Shown: piece by piece, positions 1-64,000 of the stretch
How positions within the stretch are numbered: the stretch's first letter is position 1
Layout of the letters: every line of letters begins with the position of its first letter
Virus record (IMG/VR): IMGVR_UViG_3300042946_001661
Span: 1-64,000 of that record
From: a virus
DNA: 64,000 nucleotides
Direction: 5' to 3' (one strand)
The notes under the pieces: model-generated
What the model saw: the letters and a program-made list of their open reading frames with translations, nothing else
What the model was told of the DNA's origin: nothing
The model's database searches: none
Made by a program: the position numbers and the translations under genes

Positions 1-126
1 AGCTACACCAACAGCTACACCAACAGCTACACCAACAGCTACACCAACAGCTACACCAACAGCTACACCAACAGCTACACCAACAGCTACACCAACAGCT
101 ACACCAACAGCTACACCAACAGCTAC
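1..126 (+). repeat. 12-bp tandem repeat (ACAGCTACACCA, about 10 copies) encoding TATP
   Basis: Direct reading. Confidence 0.95.
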
Positions 127-373
127 TTTACCTCCACCAACTCCAACAGCTACTACCGTAATAGATTGCGGATATGCATTGTGGAATTGCACTGGATTAA
201 ACACTTGGACTCCTGTAAATATTTGTCCAGTATATGGAGATGCTCAATGTAGCGGAGGATGTGATGATTGTGTATCTTTGAATCCTAGTACTGGCGGTCC
301 TGGCGGCGGTGCTCAAGTTTGTGGACCAGAAGAAAATAATCCCTATTTAATTCCATGTGTTCAAAGAACTTAA
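2..373 (+). CDS. 3' end of a Pro/Thr-repeat, Cys-rich protein (5' truncated by the window), probably virion-associated
   Basis: Frame is open from base 2 (ATPT repeats) into the listed 179..373 ORF; Cys-rich tail. Confidence 0.75.
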   Translation, partial: ATPTATPTATPTATPTATPTATPTATPTATPTATPTATPTATLPPPTPTATTVIDCGYALWNCTGLNTWTPVNICPVYGDAQCSGGCDDCVSLNPSTGGPGGGAQVCGPEENNPYLIPCVQRT

Positions 374-483
374 ACACTTGTTGGTGTTGGTGTTGGTGTT
401 GGTGTTGGTGTTGGTGTTGGTGTAGAAGACGGAATAGGAGTTGAACCTAAACAAAAAATGTTGCTATAGCAGTCTATTGTCAT
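370..483 (-). CDS. 37-aa Pro/Thr-repeat peptide MTIDCYSNIFCLGSTPIPSSTPTPTPTPTPTPTPTSV
   Basis: Manual translation, below the ORF-track cutoff; ATATATA box 7 nt upstream of ATG. Confidence 0.55.
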   Translation of the reverse strand: MTIDCYSNIFCLGSTPIPSSTPTPTPTPTPTPTPTSV

Positions 484-511
484 AATATAATATATATTAA
501 ATATGTTTAAA

Positions 512-1207
512 TTAAATAGGAGTTGGAGTTGGAGTTGGAGTTGGAGTTGGTGGAGGTAAAGTTGGAGTTGGAGTTGGAGTTGGAGTTGGTGGAGGTAAAG
601 TTGGAGTTGGAGTTGGTGGAGGTAAAGTTGGAGTTAGAGTTGGAGTTGGAGCCAAAGTAAATAATATGCCATTAATAATAACATATCCTTTATGTATTTC
701 TGCTGTGCTAGGACTTACCACAGATGCAATAATAGTAAAACCTTCCTCTGCTCCATTTTTAGGATCTTCTATTATGTGTCTTGCCCCTAAATCATTAATA
801 GAAACAAATGTCTCTTGATAATATAAACTATCGTTAAATTGATTGCCAATTTTGATAGAAGGAGTTTCATCTTTTAAATATAATTTAGTTGTAAGTATTT
901 CCATACTATTAATAAAAAACATAGAATTTTCTGGAACAGAGAATATCTCTGTTGAACCAGAGATTGTGAAATCTATTTCTGGGCTTCTTATTGAAGTGTT
1001 GTTTAAAAAATTTCCATCACTATCAAGTCTTATAGGGGAGTACAAAGATTGAACGCCTAGCTCAGTCCATGTTTTAACTCCATCTCCGACTTTTAAAACA
1101 TTATTTGTTGTTTCATAGCCAAGTTCTCCAAGACTTAATATAGGGTCTATAGAGATCCACTCTTGTTCAGTACCTCTGCGTATTTTTATATTTGTTATTC
1201 TGGGCAT
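512..1207 (-). CDS. Tail fibre/virion protein with Mtd-N (hyaluronidase N-terminal-like) domain and PT-rich C-terminus
   Basis: IKIRRGTEQEW..DPILSLGELGYE..KVGDGVKTWTEL motif; C-terminal (PT)n. Confidence 0.7.
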   Translation of the reverse strand: MPRITNIKIRRGTEQEWISIDPILSLGELGYETTNNVLKVGDGVKTWTELGVQSLYSPIRLDSDGNFLNNTSIRSPEIDFTISGSTEIFSVPENSMFFINSMEILTTKLYLKDETPSIKIGNQFNDSLYYQETFVSINDLGARHIIEDPKNGAEEGFTIIASVVSPSTAEIHKGYVIINGILFTLAPTPTLTPTLPPPTPTPTLPPPTPTPTPTPTLPPPTPTPTPTPTPI

Positions 1208-1572
1208 TATGGGGTCCCTCCATCAATATCGCCAAGTAAATTACCTTCTAAAGTAATATTGTTGACAGTTATGCTTCCTCCATTAAAATCAATGTTTTTA
1301 GTATTATCTACAACTAAAACTTTTCCGGCGACTGCCGTTCCTGGAGTGGCATTATGAAGCCTATTCAATTCCTCTACAGTAGCTAATAAGCCCTCTATCT
1401 GCCCGCCTGCGTAAGGCAATTGGGTCCATGTTCTAATTCCATCCCCTAGCTTGAATTTTCCAGTATCTTCTTCGTATCCAGGTTCTCCAGACTCTAAAAC
1501 TGGGTCCTTCTGTACCCATTTTGAAGCTAATCCTCTTTTAAATTGAATCAGTGCTATTAGGTCTTTGTGCAT
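1207..1572 (-). CDS. Small Mtd-N domain virion protein with C-terminal DGG motif
   Basis: IQFKRG..W..DPVLESGEPGYEEDTGKFKLGDG..W..LPY; ends DIDGGTP. Confidence 0.7.
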   Translation of the reverse strand: MHKDLIALIQFKRGLASKWVQKDPVLESGEPGYEEDTGKFKLGDGIRTWTQLPYAGGQIEGLLATVEELNRLHNATPGTAVAGKVLVVDNTKNIDFNGGSITVNNITLEGNLLGDIDGGTP

Positions 1573-1631
1573 TTTTCCTCTTTTAAATATATATTATTTT
1601 TATTTAAAAACAATATTGATATATATTATAT

Positions 1632-2150
1632 ATGGATTATTCATATCAATCATCTGGCAAGTTGGACTTTTTTGGATGTCCTATAATTCTAATTCGGAGA
1701 CTTTATCCATCAAAGTTCTCTGTTGGAGAGATACTTTACATTTATAGAAAAGCCAGACTGGGGATATTGGAAAAAATTGCAGTTAAAAAAATTAATTTAA
1801 CATTAATAGGAAATGAACCAATTTTTATTTATAAAGATACATTTAATTCTCTTTATAATGAATCGGAGTTATGTAGATATATTGAAGCACAACAAGAGGT
1901 TGATAGCTTTAGACAATATATTGAGACTTTAATTTTGAGTTCTCATGGCTGTGGTGTTTCAGAATACCTCGTTAATTCAATAAGTTATGGATCACCAACA
2001 AGTATGAGAAAAGCTTTAGTTAATATTAAAAATTTAATAAAAAGATTTTCTTCGAACAATTTTAAAACACAATATTACGATTTTGATGTTAAAGCTAAAG
2101 ATATAATAAAAGAAATCGATAGCATATTATTAGATGGTGGTAGAATATAA
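1632..2150 (+). CDS. Hypothetical protein, C-terminal DGG motif
   Basis: 172-aa ORF with ATATAT box upstream; ends LLDGGRI. Confidence 0.7.
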   Translation: MDYSYQSSGKLDFFGCPIILIRRLYPSKFSVGEILYIYRKARLGILEKIAVKKINLTLIGNEPIFIYKDTFNSLYNESELCRYIEAQQEVDSFRQYIETLILSSHGCGVSEYLVNSISYGSPTSMRKALVNIKNLIKRFSSNNFKTQYYDFDVKAKDIIKEIDSILLDGGRI

Positions 2151-2162
2151 GAAAGGACTCTT

Positions 2163-2339
2163 ATGAGAAATGTTCCAAAAAGAATAAAAGATAAAGCTAA
2201 AAGCAACAAAGAAACTACAGAGAACGTCCCATACTGTAGGGGAACTAAAAATTGTAGGGACAACCTCTTAGCATCAGCAGCTCTAAAGAATATATCAAAT
2301 TATAGAAAACGAGTTAAATTTGATGGAGGTCAAATATAA
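2163..2339 (+). CDS. 58-aa basic protein ending FDGGQI
   Basis: Manual translation; AAGGA SD-like sequence upstream. Confidence 0.55.
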   Translation: MRNVPKRIKDKAKSNKETTENVPYCRGTKNCRDNLLASAALKNISNYRKRVKFDGGQI

Positions 2340-2340
2340 C

Positions 2341-2892
2341 TCACTCGGCAATTATCTCAATATTGCCAGAAGGATTCTCTATTAGAAGCTTTTCTTCTTG
2401 ATTTTCAATGTTTTCTTCTTTTTGACTCTCTGAGTCTAATTCTACTTTACCAGCTTGAGTGACAACATCGGGCTGGTCTAATACTAGTTTTTCTTTCATT
2501 TTTTTAACCTTTTTGTTTCTTTTACTTTTTTTAGATTTTTTACTTCTTTTACTATTTATCGATCTAGCCTCTTTTTTTTCCTCTTTTTTTTCCTCTTTTT
2601 TTTCCTCTTTTTTTTCTTCTTCGACTACAACTGTGTTGTTTTCAACATCTTCTGTTTTAATTTCTTCTATTAGTCTTAATAGACAAAGAGGAGTCTTTAC
2701 AAGAGACATAAAATAACTATCTCCTGTGAACCTTTTTCTTGGTCCTACTGATTTAAAGCCCTCTGCACTTAATTTAGGAAGAGAGAGATCTGCATCAGTA
2801 TTATTTTCATATAAATACAAACCAGTTCCACTCATTAAATTTTCTAATCTTTGCTTCTTTATTTCTTTCGATTGTTTTTTTGAATATTTCAT
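2341..2892 (-). CDS. Hypothetical protein with KKEE repeats
   Basis: 183-aa ORF. Confidence 0.7.
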   Translation of the reverse strand: MKYSKKQSKEIKKQRLENLMSGTGLYLYENNTDADLSLPKLSAEGFKSVGPRKRFTGDSYFMSLVKTPLCLLRLIEEIKTEDVENNTVVVEEEKKEEKKEEKKEEKKEARSINSKRSKKSKKSKRNKKVKKMKEKLVLDQPDVVTQAGKVELDSESQKEENIENQEEKLLIENPSGNIEIIAE

Positions 2893-2905
2893 ATAATTAA
2901 AAGAG

Positions 2906-3337
2906 TTATTCTATCGGAATTATTTTAAATATTCCTGACTTTATTCTTTTTATTTCTTTGCCATCTTTTTTATAGATCTTTTTAATATTATTTAAATAAT
3001 TATATAAGTTAGCTGTAGTAACGTCGCAGTCTTTAAATTTGTCTTTAAGATTTTTAAAATTTAAAAAACTGTTTTTTTCAAAAGAATCTTTTATGTAGTT
3101 TTTAATTTCATTTGATAAGTTAATATTCTTTTTAATTATTTTTTTATCATTAAAAGTATTATCTGTTATTGCTATAGCCAAATTTTTCAAAGAAAGAAGA
3201 ATTTGTTCTTCATATCTAACTTTAGATATCTGTTTGTATAGACAGTTTTTATATGATATTATTTTTTTATAATTTTTAATATCAGTATAAAAATTTCTAT
3301 TGTCAAATGTTTTTATTTTCAAACAGTAGTTAATCAT
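2906..3337 (-). CDS. Hypothetical basic protein (possible C-terminal winged helix)
   Basis: ORF with AAGGA SD and an upstream sigma70-like promoter. Confidence 0.65.
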   Translation of the reverse strand: MINYCLKIKTFDNRNFYTDIKNYKKIISYKNCLYKQISKVRYEEQILLSLKNLAIAITDNTFNDKKIIKKNINLSNEIKNYIKDSFEKNSFLNFKNLKDKFKDCDVTTANLYNYLNNIKKIYKKDGKEIKRIKSGIFKIIPIE

Positions 3338-3355
3338 AATTTTCCTTTCATTAAT

Positions 3356-3384
3356 AATATATCAAAAATCATTTACTAAATCAA
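3356..3384 (-). promoter_or_regulatory. Sigma70-type promoter TTGATT-N17-TATATT with extended TG
   Basis: Consensus match upstream of the 3337 ATG. Confidence 0.55.
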
Positions 3385-3395
3385 TAAATATAACT

Positions 3396-3848
3396 ATGAA
3401 TAAACACATTCAAGAAACAATTGATAGAATGAAAAGGCTTGGAGAAATGATGGCTTCAAAAACTTTTCCAAATTGCAATCTTGGAGAAGATGAAGATTTA
3501 ATTATTTTAAAATCAACAGAAATTATAATAGATGGGTATACAGTGATTCTTTTTTATTCTGTGTCCGATTATCCTGACCATAGGATAAAAAGTCTACAAA
3601 TATATTCAAAGAATCATAATTTTCTACCATTTAATATTGTTTGTAAAATGGCAAAAAAATTTCTTGGAGAAAAGTACATATCATTGTTAGAAATTTTGTC
3701 TAGTGGTAGGAAAATATATTGCTGGACAGCTATCTGTGATAAGGATGATAATCCGATAATGAATCCTTATAATGAAAATTATATAAAAAAAGAATTTGGA
3801 GACTTTAATTATTATTTAATGGAACCCGATAAAATAAATTTTTATTGA
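3396..3848 (+). CDS. Hypothetical protein
   Basis: 150-aa ORF. Confidence 0.7.
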   Translation: MNKHIQETIDRMKRLGEMMASKTFPNCNLGEDEDLIILKSTEIIIDGYTVILFYSVSDYPDHRIKSLQIYSKNHNFLPFNIVCKMAKKFLGEKYISLLEILSSGRKIYCWTAICDKDDNPIMNPYNENYIKKEFGDFNYYLMEPDKINFY

Positions 3849-3926
3849 GAGTTTGAATCAAAAAAATCTTTTGATAGAATGTTTGAATGGTTTTAGGAAA
3901 TTTTTACTTTCTTGAGGAGCAAAAAA

Positions 3927-4178
3927 ATGAAGAACCCAGAAGTTTTTATAAGAGAATACACAAACAATCTTGGTGAAGATGATCTAAAGTTTCTTTTTAC
4001 AAGATTATCTGATAAGTTGCCTGGAGATACTGCTGAGGCTATAAATTTCTTAGATAAAACCGGCGAGTTTTCAAAATGGTTTTATTCCGCCAAGAGTTCA
4101 GATGATTTATACAACATGTTAGATAAAATATCTAAGTGTATTGAAAAGGAACATAACAAAAGATTCCAATTAATCTGA
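3927..4178 (+). CDS. Hypothetical protein
   Basis: GAGGAG SD before ATG 3927. Confidence 0.7.
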   Translation: MKNPEVFIREYTNNLGEDDLKFLFTRLSDKLPGDTAEAINFLDKTGEFSKWFYSAKSSDDLYNMLDKISKCIEKEHNKRFQLI

Positions 4179-4189
4179 GGAGTCTTTTA

Positions 4190-6229
4190 ATGGGTGAATT
4201 AATAAAAATCTCGGATAGCGAAAAGACTATTCCTACAAAAAAATACCCATATGCAAAATGGGATTTTGATAGCTTTAATATAGTCCAATCAACACTTTTG
4301 GATTATTATGAAAAAGATATCAATGGAATTGTTGCCGCAAACACAAGTGCCGGTAAAACGGTATGTTCTGAACTTTTCCTAGCACACGAGATTAGAAAAC
4401 GTGGAGGAAAAGGAATGATGCTGGTGCCTATTAAGGCGTTGGCACAAGAAAGATATGATGATTGGACCAATGAAAATCATCATTTCGGTGATTTAAAAAC
4501 CGTTATCTGTACTGGCGATTACAAGTCTTCTAAAGATGAGGACTTGAATGATGCAGATTTAATAATAATGACTTCCGAAATGCTTAACAGCAAAAGTAGG
4601 AATAAAAAAAATGAATTTATTAAGTCTGTGAAGACACTTGTTATAGATGAAAGCCATCTAATAACAACCCCCGGTCGGGGCGATCATCTTGAAGTTGGAT
4701 TAATTAATTTTTGTGAATTAAATCCAGATGCAAGAATCATTTTGCTTTCGGCAACAATGCCGAATGTTGATGAAATTGCAAATTGGATTCGTCAATTAAT
4801 GCCAAACAAAGACTGTTTTATATTAAACAGTAAGCATCGACCATGTCCACTAAATGTTCATTATGAAATATATTCTGATGGAGCAAAAAACTATGATAAA
4901 AATGAAATGGAAAAAGTTAACAAATCTATTGATATTGTGAACTACTATCCAGATGATAAATTTATCATTTTTGTTCATACTAAAAAAACAGGAGAAAACA
5001 TAAAAAATTATCTCTTAAAAGAAGGCATAGAAACAGAATTTCACAATGCCAATCTAGAAAAAGATAAAAGAGTTAAGTTAGAGGATCGTTTTAAAAATGA
5101 TCCAAAATTTAGAGTAATAGTAGCAACTTCCACTCTTGCTTGTGGGTTAAATCTTCCCGCTCGCAGAGTAATTATTGCTGGCATTCATCGAGGCTTACAA
5201 GAAGTTGAAACATACAATATCATTCAAATGTGTGGCAGGGCTGGGCGTCCAAGATTTGATAAAATGGGGGATGCATATATCCTATTGCCAGAATCTACTT
5301 TTGAACAACACAAAGATAGACTAAGAAAAAAAGAAAAAATAGAATCGCAATTATTGAAAAATGATTATGGTCATTATAAAGTTCTTGCTTTTCATTTAGT
5401 AAATGAAATTAATAATAAATCTATAAAGACCACAGAGGATATATACGATTGGTATAAAAAGACTCTTTGTAATTTTCAGTCTAAAAATTTAAACACAAGC
5501 ATTCTTGAAAAAACAATAGATTCTCTTGTAAAAAGAGGAGTAATTTATAATTTTGAAGATCAATGGAAAACAACAATTGTTGGCAAAATATCTAGCATGT
5601 ATTATTATGCCCCTTTTGATGTTGCTGATTTAAAAAATAATTTAAAAATAGTTGCTGAGAATAATCTTTTTGACAATGATTATGTATTATCGTTTTTGTT
5701 AGGAAATGTTGATTCCTACAGAAGTGGAATAGTATCTAAAGCTGAAAAAGAGGAAATATCTCTATACACTTCAAGAGTAGAAGGTCACCTAAAAGATTGT
5801 AATTTAAAAATATTTAAAACAGATCCTGTGTTTAAATATGGAAGTTGCTATTACAATCTTCTAAATGGACTAAATAGTCAAAATATGAGTTCCATGTTAA
5901 GAAATATACAGATGGATTTCCCTAGAACTTTAGAAGTATTAAAACAAATAAATACAATGGATCTAAAGGAAAACATTAAGCAAGATTTAGAGGTGTTAGG
6001 TTTAAGAATTCAAAATGGAGTTCCAAAATATCTTGTTGGACTGTGTAGAATCAAAAATATTGGCAAGCAAAGAGCTAAAAAATTATATGAATCCAATATC
6101 AAAGATATAAACTCTGTTATAAACACTCCTTTGCAAAAACTAAAAGTTTTATTAAATCTAAAAGAAGATGTAGTAAAAAATATGATAGAAGATGCAAAAA
6201 AATTATCTGCGGAAGAGATTCTTATTTAA
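4190..6229 (+). CDS. Ski2/Hel308-like SF2 DNA helicase
   Basis: ANTSAGKT, DESH, LSAT, TSTLACGLNLPA, QMCGRAGRP motifs; C-terminal HhH (IKNIGKQRAKKL). Confidence 0.9.
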   Translation: MGELIKISDSEKTIPTKKYPYAKWDFDSFNIVQSTLLDYYEKDINGIVAANTSAGKTVCSELFLAHEIRKRGGKGMMLVPIKALAQERYDDWTNENHHFGDLKTVICTGDYKSSKDEDLNDADLIIMTSEMLNSKSRNKKNEFIKSVKTLVIDESHLITTPGRGDHLEVGLINFCELNPDARIILLSATMPNVDEIANWIRQLMPNKDCFILNSKHRPCPLNVHYEIYSDGAKNYDKNEMEKVNKSIDIVNYYPDDKFIIFVHTKKTGENIKNYLLKEGIETEFHNANLEKDKRVKLEDRFKNDPKFRVIVATSTLACGLNLPARRVIIAGIHRGLQEVETYNIIQMCGRAGRPRFDKMGDAYILLPESTFEQHKDRLRKKEKIESQLLKNDYGHYKVLAFHLVNEINNKSIKTTEDIYDWYKKTLCNFQSKNLNTSILEKTIDSLVKRGVIYNFEDQWKTTIVGKISSMYYYAPFDVADLKNNLKIVAENNLFDNDYVLSFLLGNVDSYRSGIVSKAEKEEISLYTSRVEGHLKDCNLKIFKTDPVFKYGSCYYNLLNGLNSQNMSSMLRNIQMDFPRTLEVLKQINTMDLKENIKQDLEVLGLRIQNGVPKYLVGLCRIKNIGKQRAKKLYESNIKDINSVINTPLQKLKVLLNLKEDVVKNMIEDAKKLSAEEILI

Positions 6230-8224
6230 GATAATATTTATTTTATCGGTAATAGAATTTTTTACCGCTTTTAATGCAGGATAAGTTGGACATTCGGCAG
6301 CATTATAGCCAATAGGTTTTTTGTAAGCAGGTGCTATCGAATATTCTGGAACGGGTATTATATTACAATCACATTCATCATAAGCTTGAACTAATAGTAT
6401 ATCTCCATCTTTTACATTTTTATAAAAATATTCACCATATTTGTATATTAATGATCCATTTACCCTAACAGTAAACCTTTTACAACATTTAGATGGACTC
6501 TGGCTTATGTTATACAAGTAAATCGCTCCATCACCAACAGCTCTCAATATTTCATTTGATAAATATTCAATACAACATCCAGTTGTGGCTATTTGAAAAT
6601 TTATTTGACAACCAAAAGGAGATGTAGGTGTTGGGGTAGGTGTCGGAGTAACACATGGATTAGAAGTTATTTCCCAATTAAAAGTTGTTCCATCAGCAAC
6701 ATCATTTATTTTTGCAACACCACTACCTGAGCCGAGCAAGCCAGATCCACAAAGACTACCCACACTTCCAGGAGCAGATGTTAGGGTTAAATCAACACAA
6801 ACTCCACCTATTTTTGTTTTATGAGACATATAAATAGCCCCACCATTTCCAGTAACATCTATTGTTTCTATATCAATTGTACTGGGTTTTGAACAGTCAT
6901 TTAACCAATTACCAGTATAGTTATAGCATATAGAAGGATTTATTGTTATCGAATAGTTACCTTCTACAGTATATGGAGAGTCTGGGATAGATCCTATATA
7001 GTTAGATATTTTTAAACATAAATTTTCATTAGCGGGTGATCCACTACAATATGTAGAGCAGGCTGGGGGGAGGGCAAGGCTGGATATTTTTTCTTGGTCG
7101 AGCCCAAAACTTAAAAAATTAGGATTAAAAAAAGGAGTTGGAGCACACGGACTGCCTGTGCAATTAATGGTCAATTGCCAAGCACAAATATTTAAATCAA
7201 TAGGCACAGATAGTGGCGGCTGCTCTACTCTAGCCTTTAGAGTGGTTACACCAGCAGGTTTACAAAATGAATCTCCATTTGGAAAAAATGGTGCATCAAT
7301 TCCAGAAGTTTGAACTACTACATATGTTATAGTCTCATCTTCAGATGAGACCACTACTCTAATAGGAGTACATGAACTAGGTGGCAGTACACGAAAACTT
7401 ACTTCTATTATTTGTTCAATGGATCCGACACTCCATGTTCCTGCATTATAACCACTTCCTGAAAACCAATTATTGCTACATGGAATTGGTGTGGAAACAG
7501 GATTTGTAACAGTAGGTGTAACAGTAGGTGTAACAGTAGGTGTAACAGTGGGTGTGACAGTATTGGTTGGAGTTGGTGTGGGTGTGGGTGTGGGACAAGG
7601 ATTACAGCAAAGTTTTATATTTGTAATTCCATTATCAACACTAGAGTCCAACGATCCTGCTCCTAAGCAGCAGGCTTCATCTGATGTTAAGGCGAACCAT
7701 TTAGTAACATCGGAATGACATAAAGAACCTAAAGAACACTCTAGTTTTACCGGTATTTCTACACAGTCATTATTAATATATTTTAACTTTAAATTATTTA
7801 TAATATTAGAGTTTATATTAACTTCTTGTACAGATAATATTCCCCCAGGTTCTATGCAACAAGGATTCCCATCTGGGTCGTATAAGTCTGGACATGGGTA
7901 GGGGTTAACAGTTTTGGCGTTAGGTCCATATGAATTAAGATTTATATCTGCTAAAAAAACTTTTTTTGAATCATCCCAATCTCCATTACTATCGTATTCC
8001 CCTAAATAGAATTTATATTCTGCAGCATCACACGCATGAATTGCATAAAAAACAAACTTCATTGAACTAAAAGTTGTGCATATTTGATTACAGCTATAAT
8101 AAAATTTAATACGATCCCAACACTCAGGTCTAAAACATCCTGGGGCATTCGGAATATCCTTAAAACTACAATCACACCAACCACCTTTATCGCCGTATTT
8201 ATATGGAGGATTACAGTTTTCCAT
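6203..8224 (-). CDS. Large Cys-rich, Pro/Thr-linker protein (probable virion surface/fibre)
   Basis: Very Cys-rich; PTPTPT and VTPT repeats. Confidence 0.7.
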   Translation of the reverse strand: MENCNPPYKYGDKGGWCDCSFKDIPNAPGCFRPECWDRIKFYYSCNQICTTFSSMKFVFYAIHACDAAEYKFYLGEYDSNGDWDDSKKVFLADINLNSYGPNAKTVNPYPCPDLYDPDGNPCCIEPGGILSVQEVNINSNIINNLKLKYINNDCVEIPVKLECSLGSLCHSDVTKWFALTSDEACCLGAGSLDSSVDNGITNIKLCCNPCPTPTPTPTPTNTVTPTVTPTVTPTVTPTVTNPVSTPIPCSNNWFSGSGYNAGTWSVGSIEQIIEVSFRVLPPSSCTPIRVVVSSEDETITYVVVQTSGIDAPFFPNGDSFCKPAGVTTLKARVEQPPLSVPIDLNICAWQLTINCTGSPCAPTPFFNPNFLSFGLDQEKISSLALPPACSTYCSGSPANENLCLKISNYIGSIPDSPYTVEGNYSITINPSICYNYTGNWLNDCSKPSTIDIETIDVTGNGGAIYMSHKTKIGGVCVDLTLTSAPGSVGSLCGSGLLGSGSGVAKINDVADGTTFNWEITSNPCVTPTPTPTPTSPFGCQINFQIATTGCCIEYLSNEILRAVGDGAIYLYNISQSPSKCCKRFTVRVNGSLIYKYGEYFYKNVKDGDILLVQAYDECDCNIIPVPEYSIAPAYKKPIGYNAAECPTYPALKAVKNSITDKINIILNKNLFRR

Positions 8225-8453
8225 CAGTTTCCTTAAAAAAATCTTCTGGATATTCTATCTTTACTACATTTTTGCCATTTTCTTGATCTTCAAACCATCT
8301 AACTTGTTCGACTGGAATCTGGAGTTCTTCTAGGTGGCAAAAATCTTCTGGGGACACGGGCATATTTCTATGCACTCCTTCTATTAATATAGCAACTTTA
8401 CACTCCATTTTTTTTCTATTAAAAAGAAAACAATTTTTACATTTGTGTTCCAT
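8211..8453 (-). CDS. Small Cys-motif protein (CxxC..C..C)
   Basis: 80-aa ORF. Confidence 0.65.
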   Translation of the reverse strand: MEHKCKNCFLFNRKKMECKVAILIEGVHRNMPVSPEDFCHLEELQIPVEQVRWFEDQENGKNVVKIEYPEDFFKETDGKL

Positions 8454-8502
8454 AATGTTTTTTGCTAAAATTAGTTTACAAACTTAATAAGAGTTAATAA
8501 AA

Positions 8503-9465
8503 ATGATAATATCAATTTCTGGAAGAAAAAGTAGCGGAAAAACAATCCTTGCTAATGAAGTTGTCAAAAGAGGATTTAAAAAAATAAGTTTTGCAGACAA
8601 GCTTAAAAAAGTAACTGCTGAGTTAGTTGGATGTTGTATTGAGGACCTTTGTGACCCTCAACTAAAAGAAGAAAAGTTTGATAAACCTATTTTCTGGCTC
8701 GATATACAGTCTAAACTTGAATCCATATTAGGTAAAAAAATAAATAAGGAAATAGAAAATAAATTGCTTTATAACAGAAGGGATGCCCTACAATTTTTAG
8801 GAACAGAAGTTCTTAGAGAAGTAGATCCAGAATTTCATATAAACTCTTTAAAAGAACAAATAGAACCAAATAAAGATTATGTTTTAGATGACACAAGGTT
8901 TCTAAATGAGTTAGATATACTTAATAGTTTAAATGCAACATGTGTATTTATTATAAGACCATATTATCTAAAATATAGCAATCATAAAAGTGAAACAGAA
9001 TTAAATAGAAAAAATTTTAAAAATGTAATAATAAACAATAAATCTCAAGAAAGTCTTCTTAAACATTTTAATCATTTTTTAGATAATAAAATAGATTTAA
9101 AAAATAATGTAACAAGTAGAATGGGCGGCAATCTATCAGAGTTTTTCCTTACTGAAACACCTACTTCCTGTTACATTGCAGGAATGATATACGCTTCTTC
9201 TAAAATGGTGTTTGAAAATAACACTATGCTTTTAGCGTTAGATAAAAAGCTAGAGTTTTCTCAAAGCCATCCGATAGACTTAATATCAATATGCAATGAA
9301 ATTAAAATGATTGATCATCAGATATATCTAGATGACTTTAAACGATGGGATATTATTCAAGATGATAAATGCATGTACTCATACCCAAAAATATTAAAAG
9401 ATAAAAAAGATCTACAAGCTCATTGGTTTAGTGGAATCAAACAAGGATTAATCTCCAAAAAATGA
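8503..9465 (+). CDS. Deoxynucleoside monophosphate kinase (T4 gp1-like) with degenerate LAGLIDADG-like C-terminal domain
   Basis: ISGRKSSGKT, SFAD.LK, LQFLGTE, DDTRFLNE, HKSE motifs. Confidence 0.85.
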   Translation: MIISISGRKSSGKTILANEVVKRGFKKISFADKLKKVTAELVGCCIEDLCDPQLKEEKFDKPIFWLDIQSKLESILGKKINKEIENKLLYNRRDALQFLGTEVLREVDPEFHINSLKEQIEPNKDYVLDDTRFLNELDILNSLNATCVFIIRPYYLKYSNHKSETELNRKNFKNVIINNKSQESLLKHFNHFLDNKIDLKNNVTSRMGGNLSEFFLTETPTSCYIAGMIYASSKMVFENNTMLLALDKKLEFSQSHPIDLISICNEIKMIDHQIYLDDFKRWDIIQDDKCMYSYPKILKDKKDLQAHWFSGIKQGLISKK

Positions 9466-10131
9466 ATTAAAAGTTCCTTTATTTTTAGCAGCAACTTTTA
9501 ATTTTCCTATTCCTCTTTCTGTCATGACGACAAACTTCCACCCTCTATCTTGGCAATAAAGCTCACAACTTGCCCATTTAGCATGATTTTTTGGTAAATC
9601 TGTTTGATTGCTCGGTTTTATTTCCCAAACTTCAGTATGGCCATCTATAAAATGAATTATTAAGTCTGGGTTGTAGTTATGAGCCTGTCCTTCGAATAAG
9701 TATGGAACTTTAAACGGCTCAACATCGTAAGATAAAACTTCATCTATAGATTCAAGAGACTCATATACTTCACATTCATAGCCACTTCTATAATGCATTT
9801 CTCTTCCATTTTTTAAACTAACCATATAGCCTTCTCTAAAATTGGGCTTTCTGGTCTTTTTTTCTCCTTTTCCATTAAAGTCTCTCCAAATAGTAGCTTT
9901 TGTTTGGGGAACTTTTGGCAAAACCTCGTTAGGATGATGAACTTTAAAATGAGTTTTTACACACCTTACGGGGAAATTACATCTTTGTAAAGGACAAATT
10001 ACGTAATCTCTTCCAAGCTCATGATTGTTAATTATGTGTTGTCTATATTCTTCTGGATTTAGAATTGATATTCCACAAACAAAACAAACATATTTTCTAA
10101 CATTTTGATTATTAAAAAAGTCTAAATTCAT
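9448..10131 (-). CDS. TnsA/T4 gp4-like PD-(D/E)xK endonuclease (head-completion-like) with N-terminal C2H2 zinc fingers
   Basis: YRSGYE, Y.PD, EIKP, KW..C..YC...GWKF...TE; CxxC..H..H twice. Confidence 0.8.
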   Translation of the reverse strand: MNLDFFNNQNVRKYVCFVCGISILNPEEYRQHIINNHELGRDYVICPLQRCNFPVRCVKTHFKVHHPNEVLPKVPQTKATIWRDFNGKGEKKTRKPNFREGYMVSLKNGREMHYRSGYECEVYESLESIDEVLSYDVEPFKVPYLFEGQAHNYNPDLIIHFIDGHTEVWEIKPSNQTDLPKNHAKWASCELYCQDRGWKFVVMTERGIGKLKVAAKNKGTFNSFFGD

Positions 10132-10136
10132 ATTAA

Positions 10137-10499
10137 TTATTTCTTAAGATAATCTGTGGTTTTTTCTATCTTTTTAACCACATCATCCTTATCTAAATTT
10201 TTAATTTTTTTTAATTCTTTAAAACCAAAGTATCTTGAAGTTTCTTCTCCGGATAAACTTGGAATTAATTTAACACCTAAAAACTTAAGATCTGTTTTCC
10301 AATCAGAAGGAAGATCGTCATCTCTACATTTAATTTTAGAAAAAACCAGTCTGCTGTCTTCATTTGCTGCATATATTTCATTTTCGTATTCAAAAAAAAA
10401 TGTATATTCTTTCTCATCTAAGTATGAGCTTATCTTTGAAAGTCTTTCTTGTTTTTCAACAAAAAAATAAAACGATATATTATTAAATTTATTTAGCAT
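10137..10499 (-). CDS. Hypothetical protein
   Basis: 120-aa ORF. Confidence 0.65.
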   Translation of the reverse strand: MLNKFNNISFYFFVEKQERLSKISSYLDEKEYTFFFEYENEIYAANEDSRLVFSKIKCRDDDLPSDWKTDLKFLGVKLIPSLSGEETSRYFGFKELKKIKNLDKDDVVKKIEKTTDYLKK

Positions 10500-10511
10500 A
10501 TATATATTTAA

Positions 10512-10871
10512 ATGTATTTATCAAATTTTAAAAAGTTTTTTGAAGATAATAATCCTGATTATTTTCAAACAGGATTGGGCAATGAACTCGGAATGAGTTG
10601 GGATGATATCGTAAAGGTTTTAGAAAAAGAGCCTTGGGTAACATCTAATTTATCTCTGGGCAGTAGCTCTTATAAGACTGGTCTTTGGGAGATAGTTCCT
10701 GGATCTTTAACACCGTATGGTGCTAATATACGCATGAAAAAAAATAACAAAGGTTATTTAAAAGATAAAGCTCTTGATAAGACTGATGGTGATGATTCAA
10801 TTTATCAATTAGACAGGGATCAGTTAATATCATTTCTTACACAGGGCTGGACTCCTACACAGCCTTCTTGA
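10512..10871 (+). CDS. Hypothetical protein with capsid-targeting-like N-terminus
   Basis: MYLSNFKKFFED; TATATA box upstream. Confidence 0.7.
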   Translation: MYLSNFKKFFEDNNPDYFQTGLGNELGMSWDDIVKVLEKEPWVTSNLSLGSSSYKTGLWEIVPGSLTPYGANIRMKKNNKGYLKDKALDKTDGDDSIYQLDRDQLISFLTQGWTPTQPS

Positions 10872-10898
10872 AGAAATGTCTTAATAGAAAGAAATAAA

Positions 10899-11459
10899 AT
10901 GGAAAACTTTTATGAAGATTCTGAGGAACAGTTTGTAGATGATATACTATCGAACAAACAAAGTAAAAAAATAAATTCAAAAAAAAAGGGAAATAGAAAC
11001 GAATTAGAGCTGGCAAAGATTTTAACTAAAAGATTCAATAAAGGATTTTCTAGAAGTGTAGGTAGCGGTAACAGATGGTCACAAACAGCCTTTTTACCTA
11101 AACATGCTCAGAAAGTTTTTTCTTCTGATCTTATTGTTCCGTTAAATTTTAAATTTTGCCTAGAGGTCAAGGGCGGCTATAACGGAATAGATTTAAATTC
11201 TATTTTTACAAGAGGAAATAGTGATTTAGATAAATTCTTAGTTCAAGTTTATAAAGACGCCAAAAGAGCTGAGAAAAAACCGCTTTTAGCCTGGAAAAAA
11301 GATAGAAAACCTTGGCTAGTTTTTGTTTTAAATAAAGAAGTTGAAAACTTAGATTTTAAATATAAATTACTCTACAACAAATGGGCAGCAATAGCATTAA
11401 GTGAATTTATAAAATTAAACGATAAATTTTTCTTTGAAGAAAATGAAGAGTCAGAGTAA
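10899..11459 (+). CDS. Holliday junction resolvase (Hjc-like PD-(D/E)xK)
   Basis: NSKKKGNRNE, SDL, EVK, PLL.WKKDRKPW motifs. Confidence 0.8.
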   Translation: MENFYEDSEEQFVDDILSNKQSKKINSKKKGNRNELELAKILTKRFNKGFSRSVGSGNRWSQTAFLPKHAQKVFSSDLIVPLNFKFCLEVKGGYNGIDLNSIFTRGNSDLDKFLVQVYKDAKRAEKKPLLAWKKDRKPWLVFVLNKEVENLDFKYKLLYNKWAAIALSEFIKLNDKFFFEENEESE

Positions 11460-11960
11460 AACTTCTGACGCTCTGTCTTTTTCAGAAATAATTAATTTAT
11501 CTTCATTTATACCCCAATTTATTGCTAATATTGGACTGTCGTATCTTATAGATTTTTCTTCTTTAGGAATATAAAAGCCATCTTGCATATAAATTACACT
11601 AGTATTTTCTTCAAGACTTAAAAAAGCGTGACCACAGTTTTCTGGTATTAGTATTTGTTGTTCTGAGTTGGATAATTCTATTTTAAAGTGCTTTAAATAA
11701 GTTGGAGAATTTTCTCTAAAATCGACGCACACATCTATTATTCTTCCGGCAATACAAGATACTACTTTTTTAAATGGAGCAATATGAATTCCCCTCAAAG
11801 AATACTTAAAATTAAAAGAATGATTAATTTGAATTGGATTAAAACTTATCGTTTTAAATAATCCAGAATGATAAAATTCTTGAAAAAAACCTCTGTTGTC
11901 TCTGTATTGATTATGATTTATAATCATACAGCCCTCTATTGGAGTTGGTATTGTTTTCAT
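11451..11960 (-). CDS. rmlC: dTDP-4-dehydrorhamnose 3,5-epimerase
   Basis: DNRGFF.E, LRGIH, DVCVD.R..SPT, GHAF, IISEKD. Confidence 0.93.
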   Translation of the reverse strand: MKTIPTPIEGCMIINHNQYRDNRGFFQEFYHSGLFKTISFNPIQINHSFNFKYSLRGIHIAPFKKVVSCIAGRIIDVCVDFRENSPTYLKHFKIELSNSEQQILIPENCGHAFLSLEENTSVIYMQDGFYIPKEEKSIRYDSPILAINWGINEDKLIISEKDRASEVLL

Positions 11961-12521
11961 ATGGAAAATTTTGTTGTATTAGTTTTAAATAAAAATTTCA
12001 TACCAGTAGATATCGCTCACTATAAGAGAGCAATATCTTTGATATTTTTAAATAAAGCAAAAATTGTTGAGTCAAAATCTTTTTCTATTCATACATGGGA
12101 TGAATGGATGAATCTAGATTTACCCGAATATAAAACAATAAAAGGAACATCAAAAGATTATAAAATACCAGAAATAATAATTTTATCTAAATATGATCGT
12201 CTTAAAAAAAGAAAATTTAATGCAAATAAAAAAAATATTTACAAAAGAGACAACGCAGAGTGTCAATATTGTTCTATTCCACTTACTTACGAACAATGCT
12301 CTATTGATCATATACATCCTAAAAGTAAAAATGGAATATTAAGTTGGGAAAATTGTGTTTTATCTTGTAAAAAATGTAATCACAAAAAAGCTGATAGAAG
12401 CTTAAAAGAGGCTGGGATGGTTTTAAAAAATCAACCAAAGCAACCCCACTCAGATATTTTTTATCTTTATTCAAAAGACATGCCAGAGTCTTGGAAACTA
12501 TTTGTAAAGGATAAAAAATGA
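11961..12521 (+). CDS. HNH endonuclease
   Basis: VLVLN, RD..CQYC, IDHIHPKS..G..SWEN...C..CN.KK; ATG 11961 is the probable start. Confidence 0.9.
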   Translation: MENFVVLVLNKNFIPVDIAHYKRAISLIFLNKAKIVESKSFSIHTWDEWMNLDLPEYKTIKGTSKDYKIPEIIILSKYDRLKKRKFNANKKNIYKRDNAECQYCSIPLTYEQCSIDHIHPKSKNGILSWENCVLSCKKCNHKKADRSLKEAGMVLKNQPKQPHSDIFYLYSKDMPESWKLFVKDKK

Positions 12522-13084
12522 AAATAGATCTATCTTCTTGCACCTTATTCTGTGCTGATAACAAAAATAATATTAACTATATATTAAATTCTATTTTAAC
12601 CAACATAGAATTTAATTCAATTATAATTGAAAGAAATATAAAATCAATAAAAGAATATAACTATTTTATAGTTAAAAAATTAAATAAATTAATAAAAACT
12701 GATCATTGTATGATAATACAGCATGATGGGTATCCTTTAAATTATTCTGCGTGGGATAGCAGATGGCTAAACTTAGATTATATAGGTGCTCCTTGGATAA
12801 ACTATCCTTGGGTTCGAGAACTGTCCGTTGGTAATGGGGGTTTTTCACTAAGAAGCAAAAAACTTTTAAATAGAATATCAGAATTTAATTATAATGGTGA
12901 AGAGCCTGAAGATGCTTTTATTTGTAGAACCAAAGGTCCTATTTTAAAGAAAGAGGGATATAAGTTTGCGACTATAGAAGATGCTTATAATTTTTCTATT
13001 GAGAACACATATTATAAAGGACAGTTTGGATTTCACGGAAAAGGAACAATTTTAATGAATATTAAAGCAGGAATATTTCGATAA
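12518..13084 (+). CDS. DUF5672-like glycosyltransferase-associated protein
   Basis: QHDG, DYIGAPW, VGNGGFSLRSKK, PED, FGFHG. Confidence 0.8.
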   Translation: MKIDLSSCTLFCADNKNNINYILNSILTNIEFNSIIIERNIKSIKEYNYFIVKKLNKLIKTDHCMIIQHDGYPLNYSAWDSRWLNLDYIGAPWINYPWVRELSVGNGGFSLRSKKLLNRISEFNYNGEEPEDAFICRTKGPILKKEGYKFATIEDAYNFSIENTYYKGQFGFHGKGTILMNIKAGIFR

Positions 13085-13103
13085 ATATAAGATATATATT
13101 TAT

Positions 13104-13241
13104 ATGAAAAACAAAAGAAGCTTTATAACAACATCTACATTTTTTGTTTCTGCTTTATGTGGGGTTATAACAGGAACATTTAGTTTTTTAACAAATTTTG
13201 TATTAGGCAAACTTTTAAATAAAAACAAAGGACGTAAATGA
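13104..13241 (+). CDS. 45-aa single-pass membrane peptide
   Basis: Manual translation; ATGA overlap with the next gene; ATATATA box upstream. Confidence 0.55.
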   Translation: MKNKRSFITTSTFFVSALCGVITGTFSFLTNFVLGKLLNKNKGRK

Positions 13242-13480
13242 AATCTTTTTATGAAATGTTAAAAATAATTGAAGTAGGAACAGCAACACCAGTATCACCA
13301 ACACCACTAACCTCAGCATCAAATCCAGCTCCAACTGCACAAGCAAACCCTACAGGAGCACAACAAACCGCTCAAAATAAAGTTAATATAGCACAAGCAG
13401 CACAAGATAAAAAAAATAAAGAAGCTTTTATAAAACAATTAAAAGATTTATTGAAAAAAAGCCTTGGAATAACAGCTTAA
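13238..13480 (+). CDS. Small Ala/Pro/Gln-rich protein with capsid-targeting-like N-terminus
   Basis: MKSFYEMLKIIE. Confidence 0.65.
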   Translation: MKSFYEMLKIIEVGTATPVSPTPLTSASNPAPTAQANPTGAQQTAQNKVNIAQAAQDKKNKEAFIKQLKDLLKKSLGITA

Positions 13481-14529
13481 ATTATCCACCAAGGATGATC
13501 TAGTGTCCATTTAACAATATTTTCTAGACCTTCAAAAAATTCAACAGGTTTTTTCCAACCCATAGAATCTAATTTTCCTGGTTTTAAAGCATACCTTTTA
13601 TCATATCCAGGTCTTGCAGACTCTGATGGAATAAAATTAGGAATAAGATTTTTTCCCATAATTTTAGCAACTGCTTCTGCCATCTCTAGGTTGTTGAGTT
13701 CTATTTCTCCTACAATATTATATCTATCCGGAAGATTATCTCCCTTAGAGTATTCTGATATTGGTTTATCAATCAAGAATTTAAACACATCGGCGTGATT
13801 TTCACAATGTAAATATCTACGACTACCTATGGTTCTTTTGCCATTTTCATCATAATCAACATAAATGTCCATAGGTTGATTTGTAGCTATTTTCCATATT
13901 ATCTTTGGCAAGAATTTTTCTTTATCCTGCATAGAGCCTATACAATTCATACAGTTGCTTAAAACAACAGGCACTCCGTAGCTTCTCCAATAAGAGATTG
14001 CTAAAGCCTCCTGAGCAGCTTTAGAAGCCGCATAAGGGTTAGATGGCGATATAACATCCCATTCATGGTGTCCCTCTGAGATTGAAGGGCAATCGCCATA
14101 AACCTCATCCGAACTAATCTGATAGAAAACTCTAGGCTTTAACCTTCTTGCTAATTCTAAAACATTAAGTATAAGTTCACAATTATTTCTCCAGCAATAT
14201 GCTGGGTCTATGACAGACCTTTCTACAGCAGAATCTGAAGCTAAATTTATAATAGCATCTAATTTTTCATCTACTATAGAGCCTTTTTCATCTATTTTTC
14301 TTGACATAATCAAATTCTCTAATTGAGTGTCAATAGGAACTGATAAGTCATGCTTAAGAAGAGTAAATCGTTTTTCATCAATCTCTATTTCATTGAGTCT
14401 GGAGTATGTTCCTTTGTGGCGAAAAGAATCTAATCCTATTATGTGCCAATCTGTATTTTTAAGGTAATATTTAAGAAAATGTACACCAATAAATCCGCCT
14501 ACACCCGTTAACAAAATTCTTTTGCTCAT
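13477..14529 (-). CDS. rmlB: dTDP-glucose 4,6-dehydratase-like NAD-dependent epimerase/dehydratase
   Basis: TGVGGFIG, SSDEVYG, PSNPYAASK, RPGYD.RY. Confidence 0.88.
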   Translation of the reverse strand: MSKRILLTGVGGFIGVHFLKYYLKNTDWHIIGLDSFRHKGTYSRLNEIEIDEKRFTLLKHDLSVPIDTQLENLIMSRKIDEKGSIVDEKLDAIINLASDSAVERSVIDPAYCWRNNCELILNVLELARRLKPRVFYQISSDEVYGDCPSISEGHHEWDVISPSNPYAASKAAQEALAISYWRSYGVPVVLSNCMNCIGSMQDKEKFLPKIIWKIATNQPMDIYVDYDENGKRTIGSRRYLHCENHADVFKFLIDKPISEYSKGDNLPDRYNIVGEIELNNLEMAEAVAKIMGKNLIPNFIPSESARPGYDKRYALKPGKLDSMGWKKPVEFFEGLENIVKWTLDHPWWII

Positions 14530-14724
14530 TTAAAATAACCTTTTAGAATTAACCCAACAATTTTTCTTTTCACTCCAAATAATCGGATATTTATTAGGAA
14601 AAGAGTGCAATATATCAAATAATTCTACATCTTTTTTAGAATGTTCAACTGATCTGTGGACGATCAGTGGGTGTAAATCTTTATATCTTTCTTTTAAACT
14701 ATCTACTATTTTTTTACTTAGCAT
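14530..14724 (-). CDS. Hypothetical protein
   Basis: 64-aa ORF tightly packed in an operon. Confidence 0.65.
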   Translation of the reverse strand: MLSKKIVDSLKERYKDLHPLIVHRSVEHSKKDVELFDILHSFPNKYPIIWSEKKNCWVNSKRLF

Positions 14725-14968
14725 TTAAATATTTTTGCCATAAAAACAAGAAAATAACTCCGCCTAATACAGATAGCAGAAATCCGCCCGGTCTAAAAAC
14801 ATCTAAATTTGAAGATAATAAATAATATATAAAGCCGCCCACATAAGAACCTGCTATGCCTATCAACATAGTTGAAATCCATCCAGTTGGTTCATCTCCT
14901 TTGTATATCAGTTTGGCTAAAAATCCGACTATTAACCCATAAATTAACCAAGTTAGTAAAAAAAACAT
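14714..14968 (-). CDS. GlsB/YeaQ/YmgE (transglycosylase-associated) membrane protein
   Basis: GLIVGFLAK..TMLIGIAGSYVGG..SVLGGVIFL. Confidence 0.88.
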   Translation of the reverse strand: MFFLLTWLIYGLIVGFLAKLIYKGDEPTGWISTMLIGIAGSYVGGFIYYLLSSNLDVFRPGGFLLSVLGGVIFLFLWQKYLNAK

Positions 14969-14979
14969 ATTAACTCCTT

Positions 14980-15858
14980 TTATTTCTTTTTAACATCAAT
15001 ATACCTGTCTGGAACCTTGTTTTCTTTTAGTTCCTTAAACAGGTCTCTACAATATCTATTGTATGTGTTATTAAAATCTTCAGGAGTAAACTTGTAAATA
15101 AATCCTAGTGAGTCCTCTTTTGTTTTGTTGCTATTCATGAAATTCAAAAATTTATTTTCTCCAAACTCTTTCTTTAACATTAAACATAAAATCAAAGACT
15201 TAATATCAAAATCTTTTTTTTCTTCAATTTTCATCTTTTTTAATTTTTCTTCATCAATAGAAAACAACTTTGTTACTTTAGACTCTAAGTTTACATCTTC
15301 TCTTTTTATATTTTTAATATTATTTATTGATTTATTTAATAAAGACATTCCATTCATCAAAACTAAATTATATTTAAGATTATTTTTATAATTAAGTTCT
15401 ATAAGCGAGCACATTGTAACAAAATAAGGAACTTCATCGACCAAATCTTCTTCCGAGTCTATTAAAAGCCAAACGACTAGAATCTCTAATTCATCTTTAT
15501 TTTTTCTAATTTCATATTTAGACTCTGTTAAGTTGAATAATTTTTTAAATAGCTCCTTGTTTGGAACAACCATTATTCTACACTCTTTTTCAAATTTAAA
15601 CTTATTTAAACCCCATCTTTTTAAACACCAAGATCTTATATTTTCTATATTTGAATATAACCATTTTCCTTGAGTGTTATCAATACTTAAAATTGTAAAA
15701 TTTTCAGTTGTGTATCTGTTCCAAGTTAAATCTTTAAAATCATCTTTAGCAACAGAGCTAATCTGATCCGATGGAGTAATTATTTCATCTTGACTAAATG
15801 CTGAAAAAGCAAAAAAAGATGCAAACAATATTATAAAAATTTTCATTTTAAACCTCAT
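14980..15858 (-). CDS. Exported hypothetical protein with signal peptide
   Basis: Hydrophobic N-terminus ending AFS-Q. Confidence 0.7.
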   Translation of the reverse strand: MRFKMKIFIILFASFFAFSAFSQDEIITPSDQISSVAKDDFKDLTWNRYTTENFTILSIDNTQGKWLYSNIENIRSWCLKRWGLNKFKFEKECRIMVVPNKELFKKLFNLTESKYEIRKNKDELEILVVWLLIDSEEDLVDEVPYFVTMCSLIELNYKNNLKYNLVLMNGMSLLNKSINNIKNIKREDVNLESKVTKLFSIDEEKLKKMKIEEKKDFDIKSLILCLMLKKEFGENKFLNFMNSNKTKEDSLGFIYKFTPEDFNNTYNRYCRDLFKELKENKVPDRYIDVKKK

Positions 15859-15892
15859 ATATTTAATAATAGAGAAAAAACAATTTATATTT

Positions 15893-17401
15893 TCAATAGT
15901 CTATTGTTTTTCTTGTTATTAAATTTGGATCATAATTTTCTGTTATTCTTATGTAAATTTCAGGATTTTTAAACCAATGATTATTTGCAAACAATCCAAT
16001 ATTATCATAAAAAACAAAATCATCTCTAAAATAATTTATATTTGTAAACAAAGTATTTTTGATAACATTAAAATTAAAATTAAAAATAAATTCTGAGTTG
16101 TAGCCGCAAACATATTCTCCAGGAACCGTTATACTAAGCTTAGAGTTTAATGCAACTCCACTTTCTATCTTTTTAAACAGCATTAAAAACTTCCAATAGT
16201 ACTGAAGCTCTGTTCCTTCTGTGTAACCTAAACTGAAAGAAACATTCCATATTGTATTATTATTGCTATAATAAAAGTTTTTAATCCAAGAATTAGTATT
16301 TTTTGAATAAATTAAACTAAAATTAGAATCAAACTCTTGACCATTATTTAAAATAAAATTAGAAAAAGATCCTAAATTAATAAGATTACCTGCACAATAT
16401 AACCTTGAAGACAGTGTGCTGAATTTAGAGCAATTGATATAAACTAGAGGTATTGGTATGTTGAGTTCGTCTAGATCTGCGGATATATCAAAGGATGGCG
16501 GGCGGGGAGTTGGAGTTGGTGTAGGAGGATAAGTAAATCCAGGTGTGGTGGGGGTTGGCGTAGGAGTTAAAGTTTGTGTAGGAGTTGGAGCTATGGACTC
16601 TCCAGGAATTATTGCAATATCAACATACATTTTTAATTTTATTTTCATATTTATTTCCTGAGAAACACCTAAAGCTAGGCATTCAGGAAGATCGATGAAT
16701 GGAACTTCTTGTAAAAAATTACACTCACTGTTCACCGAATCTACATATAAATTCTCTGCAGGTTTGGACCACCTCTTGACGCTACATAACTCCCAATTCC
16801 AATTATTATCTAGTAATTGTTGGCAAACATCTTCTGTGGAGGATGCTAAAATAGTTTGAACAAAAAAAGACTTTTTATAATTACAGGTATTGTCATCTGT
16901 TTTAAATGGACGACAATCACTTGGTGTTGATTCTGTTGGTATAGGATCTGGAGCTAGTGTTAGGTAAACATTTCCATCACTAAAAACTCCAGAATACCTT
17001 GATCCCTGATATATGAGGATGAAGCCCTTGCCTGAGTAGCTTGGTGCCGCATTAAAAATACCTATTTGTATTGAGTCTATGTAGATATACATTGTTAGCT
17101 CAACATTTAAATCATTGATATAATTAAATTTTAAAGTACAAGGAAAATTAAAGCTCGTTACGTTGAGTCCGTATGTTTCTACAAAATAAAATTCTAAGTC
17201 TGGGTCCAATATTGTTGTTAGGCTTGTGTCGTATTCACTTGTTTCATCTACTGGTGTTTGGGGCGAAGATCCGACATTTTTACAACAACCAACAACTTGA
17301 TACCAATATGATGATAAATTTCCTGTTTTCCATAAAAATTCTTTATAGAAACTAACATTGTATTTATATTTAAATTCTTTTTTAATAAGCAAATTGCTCA
17401 T
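15893..17401 (-). CDS. Large virion-like protein with Pro/Thr linker
   Basis: 502 aa; PTPTQTLTPTPTPT. Confidence 0.7.
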   Translation of the reverse strand: MSNLLIKKEFKYKYNVSFYKEFLWKTGNLSSYWYQVVGCCKNVGSSPQTPVDETSEYDTSLTTILDPDLEFYFVETYGLNVTSFNFPCTLKFNYINDLNVELTMYIYIDSIQIGIFNAAPSYSGKGFILIYQGSRYSGVFSDGNVYLTLAPDPIPTESTPSDCRPFKTDDNTCNYKKSFFVQTILASSTEDVCQQLLDNNWNWELCSVKRWSKPAENLYVDSVNSECNFLQEVPFIDLPECLALGVSQEINMKIKLKMYVDIAIIPGESIAPTPTQTLTPTPTPTTPGFTYPPTPTPTPRPPSFDISADLDELNIPIPLVYINCSKFSTLSSRLYCAGNLINLGSFSNFILNNGQEFDSNFSLIYSKNTNSWIKNFYYSNNNTIWNVSFSLGYTEGTELQYYWKFLMLFKKIESGVALNSKLSITVPGEYVCGYNSEFIFNFNFNVIKNTLFTNINYFRDDFVFYDNIGLFANNHWFKNPEIYIRITENYDPNLITRKTIDY

Positions 17402-17439
17402 ACTGATCTATCTATAGAACTTTAGTAAGAAAATAAAGT

Positions 17440-18177
17440 CTATTTTTTTGCTTGATTATATTCAAAAGAATCTAGTCTGCTTATTATTTTACAAATAATA
17501 GGATTTCTTATTATGTCTTCAGACGTTAGTTTTGATGAACCTATTCCTTCCACACCGTCTAGGGCTTCAATCATATTGTAAAATCCACCTTGATTATACC
17601 TTGGAAGATCAGATTGGTTTAAATCTCCAGTCAAAACCATTTTGCTGTTATTTCCAACCCTTGTAAGCAACATTTTTAATTGTTCGTATGTAGAATTTTG
17701 ACATTCATCGGCAACAATAAACGCATTATGAAAACTTCGACCTCTCATCAATCCAAGAGGACATATTTCTATCTTATTTTCTGCCTTTAACAGGCTATAT
17801 TGAGACATGGATATGAAATGAGCAACTTCATCTAGAATTGGCAAAAGATATGGATGTAGTTTTTCTTCTTTATCTCCAGGAAGAAATCCTATTTTTTCTC
17901 CTGCTTCAACAATAGGTCTAGTTATTACTATTTTCTTAACTTTTTCATCTAGTAGATATTGTATCGCCATACCAACCGCAATGTGAGTCTTTCCTGCCCC
18001 TGGATTTCCTTCACAAAAAGTTATAGTATTTTCTGCGATCGTTCTAATGTAATCTCTCTGATTTATAGTTTTAGGCTTAAGAGGATTTCTGTAATGTAGA
18101 GGTGTGTTTAAGGGTTTGGTTGCATCTAGCGTTTTATTTTTTCGACCGGCAATCTTGTTGTTATTTTTTTTTCTCAA
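17440..18177 (-). CDS. phoH: PhoH family ATPase
   Basis: GNPGAGKT, TRP.VEAGE.IGFLPG, MRGRS, DECQN, LTRVG, GD..QSD. Confidence 0.95.
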   Translation of the reverse strand: MRKKNNNKIAGRKNKTLDATKPLNTPLHYRNPLKPKTINQRDYIRTIAENTITFCEGNPGAGKTHIAVGMAIQYLLDEKVKKIVITRPIVEAGEKIGFLPGDKEEKLHPYLLPILDEVAHFISMSQYSLLKAENKIEICPLGLMRGRSFHNAFIVADECQNSTYEQLKMLLTRVGNNSKMVLTGDLNQSDLPRYNQGGFYNMIEALDGVEGIGSSKLTSEDIIRNPIICKIISRLDSFEYNQAKK

Positions 18178-18220
18178 ATAATTCCCTTATTTTAGTTATT
18201 GAATATAATATATATTCATT

Positions 18221-18676
18221 ATGGATATAAAATTTAATTTCAAAAACTTTTTTGAAAATGAAGAAAAAGATGGATTAATAAAAACTTTAGATAAAGTTCC
18301 AAAAAAACATAGAGAATTAATTCATAACTTTGAAATAAAATATAAAAATGGCACAACTTTAGACAAAGAAAATGTAGGGCTTAAGTGTGGAAAAAAAATT
18401 CAAATATCAAGTCCTTGGCACTACAGTAAAGAATTTGTTACATTACATGAGCTTGGGCATGTAGTCTATGAAAAGATGAGCTTAAAAAATAAAAATAAAT
18501 GGAAAAAATTATTAAAAAATACAATTAAAAATCAAAGAGAAAAAACAAACTCTAAAGATTCTCTAAAACAATCACAAGAAGAAATATTTTGTATGGCTTA
18601 TGCCTCAACTTATTGCAAGCACGCTCCAAACACATATGTTAATAAAGATTGGCAAAACTTTATTAAAACTATTTAA
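18221..18676 (+). CDS. Zn metallopeptidase-like protein (HExxH) with capsid-targeting-like N-terminus
   Basis: LHELGH plus downstream EEIFC. Confidence 0.7.
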   Translation: MDIKFNFKNFFENEEKDGLIKTLDKVPKKHRELIHNFEIKYKNGTTLDKENVGLKCGKKIQISSPWHYSKEFVTLHELGHVVYEKMSLKNKNKWKKLLKNTIKNQREKTNSKDSLKQSQEEIFCMAYASTYCKHAPNTYVNKDWQNFIKTI

Positions 18677-19403
18677 TAGGTCTAGCCTGTATCTCGGTTA
18701 GTAGTTTTGGAAGGACGGCAACAGCATCTTCTGTAAGTTTTTCATATTCATTTATATCTAAACTAAATATCTGATAATGGTGGCATATAGGATTTTTCAT
18801 AACTTGAGGGTTATATCCTTTGCTTTGAGTTTTAAGAGTCATATAAAAACTCATTCCTACTTGAGGCAAGGTTTCATTCCATGGACCACAATCATCCCAA
18901 CAATCTCTTGTAATTAAACAAAGATATTCTTGTAAAAACTCAACTTTCTGTCCGCCCATTTCATAGCTGGCGAAGTCAACTCCAACCATTCCCGATTTAT
19001 TGTTGTTTGCAACATTCACAAGTAAATCTAGCCATGCTGGATTAAGTATCGCCACATCACAATGCATAAAAATAAAATATTTTGAATTTTTGTCAGCAGC
19101 TTTTACACCTTTATTGGCTGCCGAAGACCAATATTCGTTTTTCTGAAGGCGAACCAATTTAACTTCATCTTTTATATCATCTAAAAAAGCTTGAGAGTCT
19201 TCTCCGCTACCGTTGTCTACAACTACTATTTCATAATTATTATTAAAACTAGTTACAGCTATACTCTGTAAGCATATATTTAAAAATTCTGGTTTGTCTT
19301 TGTGAACAACGATAATGCTTATCTGATCTTCTACTACATCATGTAGTGGTATTGAGAGTTCAGGTTTTTTCCCGCCCTCTAATGGGTTGTGTGTTTTATT
19401 CAT
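18669..19403 (-). CDS. Glycosyltransferase family 2
   Basis: SIIVV, CL.SI, VVVDNGS, A.NKG, HCD. Confidence 0.85.
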   Translation of the reverse strand: MNKTHNPLEGGKKPELSIPLHDVVEDQISIIVVHKDKPEFLNICLQSIAVTSFNNNYEIVVVDNGSGEDSQAFLDDIKDEVKLVRLQKNEYWSSAANKGVKAADKNSKYFIFMHCDVAILNPAWLDLLVNVANNNKSGMVGVDFASYEMGGQKVEFLQEYLCLITRDCWDDCGPWNETLPQVGMSFYMTLKTQSKGYNPQVMKNPICHHYQIFSLDINEYEKLTEDAVAVLPKLLTEIQARPIK

Positions 19404-19421
19404 AATATTTATTATAGCAAA

Positions 19422-19634
19422 TTATTCTTCAACTTCAACTTCAAAAAAACCTCTTGAACACATACACTCTACAGAAAATCCATTTGAATTTTGAACTAGG
19501 TCTTTGTAGTTGCTTTCAACAGAATTTAAATAATTTTTCGCAACAGTATCATCTTTAAAAGCTTTTTCCATTCTAACAAATATAAATTCTCCATTAATTT
19601 GTCTTGCAACATTAACAATAATATAAGCTTTCAT
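19422..19634 (-). CDS. Hypothetical protein
   Basis: ATGA-coupled ORF. Confidence 0.65.
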   Translation of the reverse strand: MKAYIIVNVARQINGEFIFVRMEKAFKDDTVAKNYLNSVESNYKDLVQNSNGFSVECMCSRGFFEVEVEE

Positions 19635-19906
19635 TCTGGGAACTCCAATTCGTCTTTTTTGTTTAGAGCAATATCTTTTTTATTCTCTTTGGTTATAGTT
19701 TTATCTAAGTTAATCAAAAACATATTTAAAGCTTGATGTGGATAGTTTTTAGCTTTTTCTTTAATTTTATTTTTTAAATCATCAGATATTGTTTTCTTGT
19801 CAATTGCTTCAAAAACATTTTTTAATGTTATTTTCCTAAAACTATTTCTTGATGCATTTTGTTGTCCATAAGATAAACTCATATTCAAATTTTGAGCTTC
19901 ATTCAT
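19631..19906 (-). CDS. Hypothetical protein
   Basis: Probable start ATG 19906, overlapping the upstream stop. Confidence 0.6.
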   Translation of the reverse strand: MNEAQNLNMSLSYGQQNASRNSFRKITLKNVFEAIDKKTISDDLKNKIKEKAKNYPHQALNMFLINLDKTITKENKKDIALNKKDELEFPE

Positions 19907-20216
19907 TATTTGTTGATTCCTTTTCTTCATCTTTATTTACATCAAATTTATTATATTTTTTAATAAAATTATTATTATTAATATCTCTAAGTATAGAAGA
20001 AACACTACTGTTTATAGTTACATCTCCTTGAAAATCTTTAACTGCTGAGGTGTCAACTTTTCTTAATATTTCTTTTTCCAACTTTATTTTTAACTCTGCA
20101 TCGTCGGGCTCATTTAAAAAATATAGATTACCTGACCCGTAGTCCACCATACAAAAATAATTTTTATTATTAAAAACAACAAGTAATGGTACTAAATATT
20201 TAACGGACATTTCCAT
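19899..20216 (-). CDS. Hypothetical protein
   Basis: 105-aa ORF. Confidence 0.6.
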   Translation of the reverse strand: MEMSVKYLVPLLVVFNNKNYFCMVDYGSGNLYFLNEPDDAELKIKLEKEILRKVDTSAVKDFQGDVTINSSVSSILRDINNNNFIKKYNKFDVNKDEEKESTNNE

Positions 20217-20239
20217 ATAGCTATTAAAGTAATATCAAT

Positions 20240-20506
20240 ATGAATTTTAAAAATTTTTTAAACTTACCAGAAATAGAAAAAGAAGGAGTAATAAAAAAAA
20301 TAGAAAGGAACAAAAATCCTATATCAATAAAGATTGATGACTCAACAGTTGAAGGAACAGAAGTATTTCTATCTCCTTCAGAGTACAGAAGATATAAAAA
20401 AACAGGAAGATTAGAAATTGGATCAAAAGTTAAAATCTATTTACAAAAGCATCCATTAGATCAAGGAAAGGGACCCTTTCAGATATCAAGGGTAAAATTT
20501 ATATGA
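20240..20506 (+). CDS. Small OB-fold-like hypothetical protein
   Basis: MNFKNFLNLPE start; beta-rich pattern. Confidence 0.6.
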   Translation: MNFKNFLNLPEIEKEGVIKKIERNKNPISIKIDDSTVEGTEVFLSPSEYRRYKKTGRLEIGSKVKIYLQKHPLDQGKGPFQISRVKFI

Positions 20507-21240
20507 AAATATTTTTATTGATATTTATAGTATTACTTAATACTACAGCTACTTTTGGAGGAACAAGAGATCCAAACACCCCAGATTCTAAATATCTTGA
20601 GTATGGAAAAAAACATAAATGTGTAATTAAAATTACAACTATAACAAAAGAAGATAAAAAAGCATACGGCTCTGCTGTGGCGATAGATCCATATTGGGTG
20701 CTAACAGCGGCACATCTTGTTAAAGATTCAATTAATGCAAAAATTATTTTAGACAACAAAGAAATAGCTATAGATGAAATATTTATTCCAGATGAATATG
20801 ATGAAAAAAAAATAGGACTGTCTGATATAGCTTTATGCAAACTAAATGAAGGTTTAGATTTAAACTTTTATCCAGAATTATATGAAAAAGAAGATGAAGT
20901 TGGAAAAGTTTGCAGCATATCTGGATTTGGTGTTACCGGAACATTTTCTTCAAAAGAAAGAATTGATGATGGAATTAGAAGGGCAGGATCTAATCAAATA
21001 GATAATATAGAAAAACACCTACTAATATGTACTCCAGGAATAAAAAATAAAACAGAATTAGAATTTTCAATATCTCATGGTGATAGCGGAGGAGGACTAT
21101 TTATAGACAGAAAGCTTGCTGGTATAAATTCTTGTGTAATGGCTGCAGATAAAAACCCAAACTCTAGCTATGGTGATGAATGTGGACACACAAGAGTCTC
21201 AATACACAGGAATTGGATTATAAATATAATTAAAAAATAA
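20503..21240 (+). CDS. Exported trypsin-like serine protease
   Basis: Signal peptide; LTAAH, DIAL, GDSGG catalytic triad motifs. Confidence 0.92.
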   Translation: MKIFLLIFIVLLNTTATFGGTRDPNTPDSKYLEYGKKHKCVIKITTITKEDKKAYGSAVAIDPYWVLTAAHLVKDSINAKIILDNKEIAIDEIFIPDEYDEKKIGLSDIALCKLNEGLDLNFYPELYEKEDEVGKVCSISGFGVTGTFSSKERIDDGIRRAGSNQIDNIEKHLLICTPGIKNKTELEFSISHGDSGGGLFIDRKLAGINSCVMAADKNPNSSYGDECGHTRVSIHRNWIINIIKK

Positions 21241-21321
21241 ATTATGGAGCACTGTTTGGTATTGATCAGCCAAATTACCAAGGTATAAAATGCTCAATAA
21301 CCAAAAAAATAAAAAACTAAG

Positions 21322-21403
21322 CACAAGAGATAGGACTCGAACCTATAGTTGCTTTTGGCGGAAGATTAACAATCTTCTGGGTCTACCATTCCCCCACTCT
21401 TGT
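21322..21403 (-). tRNA. tRNA with GTT (Asn) anticodon and long variable arm; CCA not encoded
   Basis: Acceptor ACAAGAG/CTCTTGT, D-arm GGG..TGGTAGA..CCC, anticodon stem GAAGA/TCTTC with loop TTGTTAA, 14-nt variable region, T-arm ATAGG-TTCGAGT-CCTAT, G73. Confidence 0.88.
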
Positions 21404-21476
21404 GTGATTGTAAACTATTAATACTTTCAAAAGCGTCTGAATTTAAAGCTCAAAAAAGCCTGGAAATTTATTTAAA

Positions 21477-21752
21477 TCACTTAGCTCTATATTCTCCCCA
21501 GACTGCTTCCCATTCATCTGTTTTGGGCATTAACATAGCATCTATGTCAACTTTATCTGGATCTATGCCTGGTCCGTATGGGCTTGGTGAGTATTCCTTT
21601 TGTAGTTTTTTGATCATAGCATCTGCTATGTTGTCGTAATGATTTTGAATTGCAAGATTTATAATCTTATTTGAAAACATCAATGTAAAAAATATCAAAA
21701 AACTAAGAATCAATATAACCCAAACTAATTTTTTATCTAATAAGTCTTTCAT
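21477..21752 (-). CDS. Membrane-anchored hypothetical protein
   Basis: N-terminal TM; AAGGAG SD. Confidence 0.7.
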   Translation of the reverse strand: MKDLLDKKLVWVILILSFLIFFTLMFSNKIINLAIQNHYDNIADAMIKKLQKEYSPSPYGPGIDPDKVDIDAMLMPKTDEWEAVWGEYRAK

Positions 21753-21784
21753 TTTTTCTCCTTAATAATATTATAGTAGAATGT

Positions 21785-22342
21785 TTAGTTTTTAGGACAA
21801 AGTTTACAAATTATTTGATTTGAGGTAATAAATGGTTTTTTCTCAATTAAAAAAATATCTTCTCCAAGTTTATCTATAAACTTGTTCATCAACTCAAATC
21901 CTTTTTCTTTATTTGATAATTCTCTATTTGATTTAAATTTTAAAGTTATTTGTAGTTTTTTACCATTTTTTAAAAATTCTTTAGCATGATTTATTTTTGT
22001 GTTTAAATCGTGTTCTTCTATGCATGATTTAAATCTTATTTCTTTTGATTCTAGTGCTTTTGAATTTTTTTTCTTATCTTTTTCTTTTATTTTTTCTTGA
22101 TATGAGTACTTTTGATAGTCTAGAATATGGCAGACAGGGGGTTTTGCATTAGGTACAATTTCAACTAAATCTAAGCTTTTTTCTTGAGCAACACGAACAG
22201 CAGAATCAAGGCTCATAACTCCAAGTTGCTGTCCCTCAAAAATTACCCTTATAGGGCTGATTTTAATAGCATAATTGATTCTATGCTTAGGAAGAGGTTT
22301 GTTGGAAGAAAACCCAAATTTATTTCTGTACTTGTAACTCAT
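21785..22342 (-). CDS. infC: Translation initiation factor IF-3
   Basis: RIN..I...IRVI..GQQLGVM, LDLVEI.PNAKPPVCHI.DY.K..Y, KEIRF...IEEHDL..KI..A.EFL..G. Confidence 0.95.
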   Translation of the reverse strand: MSYKYRNKFGFSSNKPLPKHRINYAIKISPIRVIFEGQQLGVMSLDSAVRVAQEKSLDLVEIVPNAKPPVCHILDYQKYSYQEKIKEKDKKKNSKALESKEIRFKSCIEEHDLNTKINHAKEFLKNGKKLQITLKFKSNRELSNKEKGFELMNKFIDKLGEDIFLIEKKPFITSNQIICKLCPKN

Positions 22343-22387
22343 TTATAATAATAAAAGTGTGTTGTTAAAATTATTATAGAGTAAAAG

Positions 22388-23023
22388 CTAGTAAGTTTCA
22401 AGGTTGTTATCCAAAATATTGATAAATATTCCTTCTTTCTCTTCAGGATATTTTCTACTAGAGATGATCTCATCATCTTCGTTTTTTTCTATAACTTTAA
22501 ATTCAAGATAATACTCTCCTGGAACCCGTGTGTCATCCAAGAACCAATTGTAAACCAAATAGCTTTCTACTAAAACGTTTTGTTCGACCGTTCCATTTAG
22601 CTTTATAACATCTTCACGAACTAAGTCGTAAGTCGCACTAGAGTTCATTATTTTTATAATTTTTATATTAGTTCCTTTTTTCCAACTAGCCGGCGTAGTG
22701 CTGAAATAACCTCTAGTTACCATAATGCTGTTGTTTATTATTGTGGAAACCTGCATTAATTCATGATTGGTGCTATTTTTAAACAGAATAATATCATCTG
22801 GAACAACGGAGCTAAGACCTACGTTATCTGCTAGAAGTATTTCAAACTCACTATCGTCTATATCTTTTTTAAGCTTTGCGTCCGCCCACATACTGGCTGT
22901 TATTTCTTTACCTGTTAAGTCTATTGGGCTCATATCACAATCATATATTTTAAGCCTAACAGAGGGTTGTGTGCTATTTCTTTTTATAATGAAATCATAT
23001 TCATATTTTTTGCAGTTTGCCAT
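22388..23023 (-). CDS. BppU-like baseplate/tail-associated protein
   Basis: F.IKRN.T.P, DLTG, YNW...DT..PG.Y..EF pattern. Confidence 0.6.
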   Translation of the reverse strand: MANCKKYEYDFIIKRNSTQPSVRLKIYDCDMSPIDLTGKEITASMWADAKLKKDIDDSEFEILLADNVGLSSVVPDDIILFKNSTNHELMQVSTIINNSIMVTRGYFSTTPASWKKGTNIKIIKIMNSSATYDLVREDVIKLNGTVEQNVLVESYLVYNWFLDDTRVPGEYYLEFKVIEKNEDDEIISSRKYPEEKEGIFINILDNNLETY

Positions 23024-23037
23024 AATAATATATATTA

Positions 23038-23382
23038 TTATCTATTAACATTTATTTTTCTAATATCTCCAGATATTTTAATCTTACCAGATTCTAGTTC
23101 GGCAAGCATTTCTAAATTTATATTTTTCTTATAAAGAGAATGTAGGAATATCAAATCTTTATATTTTTTTTCAAGTTGCTTGAGCCACCTGTTTTGACAA
23201 CACAAACCTGTGTGGTCTACAAAATTTTTATATTCACCAAAAAATATAAAATATCTTAAAAAACACCTTTGAATTTTTCCTTTAAAGTATTTTAAAAGAA
23301 ACTTTTTATCTTTAGGTATTTCTAAGAATAAAAATCTCATTCCTATAAACAAACAATCATGATCCAAAATAAATTCCCTCAC
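23038..23382 (-). CDS. Hypothetical protein (start uncertain)
   Basis: ORF. Confidence 0.5.
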   Translation of the reverse strand: MREFILDHDCLFIGMRFLFLEIPKDKKFLLKYFKGKIQRCFLRYFIFFGEYKNFVDHTGLCCQNRWLKQLEKKYKDLIFLHSLYKKNINLEMLAELESGKIKISGDIRKINVNR

Positions 23383-23857
23383 AAAACTCTAAACACAAAA
23401 TCATCATTCCGCCTGCAAACTGTTGTGGAACCCCAGCTTTGTATAAACTTTTTAATGTTTCATTAACCATTTTAATCTCTTTTGTTACATCTCCGTCTTT
23501 TTTTGCTTTATTTATATCTTCTTGAGTTATAACAATGCATTTTTCAAGAGCTTCATATGCTTTTTGAACACCTAATATTATATTAGTATTTACAACTGTA
23601 TAAATTTTATCTTTATTAAATAAACTAGATTTATCTATATTTGTATTAGGATGTGCAGATTTTTCTTCAAAAAATAATTTTATATAGTATTCTGCCAGTC
23701 CCATAGCATCTTTTCTAAAATCATCAATAGATGATATTTCTATATTTTTTAGCAAATTAATTGCTATTAGTTCTTCTGGTTCGTCTTCTATTTCATCAAA
23801 ATCATCAAAATCATCATAATAATCATCTTCGTATTTTTCCATAATTTGTTTTTTCAT
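23357..23857 (-). CDS. Hypothetical protein with acidic N-terminus
   Basis: AAGGAG SD. Confidence 0.7.
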   Translation of the reverse strand: MKKQIMEKYEDDYYDDFDDFDEIEDEPEELIAINLLKNIEISSIDDFRKDAMGLAEYYIKLFFEEKSAHPNTNIDKSSLFNKDKIYTVVNTNIILGVQKAYEALEKCIVITQEDINKAKKDGDVTKEIKMVNETLKSLYKAGVPQQFAGGMMILCLEFCEGIYFGS

Positions 23858-23886
23858 TTTTGAAATGCTCCTTAATACATAACTGT

Positions 23887-24348
23887 ATGTTTAAAAAATT
23901 CTTTTTGGTTTTTTTGTTTTTAACTTTATTTTCTGGTTGTGGTGGAAATCTAAGTCCACGAAACAAACAGAATATAAATAATCCTAACGGAGATGTTCAG
24001 AATAATCAACAAGGGTTTTTGTTGGAATTAGGAAAAATGAGACAAGAAGTCGACATTATAGGAAGCAGATTAAGAGAAGTCCAAGAAGGTTTGATTAACA
24101 TAAATTCTGCTATCTCTAGGAATGAAAATTCAGGAATTCAAATTCTACAAGGAGACGGGGCTCTTTTTCTTGTGTTTAGTTGTGTTGCTCTTGTTTTTAT
24201 TTTCTATTACAAAAATAGAGAGAACGAAAAACTTCTTAAAACAGTTACAAACAAAATTGCTGAGATTAATGATGAAAATCTAACAAACAAAGTAATAGAT
24301 TCTGTCGAGCCTGCTCAAGCAAGAAAACTTATTAAGATGTTAAAATAG
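23887..24348 (+). CDS. Lipoprotein with coiled coil and an internal TM helix
   Basis: MFKK + hydrophobic stretch + LFSG-C lipobox. Confidence 0.7.
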   Translation: MFKKFFLVFLFLTLFSGCGGNLSPRNKQNINNPNGDVQNNQQGFLLELGKMRQEVDIIGSRLREVQEGLININSAISRNENSGIQILQGDGALFLVFSCVALVFIFYYKNRENEKLLKTVTNKIAEINDENLTNKVIDSVEPAQARKLIKMLK

Positions 24349-24362
24349 GCGGCGTCTGGAAT

Positions 24363-24548
24363 TTATTCTGAGGGTTTATTTCTTCTTTGCAATTCTTTTT
24401 TTAGTAGAGACGTTAATCCAGGTTCATTAACTATTTCCATTTCTGGCTTAACTTCTTTGAAGATTGATTCTACTTCTTCTGTGGGTAATCCAGCTCTCTT
24501 GCTGACTTCTTCTAAATCTTCTTTGGACATTTTCATTTTGAGCCTCAC
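24363..24548 (-). CDS. Hypothetical protein
   Basis: GGAGG SD nearby; start uncertain. Confidence 0.6.
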   Translation of the reverse strand: MRLKMKMSKEDLEEVSKRAGLPTEEVESIFKEVKPEMEIVNEPGLTSLLKKELQRRNKPSE

Positions 24549-24567
24549 CTCCTGGGGTCACTCGACT

Positions 24568-24801
24568 CTATCTCAGATAAAAGCCTTCACAGTTATCTGC
24601 AGTTGGAAGACACAACCTATCCGGTTCTATTTTATTTTTTTCACAAAAATGAAAAAAATCTTTAACTTCTTGGTCTATTAATTGTTTTTTTAAAGTTTTT
24701 TTTAAACAATAATAATTATTATTGTTCTCGCCCAAATATCTGCATGTTTTTGAGTTGTGTCCAGCCAAACAAACTTCATCTATTTGTTTTTTTGTTAACA
24801 T
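24568..24801 (-). CDS. Small Cys-rich hypothetical protein
   Basis: CL.G....CRYL..YCLK..DNCEG. Confidence 0.65.
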   Translation of the reverse strand: MLTKKQIDEVCLAGHNSKTCRYLGENNNNYYCLKKTLKKQLIDQEVKDFFHFCEKNKIEPDRLCLPTADNCEGFYLR

Positions 24802-24856
24802 TTTTAATAGTCTTATTTGATGAAGCGAATTTTATCAAGGCGTAAGAATTTGTCAA

Positions 24857-25087
24857 TCAAAAATTTTCAGGTTTTGAATTTTTCTTTCTTATTAAATTCA
24901 TCTCTTTTTTCTTTCTTCTTCTTTTTTCTCCAGGACTTTCATAAAATTCTCTTTTTTTAACTTCCTGAAGAACTCCGCTATCTGATATTACTTTCTTAAA
25001 AATATTCAAACCTCTTTTGAACAAATCTTCCTTTTCTCTTTGAGAAAGATTGTGATGACCATCTTCTTTTAATATTCTAATTTTCAT
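24857..25087 (-). CDS. rpsU: Ribosomal protein bS21
   Basis: L..FKK....SGVLQEVKKREFYESPGEKRRRKK; AAGGAG SD. Confidence 0.9.
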   Translation of the reverse strand: MKIRILKEDGHHNLSQREKEDLFKRGLNIFKKVISDSGVLQEVKKREFYESPGEKRRRKKKEMNLIRKKNSKPENF

Positions 25088-25114
25088 TTAAAGTCTCCTT
25101 CTAATAATAGAGTT

Positions 25115-26257
25115 TCATTCTTTTGGAATTTTTATAAATCTTGTTCCAAATTTTTTATTTTTGATTTTTCTAACATCTTCTATAATTACTTTTTTATTAA
25201 ACTCAGATGTTGTGTTCCAAGTATCTCTGTCTAAGTACGGTAAAAAATTCATTAAATTATTTTTAATATTAACAAAAATGTCATTTTTCCAAGAACTCAA
25301 ATTTCCATTAACTATACTGTTTGTGAAGTAGAATTGAATTTTATTCGGTGTTTCTATTGCTGTGTAGTTGTATAATTCATTTTCCTTTGTATTAAAGTAT
25401 CTTGTTCTCTCATCAAAAATCAAAGATGGTGTTCTTGATAATTTTGATAGCCAAGATAAATCATTAAACAAGTCTAGGGTGCATCCCGTTAGTCTTATAG
25501 AAGATAAAACTTTAGATATATCATATTCATTTACAAATATACAATCTGTTTTATTTGTAAATTCATTTGTTAAATCAAACCCTGTTGGGTGATTCCATAT
25601 AACAGGAAAAATATTTTCACTCTTCAAATATTTTATTAATTCTATATAAAAATCCTTATTAGATCTAACTTTTATATTTCTTCCATCCGCCCAAGAGTTC
25701 AAATAAATAGAAGGATGAAGAAAAACCTTATACCCAGAATTTTCATTTATTGACCTGAGGGTGTCTTTTCCTAAGATTGCAGAACTTGGAATCATAGGAA
25801 AGTTTAATATAATATCTTCGTATTCTTTCCAAAATTTTTCTTTAAAACCATTTTTATAATACAAATTAAAAGTGCTCGAATTAATTACGTTTCTATAATT
25901 TTCATTGAAGCTTCTTAATAATTCTAAATATGTTTTTGATTTATTTTCAAATTCATTTGAATTTTCATAAATATTTTTAAAAAATTTGAAATCAGATAAA
26001 CTCCAATACTCGTCTGCCTCTTTAAACAAGTGTGAGAATCCTGGGTAGGAACAGACTATAATATATTTTGAATTTTTTGTTTTATTTTTATAGTGATCAA
26101 ATAGTATTGATGAAAAAATAAAAGAATGTTTAAAATCACAAAATATAGGTATAAAAAGAAGATTGTCTAAGTCTGTTGGAACTTTTGAATCAAAAAAAAC
26201 TTCTCTTTTAAAGCCTATTCTTTCTGAGGAAACATTCAAGAAATTAATAGTGTTCAT
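25115..26257 (-). CDS. Putative GT-B (GT9-like) glycosyltransferase, divergent
   Basis: Weak: LFKEADEYWSL segment shared with the neighbour; GT9-like C-terminal pattern. Confidence 0.4.
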   Translation of the reverse strand: MNTINFLNVSSERIGFKREVFFDSKVPTDLDNLLFIPIFCDFKHSFIFSSILFDHYKNKTKNSKYIIVCSYPGFSHLFKEADEYWSLSDFKFFKNIYENSNEFENKSKTYLELLRSFNENYRNVINSSTFNLYYKNGFKEKFWKEYEDIILNFPMIPSSAILGKDTLRSINENSGYKVFLHPSIYLNSWADGRNIKVRSNKDFYIELIKYLKSENIFPVIWNHPTGFDLTNEFTNKTDCIFVNEYDISKVLSSIRLTGCTLDLFNDLSWLSKLSRTPSLIFDERTRYFNTKENELYNYTAIETPNKIQFYFTNSIVNGNLSSWKNDIFVNIKNNLMNFLPYLDRDTWNTTSEFNKKVIIEDVRKIKNKKFGTRFIKIPKE

Positions 26258-26260
26258 AAA

Positions 26261-27379
26261 TCACCAGTTCAACAATCCCTTTTTATCTAAAGCGTGTTTT
26301 ACCATATTTTTATCTTCAGTTAAATCTAAAACATAGTCCCAATTATCTTTTTTTATTTCATGTATAGACTTTTCTATAGATAACAAGCCTTTTTCTGTAT
26401 CATTTAAAAATGATACATAATTAGATATTATTATCTTTTTTTTGTTAAAATCAGAACTAGCTGCTATTCTACTTCCTTCTTGTCCTCTAAGAGCCAACTG
26501 ATCTGCGGATTCTACGAGTATAAAAGGAGTTTTTACAATTGAACTCAATCTTGTCGATGCTGTCCAGAGTTGAATGCTAAACTCTACACAACTTAATACA
26601 GCCAATGTAAATTCTAAATTTTTTACCATAGCAGTGTTAGAAAAATCAATACAATTTTCCATTTTTAAACTTGATACATTTTCTCCAAGATAAACAGGAG
26701 TAAAATCATTAGAAACCAAAATTTTATTTAATTTATAATAAAAATCTTTAGGTAAATTTCTACCATATGTTTTTCTGTTTCTTGCAAAAACAGCAACTGC
26801 TTTATTTGGAACTATTTTTTTAATTTCATTTAAATAATCTTCTTTTGGTTTTGGAATACTTCTTGAAAATTTTTTATTTTGTATATCTCCTAATAAAGGA
26901 GGGGAGATATTTTTATTACCACATCTTGGACATAAATCAAAAAAAGCATAGCTCGAATGAAAACATTTTTTACAAACATATGTGATTAAAAAATTGCCAA
27001 GATATTGACTTTTAAAAAGTATGCCTATTTTTTTTAGTTCTTTCTCTAATAAATCTATGTTTTTAGACCTAGTCCAAAAAGCATTACAAGAATCTTTTAA
27101 CCAATAATCATCTTCTTTTAATTCCCAAAACTCATCAACTAAATGTCTATAAAAATATTCCCTTCCAGTCCATCCAACTAATATTATATAATATCCATTA
27201 AAAATATTTAATAATTGTGGTATAGAATAATTACAAGCTAAAGTTTCTACTCCCAATTCACAAAAATTAGTAATAATTAAAATCTTATCTAGTTTTTTCT
27301 TTTTTGTAAATTTATAGACATTAAAACAAAAATTATCTATTTTTTTTTCTTTGATATGCTTGTTTTTAATAAAAAGCAT
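26261..27379 (-). CDS. Putative GT-B (GT9-like) glycosyltransferase with Zn ribbon insert
   Basis: ELG, HLVDEFWEL, CKKC..CPRC, R.R..GRN.P..FY, L...LAVL...S..V.TP. Confidence 0.45.
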   Translation of the reverse strand: MLFIKNKHIKEKKIDNFCFNVYKFTKKKKLDKILIITNFCELGVETLACNYSIPQLLNIFNGYYIILVGWTGREYFYRHLVDEFWELKEDDYWLKDSCNAFWTRSKNIDLLEKELKKIGILFKSQYLGNFLITYVCKKCFHSSYAFFDLCPRCGNKNISPPLLGDIQNKKFSRSIPKPKEDYLNEIKKIVPNKAVAVFARNRKTYGRNLPKDFYYKLNKILVSNDFTPVYLGENVSSLKMENCIDFSNTAMVKNLEFTLAVLSCVEFSIQLWTASTRLSSIVKTPFILVESADQLALRGQEGSRIAASSDFNKKKIIISNYVSFLNDTEKGLLSIEKSIHEIKKDNWDYVLDLTEDKNMVKHALDKKGLLNW

Positions 27380-27385
27380 TTTATA

Positions 27386-27913
27386 TCATTTAGGTTCCGG
27401 TGTGAATCTTAGTGCACCTATCTGATCGCTAATTTTGTCAATCATAGATGCTACTTTTCCCATCTCTTTTTTAATAGAGTCTAATTCTTTTTCTTTAACA
27501 CCCATCGCATGTTTAGATAAAAATTGAACCTCTAAGTCGTATAGTTTTTTCTTCAATTCATTAAGTTTATCTAAACTTTCACCTTCAGTCCAATCGTCTG
27601 TTGGTTTATTTTTTGCATCTCTACCCAAATTTGAATAATCTACTGGGTTGCTACTTTTTGCTACCTTAGATGTTTTATTTTCATTTAATAGTTGAGCTTC
27701 TGAATAATTTGCAATATCATTCCAATAAGAGACACCATCTTGTTCTGGATCTAATTCTGAATCTTTGATATTAATCTGTCCGAAGAAATTAGATTTTCCG
27801 TCCTCTATTTCTTTGGGTTTTAGGTCAGACTTTGGAAATAAACCATCTTTTAATGCTTTATCCCATTGTTGTGTCCACTTATCGAACTGATCTTCCATGT
27901 TATTGTTGCTCAT
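27386..27913 (-). CDS. Hypothetical coiled-coil protein
   Basis: TATATA box before ATG. Confidence 0.7.
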   Translation of the reverse strand: MSNNNMEDQFDKWTQQWDKALKDGLFPKSDLKPKEIEDGKSNFFGQINIKDSELDPEQDGVSYWNDIANYSEAQLLNENKTSKVAKSSNPVDYSNLGRDAKNKPTDDWTEGESLDKLNELKKKLYDLEVQFLSKHAMGVKEKELDSIKKEMGKVASMIDKISDQIGALRFTPEPK

Positions 27914-27942
27914 AATAATTATATATACTTAAGTTTTTAATT

Positions 27943-28380
27943 TTAGCAACCTAAAACTATTCTTAATGTTAAGCTAATCGCTTGTAAACTTGAAATTAAT
28001 ACAGGATTTGGGAATTTATAATACCATATTACAGAATCAGAATTATTAACAATATAATATCCATATATTGTACTTTCTACAATATCGCTGCATCCCCAGA
28101 CCAGAACTTCATCGTAATAAGAAACAACATCCCCTGATTCTACTGTTGCTGCACTCCAGTTATTCTTATCCAGTTCTTTAGAGGAATATCCATCAAAAGT
28201 ACATTCGGTAAACGACAAATTGTTTTCATTCAAGTTGTTCTTAAACAACTTTATCACATAATCATTACAAGAAAGTAGGCTGTCTAAATAGTCCGGCTTT
28301 GAACTTGGAACAGGCTGTGCGACTCCTAATATTGGCGTTGGCGTTGGAGTTGGAGTTGGAGTTGGGGTTGGAGTTGACAT
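27943..28380 (-). CDS. Virion structural-like protein with N-terminal PT repeats
   Basis: (TP)n; LF.N..IYGYY.V pattern of phage structural proteins. Confidence 0.65.
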   Translation of the reverse strand: MSTPTPTPTPTPTPTPILGVAQPVPSSKPDYLDSLLSCNDYVIKLFKNNLNENNLSFTECTFDGYSSKELDKNNWSAATVESGDVVSYYDEVLVWGCSDIVESTIYGYYIVNNSDSVIWYYKFPNPVLISSLQAISLTLRIVLGC

Positions 28381-28386
28381 ATAGTT

Positions 28387-28394
28387 TATTTATA
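28387..28394 (-). promoter_or_regulatory. T4 late-promoter-like box TATAAATA, 6 nt before ATG 28380
   Basis: Exact match to the T4 late consensus. Confidence 0.55.
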
Positions 28395-28842
28395 CATTTT
28401 CAATAATTTTAGATTTTATTAAAATGTTTTTTTCTTTATCTACAAGATCTTCAGAGTTATATGTTTTTAGAGTTGACCAATGAGGGTCATCTTTTGGAAT
28501 ATATTCTTTTTTAGTATAATAAAAAAATTCTGCTATGTATTCGTATTCTTTATTTTCAACTTCATCAACACTCATACCTGAAAGGCGATCATGCAAAATT
28601 TCTTTTAATACTTTTACCGAATCAATCCATCTGGCTTTTGCCATCTTTTGAATAATAGCAAGAGCTGAATACGCATTGTTTTCTAATGCATTTATTACAT
28701 CTTTTTTAAGATCTCCTGGTCCGAATTTTGCTTTTGTTGTATAACATGCAATTACTTCATCTTTGCTAGGTTTATATTTTAAAGAAACATCTTTGAAGTA
28801 TTCTGAAAAATTACTTTCATCAATTATCAACTCTTTGCTCAT
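28390..28842 (-). CDS. Hypothetical protein
   Basis: 150-aa ORF. Confidence 0.7.
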   Translation of the reverse strand: MSKELIIDESNFSEYFKDVSLKYKPSKDEVIACYTTKAKFGPGDLKKDVINALENNAYSALAIIQKMAKARWIDSVKVLKEILHDRLSGMSVDEVENKEYEYIAEFFYYTKKEYIPKDDPHWSTLKTYNSEDLVDKEKNILIKSKIIENV

Positions 28843-30517
28843 CTTTTTCCTTTTTTCTAAGAACTACTATTCTGTAGTCGTCTTCTTTATTAACAGTACT
28901 TTTTTTGAAAAAATTTCTTGGTCCAGTGCTAGCTATTGTGTATGTCTTGAAGCCTTTGCTTGGGGCACTTAATCTTACTCTAAGCAAACTTCCAGGAACT
29001 AATTCATTTTGAAAATTAGCATAATCATCTTTCCATACATTTATAAGACCTTCATCACAATTACAATCTTCTGCTTTTACCTGATAGTATTCTGCCTTTT
29101 TACCTTTCTTTTTACTACAAGATATTACCTCTATTTCCACAGGAAGAGTATCTCCAGAATCAGGCTCTAGTGTGTCGAAGGTTAATCCTCCCCTATAATC
29201 CGGACTGTCCTTTACATTACTGTGCCAAGCAAATCCATAATACTTCTTTTCACAGGCTACTAAATCATCAAATTCTTTTTTCAAGTTTTTATCAATTTTA
29301 GAATCATCAATAACAAAACCTTCTAGTCTAGGTTTCTCCAAATCTTCTTTATCTTCATATCTTTTTTTGGCAGTCTGTATCTTGTTAATCATTTTACATA
29401 TGTTTTTCCAAGCATCTTTGTTATTAATAATAAGTTTTAAATATCTCTTTTTCCAATCATCACATGATTTACTGCCAATTTTCAAAGAATCTAAATCAAT
29501 ATAGTCTATCTCCCCACTAACTACTTTATTTTTAATAAAATCAGTATTCTCTGCCTCCTTGATCATTGAATAAAGAATCTCTTTATTTTTTTTTGCTGTA
29601 TTTGCATACCTTTTTTTTCTATCTTGATTTTTCTTTATATAATCTTTATATTTTTCAGAGAACATAAAAAGAGTGTAAGGATCCGAATCGGAGAAGCACC
29701 TAAGAGAAAGTAATGGCTTTAATACACTAGAATCTGTTCCGAATCTTTCAACAAAATCTTCAAAGTTTTTATATGGCTGTCTCTTTACTATTTCTTTTGC
29801 TATAGGCTCTCCTATTCCTTTTATATTAGAAAAACCAAAATAAATATCATCTCCTATAAGGCTGAAGTTTTCTTTAGACAAATTAATATCAACAGGCTTT
29901 AAATCTATTTTATGCTTAGTTATTTCTTTTCTATATTCTTTAATTTTATCGGCATCATTTTCACATGTTAAAATTGCAGTATAAAACTCATGAGGAAAAT
30001 GAGACTTTAAATATAAAAGTCTTGAACTAATATGAGTATAACATACTGCATGACTTTTATTGAAGCCATATTCTGCAAAACTTTCAATAAGTTTCCATAA
30101 ATTTTCTAATTCTTCTTCAGAAGAATCCAAGTTCTTTTTTCCATTATTAATAAATGTTTCTTTGTATTTAATAAACTGTTCTACTTTTTTCTTACTAATA
30201 GCCTTTCTTACAGCTTCAACATCTCTCATTGGAATATTTCCAACCATGTTCAATATTTTCATTACTTGTTCTTGGTATACAATTACCCCATAAGTATCTT
30301 TTAATATTTCGTTTAAAATAGGATGTAATTTATATTCTTCTCTGCCTCTTTTTCTTTCTATGAATCTTTCATGCATTTTACAGTTATGAACAACAATATC
30401 TTGAGCAATAAAATTAGGCTCATCGATATAAAGATCATCTTCAATGATTAAAGAAATATCATAACATTCATCTTCGTCAACTTTTTCTATAGAAATTATT
30501 TCATCATAATCAATCAT
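28820..30517 (-). CDS. dnaE: DNA polymerase III alpha, fragment 3: C-intein plus C-terminal extein (fingers, HhH, OB)
   Basis: VVHN/C junction, then TYGVIVYQEQ, RKAISKKK, FAEYGFNKSH, IKGIG, OB-like tail. Confidence 0.93.
   Translation of the reverse strand: MIDYDEIISIEKVDEDECYDISLIIEDDLYIDEPNFIAQDIVVHNCKMHERFIERKRGREEYKLHPILNEILKDTYGVIVYQEQVMKILNMVGNIPMRDVEAVRKAISKKKVEQFIKYKETFINNGKKNLDSSEEELENLWKLIESFAEYGFNKSHAVCYTHISSRLLYLKSHFPHEFYTAILTCENDADKIKEYRKEITKHKIDLKPVDINLSKENFSLIGDDIYFGFSNIKGIGEPIAKEIVKRQPYKNFEDFVERFGTDSSVLKPLLSLRCFSDSDPYTLFMFSEKYKDYIKKNQDRKKRYANTAKKNKEILYSMIKEAENTDFIKNKVVSGEIDYIDLDSLKIGSKSCDDWKKRYLKLIINNKDAWKNICKMINKIQTAKKRYEDKEDLEKPRLEGFVIDDSKIDKNLKKEFDDLVACEKKYYGFAWHSNVKDSPDYRGGLTFDTLEPDSGDTLPVEIEVISCSKKKGKKAEYYQVKAEDCNCDEGLINVWKDDYANFQNELVPGSLLRVRLSAPSKGFKTYTIASTGPRNFFKKSTVNKEDDYRIVVLRKKEKDEQRVDN
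30383..30517 (-). mobile_element. Split intein, C-half (45 aa)
   Basis: I.SIE..CYDI..PNFIA..IVVHN followed by Cys+1. Confidence 0.9.
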
Positions 30518-31523
30518 TTTTTATACTTTCAAAAAAATTAATAACCCTTTTGTCGTTGCGAAACTTTTTTCTACTCATGTTACAATCATTGAACTGCCAG
30601 TAATGAAAAAGAAAATTATTTTCTATCGCATAACTTTCACCAGCCTTTAATTTTGCTTCAGATTTTTCGGCATCAATTTGATAAACATATCCTGATTTTA
30701 ACTCTACTAAAAATTTTTCATTAATTAAAAAATCCGGAAAATATTTTTTATTTTTGCCGCAATAATTATAAGCAATACAACAAGGTGTTGCAAACCAAGA
30801 TTTAACATATGGGGAATCATCTAGTAGTTCGGAGAGCCATAATTCAAGTCTCGATCTAAGAAAAAAATCACAATTCATTTTTTTTGAATAGAATGACTTG
30901 CCTGTGCTACTAAATACATAGTCAGGATGAACTTTTCGATAATTATTATTACAGTCTTTAGAGCAAAATTTAATTTTAGGTCTTGGCTTTCCTCCAACCC
31001 ATATAATAATTTGTTTATCACAAAATGCACAATTACTATATTTGGCTTTGCCTTTAGCCAAAGGGTATAATCTCTGGTAGTCTTCGGGTGTCCGCTTTTC
31101 TCTCAATTGTTTAAGCTTTTCATTCCCGGCAGATGTGAAAGCAAATAATAATTTTTTTCTTTCTTCGGGAGAAACAGATTTAACCTTACTAACCCAAGCG
31201 TCTGACGCCATTTTAACAACTTTTTTTCTAGTCTCTGGTTTGAGGATATCTCCTTTTTCATATGCTTTTTTCATACGCTCAGATCTATTTTTTTTAACAT
31301 GTGCTTGATTGCTATAATCTTTGACTTTTTTAGCAATTGAAAATACAGTCTCATTAGATTCTTTGGTTTCACCTTTATTCCAAACATCGGGTATTTGATT
31401 TTTATATTCTTCTGTTTGCTCGGGAAACATTTGCAAATACTTCGTTTTTTTAATTTTATGAGACGAGTTTAAATGTCTGTAAAATTTGTCTGAAATTTCT
31501 CTATTGCATAATTTACATATCAT
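30510..31523 (-). CDS. Free-standing putative homing endonuclease (C2H2 finger, CxxC..C..C, TnsA-like PD-(D/E)xK domain) between the intein halves
   Basis: CKLC..H...H; RSRLE, YFPDF, VELK; GGAGG SD; stop overlaps the C-intein start. Confidence 0.8.
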   Translation of the reverse strand: MICKLCNREISDKFYRHLNSSHKIKKTKYLQMFPEQTEEYKNQIPDVWNKGETKESNETVFSIAKKVKDYSNQAHVKKNRSERMKKAYEKGDILKPETRKKVVKMASDAWVSKVKSVSPEERKKLLFAFTSAGNEKLKQLREKRTPEDYQRLYPLAKGKAKYSNCAFCDKQIIIWVGGKPRPKIKFCSKDCNNNYRKVHPDYVFSSTGKSFYSKKMNCDFFLRSRLELWLSELLDDSPYVKSWFATPCCIAYNYCGKNKKYFPDFLINEKFLVELKSGYVYQIDAEKSEAKLKAGESYAIENNFLFHYWQFNDCNMSRKKFRNDKRVINFFESIKND

Positions 31524-31561
31524 TGTAGCCTCCAGGACTATTCAATAATATGTAGGAGATT

Positions 31562-32875
31562 TTATTTTAATTTTTTAGCAATTTTTTGCCCAACAGATAA
31601 TTTTTCGGCTTCAATAAATTCATCTTTATCGGTAAGGATTTTATGTTCATTTGAACACAAAATTACTTTTCCAGATTTAGTTTTAATTTTTAATAATTTT
31701 TTATAACCAGTTTTTATTAAAATAAATTTTTCAGTATATTTAATTTTCTTTTTTTTACTTAAATAGGCAATTTTATCTAACCCAGGCTTCAAATCTTTTA
31801 TTTTTTTATATCCAAGATTTGTATTAACTTTTACATCTTTTTGAAGACAATTCAAAGGACCTGGACGATATAATGATGAGTAGGCAACAAGATCTTCAAA
31901 TCTTGTAACACCACCAGCTTTAGCTAATGATCTAATACCTGGGCTATCAAACTGAAAGATACATTTAAGGTCTCCTTCATTAGCCATTTCTAGGGATTTT
32001 AAATCATTCCTATACTCATCTATGTTGCTCCAATTGCCTTGACCAGGAAATGCACATATTTTATCAATACCTTTTCTATCTTTTATAAGCTTACAACACT
32101 TTGCAATCTGAAGAAGATTACTGATCACAAGCAAATCAAATTTAACAAGTCCTACTGGCTGTAGATCTTGTCCATGAAGACCTTCTACCCAAGCACTTGC
32201 CTGAGGGCTATCTTTTCTTTTTATAAGAGGAACAAGATCGGTTAAAGGAATAGAGCTTACAATCAAACCTCCAGCATGTATACCTGTCCCTCTGTTTCTA
32301 TTAATTAGTTTTTGAGCAGCCTTTGCTATATCTGGGTGTTCTTCGCAGTATTTCTTAAGCATAGGATCAGTTTTCATAGCTGAATCCCATGTGAGAACTT
32401 TTCCTTCATCATCTTTTGTTTGAAGATTTGTTGTTAAAGCGAGTATTTCTCCTCTTTCTTCTCCGTGAACTCTAACCATATCGATAAGAGAGGATTTAAT
32501 ACCAAAAGTAGTATAGTTTCCTATATTACAGACATATTGCTCTCCAAATGTTTTAGGAGCCCATTCATTCTTTAAAAAATCACGAACAGCAGGAATAAAA
32601 TCCACATCGATATCCGGAGAATCACCTTGTACATAATTTGGATCTTTTTCTATATCAAAATTTGGTACTATTTCTAGTAGCCAACACACCAAAAGATTAT
32701 TTTCATTATCTGGATAATTTACATTTCTGGTCACCATATCTAGAAAGTAATTTTCCTTATTTTGAGAAATTATCTCTTGTTTTTCCCATTCTAATCTTTT
32801 TTGATATCTTTTATCTTCATACAATCCTTTTTCTTTTAATTTTTCTTCACAAATTTTAAATATGTTTGATTTCAT
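31562..32875 (-). CDS. dnaE: DNA polymerase III alpha, fragment 2: catalytic palm/thumb plus N-intein
   Basis: PDIDVDF, GIHAGG, GLVKFDLL, IFQF, LYRPGPLN, then intein start CL. Confidence 0.93.
   Translation of the reverse strand: MKSNIFKICEEKLKEKGLYEDKRYQKRLEWEKQEIISQNKENYFLDMVTRNVNYPDNENNLLVCWLLEIVPNFDIEKDPNYVQGDSPDIDVDFIPAVRDFLKNEWAPKTFGEQYVCNIGNYTTFGIKSSLIDMVRVHGEERGEILALTTNLQTKDDEGKVLTWDSAMKTDPMLKKYCEEHPDIAKAAQKLINRNRGTGIHAGGLIVSSIPLTDLVPLIKRKDSPQASAWVEGLHGQDLQPVGLVKFDLLVISNLLQIAKCCKLIKDRKGIDKICAFPGQGNWSNIDEYRNDLKSLEMANEGDLKCIFQFDSPGIRSLAKAGGVTRFEDLVAYSSLYRPGPLNCLQKDVKVNTNLGYKKIKDLKPGLDKIAYLSKKKKIKYTEKFILIKTGYKKLLKIKTKSGKVILCSNEHKILTDKDEFIEAEKLSVGQKIAKKLK
31565..31849 (-). mobile_element. 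Split intein, N-half (95 aa)
   Basis: Block A CLQKDVKV..G.KKIKDL; block B SNEH; L.VG..I end followed by stop. Confidence 0.9.
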
Positions 32876-32934
32876 AAAAATATTTTTATTACTCTATATT
32901 ATATATAGATTATCTACTCACATCAAGGACATAT

Positions 32935-34029
32935 ATGAAAAAATCAATGAAAAAAGCAATTCTTATTTACAAAGAAGGAAAATCAATAGAAAAGTCCGCA
33001 GCTGAAGCGGAAGTATCTTTTCAAGGACTTCAATATCAACTTAAAAAACTTGGTTTAACAAGAAGTGCCGAAGAAGCCGCTCACAAGAGCTATACATCAG
33101 AGAGTTTAAAAGAAGCATTGAGTCTTTACGAAAATGGAAAAAGTTTAAATGAAGTTAATAAAATAACAAAGGTTTCTCTACACACATTGAGAAAAGAAAT
33201 AAAAAGATTAAAAATATCAAAAAAGAAAATTATTAAATATGATCATATATTAGAAAAATCAATAGATTTATACTTATCAGGATTATCCACCATAAAGGTA
33301 AAAAATATAACTGGTATAGGGCTTGGCAAGTTAACAAAAAATCTTAAAAAAAGAGGGCTTATTCGTAGTAATAAAATAAATTCAAGAAAATATCATGTAA
33401 ATTATGATTTTTTTAAAAATATAGATAATGAACACAAAGCGTATTGGCTTGGTTTTATTTATGCTGACGGTTACATTAGCCGAATAAATAAAAATAAAAA
33501 AATTGGAATATCATTAAACATAAAAGATATGGATCATCTAGAGGTTTTTAAAAAACAAATTAATGCTACATATCCAATAAATATTTATAAGTCGAAGTCT
33601 TTTGGAGGAGTAGAAATAGAATATTGCAGACTACTTATTACTTCAGATCAATTGTTTGATGATTTAATTGACAAAGGAGTTTTCGAAAAAAAGACATTAA
33701 TATTAAAATTTCCAAATGAATCTATAGTTCCAAAAAACTTACAACATCATTTTATAAGAGGATATTTTGATGGTGATGGATCTTTCAAAAAAAGTAATGG
33801 TAAATATTATGTTTTTAATCTATGTGGTACAAAAGAATTTCTACTAAAATGTCAAGAAATACTTCATAAAAATACAAAACTAGAAAAAAGGCACAAGGAT
33901 AATAAAAACAACTATAGTTTTTCGATAGGAGGCAGATTACAAGCCAAAAAAATAGGTGATTACTTATACAAGAATGCTACTGTATACTTAGAAAGAAAAT
34001 ATAACAGATATAAAGAAATGTGTTTTTAA
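32935..34029 (+). CDS. LAGLIDADG homing endonuclease with N-terminal HTH repeats
   Basis: AYWLGFIYADG and FIRGYFDGDGS, LERK. Confidence 0.9.
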   Translation: MKKSMKKAILIYKEGKSIEKSAAEAEVSFQGLQYQLKKLGLTRSAEEAAHKSYTSESLKEALSLYENGKSLNEVNKITKVSLHTLRKEIKRLKISKKKIIKYDHILEKSIDLYLSGLSTIKVKNITGIGLGKLTKNLKKRGLIRSNKINSRKYHVNYDFFKNIDNEHKAYWLGFIYADGYISRINKNKKIGISLNIKDMDHLEVFKKQINATYPINIYKSKSFGGVEIEYCRLLITSDQLFDDLIDKGVFEKKTLILKFPNESIVPKNLQHHFIRGYFDGDGSFKKSNGKYYVFNLCGTKEFLLKCQEILHKNTKLEKRHKDNKNNYSFSIGGRLQAKKIGDYLYKNATVYLERKYNRYKEMCF

Positions 34030-34053
34030 TTAAATAAAATTTTAGTACAGATG

Positions 34054-34061
34054 TATAAATA
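34054..34061 (+). promoter_or_regulatory. T4 late-promoter-like box TATAAATA
   Basis: Exact match upstream of the pspC SD. Confidence 0.5.
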
Positions 34062-34077
34062 TAATCAAAGGAGTAAA

Positions 34078-34251
34078 ATGAAAGTAGACAAGAAAAACGC
34101 CATGATTGGCGGAGTCTGTGCTGGTTTGTCGGATTCAACTGGGATACCGACTGCGGTTTTTAGGCTTGCTTTTCTATTTGCATTTTTACTTGCTGGGATG
34201 GGTCCTATAATTTATATCATTTTATGGATCATGATGCAAACAAAAGAATAA
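34078..34251 (+). CDS. pspC: PspC domain protein
   Basis: MIGGVCAGL...GI....RL......YIILW; AAGGAG SD. Confidence 0.9.
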   Translation: MKVDKKNAMIGGVCAGLSDSTGIPTAVFRLAFLFAFLLAGMGPIIYIILWIMMQTKE

Positions 34252-34261
34252 TGGAGAAAAA

Positions 34262-35209
34262 ATGCCTTTCAAAAAATTTAATGAATTCTTAAACGAACAA
34301 AAGAAAAATAAGAAGACTAAAAAAAGTGATAAAAAGGCATTAGGAATTAGTGGCGATAAGTCTCTTGTTTATAAACCAAAAGTTCATAAATATGATAAAA
34401 TTAAAGACAAGGGACTCGGAAATATTGGAGATGAAAAAAACATCTACGAACCAGACACAGGTCCAGAGCTACAGAAAAAAGCTCCAGAATGGCATAAAAC
34501 AAACATTAAAGAATGGTTAAACAAAACAAAAAAATTATCTGTTTCTGAATTTGCAAAAAAAATTCAAGAAGAAAAAAGTGTAAAAGTAAATATTAATAAA
34601 ATAAAAAATGCTGAAGATCTTATTGGCAATTTTGTAGAAACATTAAAAAGCAATCCAAAATTAATAGAGGTTGCATCAAGAGAGTTTAACAGATCCGGAT
34701 TACTTGAAGGTTTTATTGTAGAGCTCAGTAAAATAAAAAGATCAAAAAGAATACACGAATCAATTAGTGAGCCTGTTGGGTTTGAAGACGAAGAAGGCAT
34801 GGAAGGCATGGAAGATGAAGAAGGCATGGAAGGCATGGAAGATGAAGAAGGCATGGAAGATGAAGAAGGCATGGAAGATGAAGAAGGCATGGAAGACGAA
34901 GAAGGCATGGAAGACGAAGAAGGCATGGAAGACGAAGAAGGCATGGAAGACGAAGAAGGCATGGAAGACGAAGAAGGCATGGAAGACGAAGAAGAAGGTT
35001 ATAGACGCCATCGTCATCGTCACCATCATCATGACGAAGAAGATGATGAGTTTGGGGACGAAGAAATGGAAGATGAAGATGATAGCGAAAATTTAGATAG
35101 CGATGATCTTGAGGATCATGGTTATAATAAAAACCAAGATATGGAAGATGATTCGCCCCTAGGGAGAAGATCTGGCATGCGTAGGGATTATTTTTCAGAC
35201 GAAATTTAA
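34262..35209 (+). CDS. Basic N-terminal, highly acidic C-terminal protein (possible prohead core/scaffold-like)
   Basis: FNEFLNE start; EDEEGM repeats; His-rich patch. Confidence 0.75.
   Translation: MPFKKFNEFLNEQKKNKKTKKSDKKALGISGDKSLVYKPKVHKYDKIKDKGLGNIGDEKNIYEPDTGPELQKKAPEWHKTNIKEWLNKTKKLSVSEFAKKIQEEKSVKVNINKIKNAEDLIGNFVETLKSNPKLIEVASREFNRSGLLEGFIVELSKIKRSKRIHESISEPVGFEDEEGMEGMEDEEGMEGMEDEEGMEDEEGMEDEEGMEDEEGMEDEEGMEDEEGMEDEEGMEDEEGMEDEEEGYRRHRHRHHHHDEEDDEFGDEEMEDEDDSENLDSDDLEDHGYNKNQDMEDDSPLGRRSGMRRDYFSDEI
34784..34993 (+). repeat. 18-bp tandem repeat GAAGAYGAAGAAGGCATG (about 10 copies)
   Basis: Direct reading. Confidence 0.95.
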
Positions 35210-35243
35210 AAAATAAACAATTAACAATTAACAATTATAATTT

Positions 35244-35423
35244 ATGAAAAGTTTTAAACAATTCAAAGAAGAAAAAGAAAAAGAAGAACTAAAAAATAAT
35301 GATAGGGTAGCAAAAGCTATAAAAATGGGAAATGCCGCGGGCAGTCTTCCACTTAGCTCTCATAAAGAACGAAACGAACGAAGAAAAGACAACATCCCGT
35401 CGAAGTACTACAAAGGAAAGTGA
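35244..35423 (+). CDS. 59-aa protein MKSFKQFKEE... (capsid-targeting-like start)
   Basis: Manual translation. Confidence 0.6.
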   Translation: MKSFKQFKEEKEKEELKNNDRVAKAIKMGNAAGSLPLSSHKERNERRKDNIPSKYYKGK

Positions 35424-35437
35424 AATAATTTACTAAA

Positions 35438-36826
35438 TTAATCCTTAAATTCTAAAATCATACTTCTCCCACCTCTAGATTCTGAAAGAAATCTAGAGAA
35501 TAGTAAGTCTTCTTTTATAGGATCAACATCCGTTATTCCTAGACAGTAGCATACGAGAGAACCTCCAGCACTCCCTCGACCCGGTCCTACTGCATCGCTT
35601 CCATCGCCCCATCCTAATATTTCAGGACAAACTCGTCGGGCTTCATCTGTCATCATTTTTTGAATAAGAAAATAACTACTAAATCCTTTTCTCTTGATTA
35701 ATGATATCTCTTCTTTTATTCTTGAAGAATATACTTTTGTTTTTGGTAAATTTCTTTTATTAAAACCTTGTACGACCAAATCTCTTAATTTGTCATCAGA
35801 ATTTTCAATATTAGGCAGCTTTAAACTTCTATCGAAGGTCACACCTTTTGCCATTTCGCATATTTTAACTGTATTCTTTTTAGCTTCTTGAAACAATTCA
35901 TATGGAATAATATCTTTGTAATCACTTAACCATTTTTCATTAAGCTCTTCTTCACTCTTCATCCAAAGATTAGCATCTTGAAGCTCAAAAAAATCAACCA
36001 TTGCATCTTTTTGTTTTGCTTCTTCTATCTCCTTTAAAGTTCTATTTGTTTGAATCATCAACATTAATCTTTGATAATGACTATCTTCTTTTTTGCAATA
36101 ATGAACATCACAACTTACGATCAAAGGTAATTTATATCTTTCATGACACTTGATTATAAAAGCGTCATAAGCAAACTGTTTTTTAAAGTCTAGTAGCATT
36201 AATTCTAAATAATAATGCTCTCTACCAAACATTTCCAAATGCTTTTCAAGCATTTGGAATCCAGCTTCTTCTCCACCCTTGTCAAAAGCTCTACCTATCT
36301 CGCTATTATAGCAACAGCTTGTAAAAATAAGACCTTCTCTATGCTTTTTTAATTGTTCGTAATTGACTCTAGGCTTTCTATAGAAGCCTTTAGTCCAACC
36401 CCAACTAGTTAAACGTACTAAATTTTTATAGCCCTCTAAATTGTACGCTATAGCCAGCAAGTGAGGACTAGCTTTAAAAACATCCATCTCATCTGGAGAT
36501 AATTCTTTTGTAAAATCTTGAAGATCCTCAAGACCAGAACTTTCTGGTTGTAATGAATTTATATATAATTCTGAAGCAAATATTGGGGATAATTTATTTT
36601 TATCTTTATGTTTATCACATATCTTATCGCATATTTTAATTTGTCTGGGTACAGCTCCTAACATTCCGTGATCTGAAACTGTTAAGAATTTTTGATTAAT
36701 TTCAACGGCGCGATTACCTGCTTCCTCAACGGTTTGAAAACCATCAAGCAAAGAATAGTCTGTATGGAGGTGAAGATGTTCAAATCCAACAATTTCTACC
36801 TTATCTTTCATGCAACAACTTTCCAT
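35438..36826 (-). CDS. dnaE: DNA polymerase III alpha, fragment 1: PHP domain plus start of the palm
   Basis: HLHLHTDYSLLDG, SDHG, FYRKPR, DVHY, GPGRGSAGGSLV.Y.LGIT.VDP, LLFSRFL; stops before PDID. Confidence 0.93.
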   Translation of the reverse strand: MESCCMKDKVEIVGFEHLHLHTDYSLLDGFQTVEEAGNRAVEINQKFLTVSDHGMLGAVPRQIKICDKICDKHKDKNKLSPIFASELYINSLQPESSGLEDLQDFTKELSPDEMDVFKASPHLLAIAYNLEGYKNLVRLTSWGWTKGFYRKPRVNYEQLKKHREGLIFTSCCYNSEIGRAFDKGGEEAGFQMLEKHLEMFGREHYYLELMLLDFKKQFAYDAFIIKCHERYKLPLIVSCDVHYCKKEDSHYQRLMLMIQTNRTLKEIEEAKQKDAMVDFFELQDANLWMKSEEELNEKWLSDYKDIIPYELFQEAKKNTVKICEMAKGVTFDRSLKLPNIENSDDKLRDLVVQGFNKRNLPKTKVYSSRIKEEISLIKRKGFSSYFLIQKMMTDEARRVCPEILGWGDGSDAVGPGRGSAGGSLVCYCLGITDVDPIKEDLLFSRFLSESRGGRSMILEFKD

Positions 36827-36993
36827 TCTTTACCAGTAAAAATGTATAACACGTTAAGATTATTGTTAAAATAAAGATCCCCAACTTTTAAATTTTTTGG
36901 AGGTAATCCTACATACACCCCACTATACTGTTTTTTCGAAGTTTTATTTATAAAAGATTCAAATAATTTATTTTTTTCTTTTTTTATAGCCAT
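36808..36993 (-). CDS. Small hypothetical protein (PP....GDLYF motif)
   Basis: Probable start ATG 36993. Confidence 0.55.
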   Translation of the reverse strand: MAIKKEKNKLFESFINKTSKKQYSGVYVGLPPKNLKVGDLYFNNNLNVLYIFTGKEWKVVA

Positions 36994-37033
36994 GAATATA
37001 ATTCTAGCAGAAGGCTGCTGATTTAGCAATCTA

Positions 37034-37061
37034 TTGACTTTTTTAAAAATTTTTGTATCAT
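37034..37061 (+). promoter_or_regulatory. Sigma70-type promoter TTGACT-N16-TATCAT, 7 nt before ATG
   Basis: Consensus match. Confidence 0.6.
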
Positions 37062-37068
37062 AAATTAC

Positions 37069-37602
37069 ATGAACAGATTAAAAAATCAAAGAGCTTATCT
37101 TGCAGGAGCTATAGATCGTTGTCCAAATTTAGGAATTGCCTGGAGAGAATCCATAACTCCTTTTTTAAAAGAAAAAGGAGTTACTGTTTTAAATCCAATG
37201 AAAAAATCTATAAATCTTGGCAATGAAACAGGTGAATCTAGAGATCATAGGCTTAAACTTAAAGAGTCTGAAAACTATGATCAACTAAGTGTTATGATGA
37301 AAGAAATAAGAAATATTGATCTTAGAATGGTTGATATAAGTGATTTTTTGATAGTTAATATAGATTTAGATATACACCCATGCGGCACCTACGAGGAAAT
37401 TTTTATAGCAAACAGATCAAAAAAACCAATAATAATTCACATGGAACAAGGAAAAATCAAAACTCCAGACTGGTTATTTGGAACATTACCTCATAGCATG
37501 TTTTTTTCTACATGGGAAGATATTAAAAAATATTTAACACATGTAGATAGCGAAGAATTTATAGAAACTAAAAACAGATGGAAATTTTTTAATTTATGTT
37601 AG
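37069..37602 (+). CDS. Nucleoside 2-deoxyribosyltransferase-like protein
   Basis: YLAG.I, WR, LNP, D...SD, GT.EE. Confidence 0.8.
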   Translation: MNRLKNQRAYLAGAIDRCPNLGIAWRESITPFLKEKGVTVLNPMKKSINLGNETGESRDHRLKLKESENYDQLSVMMKEIRNIDLRMVDISDFLIVNIDLDIHPCGTYEEIFIANRSKKPIIIHMEQGKIKTPDWLFGTLPHSMFFSTWEDIKKYLTHVDSEEFIETKNRWKFFNLC

Positions 37603-37868
37603 AATACAGAATAAGTTGTGGACATATTCAAGGAGGTTGGTGTTCAAGCTGTATAGAGCTTTGGAGAGAAGCATATGATAAAGGAAAAAAAGATGCGTCT
37701 ATTGCTAAAAAAGGCTATATGTGCAAAACAGAATATGAATGTGAATTAGGAATTGCTTCTGGTGGTTGTAGAGTTTTTTCTAGTATCGAGGATATCAAGA
37801 ATCATAAATCGTGTTGGAAAGACTGTGGCATAGTAGAGGTAGAAATCAATTATAAAGGCATATTATAA
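37596..37868 (+). CDS. Small Cys-rich hypothetical protein
   Basis: 90-aa ORF; CGIVEVE. Confidence 0.65.
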   Translation: MLEYRISCGHIQGGWCSSCIELWREAYDKGKKDASIAKKGYMCKTEYECELGIASGGCRVFSSIEDIKNHKSCWKDCGIVEVEINYKGIL

Positions 37869-37875
37869 TTTTAAT

Positions 37876-37912
37876 AAAAAAAAGCACCCAAAGTTATTTT
37901 GGGTGCTTTTTT
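37876..37912. terminator. Bidirectional intrinsic terminator
   Basis: A-tract, GCACCCAAA-GTTAT-TTTGGGTGC hairpin, T-tract, between convergent genes. Confidence 0.85.
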
Positions 37913-38019
37913 ATTTTTTCTAATCTAAGTTATTATACAATCAAATTTTTTCTATCACCCCCTTTCTGTGTATTAACTTAAGATTTTTTCTATTATTATT
38001 CATAAATAAACTAAGCTTT

Positions 38020-38652
38020 TTAGCTCCTGTTGGGTTCACATAAAAAATACATACATTCTATCTGACTAGAACAATGAAAACCTGCTACCTTAGAAAAGGT
38101 GGCATTTAGATAGTTTTCAAATTCTTTAAAATCCCATTCTCTAACGTGAGCGGGATTAATTGGCGGTCCTTGCCAAGACTTTTCTCCATAATTCATGAAT
38201 CTACTTCTTAATATTTCTCTGTCTGGTGTGGATATTACTAAATAATTATAGTCAAAAGAATTAATATATTCAATAAGATTATCTGGATCTATTATATGTT
38301 CAATTACATCTGCACAGATTATTATATCACATTTCTTATTAAAATTTGGAAAACTTTCTTCTGATTTTCCGCTATTAATCCACTCTCTATCTGGATAGTT
38401 GTTCTTGAGAAAAGAGAAACATGGTTCAGTTTCAATTCCAATTGTCCAGTTTTTTTCAAAATATTTTATTAATTTATATCCAGAACCACAACCTATATCA
38501 ATTACTGTGTTCAGGCTATTTTCATCTAAAAAACTTTTTGCAAATCTATATACCTCATCTTGAGCTTCATCAGAATAACTTCTATCATCATGATGTGTGG
38601 GATTAGGATTTATTTTATAATCTTTGTAAATAAAATAATTTTGTTTATTCAT
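38020..38652 (-). CDS. Class I SAM-dependent methyltransferase
   Basis: IDIGCGSG, DVIEH, ISTP, HVREW. Confidence 0.88.
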   Translation of the reverse strand: MNKQNYFIYKDYKINPNPTHHDDRSYSDEAQDEVYRFAKSFLDENSLNTVIDIGCGSGYKLIKYFEKNWTIGIETEPCFSFLKNNYPDREWINSGKSEESFPNFNKKCDIIICADVIEHIIDPDNLIEYINSFDYNYLVISTPDREILRSRFMNYGEKSWQGPPINPAHVREWDFKEFENYLNATFSKVAGFHCSSQIECMYFLCEPNRS

Positions 38653-39290
38653 AATGGAAAAAAGTTTGGATTGGTAAAAAAAACATTAATTTCATTGAAA
38701 TTAGAAACATCTATTGGCTCCCAAGTTTCTGGTCTTGGTCCCCAATCACTCGGTGCCATTTTTTCTATAATAAACCCTTTGTCAAACATCCATTTTTTAA
38801 CATCTTCAAGAGTATATTGATCTTTGTATAAGGTATTATTTTTGTAGTTTACAGTCTCCAAGACACCAGCTTTAACAATTTTATAAAAATTATTGAGACC
38901 AATTAAAACATTTAAATCATGACCTTGTGCATCACAATGAAGCCAATCTATTCTTTTTATATTATTTTCAATTATAAAGTTTTCTAGGGTTATTACATCT
39001 ACCTCTATTTTATCTATATTATCTAATTTAACATTATTCCAATTATTTTTTTCATTAATATCTGACAGAGAACTACAATCTTCAGATTTTAAAATATTAA
39101 ATGAATGTCTCCCAGAAAAATCACTTACTGCTTTACATGTTAAAGTATAATTAGGCAAATTTTTTATTTTTGAATTAATTATATTACAAAATCCTGGGTG
39201 TGGTTCAAAAGCAAAAACAAAATCGCCATTCATGGCTCTCCATATAGAATCTTCCCCATCATTTGCACCTATATCAAATACTATATTCAT
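38649..39290 (-). CDS. FkbM family methyltransferase
   Basis: FDIGAN.G, AFEP, AVS, ID.L..DAQG.D. Confidence 0.88.
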   Translation of the reverse strand: MNIVFDIGANDGEDSIWRAMNGDFVFAFEPHPGFCNIINSKIKNLPNYTLTCKAVSDFSGRHSFNILKSEDCSSLSDINEKNNWNNVKLDNIDKIEVDVITLENFIIENNIKRIDWLHCDAQGHDLNVLIGLNNFYKIVKAGVLETVNYKNNTLYKDQYTLEDVKKWMFDKGFIIEKMAPSDWGPRPETWEPIDVSNFNEINVFFTNPNFFPL

Positions 39291-39295
39291 ATTAA

Positions 39296-39559
39296 TTAAA
39301 TTTGATCTTCGCCCAACTTCTGTGTACTGGCTTGGGATTTTTTCCATTGCTCAAATTCTTCATAGATACTCTTAGCTTGATTATCAAGCTGTTTTAGTTC
39401 TTGTTGAGTTTTTTCATAAACTTGCTTAAAAGCTTCTTTTTTCTTTTTCTTTTCAGTATGTATTTCTGCAATTTTTTCAGAAAATTCTTGAAAATTATCA
39501 GTCAAAAGAAATTCTAGTTGCTTGTCAACTTCATCTTTCTTCTTTGGAAGATCTGTCAT
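39296..39559 (-). CDS. Small coiled-coil protein
   Basis: AGGAG SD. Confidence 0.7.
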   Translation of the reverse strand: MTDLPKKKDEVDKQLEFLLTDNFQEFSEKIAEIHTEKKKKKEAFKQVYEKTQQELKQLDNQAKSIYEEFEQWKKSQASTQKLGEDQI

Positions 39560-39581
39560 AGCCTACTCCTGAGTATAGTTG

Positions 39582-39830
39582 TTAGAAAATAAAAATTCTA
39601 CGAACATTAGAATTGTTTATATCATTTATTTTTGGAATCTTCAATGATATATTCATTACTTTGTCTGTTATATCTAATCCAGAATCAACTAGTTTTAGTT
39701 TGTAAAATATTTTTAATTCATCATCAGACAACATTGACATTAAATCTCCAAACGTTTTATCTTCAGTCCATGTTTCTACTACTTTATTGTCAATACTATT
39801 AAATATATTTATTAAATTTTCAATTTTCAT
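39582..39830 (-). CDS. Hypothetical protein
   Basis: Probable start ATG 39830 after GGAG. Confidence 0.55.
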   Translation of the reverse strand: MKIENLINIFNSIDNKVVETWTEDKTFGDLMSMLSDDELKIFYKLKLVDSGLDITDKVMNISLKIPKINDINNSNVRRIFIF

Positions 39831-39834
39831 AAAA

Positions 39835-40131
39835 TCAATCTGCTTCTCCATATATGTCTTTAGCAGTTCCCATTTTTGAATTTCTTTCTGCGATTCTTCG
39901 CTCTGTTTTTGCTTTTTCCATATTGTAGCCCGCCCTGTAACTAAAACTATCCCATTTGCTAGTGTCTCCGGGCGATGTAAAAGTTGTTCCAAAACTTGAT
40001 GGAATCTTTTCTTTAGATTTACTTCCACAAAATTCACATGCCACACCCTTATATTGATTTTTCGGATCATGACTCGTTAGGACTTCATATCTTTTTTTAC
40101 ATTTCTTACAAGAAAATTCGTAAATTGGAAT
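39835..40131 (-). CDS. FmdB-family zinc ribbon protein, predicted ATT start
   Basis: (M)PIYEFSCKKC...CEFCGS; in-frame TGA two codons upstream; AGGTGA SD. Confidence 0.8.
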   Translation of the reverse strand: MPIYEFSCKKCKKRYEVLTSHDPKNQYKGVACEFCGSKSKEKIPSSFGTTFTSPGDTSKWDSFSYRAGYNMEKAKTERRIAERNSKMGTAKDIYGEAD

Positions 40132-40138
40132 AATTCAC

Positions 40139-40414
40139 CTACTCTTTCATCTCTAGTGTTTCTATTAAAAACTTATATGTGTTTTTAATTTTATTTAATT
40201 TATATTCTTCTGAATAAAAAAACCAGAAAATATTACTTTTACAAAATTTAAAACATTCAAATAATATTTTTGATTTTAAATTTTGTTCTAAAATATGAAG
40301 ATGAAAACCATCAATTGCAGTCTGTTGAGAAAGTATGCTTTCATATTCTCCTTCATCTATAAATCGATCATCATCTTCATATTCATCATCATCGTTATCG
40401 TCTATAAATCTCAT
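40139..40414 (-). CDS. Hypothetical protein with acidic N-terminus
   Basis: ATGA-coupled ORF. Confidence 0.65.
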   Translation of the reverse strand: MRFIDDNDDDEYEDDDRFIDEGEYESILSQQTAIDGFHLHILEQNLKSKILFECFKFCKSNIFWFFYSEEYKLNKIKNTYKFLIETLEMKE

Positions 40415-40926
40415 TTTTTTTTCCTTGTAAAATCGGAATGATCTTTCAGTTTTAAATGTTTTTTAGCAAGAAAGTAAACATGTTTTAAAAATTGTTTAGG
40501 AGTTTTGATGTTTGAATCCAAATACTCTGGAGATATCTGGAATGCAAAGTTTTCTACACTTTCGTCCCAAATTACACAAACAATATCTTTTTTAGATAAT
40601 TCTTGTAAAACATTAGAACAAACTCTTATGCTTAAATCTCTAACTATTTGAGAAAATTCTTCAAACTTTATAACTTGTCCTACGTGGGTTTCATGTATAA
40701 AACCTTTAAAAATAACATCCGATTCTTTTTCTGGAAGGAGGTATTTTAACTCATCTTTAAATTTTTTAGTAGCTTTAAACTTATCGTTATCTAGATTTGG
40801 AAGTTTTTTATTGTTATTAGTGTATATAAAATGCCAATAAGCTATATGTCTTATTTTTTCGTGAACTAAATCGTAGTCGTCTATAACTATGACTTTTTCA
40901 TCTTCCTCATCCTCTTCGTCAAACAT
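40411..40926 (-). CDS. Hypothetical protein
   Basis: Probable start ATG 40926 after AAGGA. Confidence 0.65.
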   Translation of the reverse strand: MFDEEDEEDEKVIVIDDYDLVHEKIRHIAYWHFIYTNNNKKLPNLDNDKFKATKKFKDELKYLLPEKESDVIFKGFIHETHVGQVIKFEEFSQIVRDLSIRVCSNVLQELSKKDIVCVIWDESVENFAFQISPEYLDSNIKTPKQFLKHVYFLAKKHLKLKDHSDFTRKKK

Positions 40927-40942
40927 AAAATTTATTTCCTTA

Positions 40943-41599
40943 TCAATTATTAGAGATAATTTTATTAAAATTTTCAGATAATTCTTTATAAGGAGCAAAA
41001 ATTTTATTTTTGTCCAATCCTTTATAAAAAGGTCCATAAATAAAATCAGAAATCAAATAAGCTTGAATTTCATCTTTTAATACTTTTTTACAATATCCCA
41101 TTGATAATAAATTTTTACACATATTATTAAATGTTTTTTTATCTATTTTTGATATAATTTTATTTACTTCTTTTTTATAAGAAGAATTTAAATAATAAAA
41201 AGCATGACACATTTCATGTTTATAATCACACTTTTTACTTTCATCTATTCCTATTATGTAAGCTTTTTTATCTTTTATTGTATCTTTAATATTATTAATT
41301 ATTTCTTTAAAAACTTCATCATAAACATTTTCTACTTTGTTCAATTCATAGCAGTTCTCAGCAACCTCTAGAGGAAAGTTGTAACCAGACCAATCAAATG
41401 GATATGTAAATCCATTATACTCTCTGCTATACCATTCGATGTAGTCCCATATACTAAATATTTTATTTCTAAACTTAAAGTTAGGAGATTCATAATATTC
41501 TTGAACTCTACAAAATAACATTCCTCTATCATATCTATCTTTTACAGATATCATGAACACACAAGGCTTAACTTGTTTTATTTTAAATTTAATTGTCAT
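40943..41599 (-). CDS. HExxH-containing hypothetical protein
   Basis: RVQEYYESP, WSGYN.P, HEMCH, DEIQAY. Confidence 0.65.
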   Translation of the reverse strand: MTIKFKIKQVKPCVFMISVKDRYDRGMLFCRVQEYYESPNFKFRNKIFSIWDYIEWYSREYNGFTYPFDWSGYNFPLEVAENCYELNKVENVYDEVFKEIINNIKDTIKDKKAYIIGIDESKKCDYKHEMCHAFYYLNSSYKKEVNKIISKIDKKTFNNMCKNLLSMGYCKKVLKDEIQAYLISDFIYGPFYKGLDKNKIFAPYKELSENFNKIISNN

Positions 41600-42954
41600 A
41601 GTAGTTTTATTTTTTCAGTTGTTGATATACATTCTTTTGTAGGACATATAACAACTTCTGAAATTCCATATCCAACAACGTCTTCTGGTTTATAGTCTCC
41701 ACCCTTAACTATAGTATCAGGTTTTATTGATTTAATCAAATCTATTGGTGTTTCTTCTTTAAAGCTTAAAATAAAATCTACACATTCTATTGATGACAAA
41801 ATGTCTATCCTGTCATCTAGGCGTAGTATTGGTCTATTTTCACCTTTTAAATTTCTAACACTCTCATCACTATTCAAAGCAACTACAAGTTTATCTCCTT
41901 GAGATTTTGCAAATTTTAAACACTCTATATGTCCGGCTGTTAATCCTGCATCGAAGCAGCCATTTGTAAAAACAAGTTTAAAATCTCTTTGAGATAACAA
42001 ATCTTTATCAACAACTTTAGTGTTTAAAATTTTATAAAAATCTAAATATGATAAATTAGAATTATTGTTTTTTGTTACATAAAAATAGCTTATGTTAAAA
42101 CTTATTTCTGCTGCTTGGTGTATAGTAAATCCTAAAAGGAGTCCAAGTGTTAAATAGCTTATAAAACAATCTCCTCCTCCAATTACGCTAACTTTTGATT
42201 CTTTTTTTCCACTTTCATATTTAAAAAAATTATTTTCATGATCCATTCCATAAAAACCATTATAGGAATCTGTTATCAGTACATTTTTACAGTATAAATT
42301 TTCTTTAAAATATTTACATTGTAAAAATGGATCTTTTTGTTTACTTAAACTTAACGCCTCACTTCTATTTGGCTTAAATACATCGCAATTTATCCATTTT
42401 TCTAGTGGTCCGTGTTTAGGATCTACAATTGATAGTGCATATTTATAATTAATATTATTTGAAAAAACTCCTTTAGAATAATCAGAAAAAATGCAAGCAT
42501 CTGCCCCACTATTTTTCAATCTCTTCAATAGTTTGTCTTGATAAAAACCTATATTCTCTATTCCGAAATTATTTTGTTCTACATCCCATCTAAACAAAGG
42601 AAATGAATTGTTATAAAATCTTTTTTTTCTTGGAATTTTATTTGGATGAGGTATGACTATGCAGCTTTCAACATCTATTTTATTTTTTACATATTGTTCG
42701 TATGCAAAACCATCAAGAAGACTATAGAACAATACTTTTATATTATTAAAATTTAATAATTGTCTACAAACATTTCCTGCTCCTCCTGGTAGTATTGTTT
42801 CTGGATCATCACTTGCTGTTAAACTTACTGGGATAGGAAACTCTGGGCTGATTCTATTACTCACCACATTATAGTATTCATCAAGAATACTATCTCCGAA
42901 AACAGCTATTTTAAGATTAGATTTTCTAAGTTTATTAAAAAATTCTTGAATCAT
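41596..42954 (-). CDS. hldE: Bifunctional heptose-7-phosphate kinase / heptose-1-phosphate nucleotidyltransferase
   Basis: GD..LDEY, RISPE.P, GGAGNV, SDY.KG, VDPK, KPN..E; FTNGCFD..GH, LNSD.SV..LKG..RP, KGGDY, STT. Confidence 0.92.
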   Translation of the reverse strand: MIQEFFNKLRKSNLKIAVFGDSILDEYYNVVSNRISPEFPIPVSLTASDDPETILPGGAGNVCRQLLNFNNIKVLFYSLLDGFAYEQYVKNKIDVESCIVIPHPNKIPRKKRFYNNSFPLFRWDVEQNNFGIENIGFYQDKLLKRLKNSGADACIFSDYSKGVFSNNINYKYALSIVDPKHGPLEKWINCDVFKPNRSEALSLSKQKDPFLQCKYFKENLYCKNVLITDSYNGFYGMDHENNFFKYESGKKESKVSVIGGGDCFISYLTLGLLLGFTIHQAAEISFNISYFYVTKNNNSNLSYLDFYKILNTKVVDKDLLSQRDFKLVFTNGCFDAGLTAGHIECLKFAKSQGDKLVVALNSDESVRNLKGENRPILRLDDRIDILSSIECVDFILSFKEETPIDLIKSIKPDTIVKGGDYKPEDVVGYGISEVVICPTKECISTTEKIKLL

Positions 42955-43604
42955 ATATTCCAGTCTTGATCAAAGCCTCCTAATGCTTCAGCAACTGTTG
43001 GTAGTTGTTCGCAAAAAATTTGCTTACACTCTTTTGCAATAACCATGTGTTCTTTTTGAGTTCCATTTTTTTCTCTAAGCGAGATGTATGTTATCCAACT
43101 ACGAATAGTAGCGTTTGCATAAAGCCTTGTTGGTGTTGCTAAAGGTAAAACAAATCTAGCACACTCTTTGGCTATTCCGTCTTCTATCATCCCGTCATAT
43201 ATTGCTTTAGATTTAGCTAGATGTTCTCTGATTTTTGTATTCCATTTTGATTTAATCTCGTCACTTACATCATCTATACTATTTTGACGGTTTTTATTAT
43301 CTTGACTACGTAATTCAAAAAGTGGAATATCATCACACAATAATGTTGTGTCCGAATATCTTTGGCTAAATTCTTGGAAATTCATGCTTCTATGTCTTAG
43401 AATTTGAGCAGCTAATCCTCTTGTTGTGTTAATTTCTAAACACATGTTAGCCATTTCAAATATACTCCAATGTCTATTTTTTATACAATAAGATAATAGT
43501 TTAGAATAATTTTCATTATCTTGGTTGTTTGGATTGCTTACCCTCGCACAATAAGCCATTATTTTTTCAGCATCGGGAGTTATTGTTTTAAATTTTACAA
43601 TCAT
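42951..43604 (-). CDS. thyX: FAD-dependent thymidylate synthase
   Basis: HWSIFE, QILRHRS..FQEFSQRY, ECARFVLP, TQKEH. Confidence 0.95.
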   Translation of the reverse strand: MIVKFKTITPDAEKIMAYCARVSNPNNQDNENYSKLLSYCIKNRHWSIFEMANMCLEINTTRGLAAQILRHRSMNFQEFSQRYSDTTLLCDDIPLFELRSQDNKNRQNSIDDVSDEIKSKWNTKIREHLAKSKAIYDGMIEDGIAKECARFVLPLATPTRLYANATIRSWITYISLREKNGTQKEHMVIAKECKQIFCEQLPTVAEALGGFDQDWNI

Positions 43605-43641
43605 TTTTTGCTCCATTGTTAAATGCAATTGTAGCAAAAAA

Positions 43642-44169
43642 TTATATTACGTTCAAAGTTCTTGATCCATCTCCAGCCATAGGTGGGGCGTTGTAATTAT
43701 CTACTCCTGTTTCCATTCCTGGATTTACTGGGTCCGCCTCTTTCATATTGGAAGATTGCTTTTTTAAATCATTGTTTATTGAATCTTCTGGTTTGGGTAG
43801 TCCATCTTCTTGCTTTTGGTTAACCTTATTTAAGGTTGATCCCTTTCCAGAAACTAAACTTTCTAGCTCTTTAATACAACTCATTATTAAAGCTTTTGTG
43901 TCTATGTTAAAAGTTGGAGTTTGAGGATCTAAATATTTCATTAGATTTATAGCAATTTTTTGAACAGTTTTTAAATATACAGGATTTGCTTTTGTTTTTA
44001 ACAAAGGTCTCATTCTATTTACAACATTCATTAAATAATCATCGGTATCTTTTTTACTCATAACTCCAGAATCTTCATATATTGTTTGAAGAGCTGTAAG
44101 TATGTCTCCAACCTTAACAATAAAATAATTTTCATTATTTTCTTTTAATAAAAATTCTTTAAATCTCAT
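43642..44169 (-). CDS. Hypothetical protein with capsid-targeting-like N-terminus
   Basis: MRFKEFLLKE; TATATATA box 5 nt upstream. Confidence 0.7.
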   Translation of the reverse strand: MRFKEFLLKENNENYFIVKVGDILTALQTIYEDSGVMSKKDTDDYLMNVVNRMRPLLKTKANPVYLKTVQKIAINLMKYLDPQTPTFNIDTKALIMSCIKELESLVSGKGSTLNKVNQKQEDGLPKPEDSINNDLKKQSSNMKEADPVNPGMETGVDNYNAPPMAGDGSRTLNVI

Positions 44170-44210
44170 AAAAATATATATACCTACAGGAATATTTCCT
44201 GCCAGGATTT

Positions 44211-44630
44211 TTATTTGCCTGTTGATCCAAAACCACCAGAACCTCTATTTGTTTCTTGTAATTTATCCGATAATTCAAATTCAAAATTATAATGTGCTTC
44301 AATTATTAATTGAGCTATTTTATCTCCAATATTGACAACATATTCTTTATTATCTGTATTAAATAGTATCACTCCTAATTCTCCTCTATAGGAGCTATCG
44401 ATTACTCCAGCAAGAACATCAATTCCATTTTTAAAAGCAAGTCCAGATCTAGGAGCTATTCTTCCATAATAATTTTCTGGAATTTCTATGGATACCCCAG
44501 TTTTTACCAATGCTCTTGATAAAGATGGAATTAAAACTTTTTCTACCGAATATAAATCTGCCCCCGCATCTGTTGCGTTTGCCCGACTTGGAATCTTAGC
44601 CAGTTCATGTAGTTTTTTAACTTTTATCAT
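44211..44630 (-). CDS. dut: dUTPase
   Basis: AGADL, RSGLA, GVID..YRGE, AQL, RGSGGFGSTG. Confidence 0.97.
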   Translation of the reverse strand: MIKVKKLHELAKIPSRANATDAGADLYSVEKVLIPSLSRALVKTGVSIEIPENYYGRIAPRSGLAFKNGIDVLAGVIDSSYRGELGVILFNTDNKEYVVNIGDKIAQLIIEAHYNFEFELSDKLQETNRGSGGFGSTGK

Positions 44631-44636
44631 TTTAAA

Positions 44637-44849
44637 TTACTCCTTGTTTAATTTCCGAATCTCTATTGTTTTTTTAAAATCAATTTCATGCTTAGCTAAA
44701 AGCGAATTAACAACAACGTGATAATTATTTGCAAATGCATACCCTAGTCTATAGCCTTCTATGTGGGCTTGTTTTAATAAATTTTCAATTTCTTCTTTAT
44801 TCACTTTTTTTATTCCTACTCCCTCGTTTCCGGTAGCTCCTTTTATCAT
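44637..44849 (-). CDS. Hypothetical protein
   Basis: ORF. Confidence 0.5.
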   Translation of the reverse strand: MIKGATGNEGVGIKKVNKEEIENLLKQAHIEGYRLGYAFANNYHVVVNSLLAKHEIDFKKTIEIRKLNKE

Positions 44850-45126
44850 TTAACTTTTTATCTAGAAGCATGGTTATATTATACAAACCTATACCTGCAA
44901 ATAAAAATAAAATAGGAATTGTTATCTTCCAAAATATTAAAATATAAATAAAAATCCAAGCTAGTAGTGGGAATTCATCAAGATTTCCAGCAGCGTCTAG
45001 TGTTAGGGCTATAATAGGAAACAAAATAATAAAAGGAAGAACAATATAATTAAAAATTTTTATTAAAAATTTAAAAAACAACCTCAACATTGAAGCTAGA
45101 TCGGCTATAAAATCAGATAGTTTCAT
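44797..45126 (-). CDS. Membrane protein
   Basis: Two to three hydrophobic segments. Confidence 0.6.
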   Translation of the reverse strand: MKLSDFIADLASMLRLFFKFLIKIFNYIVLPFIILFPIIALTLDAAGNLDEFPLLAWIFIYILIFWKITIPILFLFAGIGLYNITMLLDKKLNDKRSYRKRGSRNKKSE

Positions 45127-45610
45127 TAAAAATTTTCCATTCTTTTAATTTTTGTTTTTTTAATATGTAGTTTAAAGGTCCTCCATGCCTTAAAAATCTT
45201 TTTTCAGCTTGTTTTACCTTATCTTTTGAAGCCCAACCTACAATCTCTACCAATCTTAAATTAATTTCAGGATTATAAGCACAAAGAACATAGCCTTGAG
45301 CATTCTCATTAAAGTGATGGACTTCCACTCTTAGATAAGGATCATTAAGATATGTGGTAGTTTTTACACTCCATTTTCCATCAGGCAAATCAATTCCATC
45401 ATCTCCATGATTATCAAATATTCTAGTGTCTATTTCAACACCAATACTTTTAGCCACAGCATATTCGCCAGCTAAGCCAATAAAATGAGCTCTTGCACTT
45501 CCTTGCTTTCCTCCATATGTCATAGATCCAAATCTATGTTTTTTTTCATTTCTTTGCTTTGTGATATCTCTAAGAAAATAGAGATCATAATTTTTAAGAT
45601 TAATAATCAT
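45113..45610 (-). CDS. PD-(D/E)xK-like hypothetical protein
   Basis: G..GE.AV, D.GID, SVKT, GW pattern. Confidence 0.55.
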   Translation of the reverse strand: MIINLKNYDLYFLRDITKQRNEKKHRFGSMTYGGKQGSARAHFIGLAGEYAVAKSIGVEIDTRIFDNHGDDGIDLPDGKWSVKTTTYLNDPYLRVEVHHFNENAQGYVLCAYNPEINLRLVEIVGWASKDKVKQAEKRFLRHGGPLNYILKKQKLKEWKIFNETI

Positions 45611-45612
45611 AA

Positions 45613-47268
45613 TTATGATTCACAACTTGAACAGGTTAAAATAGATCTGGCTAATTCTTGGGCTGGGTTTGCACTTCTTTGATAGTAGAAAGTTTTAATC
45701 CCCATCTCCCAACCCTCTATTAATAGGGAATTAACTTCCTTTGGAGGTGTGTTAGGAGGAATCATTAAGTTTAAAGATTGAGACTGGTCGATGTATTTTT
45801 GTCTTTGAGAAGCTTGGATGACTATTTCTTTTTGACTAATTTCTCCAAAAGTCTTAAAAACATCTTTTTCTTCTTGGGTAAGAAAATCTAAATGTTGTAC
45901 TGATCCACCTCTAATCAAGATAGTCTTCCATGTATCATCATTATGTTGATCATATTTTTTAAGAATTTCTTTCAAATATGGATTTTTATAAGTAAACTTT
46001 CCTTTTGCAAGATTTTTAACAAAATAGTTACTATTTAAAGGCTCTATACTGGGGCTTACCTGCCCTAGTATAAAGCTACTTGAAGTTGTAGGGGCAACAG
46101 CCAAAGTGGTCACATTTCGTCTACCATAGCCTTTAAGAAGATCTGGTTCTCCGTATTCCTTAGCCATATCTTCTGTAGCCTTATCTGCTCTTTGTCTAAT
46201 AGTTTTCCAAATTTCAACATTAAGAAGCTTGGCTTGCATCGACTCGAATGCAATCATTTTAGATTGCAAAAATGAATGCCAACCTAAAACGCCCATCCCT
46301 AATGCTCTTTGGTTTTTTGCGAAATTATGGGCAGCCTCCATATATTTCACACCTTCAGTTTTTTGAACAAATTCCTCATTAACAGCATCAAGAAAATAAA
46401 CCAATGTTTCTACAGCATCGGTATCTTTGATTTCATCCCAATGAAGTAAATTAAGACTGGATAAAACACATACAAAAGAGTTGTTTTCATCAGATACAAG
46501 ACTTATTTCAGAGCACAAATTACTACTTTTTATCTTTAGTTTATTATCTTTATAAACTTTTGGTGCTGCTTTGTTTACATTATCAGTAAACATTATATAA
46601 GGATAACCTGTTTCAAATCTTTTCTGTATTACTTTAGCCCAAATTTTTCTTTTGTCTTTGTCTCCATCAACAAGATCTTTCATGAATTTATCAGTAACAG
46701 TAACACCAATACTCATATTTTGAATAGAATGTCCTTCAGATCTAATCTGGAGGAACTCTTCGATATCGGTGTGCTCTACAGGAAGATAAGCTGCAAAACT
46801 TCCTCTGCGTGCTGACCCTTGACTAACTACATTTGCAACCTTGTCAAATATTTCCATAAAATGAACAGCACCACTAGATTCTCCGCCAACACTAATAGGA
46901 GTCCCTCTGGCTCTTAGATCTCCGAAATATCCGCTGGTTCCTCCTCCTAATTTAGACATCATTCCCACTTCAGCAGTTTTAGTGAGAATAGACTCCATAG
47001 TATCAGATACATGCGAGTTAAAACAACTTACAGGCAATCCTCTTTTATTTCCAAAATTGGTCCATATTGGTGTTGCAAGACTATAAAAGCCTTTTGACAT
47101 ATAGTTTTGGAATTTTTCAGAAAATCCTTTTATTTTAAGTATTTTCTCTGCATTGTCTGCTATTTGTTTGATTCTTTCTTCAGGTGATACACCTTCTTCC
47201 AGGTAACCTCTTTCGAGAAATAATCGACTATGGGAATTGAGCCAATAATAATCTTTGTTTGCTGTCAT
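45613..47268 (-). CDS. nrdA: Class I ribonucleotide reductase alpha subunit (no ATP cone)
   Basis: TP, PVSCF, GGG, SNLCSE, APT.SSS, YY, C-terminal CSSC. Confidence 0.96.
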   Translation of the reverse strand: MTANKDYYWLNSHSRLFLERGYLEEGVSPEERIKQIADNAEKILKIKGFSEKFQNYMSKGFYSLATPIWTNFGNKRGLPVSCFNSHVSDTMESILTKTAEVGMMSKLGGGTSGYFGDLRARGTPISVGGESSGAVHFMEIFDKVANVVSQGSARRGSFAAYLPVEHTDIEEFLQIRSEGHSIQNMSIGVTVTDKFMKDLVDGDKDKRKIWAKVIQKRFETGYPYIMFTDNVNKAAPKVYKDNKLKIKSSNLCSEISLVSDENNSFVCVLSSLNLLHWDEIKDTDAVETLVYFLDAVNEEFVQKTEGVKYMEAAHNFAKNQRALGMGVLGWHSFLQSKMIAFESMQAKLLNVEIWKTIRQRADKATEDMAKEYGEPDLLKGYGRRNVTTLAVAPTTSSSFILGQVSPSIEPLNSNYFVKNLAKGKFTYKNPYLKEILKKYDQHNDDTWKTILIRGGSVQHLDFLTQEEKDVFKTFGEISQKEIVIQASQRQKYIDQSQSLNLMIPPNTPPKEVNSLLIEGWEMGIKTFYYQRSANPAQELARSILTCSSCES

Positions 47269-47313
47269 TTTTGTGCTTTCTGGGTGTTTTATTATACCGT
47301 AGATTATTTAAAA

Positions 47314-48285
47314 TTAAAACAGATCTTCTTCAGAAAAACTTTGAGATTTTTTAGAGTACTCTGTCACTCTTGAATGAAAAAAATCTGTGGAGTTGTTTCC
47401 TAAAACCTGCTCTTCAAACCAAGTTGTTTTTGAAAGCACTTCTTTATCAACATCAAATATTTTATTATAACCAATTTGTTTTAAAGAATCATTCATTCTA
47501 TTTTTCACAAACTCTTTTAATATATTTGAATTTAATTTTTCAGAAACATATCCATTCACAATCCACTCTATTATTTGCATTTCATATTTTACAGCTTCTT
47601 TAGATTCACTTAATATTTTTTCTTCAAGCTCTTTATCAAATAATTCTGGGTGTTCTTTTCTTATTACATTGATGATCTTCATTCCTATCATTGCATGAAG
47701 ATTTTCTTCTCTTGAAGTATATTCTACTTGTTTATTAGTATCCTTTAATAAATTTTTATACCTACCGAACCAACTTATAGTATAAAACTGGGAGAAAAGA
47801 GCTATATTCTCAACAAATAAAGTGAAAAGTATTAAAGAATAAATAAATTGTTTTTTATTATCTGAGTGGAATCTACGCAGATGTTTTCTTAGATAATTAA
47901 CTCTTCCTTTAATAATATCTAATTCTAAAATATTATCAAAAGCATCATCTATTCCAAGAACTTCAAGAAGACGCTCATAAGCATCTCCATGAATTACCTC
48001 TGTGTTTGCCATAACGTAACCCATATCGTTAATGCTGGGGTGGGGTAGGTTATCACCTAATTTAGCCCAAAACTTCTTAACGCTTATTTCAAGTTGTCCA
48101 ATTGTAGCCAAGGCTCTTGTGATTATTTCTCTTTCTTGTTCAGTAAGAGAAACCTTAAAATCTTGTATGTCGCTTTGAAAATTAAATTCTTTATCTGTCC
48201 AGAACCCATTATGCATACTAGCAATAAAATCTTGTGTCCATGGATAATGATCTGGCTTCCTGCTAATTTGTTCGTCGAATATCAT
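47314..48285 (-). CDS. nrdB: Ribonucleotide reductase beta subunit
   Basis: FW, E.IH..AY, VE...LFSQF, EE.LH, DFF..R..EY. Confidence 0.96.
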   Translation of the reverse strand: MIFDEQISRKPDHYPWTQDFIASMHNGFWTDKEFNFQSDIQDFKVSLTEQEREIITRALATIGQLEISVKKFWAKLGDNLPHPSINDMGYVMANTEVIHGDAYERLLEVLGIDDAFDNILELDIIKGRVNYLRKHLRRFHSDNKKQFIYSLILFTLFVENIALFSQFYTISWFGRYKNLLKDTNKQVEYTSREENLHAMIGMKIINVIRKEHPELFDKELEEKILSESKEAVKYEMQIIEWIVNGYVSEKLNSNILKEFVKNRMNDSLKQIGYNKIFDVDKEVLSKTTWFEEQVLGNNSTDFFHSRVTEYSKKSQSFSEEDLF

Positions 48286-48417
48286 AATAAAAATCTCCTA
48301 GTTTTTCTCTTAGCAGTTATCTAATGTTCTAAGTGTTAAAAATTTTTTTTATTAATTTTTGCCTTAAAAATAGATATTTTTAACGGTTCAGGATTATACA
48401 ATTTTATAAGATTCTGA

Positions 48418-50424
48418 TCAATCGGATGATTTATTTTCATCGACTTCTAGTTTTGATATTCCGTTTTCCATTTTTAATTTAATAGTATCACAACCAGAAA
48501 GCATGTTTAATAGATCTATATCATGGGTGGTTATAAAAATTTGTCTTTGTTCCGATAGTTCGCAAATCATATTGTATATTCCTTGAACTCCCACTGGATC
48601 TATGTTAGTCGTAACCTCATCTAAAAAACATAAACTTGGACAAGTGTTGTTGACCAACATCATTATGTGTGCAAAACTTTGACTAACAGCTAGATTTAGC
48701 CTTCTTTTTTGACCCGCACTCATTGTGTAGTAGAAAAATTCTACATTTTCTTCTAAGTTTTTGTGTATGGTTTCTTCTAGTTCGTTATTAAATTCAATTT
48801 TAATTCTATTGTCGTCCAACACTTGCATCCAGTATTCTAGCCTACTGTTTAATGCTGGAATAATGCTGTCTACGACCCATTTTCTGATTCCGGAGTCTCC
48901 AAAAGCTTCTGTCCAGAATTCGTAATATGGAATATGCTTTTCTATATCTTTTATGTTTTTTTGTTTTTTTTCTAAATTATCTTTAGATTTGTCTAAGTCG
49001 TTTTTCAATTCATTTATTATATCTTTGTAGGGACTATTTTCATAAATTTCTTTATACTTTTTAGCTTCCTCTTTCATCAATTCTATTTCTTTTTCTATTA
49101 CATTTTTAGAATTATTGGACTCAGGTTCTTTTACAGAACTTAATTTTATAAATTCACTTCTAAGTTTTGATATAGAAGATTCAAGATCCTTTTCTTTTTT
49201 ACAAATATCTTTAAAAGAAGTTTCTTTTTCTTTTAAAGATTCGCTTTCCTTAGAAAAATCTAATTCTAAAATATCTTTCAATATTTTATCAATTTCAGAT
49301 TGAATAGACTCATTTGATTTTTCATATTTTTTAATTACACCCTTATAATTTTCTGGGTTTATTTCACCATAACAGTTTTTACAAACTTGACCTGTCTTGT
49401 TGCTTTTTAACAATAATATTTCTTTATTATTTTTTTCAACTTCTGTTGTTTTTACACGCTTATCAAATTCAAGATTTTTTATATTTTCTTTGTTAGAATT
49501 TATTTTTTTATTAAGAGAGTCAATATCAATTTTTAAATTATTCTTTTGCTCAGATATTTTTTTAAACTCTAAACTTTCTGTTTCTATTTTTTTATTTACT
49601 TCTACAGATTTGGACCTAGATACTTGATAATTTTTTAACTCTTCATCATCATTTAAATTTTCAAGTAATTTTTCTTTTTCTTTTATTTTAGATATTATGT
49701 TTTTGATTTCGTTTTGTCTATCTAATTTCCACTTTTTTTCAGTCTGTAAAGAGTTTTCTATTTTATTTTCAATAGATTTATTGTTATTTAATATTAGTTC
49801 ATATTCATTAGAAAGTTGTTTTAAATTAGATTTATTTTCTTTTAATAATATCTTACTGTTTTCAAATCTTTGTTTATAAACAGAAAGAGAAAGTAAATCT
49901 TCAATTATTTCTCTTTTTTCGGGAACCGTTGCCTCTAGAAAACAATTTACTTGATCATCGGTAAACACTGAAGTGCTTAAAAATGATTCATAAGATAAAC
50001 CTATTATCTCTTCTATTCTTTGTTGTGTGTCCTGACTTTTCCCTTGTGTGTATTCATCCCATTTATCACCATCAAATTCCCATAATTTAAGATAATCTGG
50101 TGATCTTCCTCTTTGAATTTTATATTTATCAAAGACAACTTCGGTCTTGCAACCTTTTTTATAAATGTTGTGAATTACATCATTTTTATTAAGTTTTTTT
50201 GGATTTTTAATAGTTTTTCCATACAAAGTCCAAACTATTATTTCTTGGATACTACTTTTACCAGAACCATTGCTACTTTCTTTGGTGTTGGCATCTTTGT
50301 AGTCTATATTTTCTCCCTTAATCAATATTATATTTCCTAGTGACTCAAAATCTATTTTTATTCCCTCTGGTCCGAATGGGAGGAAGTTTTGAGCCGATGC
50401 ACTTTTAAATTTTAAATTTTTCAT
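48418..50424 (-). CDS. sbcC: SbcC/Rad50/gp46 recombination ATPase
   Basis: NGSGKS, CKNC zinc hook, SAGQ signature, LDE, TH. Confidence 0.92.
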   Translation of the reverse strand: MKNLKFKSASAQNFLPFGPEGIKIDFESLGNIILIKGENIDYKDANTKESSNGSGKSSIQEIIVWTLYGKTIKNPKKLNKNDVIHNIYKKGCKTEVVFDKYKIQRGRSPDYLKLWEFDGDKWDEYTQGKSQDTQQRIEEIIGLSYESFLSTSVFTDDQVNCFLEATVPEKREIIEDLLSLSVYKQRFENSKILLKENKSNLKQLSNEYELILNNNKSIENKIENSLQTEKKWKLDRQNEIKNIISKIKEKEKLLENLNDDEELKNYQVSRSKSVEVNKKIETESLEFKKISEQKNNLKIDIDSLNKKINSNKENIKNLEFDKRVKTTEVEKNNKEILLLKSNKTGQVCKNCYGEINPENYKGVIKKYEKSNESIQSEIDKILKDILELDFSKESESLKEKETSFKDICKKEKDLESSISKLRSEFIKLSSVKEPESNNSKNVIEKEIELMKEEAKKYKEIYENSPYKDIINELKNDLDKSKDNLEKKQKNIKDIEKHIPYYEFWTEAFGDSGIRKWVVDSIIPALNSRLEYWMQVLDDNRIKIEFNNELEETIHKNLEENVEFFYYTMSAGQKRRLNLAVSQSFAHIMMLVNNTCPSLCFLDEVTTNIDPVGVQGIYNMICELSEQRQIFITTHDIDLLNMLSGCDTIKLKMENGISKLEVDENKSSD

Positions 50425-51476
50425 TGAACCTTATACTCACAGATTTTTTTACCAATTTTAACAAGCAAGTCTTTGTCTAAACTTACTTTAGATTGACTAA
50501 CATATTTCTCAAGCATTTCTTTTTCATCATACACAACATCTTTAATATCTTCTGTAGGTTTGTTTTTCTTGGAAATATTTTGTTTTATTTTAAAATCAAC
50601 TATTTTATTTTCGTTTAACAAATCTTTCTTCAACTTTATTATATCAACATTAGACATATCATCAACGAGAAGGTGTACAAAATTTCCGTTTAAGTCATAC
50701 TTTTTAACATCTTCTTTTGTTAATATAAAATGCTTTGGACTAAAATCATTTTTGATATATTTTTTCTTTCTTGTTTTAGAGTCTAACAATATTAGATGCT
50801 TATCCTCAAAAGCTTCTCCAAAACTTAATTGTAATGGGGAGCCAATATATTCTACTTTAGCATTAACTTTTTGTTCAGAATGAAAATGTCCTAAAAATAC
50901 TTGTTCATATTCCATGAAAAGATCAGTGTCTACTGAAACCATATCTCCTTCATGCTCAACAACAATATCGCTAGAATATTTACCTACATGCATTTTTGCT
51001 TGATTTAAAGCAATATGTCCAATTAAACATTGTTTTTCACCTTCAAGTGAATTTAATGTTTTCAAACTACTTACTGGATTTTGGGTAAAAGGAAGAAAAT
51101 CCCAATTTAAACCATCTATTTCGAACCTAGAGGGTTTTGAGATTACTTTAACACCTTTGATTGATGAAAATGGATGGACGCTACTTATATCTGTGTTTTC
51201 ATAAAACCAAAGATCATGATTTCCAAGTAAAAACCAAATATTAATATTGGTATCTTTTATGCTATTTTTAAGAGTATCATAAGCTCTGTGGTATGTGTAG
51301 ATATCAATTTTCTGACGATCATGAAAAAAATCTCCACCAAATAATATATTTTTTACATTATTTTCTTTAGCTACATTAAAGACCCAGGGTATTATTTTTA
51401 AACAATCCTCAAGTCTTTCTAAGCTTTTTTTATGAGGATGAATATGAAGATCGCTAAACAACAATATATTTGCCAT
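50421..51476 (-). CDS. sbcD: SbcD/Mre11/gp47 nuclease
   Basis: SDLH, GD.F, GNHD, GH, GHFH, YIGSP. Confidence 0.92.
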   Translation of the reverse strand: MANILLFSDLHIHPHKKSLERLEDCLKIIPWVFNVAKENNVKNILFGGDFFHDRQKIDIYTYHRAYDTLKNSIKDTNINIWFLLGNHDLWFYENTDISSVHPFSSIKGVKVISKPSRFEIDGLNWDFLPFTQNPVSSLKTLNSLEGEKQCLIGHIALNQAKMHVGKYSSDIVVEHEGDMVSVDTDLFMEYEQVFLGHFHSEQKVNAKVEYIGSPLQLSFGEAFEDKHLILLDSKTRKKKYIKNDFSPKHFILTKEDVKKYDLNGNFVHLLVDDMSNVDIIKLKKDLLNENKIVDFKIKQNISKKNKPTEDIKDVVYDEKEMLEKYVSQSKVSLDKDLLVKIGKKICEYKVQ

Positions 51477-51527
51477 GAAATTTTTATATCATGTTTCAAA
51501 CTTAAATTCCAGTATTATTTTTGATCA

Positions 51528-51659
51528 TCATTCTGAAAACATCTTCTCAGCCAACTTGACCCAAAGACAGATCAAATACAGCATTAACGGCACCCAAATA
51601 GGGACGAGCAATAAAATAACAAACCACCACGGAACACCGAACACAAGAATTGGCATCAT
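51528..51659 (-). CDS. 43-aa very hydrophobic membrane peptide
   Basis: Manual translation MMPILVFGVPWWFVILLLVPIWVPLMLYLICLWVKLAEKMFSE; GAGGAG SD; overlaps the upstream stop. Confidence 0.6.
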   Translation of the reverse strand: MMPILVFGVPWWFVILLLVPIWVPLMLYLICLWVKLAEKMFSE

Positions 51660-52033
51660 CCCTCCTCATATTCTTTTTGTTTTTGATCTTTTTGATCTTT
51701 TTTATCCTCTTCTTTTGATCCTCCTAAAATTCTTTCTAATACATCCCAAATATTGTTACTTTTCAAACCTTGTGGTTTCATACCAGCAGCACCAGTTGCA
51801 CCAGGTCCACCTAAACCACCTAAATCCATTGAAGGTCCACCGGGAGGTCCGCCCATTCCCATAGGTGGTCCTCCACTAAAACCTGGGGGCGGTCCTCCAG
51901 CACCTAAATCAGGAATTGAACCTAAATCTCCTGCGGGAGCGGCTGGGGCTGATCCTCCGGGTGATCCTCCAGATGGAGGAGGTGGAGCAGCATCTGCTTC
52001 TTTTAAAAGTTTGTATTTTGAATATGAAATCAT
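51656..52033 (-). CDS. Gly/Pro-rich disordered protein
   Basis: Probable start ATG 52033 (MISYSKYKLLKEA). Confidence 0.7.
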   Translation of the reverse strand: MISYSKYKLLKEADAAPPPPSGGSPGGSAPAAPAGDLGSIPDLGAGGPPPGFSGGPPMGMGGPPGGPSMDLGGLGGPGATGAAGMKPQGLKSNNIWDVLERILGGSKEEDKKDQKDQKQKEYEEG

Positions 52034-52051
52034 AATAATATATATTATATT

Positions 52052-52459
52052 ATGAAAAGTTTTAAAACTTGGCTTGAAGAAGAACAACCAATATCAATTC
52101 AACCTGGACTTGTCGGTGGTCCTCTTGACACTCCAAAAAAATCTTGGAGTGGAAAGAAAAAAGAAATAATAAATTTTTGGAAAGCACTGCCAGAAATGCC
52201 ATTGTTGGTTACTCCTATTCCTAATATTCATAAAGGATCTACATTCGCTGAGGACGGCATCAGAATTACTGGAAGTCCTAACTATATTTATAGCGTTTTA
52301 ACTCGTTTAAAAGATTTTTTACCATTGGAGTCCGATACAACCAAGCTTCAACTTTTGTTTAGAGAATCAGATAAAATTAATCCAAACCGTCCAAATAAAA
52401 AATCTTATGCTTTTTATATACAAGTAAAACAAAGAGGCGGAAAAACCCAGCAATCTTAG
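52052..52459 (+). CDS. Hypothetical protein with capsid-targeting-like N-terminus
   Basis: MKSFKTWLEEE. Confidence 0.75.
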   Translation: MKSFKTWLEEEQPISIQPGLVGGPLDTPKKSWSGKKKEIINFWKALPEMPLLVTPIPNIHKGSTFAEDGIRITGSPNYIYSVLTRLKDFLPLESDTTKLQLLFRESDKINPNRPNKKSYAFYIQVKQRGGKTQQS

Positions 52460-52513
52460 TATTTCTATTTTACTCTCAAGAGGCTATAATGAGTTTTTTG
52501 AGAAAATATTTTT

Positions 52514-53575
52514 ATGATAGAAATAACCAATGAGCAAAAAGATGTCATTAGAGGAGTTTTAAAAGATTTAAAAAACAAACAATACGTCACACTGGGTGGT
52601 TATGCTGGGACTGGTAAAAGCACAATAATAAACATACTTAAAAACAAATTAAGTAATTTTGCAGTAGGAGCATACACAGGAAAAGCTGCAAATGTTTTGC
52701 GTCTTAAAGGAATGGGTGATGCCAGAACAATTCACAATTTAATTTATTATCCTGTAAAAGAGGAAGAAGAAACCATTTGGCTAAAATGTCCTTATGTAGA
52801 ATTTGATGGATTCATAATTGACGAAGCAAGCATGGTCAGCAGAGAGATTCATGAAGATTTAATGAGTTATAGAAAACCAATTATTTATATTGGAGATCAT
52901 GGACAACTAGAGCCTATCGGAAGCAAATTTAATTTAATGCAAAATCCAGATTATAGACTGGAAACAATCCATAGAAATGCTGGAGATATAGCCTATTTTG
53001 CCGATCATCTTAGGCAAGGAAACTGTCCTAAGAAATTTGAATCTTCAAATAAAGTTAAAATAATTAATAAATCTATCATAGAAGATGATCATTTATTAAA
53101 AGCAGAGCAAGTAATATGTGCTTTTAATAAAACAAGAGTTTCAATAAATAATAGGGTTAGAAATTCTCTAAATCTACAAGAAGTAATAAATATAGGCGAA
53201 AAAATAATTTGCCTTAGAAATAATAGAAAGCTACAACTTTTTAATGGAATGCAAGGCATAGTCACAGAGCTTCACAAATTTCATAGATTTAGTTTTATAT
53301 CTGGCGATGCTCTGTACTCTAACATGCTTTATGATTATAATCAATTTGGTAAAGAAAAGAATGAGTTTGAATTTTTAAGTGATGAAAATCCTTTTGATTA
53401 TGCTTATGCTATCACAACACACAAGAGTCAAGGCGATAGCTTTAATTCAGTGATAGTTTTTGAAGAAAAATGCGACAAATGGTGCCATAAAAGATGGAGT
53501 TATACGGCAGCAAGCAGAGCGAAAAAATTACTTATTTGGGCAATTTCAGAAAGATATAAACCGAGTTATTTATGA
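52514..53575 (+). CDS. RecD/Dda-like SF1B helicase
   Basis: GYAGTGKS, TGKAA, DEASM, GDHGQL, AITTHKSQG, YTA.SRA. Confidence 0.92.
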   Translation: MIEITNEQKDVIRGVLKDLKNKQYVTLGGYAGTGKSTIINILKNKLSNFAVGAYTGKAANVLRLKGMGDARTIHNLIYYPVKEEEETIWLKCPYVEFDGFIIDEASMVSREIHEDLMSYRKPIIYIGDHGQLEPIGSKFNLMQNPDYRLETIHRNAGDIAYFADHLRQGNCPKKFESSNKVKIINKSIIEDDHLLKAEQVICAFNKTRVSINNRVRNSLNLQEVINIGEKIICLRNNRKLQLFNGMQGIVTELHKFHRFSFISGDALYSNMLYDYNQFGKEKNEFEFLSDENPFDYAYAITTHKSQGDSFNSVIVFEEKCDKWCHKRWSYTAASRAKKLLIWAISERYKPSYL

Positions 53576-54987
53576 CAAAACTTATTTTACAAAATGATTT
53601 TAGCTACCTAGTTTCAGAAGACAATAGTTTAAAAAGTTTGCTATCTAGTAGTTTGAAATTTAGAGAAAAAAATTATTTTCATAACAGAAGATATAAAATG
53701 AAAATATGGGATGGATATGTAGATTTCTTTCAAAAAGAAAATGGAAAGTTTCTTACTGGGTTGCTTCCAGAAATTAAAGCAGTTCTTAAAAAGAAAGATA
53801 TAAACTATGAAATAGAAGACAAAAGAACAAAAATAAATTTTTTATATGACTCTGTTGATAATAAGTTCGGCAGTAGGTGGGTTAAAAATAAAAAAATAGA
53901 TTTATATGATTATCAAGTCGATTTTATAAATCAAGTTATAAAACATAATAGAGGAGTAATATTTGCTCCTACGAGCAGTGGCAAGTCTGCCACTATGGTT
54001 GGAATACTTAAAACAATAATACCCGGAACTAAAATTTTAGTTTTGCAAAACAGACTTAGTCTAGCTGTACAAAACTATGAAGAGATATGTAATTGGGGCT
54101 TTGAAAATGTTGGAAGATTGTGGTCAGGAAAAAATGAACCCAATATAATAACAGTGGCTAATGTTCAGAGTATAATAAAAATAGAAAAACAACTTTCTGA
54201 TGTTGAAGTTTTAATTGTTGATGAAATTCACGATATGATGAGTAAACTTCCAAAGGCGGTCTATAGGCGATTAAAAAATTGTTCTGTTCGTGTTGCGATG
54301 AGTGCAACTCCATTCAAATTTGGAGAAACAGATAAAGTCCAAAAATATTATGTTAAGGGATTTTTTGGACCTGTTTTAAAAACAACAACAACAGAAAACG
54401 GTATTCTTACTACTCAAGAATTGCAAAATAGAAATATTTTATCAAAAAGTAAATGTATATTTTATGAAATAAATGATCCTAAAGATATACAATACGATAT
54501 ATATATCGATGCTGTTACTCGTGGAATAGCTGAAAATCACAACTTCCACAAAATTGTTAAAAATTTAGTTAGTTCTTTAAGTGGAAGAACGTTAGTTCTT
54601 GTCGATAGAATTGCCCATGGAGATATGTTAAAAACTTTAATGCCCGACAGTATTTGGGTTCAAGGTAAAGATAATATAAAAACAAGAAAAGAAGCAATAG
54701 AAATATTAAAAAAGAGTAAAACCGACGTAACCATTTTAGCAACACAACAAATTTTTAATACTGGCGTTAGTTTCTTTTGTCATAATTTAATCAATGCTGC
54801 TGGTGGTCAAGCAGATCACATGATAGTTCAAAGAATGGGAAGAGGACTAAGAACAGCAGATGATAAAGAAATATTGAATTACTTCGACTTTTTATTTAGA
54901 ACAAATAAATATTTGGAAAAACACAGCGAAAAAAGAATAAAAATTCTAAGAAAAGAAGGACATGAGGTAGAGATTAAAAGCTTATGA
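53572..54987 (+). CDS. uvsW: UvsW-like SF2 helicase
   Basis: YQ, PTSSGKS, DEIH, SATP, QRMGRGLR. Confidence 0.85.
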   Translation: MTKLILQNDFSYLVSEDNSLKSLLSSSLKFREKNYFHNRRYKMKIWDGYVDFFQKENGKFLTGLLPEIKAVLKKKDINYEIEDKRTKINFLYDSVDNKFGSRWVKNKKIDLYDYQVDFINQVIKHNRGVIFAPTSSGKSATMVGILKTIIPGTKILVLQNRLSLAVQNYEEICNWGFENVGRLWSGKNEPNIITVANVQSIIKIEKQLSDVEVLIVDEIHDMMSKLPKAVYRRLKNCSVRVAMSATPFKFGETDKVQKYYVKGFFGPVLKTTTTENGILTTQELQNRNILSKSKCIFYEINDPKDIQYDIYIDAVTRGIAENHNFHKIVKNLVSSLSGRTLVLVDRIAHGDMLKTLMPDSIWVQGKDNIKTRKEAIEILKKSKTDVTILATQQIFNTGVSFFCHNLINAAGGQADHMIVQRMGRGLRTADDKEILNYFDFLFRTNKYLEKHSEKRIKILRKEGHEVEIKSL

Positions 54988-55379
54988 AACTCGACACAAC
55001 ATCAAGAGATAGTGATGAAAAGCTCCCAGAATGGGCAGTAATGTATTTTAACCAAGAAAGAGTTGTAGAATACCTTATAATACCTTGTATTGATGGTCTT
55101 GGAAATGAATTTTTTGCAGCTGGAGCTACTATGAGAATAGGAAGAAAAGAAAGAAGTCGTACTGATTACGATACCATGCCAGGCAGTGATTCCATCAAGT
55201 TTTTAAGCAAATTAAGACATAAGTCAAAAGAGAATGCAATATTAGAAATTGAAGAACATATAATATCTTACAGAGAAAAAGATGTTAAGCCTAAAACAAA
55301 AGAAATAGAAAAAGTTTCAATATCTGATTTTAAATCAAAAAAATTAAAACTTTTAACTTTTGAAAATCAATCTAGCTAA
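54984..55379 (+). CDS. Hypothetical protein
   Basis: ATGA-coupled ORF. Confidence 0.65.
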   Translation: MKLDTTSRDSDEKLPEWAVMYFNQERVVEYLIIPCIDGLGNEFFAAGATMRIGRKERSRTDYDTMPGSDSIKFLSKLRHKSKENAILEIEEHIISYREKDVKPKTKEIEKVSISDFKSKKLKLLTFENQSS

Positions 55380-55626
55380 CAGCTCTAACTAAATCCCCCA
55401 CAGTTTGATTGTTAGATAATATTACTTTTTCTAAACTATCTTTTGCTATATCAGATAACTCATCATAAAAATTACTATCTTTTATTTTTCTTAATAAACT
55501 TTTCTTGTTAAAGGTGTCTAGAGCCATCGATAATCCTTGATTTTTATCTAGATCTAGGTAGCTTATAAAAAAATCTTTATTTTTATCAAATTCTTTGTCT
55601 TCCACCCATAATTTAAATCTTTTCAT
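55372..55626 (-). CDS. Small protein with capsid-targeting-like N-terminus
   Basis: Start ATG 55626, MKRFKLWVED. Confidence 0.65.
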   Translation of the reverse strand: MKRFKLWVEDKEFDKNKDFFISYLDLDKNQGLSMALDTFNKKSLLRKIKDSNFYDELSDIAKDSLEKVILSNNQTVGDLVRAVS

Positions 55627-55645
55627 ATTAATATATATAAAATAT

Positions 55646-56452
55646 ATGGAAAATAAATTAGAGTTTAACAATTGGTATAAATTACAAGAATATGCAGACT
55701 ATGGATTCTCGGATATTTCAACGAGAATAATAGAAAAAGATACAAATTTTAAACCTAAGATTACAAATGTAATGTTTAAAGTTGACGAATTCTTAGATAG
55801 ACTAACTCAAATATTGAACGGAGAAAGTAAAAAAATAGTAAGAAAATGGGCTGAAGAGATAATTTGGACAGATAATAATCATTTAATGGAAACAAATGTA
55901 AACCCATTTGGATCTCTTAGGATAACAACAAGAAAGTATATCAAAGATTTAAATGGAGATGTTACACCAATTTGTAAAGATGTTTTTGATATAGATGAAA
56001 AACATAACGGAAAAGAATATGATATAGCAGAAGTTCTTTATGAACGAATTAAAAAAATAAGACAACAAAATTTTGACTATCCATTGAAAGAATATAAAGA
56101 TATTGAAAATTTAGCAGTAAACTTATATAAAGCATGTTTAAATGAATATCCTTCATATATTATGTTTCCAAAAGGTCTTAAAAAAATAAAAGAAAATTAT
56201 TATAAAGTATTTTTTGAATTTAAAGGATCTGGTGCCGGAGCACCCGGTAGTATTAGGGCAGAGCAGTTTAATATAGATTTAGCATTTGATGAAAATAAAG
56301 GTTTACTGAAGTGCTGGGGCTATAACATAGATAGCCCGATGAAACAAAGATTGTTTATAGCACAGCCTAGTGAATGGTATGAATATTTTTCTCCAAAAGA
56401 AGATAAAAATAAAATCATAAAATGCATAATCAAAACACTGATGACATATTAA
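55646..56452 (+). CDS. Hypothetical protein
   Basis: Start ATG 55646, MENKLEFNNWYKLQE. Confidence 0.7.
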   Translation: MENKLEFNNWYKLQEYADYGFSDISTRIIEKDTNFKPKITNVMFKVDEFLDRLTQILNGESKKIVRKWAEEIIWTDNNHLMETNVNPFGSLRITTRKYIKDLNGDVTPICKDVFDIDEKHNGKEYDIAEVLYERIKKIRQQNFDYPLKEYKDIENLAVNLYKACLNEYPSYIMFPKGLKKIKENYYKVFFEFKGSGAGAPGSIRAEQFNIDLAFDENKGLLKCWGYNIDSPMKQRLFIAQPSEWYEYFSPKEDKNKIIKCIIKTLMTY

Positions 56453-56453
56453 T

Positions 56454-56930
56454 ATGAAAAATTATTTAAATAAATTTTTTCCGATAGTTGTTGTTATTTT
56501 ACTCATCGCTATTCAAAATAAACAAAATTATTATAAAATAGAGAATAAAAAAGAAAATCAAAATATAAACATAAGTGAAACATATTTGAGCTTAGAAGAA
56601 GCCAAAGTTGCATCAAAAGAACTTAAAAAAGATATACTTATAATATTTGAAACAGAATGGTGTGGAACTTGTAGAAAATTTAAAGAAAGTGTTTTTGATA
56701 CAAAAGAATTAGAAAAATATATTGTATGTTTTTTAGATATAGATAAAGAAAAAGAATTAGCGGATTCTTATATAGTTAAAAGTTTACCTTATTATGTAAT
56801 TGTTAATAGTGATGGCATTGTAAAAAAAAGAGGTAGTGGATATAAGTCAAAAATTATATTTTTAAATTGGCTAAATAATAAGACTTTTAAAAACAACTTC
56901 TCTACTAGGAGCCATATCAATGGAAAATGA
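56454..56930 (+). CDS. Membrane-anchored thioredoxin-family protein
   Basis: N-terminal TM; WCGTC; SLP cis-Pro. Confidence 0.85.
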   Translation: MKNYLNKFFPIVVVILLIAIQNKQNYYKIENKKENQNINISETYLSLEEAKVASKELKKDILIIFETEWCGTCRKFKESVFDTKELEKYIVCFLDIDKEKELADSYIVKSLPYYVIVNSDGIVKKRGSGYKSKIIFLNWLNNKTFKNNFSTRSHINGK

Positions 56931-57009
56931 ATAATTTTCTATTGATATTGTTTTTATTATTTCAAAACTCAACTCTATGTTTAGCTGATAGTCGCAGCTT
57001 GAAACTATT

Positions 57010-57723
57010 TCAATCATTTTTTTCTCCTGTAAATGGTGATTCTTTAAATATTTTAAAATACAACTCTTTAATTCTATCATTGGTTCTTTCTAAATACAAG
57101 ATAGGATCTATTTTAAAATTTTTTCTAATGTATTCATAGTCATAATTGTTGTTAATATTTTTATTTAATATTATAAAATATGGATTTATTTTTCTAAGAT
57201 TAAACCAAACGATAATACTTTCTATATTTGCTTTTAAACTTTCTTCATCTATATTTTCAATATTATCTTTTAAAAAGTCTTTAGTATTATTTAATTCTTT
57301 TTCTAGTTTATATAAATTTGGAAAAGAAACATAAGTATTGACACTATCATTTTTAGTTTTTATTAACCTAATCTTGTATGCCTGCCATCTTTTCCAAGCT
57401 TTATCCCCACATATACAATTTGCATCAACTACTAATTCTCTATTGTATTTTTGAGATAAATATTTTAATATTATAAGCTGTGCTCTTATGTAGTTTTCAT
57501 AGTTTTTTTCTTCTAGCGGATTTTCTCTTTGTAATTTGTAACAATACCGGAAAATTGTAAGACTTCTTGGATCTTTATTTTCATTAAATTTACCATGACG
57601 CATATCAGGAAATATTTTTCTTATATTTATAATCCAATAATAATAAAGAGTCAACGCTCTTATTTCTTGTTTATCTTCTATATTATATTTTTTAATTATA
57701 TTAAAAATATAGTTTTCAGACAT
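57010..57723 (-). CDS. Hypothetical protein
   Basis: 237-aa ORF with a strong sigma70-like promoter. Confidence 0.7.
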   Translation of the reverse strand: MSENYIFNIIKKYNIEDKQEIRALTLYYYWIINIRKIFPDMRHGKFNENKDPRSLTIFRYCYKLQRENPLEEKNYENYIRAQLIILKYLSQKYNRELVVDANCICGDKAWKRWQAYKIRLIKTKNDSVNTYVSFPNLYKLEKELNNTKDFLKDNIENIDEESLKANIESIIVWFNLRKINPYFIILNKNINNNYDYEYIRKNFKIDPILYLERTNDRIKELYFKIFKESPFTGEKND

Positions 57724-57728
57724 AAACT

Positions 57729-57788
57729 ATCATAGCAAAGAAAAAAACTTTTTACAATATTGCTGAAAGTTGAAAAATTCACTATATT
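57729..57788. promoter_or_regulatory. Back-to-back sigma70-type promoters: (-) TTGTAA-N17-TATGAT with extended TG; (+) TTGCTG-N17-TATATT
   Basis: Consensus matches; -10 boxes 5 and 9 nt before the ATGs. Confidence 0.6.
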
Positions 57789-57797
57789 AGTAGCAAC

Positions 57798-59081
57798 ATG
57801 CCTAAAAAAGAATCAGTAGAAATAATTTGGCTTAAAGAAAGAATAAGCCGAATAGCCTATGGAGAAAAAACAGACGTAGGCATAAGACCAAACATTTCAA
57901 AAAAATTATTAATAAAAAATAATAAACTTCTAATTAGAAGACTTCCAAATAAAAAAATTCTAGAGCATGTGGAGAATAAAAACACAGTATATTATTATGG
58001 GAATGGAAAAACTAATAGCGAAGAAACATTAGTGATGATAGATGTAGATGTTCAAAAAAAGAATAATTTAGGAAGTACTCAAGGTGCTTTAGATTTCATA
58101 AATCACTTAAAAACAAAGTTTCCAAAATTATATTATGAATCATCAACAAATGGAAAAGGTATTCATGCATATTTTATACTAAAAAAACCAAACATCAGTG
58201 CAAGAACAGTCAATAAAACACTTAAAAATTTTGAAAATTGGCTTAAAAAAGAAGCGGAAGAGACGAAAGCAGATATTGAAATAGTAGAAATAAAAGGATT
58301 GTGTCCCGAAATATTATATAAAGAAAATAAAATAACAAATATAAAATATGGAACTCTTGCAAAAATTCCAAGAAATCTTAATGTATTATCTTCTATGGAT
58401 AATCAATTTTTATCTATAAAAGATATAGAAAAAGAATACAGTGTTGAAATAAAGATTAAAAATAAAAAAGAAGGAAGCATATCAAACAAACTATTTTCGG
58501 AAGAAGATATTAAAAAATTAGATAAATATAAAGAGATATTCAAAGATCTTACCGATAATCATAAATTAAAAGCAAGGAATCATGTAGTTACAGAAGATGA
58601 TTTTGCTATAGCACTATTAATACTTCTTTTTATAAATAAAAATCCTAATAAAGATGGATCTATACCTACAGAAAGAGTTAAACAATTATGGATAAGTTTA
58701 TTTAAATTTAATAATGTTAAAAGAAACTGGAATCATCATAGATGGAAGGTAATTAGAGATTTATTATCTATGAAAAACTTAATTGATTGGACTGATAACA
58801 AGTATGAATTTGGTAACAAATTAAACAATCAAAAAGGAGTAGCATGTAAATGGAGTTTATCAAATAAATTGCTTAGAAAAGTAAATAACCTAGTGTCAGA
58901 CGCCCATGATGCCCAAAAGACAGAGAGAGCATCCTTGATGGACACTAATATTACAATAATAGATAAAACAAAAGAAGATAATAGGTATTTAACACCTATT
59001 TTGAGATTTTTAAGAACAATTAATTATGAAGATATGCTTACAAGGATGTTTTCTAGAATGGAAACACTGTGTACAGTTTAA
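57798..59081 (+). CDS. AEP (prim-pol)-like protein with C-terminal winged-helix-like domain
   Basis: MIDVD, STNGKGIH.YF, L.KIP motifs. Confidence 0.6.
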   Translation: MPKKESVEIIWLKERISRIAYGEKTDVGIRPNISKKLLIKNNKLLIRRLPNKKILEHVENKNTVYYYGNGKTNSEETLVMIDVDVQKKNNLGSTQGALDFINHLKTKFPKLYYESSTNGKGIHAYFILKKPNISARTVNKTLKNFENWLKKEAEETKADIEIVEIKGLCPEILYKENKITNIKYGTLAKIPRNLNVLSSMDNQFLSIKDIEKEYSVEIKIKNKKEGSISNKLFSEEDIKKLDKYKEIFKDLTDNHKLKARNHVVTEDDFAIALLILLFINKNPNKDGSIPTERVKQLWISLFKFNNVKRNWNHHRWKVIRDLLSMKNLIDWTDNKYEFGNKLNNQKGVACKWSLSNKLLRKVNNLVSDAHDAQKTERASLMDTNITIIDKTKEDNRYLTPILRFLRTINYEDMLTRMFSRMETLCTV

Positions 59082-59132
59082 TTTTAACAGAACAATTTGT
59101 TTCAGACCGAAAATCTTGTATAGTTTAAAACA

Positions 59133-60425
59133 ATGTTAGAAGAAGAACTATTAAAGTATTTATCCGAGATATCCTCAGATAACACTATTTATATAAAAAC
59201 AGACCCAGAATACATAGACTTTACAGATAAAAATTTTCAATTTAATATAGAAATATATTCAAGAAGTAAAAAGCTTACAAAACTAGTGGACAACAGTAAT
59301 TTCGATACACTTAACAGCATTTTGAAAGTTGCGTTATTTTTAAATAATAAAAAAATAATAACTTGGAATATAAAAAATTACTTTAGTTACTATAAAAACA
59401 AAACAGGTAAAGATTTAGACACTGAGTGTCAGATATTGGATTTAAAAATACTGGAAAGATTATGTGGTATTTATTCTGAAAAGGCTCCCATCTCTTTTAA
59501 AGAGGCTATAGAGAGGTTTTCTGTGATATACCCATCTAAGTGGAGTAGAATAAGCAATTTGTATAAAGAAATTTACTGTCCTTTATTTTTAAAAGTTATT
59601 CCATCGATAGAAAACAAAGGAATAGTAGACATAGAAGAAAGAAATATAAAATACTGTTACTACGAGATAGAAGGGCAAGAGAACGGTAGGTTAAGTTCTT
59701 TTAATTGTTTTAAAAATGGATTTATGCCATTAAATTTAAAAAAAGAAGATAAACAAAAATATAGACCGTTAAATCAAGATGATTTATTTTTACTTTTCGA
59801 TTACAAAAATATGGAAGTCAGTGTTTTAGAATATTTAACTAAAGACAAGGCTTTGAAAGATGTTTTAAATGAAGGGGATGATTTTTATGAATCTTTGTAT
59901 AAAAAGATAATAAACCCTAATAATTTCGATCAAGAAAAAAGAAAAAAAATGAAAATGATTTTTTTACCTTTCATATATGGAGCTGGAATTAAAAAAATCA
60001 GCGAATCATGTAAAATAGAATCTTCTAAGGTTGAAGTTATTACAAAAAGAATAAAAGAAACATTCCCAAAAACTTTTACATGGTTGGATAATTTTTCTAA
60101 AAATAATCAAGATGGGTATTATATAAATACTTTTGGAAAAATAAGAAAAATTGATCAATCCTACAAAAGTATTAATTTTATAGTACAGTCTACTGCAAGC
60201 ATATTCTGCTTAGATAAACTCATAGATTTATATTATGTTTATAAAAAGTCTATGTGTTTTTATGTTCACGATGCTTATTGTTTATATTCAAGTAAAAAAG
60301 AACTTGAATCAAACATAGAAATGATTAAAAATATCCTTTTACAAGATAGCAAGTTTTTGAATAATATTCATTTAAGTGTTAGTTGTAAATACGGAGAAAA
60401 TTTGAATGAAATGAAAGAATTTTAA
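59133..60425 (+). CDS. Divergent family A DNA polymerase core
   Basis: ENGRLSS, motif A FDYKNME, motif B RKKMKMIFLPFIYG, NFIVQST, motif C VHDA. Confidence 0.8.
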   Translation: MLEEELLKYLSEISSDNTIYIKTDPEYIDFTDKNFQFNIEIYSRSKKLTKLVDNSNFDTLNSILKVALFLNNKKIITWNIKNYFSYYKNKTGKDLDTECQILDLKILERLCGIYSEKAPISFKEAIERFSVIYPSKWSRISNLYKEIYCPLFLKVIPSIENKGIVDIEERNIKYCYYEIEGQENGRLSSFNCFKNGFMPLNLKKEDKQKYRPLNQDDLFLLFDYKNMEVSVLEYLTKDKALKDVLNEGDDFYESLYKKIINPNNFDQEKRKKMKMIFLPFIYGAGIKKISESCKIESSKVEVITKRIKETFPKTFTWLDNFSKNNQDGYYINTFGKIRKIDQSYKSINFIVQSTASIFCLDKLIDLYYVYKKSMCFYVHDAYCLYSSKKELESNIEMIKNILLQDSKFLNNIHLSVSCKYGENLNEMKEF

Positions 60426-60436
60426 AAGGAGAAAAA

Positions 60437-60994
60437 ATGAAAGATATTTGCAATAACTTCCCAATAACAAACATAGAGTATTATGAATTAAATAAGAAGT
60501 TTGGAAAATTATGTTACTACGCAGCACATCAATTAAAGAAAAAAAATTCTAGGAACAACGTAGCAGAAGATATTGAAGATATTAATCAAGAATTACAAAT
60601 GTCAATTATAAGAGCTGGATCATATTATAAAAGACAAGTCTATATAGAAAAATGTATTAAATTAAGTAAAATTTATGTTAAAAGTTTATTCGCTAGTAAG
60701 GTCGTGGAAAGCTTAGATACTTTGTGGGAAAATAGAACCAAGCATGGAGCGAATAGACAGAAATTCGGTGATTATCAAGAATTTATATTAGAAAAAATAG
60801 TAAAAGACTGCATCCCAGAAGAAAACAGACCTAATAAAGAAGATGTTTTAAAAATTGACTGTAAATTTTCCACATACTGTAAAGCTATTGTTTGGAATGG
60901 TCAAAAATCTATGGGTAAAAAAATAACTAAAGAAAAAAACATAAGATCCGGTCTATGTAGCTTGAGTGAGTATGATTATTTGGTTACTGGTTGA
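60437..60994 (+). CDS. Sigma-factor-like protein (region 2 only; T4 gp55-like late sigma candidate)
   Basis: EDINQE...IIRA and KFSTYC resemble sigma region 2.2/2.3; no region 4. Confidence 0.55.
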   Translation: MKDICNNFPITNIEYYELNKKFGKLCYYAAHQLKKKNSRNNVAEDIEDINQELQMSIIRAGSYYKRQVYIEKCIKLSKIYVKSLFASKVVESLDTLWENRTKHGANRQKFGDYQEFILEKIVKDCIPEENRPNKEDVLKIDCKFSTYCKAIVWNGQKSMGKKITKEKNIRSGLCSLSEYDYLVTG

Positions 60995-61045
60995 TAAAAA
61001 TTCCTTTTTGCTATAGAATAGCCTAAACACTTAAAATAAAGCAAA

Positions 61046-62614
61046 ATGACAGAACTCACAAAAGATGAACAAAATCGCTTGGCTCAGATTATTTCTGAAG
61101 AAGATAATAATCAAATATCAAAGTTTAGTTGGGACGACAGCTTCCAAACCAGATTAGTTGGAATGCTTTTGACGGATAGATATTTTTTAGTTCAATCTCT
61201 TGATAAAGTAAAACCAAATTACTTTTCTAAAGAAATACATGTTCAAATAGTTAACTTTCTTTATTCATATTTTGATAAGTATAAAACTTTACCTGAAAAA
61301 TGGTTCTTAAAGGAAGAAATTTCCAAAGAATATAAAGACAGAGCAGCAGAAATTCAAATAGCGTCACTTGCTGAAATTGAAAAAGTGTACGACTTCTATA
61401 TCCCAGGAGTAGACACGAGAGAAGCACTAATAGATAAAATAACTTATTTTGCAAAGGTTCAATCTGTTAAAATCGCATTTCATAAATGTTTGGATAAAAT
61501 GACTAAAGCCCCTGAAGATGAGGCTACTTGGAATTATATTTATGATCAAATGAGACAGACAATGCTCATAGATAGAAATTATGAGCCTGGATTTGAATAT
61601 TTTAAAAATATCGAAGAAATGTTTGAAAGGATGAAAAAAACATATGAAGGTGTGGATACCTTCACAACAGGCTTTGCTGGCATAGATGATGCTTTAACTG
61701 GAGGTGGCTTACAAATAGGAAATATCGGAGCTTGGATAGCACTCCCAGGTACAGGTAAATCTCTTGCTATGTGTCGAGCTTCTGTTGAAAATGTAAAAAG
61801 GGGAAAAAAGGTTCTCTACATAACAATGGAGATGGACGAGCTAGGAATAAGCCAGAGATTTACAAGCCAATGGGTTAAATGTGATATTAATGATTTAATG
61901 AGCAACAAGCAAAGAATTATAAGTCATGTAGAAGCTTTTAAAGAAGATAAATTAGATTCTAATATGCTTATAGTAAAACAATTTCCAGGCGGAACAATGG
62001 ACGTCAATGGAATCAAAGCATACTATGCTCAATTAGTAATGAGAGGATTCAAACCAGATTTACTTGTTGTTGATTATGTTGGCGAAATGAAAGATGACCC
62101 TAGCTTACAAAAATATGAAAGTGCATATAGAATATTAAGAGATTTAAGAGCATTTGGTATAGAACAAAAACACTGCACAATAACATGTGTTCAGCCAAAC
62201 TCAAGTGCGAGCAAGCTTGACCAAGGGCAATATATTGATGAAAGTAACATAGGAACAAGCTTTGATCAGTTTAAACCTTTAGATTGTTTCTGGAGCATCA
62301 ATCAACAACCAATTGAAAAAGATGCAGGTGTAGCTAGATTGTTTGTTATAAAACATAGAAATGGAAAAAGCCGTTTTCCATTATATGTTAATTTTGATTA
62401 TGAAATGGGAACTCTGGATATAAATGAAATAAGCCACGAGTCATATAAACAAAAAATGAACCTTGTAAATCAAAAGAAATCTGATACAATAATGGACAAC
62501 AAAGATTCTATTACAAAAGATTCAAATAGTAAAGGTAAAGGTAAAGGTAAAAAAGGAAAAAGTAAAATTCTTTTTGACCCAACAGATGAATCTAACATTG
62601 ACACATTTGAATAA
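61046..62614 (+). CDS. dnaB: Replicative DnaB/gp41-like helicase
   Basis: TGF..ID...GG, PGTGKS, TMEM, VVDY, Q, K.RNG. Confidence 0.9.
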   Translation: MTELTKDEQNRLAQIISEEDNNQISKFSWDDSFQTRLVGMLLTDRYFLVQSLDKVKPNYFSKEIHVQIVNFLYSYFDKYKTLPEKWFLKEEISKEYKDRAAEIQIASLAEIEKVYDFYIPGVDTREALIDKITYFAKVQSVKIAFHKCLDKMTKAPEDEATWNYIYDQMRQTMLIDRNYEPGFEYFKNIEEMFERMKKTYEGVDTFTTGFAGIDDALTGGGLQIGNIGAWIALPGTGKSLAMCRASVENVKRGKKVLYITMEMDELGISQRFTSQWVKCDINDLMSNKQRIISHVEAFKEDKLDSNMLIVKQFPGGTMDVNGIKAYYAQLVMRGFKPDLLVVDYVGEMKDDPSLQKYESAYRILRDLRAFGIEQKHCTITCVQPNSSASKLDQGQYIDESNIGTSFDQFKPLDCFWSINQQPIEKDAGVARLFVIKHRNGKSRFPLYVNFDYEMGTLDINEISHESYKQKMNLVNQKKSDTIMDNKDSITKDSNSKGKGKGKKGKSKILFDPTDESNIDTFE

Positions 62615-62626
62615 AAAGGAAAAACT

Positions 62627-63097
62627 ATGAACGCACCAATTGATGTTGTTAAAGTTAATGTTAATGGTAAAGAGGTAACTCTTGATGCAAAAAATATGGA
62701 ATTTTCAGATAATACTCTTAATGAGTATATGGAAAATGAGTACGGATGGGTAGATTATTTTGGAAAACAATTAGAACACGCTCAGAAAGAAAGATTAGAT
62801 GCGGAAATAGATGCAGAAGCTATTTTTAGTCAAAAATATATAGAGGCTAAAGACGAGGGCGGAACAGAGCAATATGCAAAAGCAAAAGCTAATGCTAATC
62901 CAGATGTTATTTCTGCAAAGAAAAAAGTTGTTGAACTGATAGAAGTTGTAGGACAAATAAAAGCTCATCTAAAGGCGTGGGATAGAAATCATGATAATGC
63001 TCAAAATCGTGGTTATACCCTAAGAAAAGAAATAGATAAGCTTAACAAAGATGTTTATAAAATGTCTGATATTGATCGTTTTGTATCTGAGGCATGA
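62627..63097 (+). CDS. UvsY-like helical recombination mediator (tentative)
   Basis: All-helical 156 aa, located after the helicase. Confidence 0.4.
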   Translation: MNAPIDVVKVNVNGKEVTLDAKNMEFSDNTLNEYMENEYGWVDYFGKQLEHAQKERLDAEIDAEAIFSQKYIEAKDEGGTEQYAKAKANANPDVISAKKKVVELIEVVGQIKAHLKAWDRNHDNAQNRGYTLRKEIDKLNKDVYKMSDIDRFVSEA

Positions 63098-63675
63098 CCA
63101 TGATCTATAAGATAGACCCAGACAATTGTACAGATTTCAGTCTAGATAAAAATGGATTAGAGCTCCATATTTTATTCTGGATATTTGCAGCTGGAAAGAA
63201 TGGACACACAGCATCAAGGTGCTTAAACAACATTCTTCAAGAGTATAGTAGAAAAACAAATTTAGAAAGTCCGTTTGATATTTTTAAAAATATAGAAGAT
63301 TTGCCTCAAGAGTTAAAGAAATTTGGAGTAGGTTGCTTTAACAATAAAAGTAAGTGTGTAAAAAATTTAATAAGTAAAAATTTTGATTTATCAAAATGTA
63401 CTATCGAAGATTTAGAAAGTGTTTGGGGGCTTGGACCAAAAAGTGTTAGGTGCTTCTTGATACACACGAGAAAAAATCAACAGCTTGCCGGTCTAGATAG
63501 ACATGTTTTAAGATATCTATCAGAACTAGGTTATAAAGTTCCTAAGTCTACTCCCAATAAAAAACAATATTTAGAAATTGAAAAAATATTTATTGAATTG
63601 GCAAAAAGTGTCGGTAAGACCATAAGTGAATTTGATTTAGAAATATGGACGAAATACAGAAAAAAGACCGCATGA
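63094..63675 (+). CDS. HhH-GPD DNA glycosylase (Ogg/Nth-like)
   Basis: L..VWGLGPKS, LDRH..R, Y.EIE, DL.IW. Confidence 0.8.
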   Translation: MTMIYKIDPDNCTDFSLDKNGLELHILFWIFAAGKNGHTASRCLNNILQEYSRKTNLESPFDIFKNIEDLPQELKKFGVGCFNNKSKCVKNLISKNFDLSKCTIEDLESVWGLGPKSVRCFLIHTRKNQQLAGLDRHVLRYLSELGYKVPKSTPNKKQYLEIEKIFIELAKSVGKTISEFDLEIWTKYRKKTA

Positions 63676-64000
63676 AACCCAGAGATGTTCCAAGCTGGGA
63701 CGAATATTTTTTAGATTTATGTAAAGTAGTAAGTACTAGAAGTAAAGATCCATCTACACAACATGGATCTGTAATAGTGGATAATCAAAACAGAATTGTA
63801 AGTACCGGATACAACGGATCCTCTAGATATATAGATGATAATTATATTGATTGGTCCCGCCCTGCAAAATACCACTTACTCATACACGCAGAGGAAAATA
63901 GCTTGTGGTCAGCAGAAAAAAGAAATTTAGAAGGTTGTATTATTTATGTTACTGGAAAGCCTTGCAGTGGTTGTATGTTGAGGATCTCACACAGTGGAAT
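63672..64000 (+). CDS. dCMP deaminase (3' truncated by the window)
   Basis: Manual translation: WDEYF, RSKDPST, GYNG, HAEEN, PCSGC. Confidence 0.92.
   Translation, partial: MKPRDVPSWDEYFLDLCKVVSTRSKDPSTQHGSVIVDNQNRIVSTGYNGSSRYIDDNYIDWSRPAKYHLLIHAEENSLWSAEKRNLEGCIIYVTGKPCSGCMLRISHSG

Follow-up and report, generated by a model that had tools for sequence, protein, structure and literature searches.

The first 64,000 nt of an 83.6 kb IMG/VR virus record, the window analysed here, hold genuine, intact phage copies of infC (initiation factor IF3) and rpsU (ribosomal protein bS21), whose products are interchangeable components of the apparatus by which bacterial 30S subunits initiate. The record (17% complete) is a piece of the ~0.5 Mb genome of a lake phage that recurs across lake-water metagenomes, and each gene occurs once in the whole ~84 kb. 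The best full explanation, in which we place roughly even confidence, is that the pair was passed on by vertical descent within a clade of ~0.5-Mb freshwater phages and that both products would be used on host ribosomes. Phage-borne IF3 and bS21 together are an already-known kind of phage gene set. As originally predicted, infC, rpsU and a tRNA gene all lie on the minus strand (21321-25087). They had been taken for a candidate translation-initiation module, of which the two protein genes stand, being real and phage-borne, but the tRNA is not a member and the genes do not form one operon.

The infC gene (21785..22342, minus strand) encodes 185 aa and was characterised by Pfam, PDB and clade alignments and residue surveys. 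Both domains are matched (IF3_N, 5.5e-25; IF3_C, 5.2e-21), alignment to IF3s of known structure spans the whole protein (PDB, E 1.6e-34), and its layout of N domain, Lys-rich linker and C domain is that of a full-length factor. It shares this two-domain family with bacterial IF3, and most functional residues are retained: the positions corresponding to E. coli R25, Q33, Y75, D106, K110 and R133 are all kept in the clade and PDB alignments. It differs from bacterial IF3 in having a 20-residue, aromatic/basic N-terminal extension, a histidine (His72) at the position of E. coli R66, and an R131 loop lengthened by one residue, RFRGRE reading KFKSNRE. Identity to the cellular IF3s found does not exceed 48%; a pattern-based scan of one genome each for 185,579 species gave 38-48% for the best bacterial proteins, while the 20 closest IF3s are metagenome proteins of 46-91% identity. 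In the IF3 tree the phage protein groups with viral sequences only, in a clade of 16 rows (SH-aLRT 95), and both IF3 and bS21 belong to old phage-only lineages.

The infC gene of E. coli starts at AUU, is autoregulated, and lies in the context thrS-infC-rpmI-rplT. Of 80 bacterial infC loci, 66 had ATT, ATC or ATA as their best SD-linked start. The phage gene has no thrS, rpmI or rplT neighbours; it starts at an ATG immediately preceded by an in-frame TAA codon and, as had been noticed, lacks an SD, with not a single G in the 30 nt upstream. AUU-type feedback should therefore be unable to act on it, and the escape from autoregulation that had been proposed is plausible on these grounds, the start signals themselves being plain.

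A sigma-70-like promoter precedes infC (22373..22401, minus strand; TTGAAA, 17 nt, TATAAT), matching the consensus at 11 of 12 positions, and the TTGAAA-17-TATAAT arrangement recurs in the nearest relative (L003). Its -10 box, separated from the ATG by the 30 nt G-free stretch, is the ACTCTATAAT (22373-22382, minus) of the ACTCTATWAT motif reported to be shared with rpsU, where it reads ACTCTATTAT (25104-25113, minus). The similar motif reported near 15858 was located as the 9-mer CTCTATTAT at 15866-15874 (minus), ahead of the gene ending at 15846/15858. By count, ACTCTATWAT is at chance level (three matches against 0.77 expected; 6 of 100 shuffles reach three), but its placement and conservation are non-random: three of the five exact copies of CTCTATWAT are intergenic, on the same strand and 15-35 nt ahead of an ATG, in a record that is ~5% non-coding, and akin boxes stand at matching places in relatives. 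The shared motif reads as a -10-like promoter box. Among sigma-70-like sites in this region, the best one lies ahead of g77, the gene that follows rpsU (TTGACA, 16 nt, TG-TAAAAT at 24856..24829).

The rpsU gene (24857..25087, minus strand; 76 aa) was identified by Pfam (PF01165, 5.9e-12) and by PDB and clade alignments. It carries the clade signature KREFYESPGEKRRRKKKE, and ~13 residues precede the Pfam match, exceeding the typical bS21 N terminus. Unlike infC, rpsU is SD-led: its upstream signals (25095..25113, minus) combine the -10-like box at 25113..25104 with AAGGAG at 25100..25095, 7 nt ahead of the ATG. In L003 and L004, CTATATTAG followed by AAGGAG or AAGGA is found at the equivalent place.

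The two genes are 2.5 kb apart in separate transcription units, and a conserved opposite-strand gene between them (23860..24348, plus strand; 162 aa, hydrophobic N terminus), with homologues likewise inverted in L003-L005 and L008-L011, shows that they are not one operon. Downstream of rpsU comes g77 (24568..24801, minus), which encodes a conserved Cys-rich protein of 77 aa, followed beyond the inverted gene by g166 (23357..23857, minus; acidic) and g109 (23038..23367, minus). Both of these are conserved, with homologues in matching order in L003-L011, have no assigned function and match no Pfam or PHROG family. Just upstream of infC, g211 (22388..23023, minus), with a TATATA-type box abutting its ATG, encodes a conserved all-beta protein (AlphaFold2 pLDDT 88.6) whose matches to phage virion proteins are weak; in L004 and L005 the gene ends right at the IF3 start or overlaps it. 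Directly 3′ of infC, a gene with a TAAGGAG SD (21477..21752, minus) encodes a conserved small hydrophobic protein of 91 aa, whose homologues follow IF3 in L003, L004 and L005; weaker homologues lie ~3-4.5 kb farther downstream in L008-L010. The conserved genes flanking rpsU upstream, g380 and g372 (25115..27379, minus), give weak leads to a GT-B or family 9 glycosyltransferase fold, match no Pfam family and are not translation-related. Pfam, PHROG and atlas-type searches of the block found no further translation-related gene between or around infC and rpsU, so shared descent of the region may be all that keeps them linked in this clade.

The tRNA gene (21321..21403, minus strand), recognised by ARAGORN (anticodon GTT, i.e., GUU), by Rfam (RF00005, 53.8 bits) and by its fold, is an elongator tRNA-Asn with discriminator G73 and an unusual 14-nt variable region, and it lies between convergent genes. 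Its proposed part in the module was rejected, since none of the relatives examined has it: no tRNA occurs within 8 kb of IF3 in eight related loci, and none in ~360 kb from three relatives. Asn accounts for 7.0% of codons, and AAT ranks third in codon frequency; the tRNA is most likely a later, unrelated insertion, for elongation in an Asn-rich, AT-rich genome.

The original prediction went further and tied the pair to unusual message starts. A leaderless-looking class of genes is a real pattern at the level of sequence: of 35 TATATA hexamers near starts, 17 end 5-8 nt before an ATG, the class makes up ~15% of genes, and divergent gene pairs are separated by gaps of 12-23 nt. SDs precede a third to half of the phage genes, and many of the rest are leadered or coupled though they lack one. 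Outside the block, an FmdB-like zinc-ribbon gene (39835..40131, minus strand) has ATT as its sole possible start, with a TGA two codons upstream and the SD AGGTGA; the Pfam Zn_ribbon_8 match begins at the first position of both profile and protein (E 5.2e-7), and the homologous start is ATT in G002, TTG in G005 and ATG in G006. Against the proposed link, phages carrying IF3 and bS21 have SD-rich, SD-less and leaderless-like genomes alike; SD-rich genomes, and SD-less ones that have no leaderless signature, include carriers of IF3, whether or not bS21 accompanies it.

That the clade's IF3 has become less discriminating, and with bS21 admits leaderless TATATA-ATG and AUU-start messages beside leadered ones, is kept alive because two clade-specific changes fall at fidelity-linked sites. 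The R66 position is His or Tyr in the subclade G000-G005; it is Arg or Lys in the other 90 homologues, except for one Gln, and in all other viral IF3s. E. coli R66 touches the elbow of initiator tRNA, and R66A raises AUA initiation 1.5- to 2-fold (PMC9723500). The extra residue in the R131 loop, a proposed mRNA contact with a role in start-codon discrimination (PMC3401457), is also found in this subclade, which has the TATATA-ATG class and holds the ATT-start gene; IF3 is altered at these two sites in this subclade only. The TATAWW-box signal is 2.0-5.6 fold in the six H66 genomes, against 1.0-1.4 fold in G006 and G007, which are syntenic but have R or K at position 66 (in G008 it is 4.4 fold, from about five matches), and the FmdB-like start is ATT or TTG in H66 genomes and ATG in the R66 genome G006. 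However, all of this represents one evolutionary transition and so has no statistical weight; infC and rpsU are leadered themselves, the histidine may still bind the tRNA backbone, with Y75, R25 and Q33 intact, and the TATATA box could sit inside a leader instead. The E. coli data run in the opposite direction, as extra IF3 inhibits leaderless mRNAs (PMC9031893) and ribosomes without uS2 and bS21 translate the leaderless lambda cI mRNA better (PMC10491246). We consider a relaxed factor rather unlikely, and the link of IF3 and bS21 to the leaderless-looking genes suggestive but unproven.

Those E. coli effects agree in direction with the reverse proposal, in which an unregulated, canonical IF3 and bS21 would boost 30S-pathway initiation on leadered messages, SD-led or SD-less, and repress leaderless and AUU-start ones (host infC and the FmdB-like gene), producing a temporal change of translation class. 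Most functional residues of IF3 are indeed kept, leadered messages abound in the phage, and its AUU-start, strong-SD gene resembles an IF3 sensor, like bacterial infC; in Flavobacterium johnsoniae, 30S complex formation on an SD-less mRNA was strictly IF3-dependent, and bS21-containing subunits favoured it (PMC9976891). Such a switch would nevertheless penalise the leaderless-looking fraction of the phage's own genes unless they were expressed before IF3 built up, and the host-type infC promoter suggests early rather than late expression. We consider the switch decidedly unlikely.

A gain in ribosome capacity that leaves message choice unchanged is very improbable. In slow-growing lake hosts, late-binding bS21 would complete idle or immature 30S subunits, and IF3 would free them by displacing RbfA and hold subunits apart. 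Under stress, IF3 does release RbfA from mature 30S (PMC7145577), and bS21, a tertiary protein, joins late in assembly (PMC10491246); moreover, the phage recurs in lake water, and carriage of the pair is not tied to a single leader architecture. But the proposal is purely inferential, no assembly or hibernation factor genes were seen in the block, and the clade-specific IF3 changes are left unexplained.

Comparison of gene positions bears on whether the two genes are coupled at all. Gene order from g372 through the 91-aa gene is kept in L003-L011, an uncultured huge phage clade, in which the IF3-bS21 spacing drifts from 2.5 kb to ~9 kb. Of 15 IF3-bearing viral records, 11 have bS21, and in eight the two genes share a strand and lie within 10 kb of each other; of eight records found through bS21, six have IF3 downstream and the other two contigs end too soon. 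Two further phage lineages link the pair within 10 kb. The genes are adjacent in L020 and L023, and in the cultured Sinorhizobium phage Phosso they are 7 kb apart, and bS21 follows on the IF3 strand. The bS21 gene of G007 has a peptide deformylase gene as its neighbour. Larger distances separate IF3 and bS21 in G009 (78 kb) and G012 (19 kb). Four other genomes have IF3 and no bS21, those of the near-complete G011 and G014 and of two cultured phages, XaC1 and fHe-Yen9-03. That the two are independent or marginally useful, their nearness being regional synteny, fits this drift, these exceptions and the six unrelated genes (one on the other strand) between them, but is the least probable reading, as linkage below 10 kb recurs in three lineages seemingly separate on the IF3 tree (by rough estimate, a chance of ~6% per lineage in a 250-500 kb genome) and both genes are intact clade-wide, down to 36% IF3 identity.

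Takeover of initiation by phage IF3 and bS21 is not a new idea. Al-Shayeb et al. 2020 (PMC7162821) proposed that IF3 and S21 of huge phages, likewise uncultured, intercept and redirect host translation at initiation; IF3s from their records (LR756511, LR756504, LR756501/03, LR756500) are 38-45% identical to the one described here. That work lists the genes singly and connects SD loss to S1, not IF3; it describes neither linkage of IF3 to bS21, nor the R66H and loop changes, nor an association with leaderless genes. The annotated IF3s of Sinorhizobium phage Phosso, Xanthomonas phage XaC1 and Yersinia phage fHe-Yen9-03 are 29-35% identical; in these cultured jumbo phages IF3 has Clp neighbours (ClpX in Phosso, a ClpS-domain gene in XaC1), and no bS21 was detectable in the XaC1 and fHe-Yen9-03 genomes. 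Studies of bS21 in aquatic phages, namely bS21-encoding phages of freshwater (Chen et al. 2022, PMC9723584) and Pelagibacter phage HTVC008M (Mizuno et al. 2019, PMC6375957), proposed that it takes the place of the host protein to the benefit of phage mRNAs, and phage bS21 is incorporated into E. coli ribosomes according to work cited in PMC9723584. Those phages have genomes of up to 331 kb, predicted Bacteroidetes hosts and bS21 among structural genes, and IF3 is mentioned nowhere in PMC9723584; here, bS21 belongs to a separate clade (with the signature given above), always has IF3 nearby, and lies among genes for replication and of unassigned function.

In F. johnsoniae, bS21 governs SD reading by ribosomes, its own gene is SD-led, and SD-less initiation requires both IF3 and bS21 (PMC7797042, PMC9976891), a published precedent for joint action of the two. 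The phage differs from Bacteroidia in using SDs in a substantial share of its genes, and its bS21 scores best in the PDB against Staphylococcus/Bacillus-type bS21. Under the preferred reading, that both products are used on host ribosomes, phage bS21 would occupy the bS21 site of the 30S platform, beside the anti-SD, and phage IF3, made from an ATG-start, SD-less message under a host-type promoter, would supplement or replace host IF3. Jointly, they would keep 30S subunits initiation-competent and biased towards phage messages after the host supply fails.

The infC gene (21785–22342, minus strand) encodes an IF3 of 185 aa that is full length, with both domains present and joined by a Lys-rich linker: IF3_N (PF05198, residues 22–89; E 5.5e-25, 87.8 bits against a cut-off of 26.9) and IF3_C (PF00707, residues 98–184; E 5.2e-21, 74.8 bits, cut-off 34.8). 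Residues 19–185 align to IF3s of solved structure (E 1.6e-34). The rpsU gene (24857–25087, minus strand) encodes a bS21 of 76 aa (PF01165, E 5.9e-12; 45.6 bits, cut-off 27) with the basic, KR-rich core of the family, where KREFYESPGEKRRRKKK aligns to KREFYEKPSVKRKKK of solved bS21s. No second copy of infC or rpsU was found in the 83,588-base record. Both genes are real, intact and of phage lineage, and together with a tRNA gene (21321–21403) all three lie on the minus strand, confirming the clustering seen in the original prediction. The thrS-infC-rpmI-rplT neighbourhood is absent around the phage infC; its neighbours are phage genes without known function, with a trypsin-like protease beyond a 91-aa gene and the tRNA.

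The infC start is an ATG that directly follows an in-frame TAA, and neither a Shine-Dalgarno (SD) sequence nor any G occurs in the 30 nt upstream of the ATG, bearing out the expectation of an ATG start without SD. About 29–30 bases upstream is a TTGAAA-17-TATAAT promoter that matches 11 of 12 positions of the sigma-70 consensus, an arrangement that is identical in the nearest relative. The rpsU gene has an SD (AAGGAG) 7 nt before its ATG, preceded by ACTCTATTAT; relatives carry CTATATTAG with AAGGAG or AAGGA at the equivalent position. The ACTCTATWAT motif that the two genes share is a -10-like box. Its number of copies is what chance would give (three where 0.77 were expected; 6 of 100 shuffles reached three), but its placement is not: of five exact CTCTATWAT copies, three occupy intergenic DNA ahead of an ATG on the same strand. 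The best sigma-70-like match in this region (24829–24856, minus strand; TTGACA, 16 nt, TG-TAAAAT) would drive g77, a Cys-rich gene, and begins one base past the stop codon of rpsU.

Ten phage infC homologues were compared, of which eight start with ATG and two possibly with GTG or TTG. A crude heuristic applied to 80 bacterial infC loci gave ATT, ATC or ATA as the best SD-linked start in 66. The view that the phage infC has no IF3-sensitive start codon therefore holds. The pattern-based genome scan used to look for a host was skewed by its patterns toward Clostridia-type IF3; the phage bS21 was equidistant from three matching genomes, and an HldE-like gene of the phage was about 35% identical in each of two phyla tried. 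These comparisons singled out no host, which limits statements on SD reading and on the host infC.

The tRNA, which had been counted as part of an initiation module, is an elongator tRNA-Asn (Rfam, 53.8 bits) with a cloverleaf, a GUU anticodon (GTT in the gene) and a G73 discriminator. The GUU anticodon and G73 are identity elements for Asn. Eight related loci had no tRNA 8 kb or less from IF3, and about 360 kb of sequence from three relatives contained none, so that a role in the module is not upheld. Among codons of the record, AAT ranks third in frequency. The tRNA gene sits between convergent genes, and its variable region, at 14 nt with a stem of at most 2 bp, is atypical of class I tRNAs.

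The window comprises positions 1–64,000 of an IMG/VR virus record with a G+C content of 30% and 95% coding density under the standard code, from a phage that recurs in lake-water and freshwater metagenomes. A completeness of 17% (CheckV) for 83,588 bases implies a genome of about 0.5 Mb, as an estimate rather than an assembled length; a relative, G007, reaches 381 kb at 79% completeness. By estimated size, the virus falls among the huge phages, i.e., those with genomes >200 kb that carry initiation factor and ribosomal protein genes (Al-Shayeb 2020). Other genes of the window encode a DEAD-box helicase (4190–6229), a ribonucleotide reductase large subunit (45613–47268), a SNF2/ResIII helicase (53572–54987), an AEP-primase-like protein (57798–59081) and a DnaB-like helicase (61046–62614); these five belong to replication and nucleotide metabolism, with no structural gene among them. 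Upstream of rpsU, two paralogue-sized genes (25115–27379, minus strand) gave weak leads to the family 9 (heptosyl) glycosyltransferase fold, and the HldE-like gene (PfkB plus cytidylyltransferase; 41596–42954, minus strand) lies 15 kb from this pair. These three genes hint that the phage may have an ADP-heptose pathway.

The 20 best IF3 matches were all metagenome proteins, 46–91% identical to the phage protein, and the best bacterial IF3s found were 38–48% identical, by a pattern-based scan of one genome per species in 185,579 species. By a quick tree, the window IF3 belongs to a clade of 16 rows that are all viral (SH-aLRT 95). Scanning viral contigs with a single protein query gave no match, and the viral relatives were obtained by an alignment-based scan. 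Gene order is conserved in IMG/VR relatives (g372, g380, bS21, g77, an opposite-strand gene, g166, g109, g211, IF3 and the 91-aa gene), and insertions in the block increase with distance. As this block includes an opposite-strand gene, infC and rpsU are separate transcription units within a syntenic block. No translation-related family or fold was detected among its other genes, and no IF1 gene in five clade records.

Of 15 IF3-bearing viral records, 11 were found to carry bS21 too, in eight cases on the same strand and <10 kb away. Among eight records reached via bS21, IF3 lies downstream in six, and the remaining two contigs stop short of that point. Results outside the clade are mixed. The two genes are adjacent in the L020/L023 lineage and 7 kb apart in the cultured Sinorhizobium phage Phosso; the distance is 19 kb in G012 and 78 kb in G009. 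No bS21 was detected in four IF3-bearing phages: the near-complete G011 and G014, XaC1 and fHe-Yen9-03. The small ORFs that neighbour IF3 in Phosso, XaC1 and fHe-Yen9-03 were considered as candidates and were not detectable as bS21. Linkage in three of the five lineages carrying both genes exceeds a rough chance expectation of 6% per lineage, for a small sample in which the independence of lineages is taken from the quick tree. In G007 (C1, 143297–149800; loci L033, L205 and L010), a peptide deformylase gene (143889–144263) directly follows bS21 and lies between it and IF3. In the IF3-bearing relative G014 (C1, 160001–280000; loci L082–L087), coding density is just 84% with the standard code, and SDs are not enriched.

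Residues of the phage IF3 were mapped onto the 180-residue chain 8jsg_A, which we take to follow the numbering of E. coli IF3. By PDB and clade alignments, E. coli R25, Q33, Y75, D106, K110 and R133 are all kept, positions with functional roles described previously (PMC9723500, PMC3401457, PMC7145577), including that altered in infC362 (Y75N; PMC7145577). Two sites differ. His72 replaces E. coli R66, a residue that contacts the elbow of the initiator tRNA and whose change to Ala raises initiation at AUA (PMC9723500), and the R131 loop, a proposed mRNA contact involved in start-codon discrimination (PMC3401457), changes from RFRGRE to KFKSNRE, one residue more. Both changes are confined to a subclade consisting of the window, loci L003–L007 and the homologous proteins P0001–P0019 and P0025; all but one of 90 other homologues, and all other viral IF3s examined, have Arg or Lys at R66. 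The changes mark an IF3 variant that is still within the IF3 family.

With starts set at the first ATG, an SD-like site precedes 33% of genes and 8% of background ATGs, and with SD-guided starts the share of genes rises to about half. A further group, about 15% of genes, carries a TATATA-type box: 17 of 35 TATATA hexamers near starts end 5–8 nt before an ATG (10499/10512, 20216/20240, 52033/52052 and about 14 others), and 16–17 box-bearing genes have no SD. Divergent gene pairs have one palindromic box in common, and their ATGs are only 12–23 nt apart, too close for a 5′ leader bearing an SD to fit. Judged on these arrangements, the class has the look expected of leaderless messages. Neither infC nor rpsU belongs to it. 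An FmdB-like zinc-ribbon gene (39835–40131, minus strand) has a TGA two codons upstream, an SD (AGGTGA) and a Pfam profile that aligns from position 1, and on this sequence evidence has ATT as its only possible start; at the homologous position, G002 has ATT, G005 TTG and G006 ATG. A mechanically called ORF (39582–40070) is in the wrong frame, the real second gene being 39582–39829. A search for more non-canonical starts, using stop-to-stop ORFs in nine relatives, was too noisy to be of use, since non-coding frames of conserved DNA align too.

The box signal is 2.0–5.6 fold in six genomes (G000–G005), the same six that have His at R66. This pattern is a lead and not a test because it represents a single evolutionary event. 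Among 13 IF3-bearing phage records, IF3 and bS21 occur together in SD-rich genomes lacking the box signal (G006, G007 and G013) and in an SD-less genome (G009), and IF3 without bS21 is found in SD-rich and SD-less genomes alike (G011 and G014). Carriage therefore does not imply a leaderless-like genome.

The original prediction was that the phage IF3 and bS21 would retune ribosomes toward leaderless and ATT-start messages, and published work in E. coli points against this direction: leaderless mRNAs are inhibited by raised IF3 (PMC9031893), and the leaderless lambda cI mRNA is better translated by ribosomes without uS2 and bS21 (PMC10491246). In Flavobacterium johnsoniae, initiation on SD-less leadered mRNAs requires IF3 and is favoured by bS21 (PMC9976891). 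Incorporation of the window bS21 into 30S subunits would have a precedent in HTVC008M, the bS21 of which enters E. coli ribosomes according to work cited in PMC9723584. It seems rather unlikely that the subclade evolved an IF3 with weakened proofreading (R66 to His, with a larger R131 loop), outside AUU feedback and paired with bS21, that would enable a large class of leaderless TATATA-box genes, and AUU-start genes, to be translated beside SD-led genes on host ribosomes.

The interpretation we prefer is that the two proteins would act in initiation as spare parts and as a source of bias. Although IF3 and bS21 genes in phages are nothing new, to our knowledge nobody has shown what they do. The idea that huge phages redirect initiation with IF3 and S21 is already in print (PMC7162821), and there are good descriptions of phage bS21 (PMC9723584, PMC6375957). 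The clade gives this idea a concrete handle: linked genes, an IF3 that varies from all cellular IF3s examined at two E. coli fidelity positions and, in the same genomes, a leaderless-looking class and a start codon that goes from ATG to TTG to ATT across relatives. With such a handle, a vague takeover idea becomes one that reporters and defined point mutants can address. If proofreading by the phage IF3 is not relaxed, the pair would best be read as spare parts that sustain initiation after host shut-off. If it is relaxed, this IF3 would become the first demonstrated case of a viral factor that alters the start sites accepted by a bacterial ribosome, and a virus with such a retuned IF3 would rewrite the rules of start-site selection, beyond supplying spare parts.

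Follow-up and report, generated by a model that had tools for sequence, protein, structure and literature searches.

The catalytic subunits of C-family replicases are regarded as single chains, and a split DnaE has reportedly been described in cyanobacteria, by Wu in 1998 and by Caspi in 2003. In a survey of ~2000 bacterial genomes, the only exceptions to the single chain were intein-split or frameshifted genes (PMC3919608). Three DnaE loci, Lake Gatun among them, carry an N-intein, a free-standing endonuclease and a C-intein (Dassa et al. 2009, PMC2677866). Group 2.2 jumbo phages encode a minimal Pol III alpha module that is split and predicted to reconstitute one enzyme (Iyer, Anantharaman, Krishnan, Burroughs, Aravind 2021, Viruses 13:63, PMC7824862). 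For the split gp43 and NrdA of Aeromonas phage, the two polypeptides were found to co-purify and to be active without covalent joining (PMC2988022). Our search of the literature found no described intein-less split of a full-length DnaE in phages, which does not prove that none exists.

Here we analysed a stretch of viral DNA 64,000 nucleotides long (positions 1 to 64,000 of the IMG/VR record IMGVR_UViG_3300042946_001661), referred to below as the window, in which dnaE lies in three pieces. The three DnaE ORFs were confirmed on the minus strand. They and their neighbours are as follows:

35438..36826, minus strand: DnaE fragment 1, a 462-aa ORF with PHP and the NTP-binding palm half
35570..35587, minus strand: GPGRGS motif, fragment 1 residues 414-419, matching Taq GPGRGS in the alignment
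35441..35473, minus strand: conserved C-terminal tail of fragment 1, GGRSMILEFKD, standing in place of the PDxDxDF strand
35244..35423, plus strand: small 59-aa ORF between fragments 1 and 2, taken from the ORF list, without Pfam match
34262..35209, plus strand: acidic repeat protein (fam2), divergent neighbour of fragment 1
34051..34251, plus strand: PspC-domain membrane protein (Pfam PspC, E 4e-17)
32935..34029, plus strand: free-standing LAGLIDADG homing endonuclease with N-terminal HTH repeats (Pfam LAGLIDADG_3, E 7e-11)
31562..32875, minus strand: fragment 2, whole ORF, with palm half, finger start and N-intein
32624..32875, minus strand: N-terminal extension of fragment 2, residues 1-84, by profile comparison an RGS-less paralogue of palm helices
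31850..32623, minus strand: fragment 2 extein, with Mg-binding palm half, thumb and start of fingers; KFD contains D247
32597-32617, minus strand: PDIDVDF within the fragment 2 extein
31565..31849, minus strand: split intein, N-terminal half, starting at Cys343 after YRPGPLN (Pfam Intein_splicing, 356-433)
30510..31523, minus strand: free-standing Vsr/TnsA-like endonuclease between the intein halves (Pfam DUF7487, Tn7_TnsA-like_N)
28820..30517, minus strand: fragment 3, whole ORF, with C-intein, fingers and HhH
30383..30517, minus strand: split intein, C-terminal half, ending in VVHN and followed by Cys46 (Pfam Intein_splicing, 3-45)
28820..30382, minus strand: fragment 3 extein, with remaining fingers, HhH and C-terminal domain (Pfam finger and HHH_6)

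The probable start of fragment 1 is the second ATG of the ORF, at 36811; the product then has 457 aa, the length of the called protein P0004, and this ATG overlaps, within ATGA, the stop codon of the ORF that precedes it. The spacer between fragments 1 and 2 consists of four plus-strand ORFs. A scan for promoters and terminators gave counts no higher than in shuffles, and a TTGATG-17-TATAAT match located 22 nt ahead of fragment 2 is not counted as evidence.

The break between fragments 2 and 3 (break 2/3) is exactly the arrangement of the fractured genes of Dassa et al. (2009), in which dnaE likewise lies in pieces: the N-intein starts with Cys after PLN, the C-intein ends in VVHN before Cys, and a DUF7487/TnsA-like ORF stands between them. 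A Vsr/TnsA-like ORF occupies the same place in two related loci (L005 and L025), and most relatives read straight through the site, with fragments 2 and 3 in one gene. The break between fragments 1 and 2 (break 1/2) differs from the fractured genes in that an intein is absent, so the pieces stay separate. It also lies inside the catalytic fold, whereas the cyanobacterial and metagenomic split DnaEs are broken in the fingers. The window resembles the split module of Iyer et al. (2021) in that a C-family module of a large phage is cut into two proteins between the NTP-binding and the Mg-/template-binding subdomains. That module, however, is minimal, without PHP or any further Pol III domain, and occurs alongside a polymerase of family B. 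The enzyme of the window, which we set apart by description, is a full DnaE with PHP, palm, thumb, fingers, HhH and C-terminal domain, and PolB (PF00136) had no match in three of its relatives, a 91%-complete one included. In further contrast to the minimal module, the window has a conserved paralogous overlap of ~95 residues, and its nearest intact relatives are ordinary phage DnaEs of 1180 aa.

The position of break 1/2 was established from domain profiles and alignments. Fragment 1 matches Pfam PHP (PF02811, E 7.8e-31) and positions 2-98 of the DNA_pol3_alpha profile; fragment 2 takes up the profile at positions 100-259, starting at its residue 85 with PDIDVDF, and the finger domain comes next. 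In five relatives, as in the window, the break falls at profile positions 98/100. In the alignment to Taq Pol III alpha, a check proposed in an earlier note on this DNA, fragment 1 ends at chain residue 459 and fragment 2 covers 459-705. Against the intact 1179-aa DnaE of LR756511.1, fragment 1 matches residues 4-433 (52% identity), fragment 2 residues 340-693 (45%) and fragment 3 residues 696-1179 (39%, with homology beginning at fragment 3 residue 48), and residues 340-433 are present twice across the fragments. PF17657 (finger) is found in fragments 2 and 3 and PF14579 (HhH) in fragment 3; the fragments have no Pfam OB match, and the C-terminus of fragment 3 aligns to the end of the LR756511.1 DnaE. 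Collectively, the pieces contain the PHP, the GS motif, the DxD strand, the third Asp, the fingers and the HhH, with the palm motifs on two polypeptides, and even after splicing the catalytic core is not a single polypeptide, being interrupted at break 1/2. No intein Pfam match was detected at this break, and an Rfam E-value scan of 28000-37500 revealed no intron family, group I and group II included. These results agree with the earlier note, which had placed GPGRGS and PDIDVDF on two genes with no intein between them. Contigs from four other lake metagenome runs span both junctions with zero mismatches, and 20+ independent viral contigs are split in the same way, so the misassembly that the note had allowed for is excluded. 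One contig joint in the set labelled X2, from 32846 to 35202, rests on only 21 letters at one side.

Residues 1-84 of fragment 2 match the ~95 homologous residues at the end of fragment 1 (hhalign, probability 92.6%, E 4.7e-7), with a deletion of ~16-20 residues in the fragment 2 copy that takes out GPGRGS. When this N-terminal module was aligned to the intact sister DnaE (hhalign, 96.8%), two deletions were mapped, whose extents match the GPGRGS loop and the RFL arginine helix exactly. Direct BLASTP between the two overlap copies gave no match, and the homology is visible by profiles only. On this profile evidence the extension is a true paralogue of the C-terminal palm segment of fragment 1, namely the second copy without RGS that the earlier note had seen there. 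The same note had called the copy decayed, which does not hold in the sense of drift: dN/dS is 0.12-0.23, column identity is 0.52, and W30, E31, E34, Y43, F44, N57, N59 and N60 are invariant. Judged by these substitution patterns, the module is under purifying selection and conserved rather than decaying. Matches to it were found in 121 representative clusters (50% identity), nearly all at the protein N-terminus, and a single-sequence phmmer search of 1.84 billion representatives with the extension returned PHP-less proteins only and no intact DnaE.

The catalytic residues are retained on both sides of the break. In alignments of modest depth, with sequences from a single clade, R417, G418, S419, R445 and R451 are invariant in 52 fragment 1 homologues, and D88, D90, D247 and K245, and likewise D92, are invariant in 54 fragment 2 homologues. 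The PHP metal-ligand positions of fragment 1 (H53, E86, H122, C171/172, D240 and H242) are fully or almost fully invariant. The palm segment is the best-conserved part of fragment 1, with a column identity of 0.74, and the tail that follows it has the family consensus RGGRSIxLEFKNxDP and a column identity of 0.67. In Pol-beta-like nucleotidyltransferases and in Pol III alpha, the GS strand-loop and the arginine helix hold the dNTP triphosphate. Inteins typically sit at functionally critical sites, and several fragment 1 homologues carry one inserted exactly between GPGRG and S.

Structure models were obtained for the single fragments. The N-terminal helices of fragment 2 are predicted with pLDDT above 90 and its palm sheet with low confidence; the model is poor overall (pTM 0.33), and Foldseek retrieved DnaE structures with it at E 5e-7 and a TM of only 0.22, so that it is unusable for placing the N-terminal module. 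In the model of fragment 1, the helical module is confident, and the GPGRGS loop and the tail are of low confidence, with pLDDT below 50 in the tail. We also considered S-M-I-L-E-F of this tail as a degenerate D-I-D-V-D-F. The hydrophobic positions agree; six residues are, however, too short a stretch, and the model shows the tail as disordered, so that to regard it as a degenerate copy of the DIDVDF strand is speculation.

The same break was then looked for in related phages, as the earlier note had advised, and was found on 20+ independent viral contigs. More than 100 clusters of stand-alone fragment 1 homologues (430-490 aa) and more than 100 clusters of PHP-less fragment 2+3 were detected, and many of the latter pair with a fragment 1 on contigs of the same size. 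Wherever the contig permits the test, fragment 1 lies upstream of fragment 2 on the same strand, at a distance of 2.5-13 kb, and the spacer genes vary among relatives, some of them being on the opposite strand. A 91%-complete relative of 459 kb has only the two halves and no intact dnaE, contrary to the intact copy elsewhere in the genome that the earlier note had named as a refutation. DnaE need not be the sole polymerase, because the relatives also encode a PolA-like enzyme. These observations demonstrate that the split is not a local accident of this genome: it is an old arrangement that has become fixed in a large freshwater clade of uncultured huge phages.

The closest intact homologue is found in LR756511.1 (595 kb) and other huge phages of ~590-620 kb, which have the same neighbour genes; in contrast to the split clade, LR756511.1 encodes its DnaE as one polypeptide of 1179 aa in which no segment is duplicated. 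In every relative examined, fam2 directly follows fragment 1 on its downstream side and is encoded on the other strand. In LR756511.1, fam2 (minus), fam15 (plus) and fam49 (plus) are upstream of the intact dnaE, and in the split relatives they lie between the halves. The intervening genes are not the cause of the split, since the conserved ones lie upstream of the intact dnaE in this sister lineage. This gene order points to a copying of the 5' part of dnaE to a site upstream, beyond the genes next to it. As a possible order of events, the split would have arisen once, in the ancestor of the large freshwater huge-phage clade: the first ~435 codons of dnaE would have been copied upstream past the neighbour genes, the resident copy would then have lost its first ~330 codons, and the ~95-codon overlap would have remained, to be subfunctionalised later. 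The Aeromonas phage splits differ from this one in several respects. They concern a family B polymerase and a ribonucleotide reductase, are recent and lineage-restricted, and are tied to a homing endonuclease or an untranslated insert, with no duplicated overlap reported, whereas the split in the window is old, is not linked to an endonuclease and has the overlap.

What the locus encodes is, with a probability of roughly 0.6 on the sequence evidence, a C-family replicative polymerase of two non-covalently associated subunits (here from three genes) with a composite active site. Fragment 1 would supply the PHP and the NTP-binding half of the Pol-beta-like palm, in which the GPGRGS loop lies together with R451 and the arginine of RFL. 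Fragments 2 and 3, which in the window would be rejoined by the split intein, would supply the metal-binding half (DxD and the third Asp), thumb, fingers, HhH and C-terminal domain. The products of fragment 1 and of fragments 2+3 would associate non-covalently, and one active site would be formed from two polypeptides; both the association and the composite site are what we infer from the conservation on the two sides. A point against the two-subunit polymerase is that two copies of the helical layer cannot share one place in the canonical palm. The fragment 2 module may form a structural under-layer of the palm, a docking surface for fragment 1, or both. A more tentative version takes the overlap as the preserved record of a fission by duplication and then complementary loss, where the RGS-less module and the flexible GPGRGS loop and tail of fragment 1 would form a swapped, pseudo-symmetric interface, and the dNTP-binding half of the active site, fused to the PHP proofreader, would be a dissociable subunit. 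If so, subunit assembly could switch polymerase activity.

The earlier note had offered a composite-site heterodimer and, as its alternative, a polymerase made of fragments 2 and 3 with fragment 1 as a detachable PHP subunit. The former fits better, with RGS, R445 and R451 invariant in fragment 1 and DxD, K245 and D247 in fragment 2. The latter fits less well and we consider it rather unlikely. It would have fragment 2+3 self-sufficient, its own module replacing the palm helices and NxNN standing for GS, and fragment 1 a proofreading or pyrophosphatase subunit with a vestigial palm. The module does keep the palm helices, confidently folded in the model and conserved, and its invariant N57, N59 and N60 are at a helix-cap position; fragment 1 has kept every metal-ligand position of the PHP, and separate proofreading subunits are normal for Pol III, epsilon of E. 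coli being one. However, what the module has lost is precisely the GS strand-loop and the arginine helix, and the lost residues are invariant in fragment 1, where the palm piece is the most conserved part, unlike a vestige, and where inteins target the GPGRGS motif.

Covalent rejoining of fragments 1 and 2 through protein or RNA splicing that has escaped recognition, for instance trans-splicing or a split intein of atypical kind, seems very improbable. It is suggested by the split intein at the next break of the same gene, and by an extension and a tail that are conserved as splicing elements would be; yet the extension is homologous to DnaE palm helices and not to inteins, the tail of fragment 1 has no starting Cys or Ser, and the intein Pfam signal is absent. 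Read as an intein junction, break 1/2 has no HN, Pro would be at +1, and the preceding residue is S, L, Y, M or F. The Rfam scan gave no intron, and the halves stand 2.5-13 kb apart, with variable genes between them of which some have the opposite orientation. We give equally little credit to the proposal that insertion of the LAGLIDADG gene made the split, as mobE in the nrdA of Aeh1, or that we are dealing with a pseudogene in decay or an artefact of assembly. Phage genes split by insertions of this kind are on record (PMC2988022), and the free-standing gene does lie directly upstream of fragment 2. Among the loci compared, however, only the window and one other (L006) have it, and because of this it is regarded as a later arrival and not the cause; relatives without the endonuclease, with other intervening genes, are split identically. 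Purifying selection on both parts speaks against a pseudogene, and the independent metagenome contigs that confirm both junctions speak against an artefact.

In annotation, the halves are labelled 'PHP domain protein', 'hypothetical protein' or 'Pol III alpha', and the replicase can thereby be missed or taken as a pseudogene. The split cuts between the nucleotide-binding and the metal-binding halves of the Pol-beta-like fold, is stably inherited in a diverse huge-phage clade, and has intact sisters available. It thus offers a natural system for asking how two chains assemble a polymerase active site, how an essential gene can be split without a dead intermediate, where the overlap suggests duplication first and loss later, and whether the assembly of subunits can regulate a replicase.

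The window lies in an IMG/VR virus record of 83.6 kb (about 29% GC, 17% complete by estimate), and its DnaE-type polymerase is made up of three minus-strand ORFs taken together. Four plus-strand ORFs separate the first two of these:

35438..36826, minus strand: fragment 1, with a PHP domain (E = 8e-31) and positions 2-98 of the Pfam DNA_pol3_alpha profile
between fragments 1 and 2, plus strand: a 59-aa ORF
34262..35209, plus strand, between fragments 1 and 2: an acidic repeat protein
between fragments 1 and 2, plus strand: a PspC-domain protein
between fragments 1 and 2, plus strand: a free-standing LAGLIDADG endonuclease
31562..32875, minus strand: fragment 2, with DNA_pol3_alpha positions 100-259 from residue 85, then the start of the finger domain and an N-intein from Cys343
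28820..30517, minus strand: fragment 3, which opens with a C-intein of 45 residues (the last two HN), then Cys, the remaining fingers and an HhH module

When aligned to Taq Pol III alpha, fragment 1 reached chain residue 459, and the aligned part of fragment 2 opened at that residue, on the catalytic PDxDxDF strand. Because the two alignments meet there, the break had been described correctly in the earlier note, to within a few residues. Its claim that no intein lies at this break also holds, as Pfam found no intein domain there; Rfam, scanned by E-value over 28000-37500, gave no intron. The start of fragment 1 is probably its second ATG, at 36811 (MKDKVEIVGFEHLH), which gives 457 aa, the length of the called protein P0004. 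This ATG overlaps the stop of an upstream 73-aa ORF (36808..37029) as ATGA, which suggests translational coupling. On the minus strand, TTGATG-17-TATAAT at 32898-32926 precedes the ATG of fragment 2 by 22 nt, and the interval contains no clear Shine-Dalgarno; such an arrangement would agree with a short-leader transcript of its own for fragment 2, in a promoter scan that overall was not above chance.

The break between fragments 2 and 3 is a known arrangement, the 'fractured gene', in which a free-standing Vsr/TnsA-like endonuclease lies between the halves of a split intein; fractured genes include DnaE loci, which came from three sampling sites, Lake Gatun among them (Dassa et al. 2009, PMC2677866). 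Fragments 2 and 3 are fused in most relatives, and the arrangement in the window is common only to the viral loci L005 and L025. Six loci (L005, L016 and L022-L025) carry inserts of 0.6-1.3 kb between FAEY and GFNKSH, at residues ~153-158 of fragment 3, and the long forms contain inteins in the precomputed Pfam annotation. This site is the classical position of the cyanobacterial DnaE intein; in the window it carries no insert.

The closest intact relative is the 1179-aa DnaE of LR756511.1, an uncultured phage of 595 kb. Residues 11-451 of fragment 1 correspond to its residues 4-433 (52% identity), residues 14-342 of fragment 2 to 340-693 (45%), and residues 48-565 of fragment 3 to 696-1179 (39%). 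Residues 340-433 are therefore represented twice in the window, since fragments 1 and 2 both match there. Direct BLASTP of the fragment 2 copy of this overlap against the fragment 1 copy gave no match; hhalign of the fragment 2 N-terminus (profile from 19 relatives) with the fragment 1 C-terminus (112 relatives) gave a probability of 92.6% (E = 4.7e-7, 65 columns). Compared with intact sister sequences, the fragment 2 copy has two deletions, one of ~14-16 residues that removes a strand and the loop with GPGRGS, and one of ~6 residues that removes the LLFSRF helix with its conserved arginine. The homology of the two termini proposed earlier is thus borne out by hhalign and by alignment to intact sisters.

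The second copy had also been called decayed, and here our results differ: it is conserved. Among 54 PHP-less homologues, ten residues of this extension (fragment 2 residues 1-84) are invariant (W30, E31, E34, Y43, F44, N57, N59, N60, P79 and G84). Mean pairwise column identity is 0.52 in the extension versus 0.75 in the catalytic part that follows, and dN/dS is 0.12-0.23 where dS could be estimated, with 0.03-0.15 in the remainder of the protein. The AlphaFold2 model of the extension consists of helices with pLDDT above 90. A phmmer search with residues 1-93 against 1.84 billion representatives returned 121 clusters at 50% identity, in proteins of 800-1340 aa, the match lying nearly always at residues ~2-100; this N-terminus is thus a signature of a PHP-less DnaE family. 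The two parts of the fragment 2 gene differ in history and form a mosaic (L005 versus L008, L014 versus L016). Between L005 and L008 the extension is 69% identical (dS 1.67) and the rest of the protein 96% (dS 0.43), which suggests recombination with a boundary close to the extension/palm junction.

Judged from related sequences, the split is old and widespread. In a search of 5.8 billion proteins, fragment-1-like proteins that stand alone (63-88% identical, 430-490 aa) formed more than 100 clusters; they come from contigs of up to 634 kb, all ending ...FSRF[LM]SE[SA]RGG[RK]S.. and then a short conserved tail. The best 120 longer matches of fragment 2 all lack PHP and start with the extension, and many come from contigs equal in size to those with fragment-1 matches. 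In 21 related viral loci the ORF begins at the extension with a stop codon immediately upstream, and in 10 of them fragment 1 lies 2.5-7 kb upstream on the same strand; of five further records, four have it 8-13 kb upstream, and the contig of the fifth stops 5.6 kb upstream. In five larger relatives, one of them a 459-kb record, the Pfam matches are confined to ~2-98 and 100-259. Intact DnaEs reach at most 58% identity to fragment 1, so the split forms are a separate group.

Contigs of four other lake metagenome runs agree with both junctions at every position, and the stretch occurs in 23 DNA runs (23 studies; lake or fresh water). The 459-kb relative is 91% complete; beyond the two halves it contains no intact dnaE, and it lacks a family B polymerase, but a PolA-like gene is present. 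In the huge-phage relatives G006 and G007 a PolA-family polymerase domain protein of ~440 aa is encoded, again with no family B polymerase. These results contradict misassembly, pseudogenisation and a further, intact dnaE; of the outcomes named beforehand as fatal to the proposal, neither a lack of homology, nor a misassembly, nor (in the 91%-complete relative) an intact dnaE was found. One contig of run X2, from another lake metagenome, joins 32846 to 35202 and so passes over the LAGLIDADG, PspC and acidic genes; it has only 21 letters on one side and could represent a variant that lacks them, or an artefact.

In Pol-beta-like nucleotidyltransferases and Pol III alpha, the triphosphate of the dNTP is bound by a GS loop and neighbouring arginines, and the metals by three aspartates. 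In this clade, the nucleotide-binding set is invariant in fragment 1 (R417, G418, S419, R445, R451), whose most conserved portion is the palm piece, and the metal-binding set is invariant in fragment 2 (D88, D90, D247, plus K245). We consider it probable (about 0.6) that the two proteins form a non-covalent enzyme: fragments 1 and 2+3 would associate, and the two sets would make one composite active site. The extension may serve as a scaffold beneath the palm sheet or as a docking surface. The main alternative, that fragment 2+3 functions unaided, with fragment 1 as a PHP subunit able to detach, seems to us unlikely, as it leaves unexplained why the nucleotide-binding residues are invariant in fragment 1 and deleted from fragment 2. 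Inteins typically occupy functionally critical sites, and several fragment-1 homologues carry one exactly between GPGRG and S, so that the serine of the motif is the +1 residue. Full or mini inteins at this site, equivalent to 35570-35587 in the window, occur in proteins P0005, P0092, P0093 and P0104 and in many matches of 810-890 aa; other homologues have inteins elsewhere in the PHP domain, and fragment 1 of the window is intein-free at these sites. In the monomer models confidence is low for the palm sheet of fragment 2 and, in fragment 1, for the GPGRGS loop and the tail, which would fit, weakly, with their becoming ordered only in a complex.

The gene order of LR756511.1 is acidic family fam2 (opposite strand), AAA-type fam15, fam49 and dnaE. 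In L021, L009 and L024, among other split relatives, fragment 1 comes first, followed by fam2 (opposite strand), by several more genes, fam15 among them (and fam49 in L021), and finally by fragment 2+3. The 5' third of dnaE therefore now lies beyond genes formerly upstream of it. In the simplest history that we infer, the initial ~435 dnaE codons would have been duplicated upstream, perhaps through a tandem duplication with its end inside dnaE, after which the resident copy would have lost its first ~330 codons and the two copies complementary parts of the ~95-codon overlap. The LAGLIDADG gene is a later arrival, because among the compared loci only the window and its closest relative, L006, have it. 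The acidic protein (34262-35209, plus strand), which belongs to no Pfam family, contains a long (EDEEGM)n-type repeat. Homologues of it are always divergent and immediately downstream of fragment 1, and in LR756511.1 one precedes the intact dnaE; it is thus a conserved partner of this locus.

Among ~2000 bacterial genomes, dnaE in pieces was reported only for the cyanobacterial split intein or frameshifts (PMC3919608). In Aeromonas phages, enzymes split without inteins stay active, namely gp43A/B and NrdA (PMC2988022). The closest precedent is a minimal Pol III alpha module that Iyer et al. (2021, PMC7824862) predicted in jumbo phages of group 2.2; it is encoded as two proteins, one NTP-binding and the other Mg/template-binding, divided at the same boundary as the DnaE of the window. 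However, that module lacks PHP, occurs alongside PolB and belongs to different phages, and the text consulted mentions no paralogous overlap, whereas the window DnaE is full-length and keeps one. The searchable literature yielded no prior description of a full-length DnaE so divided and keeping such an overlap.
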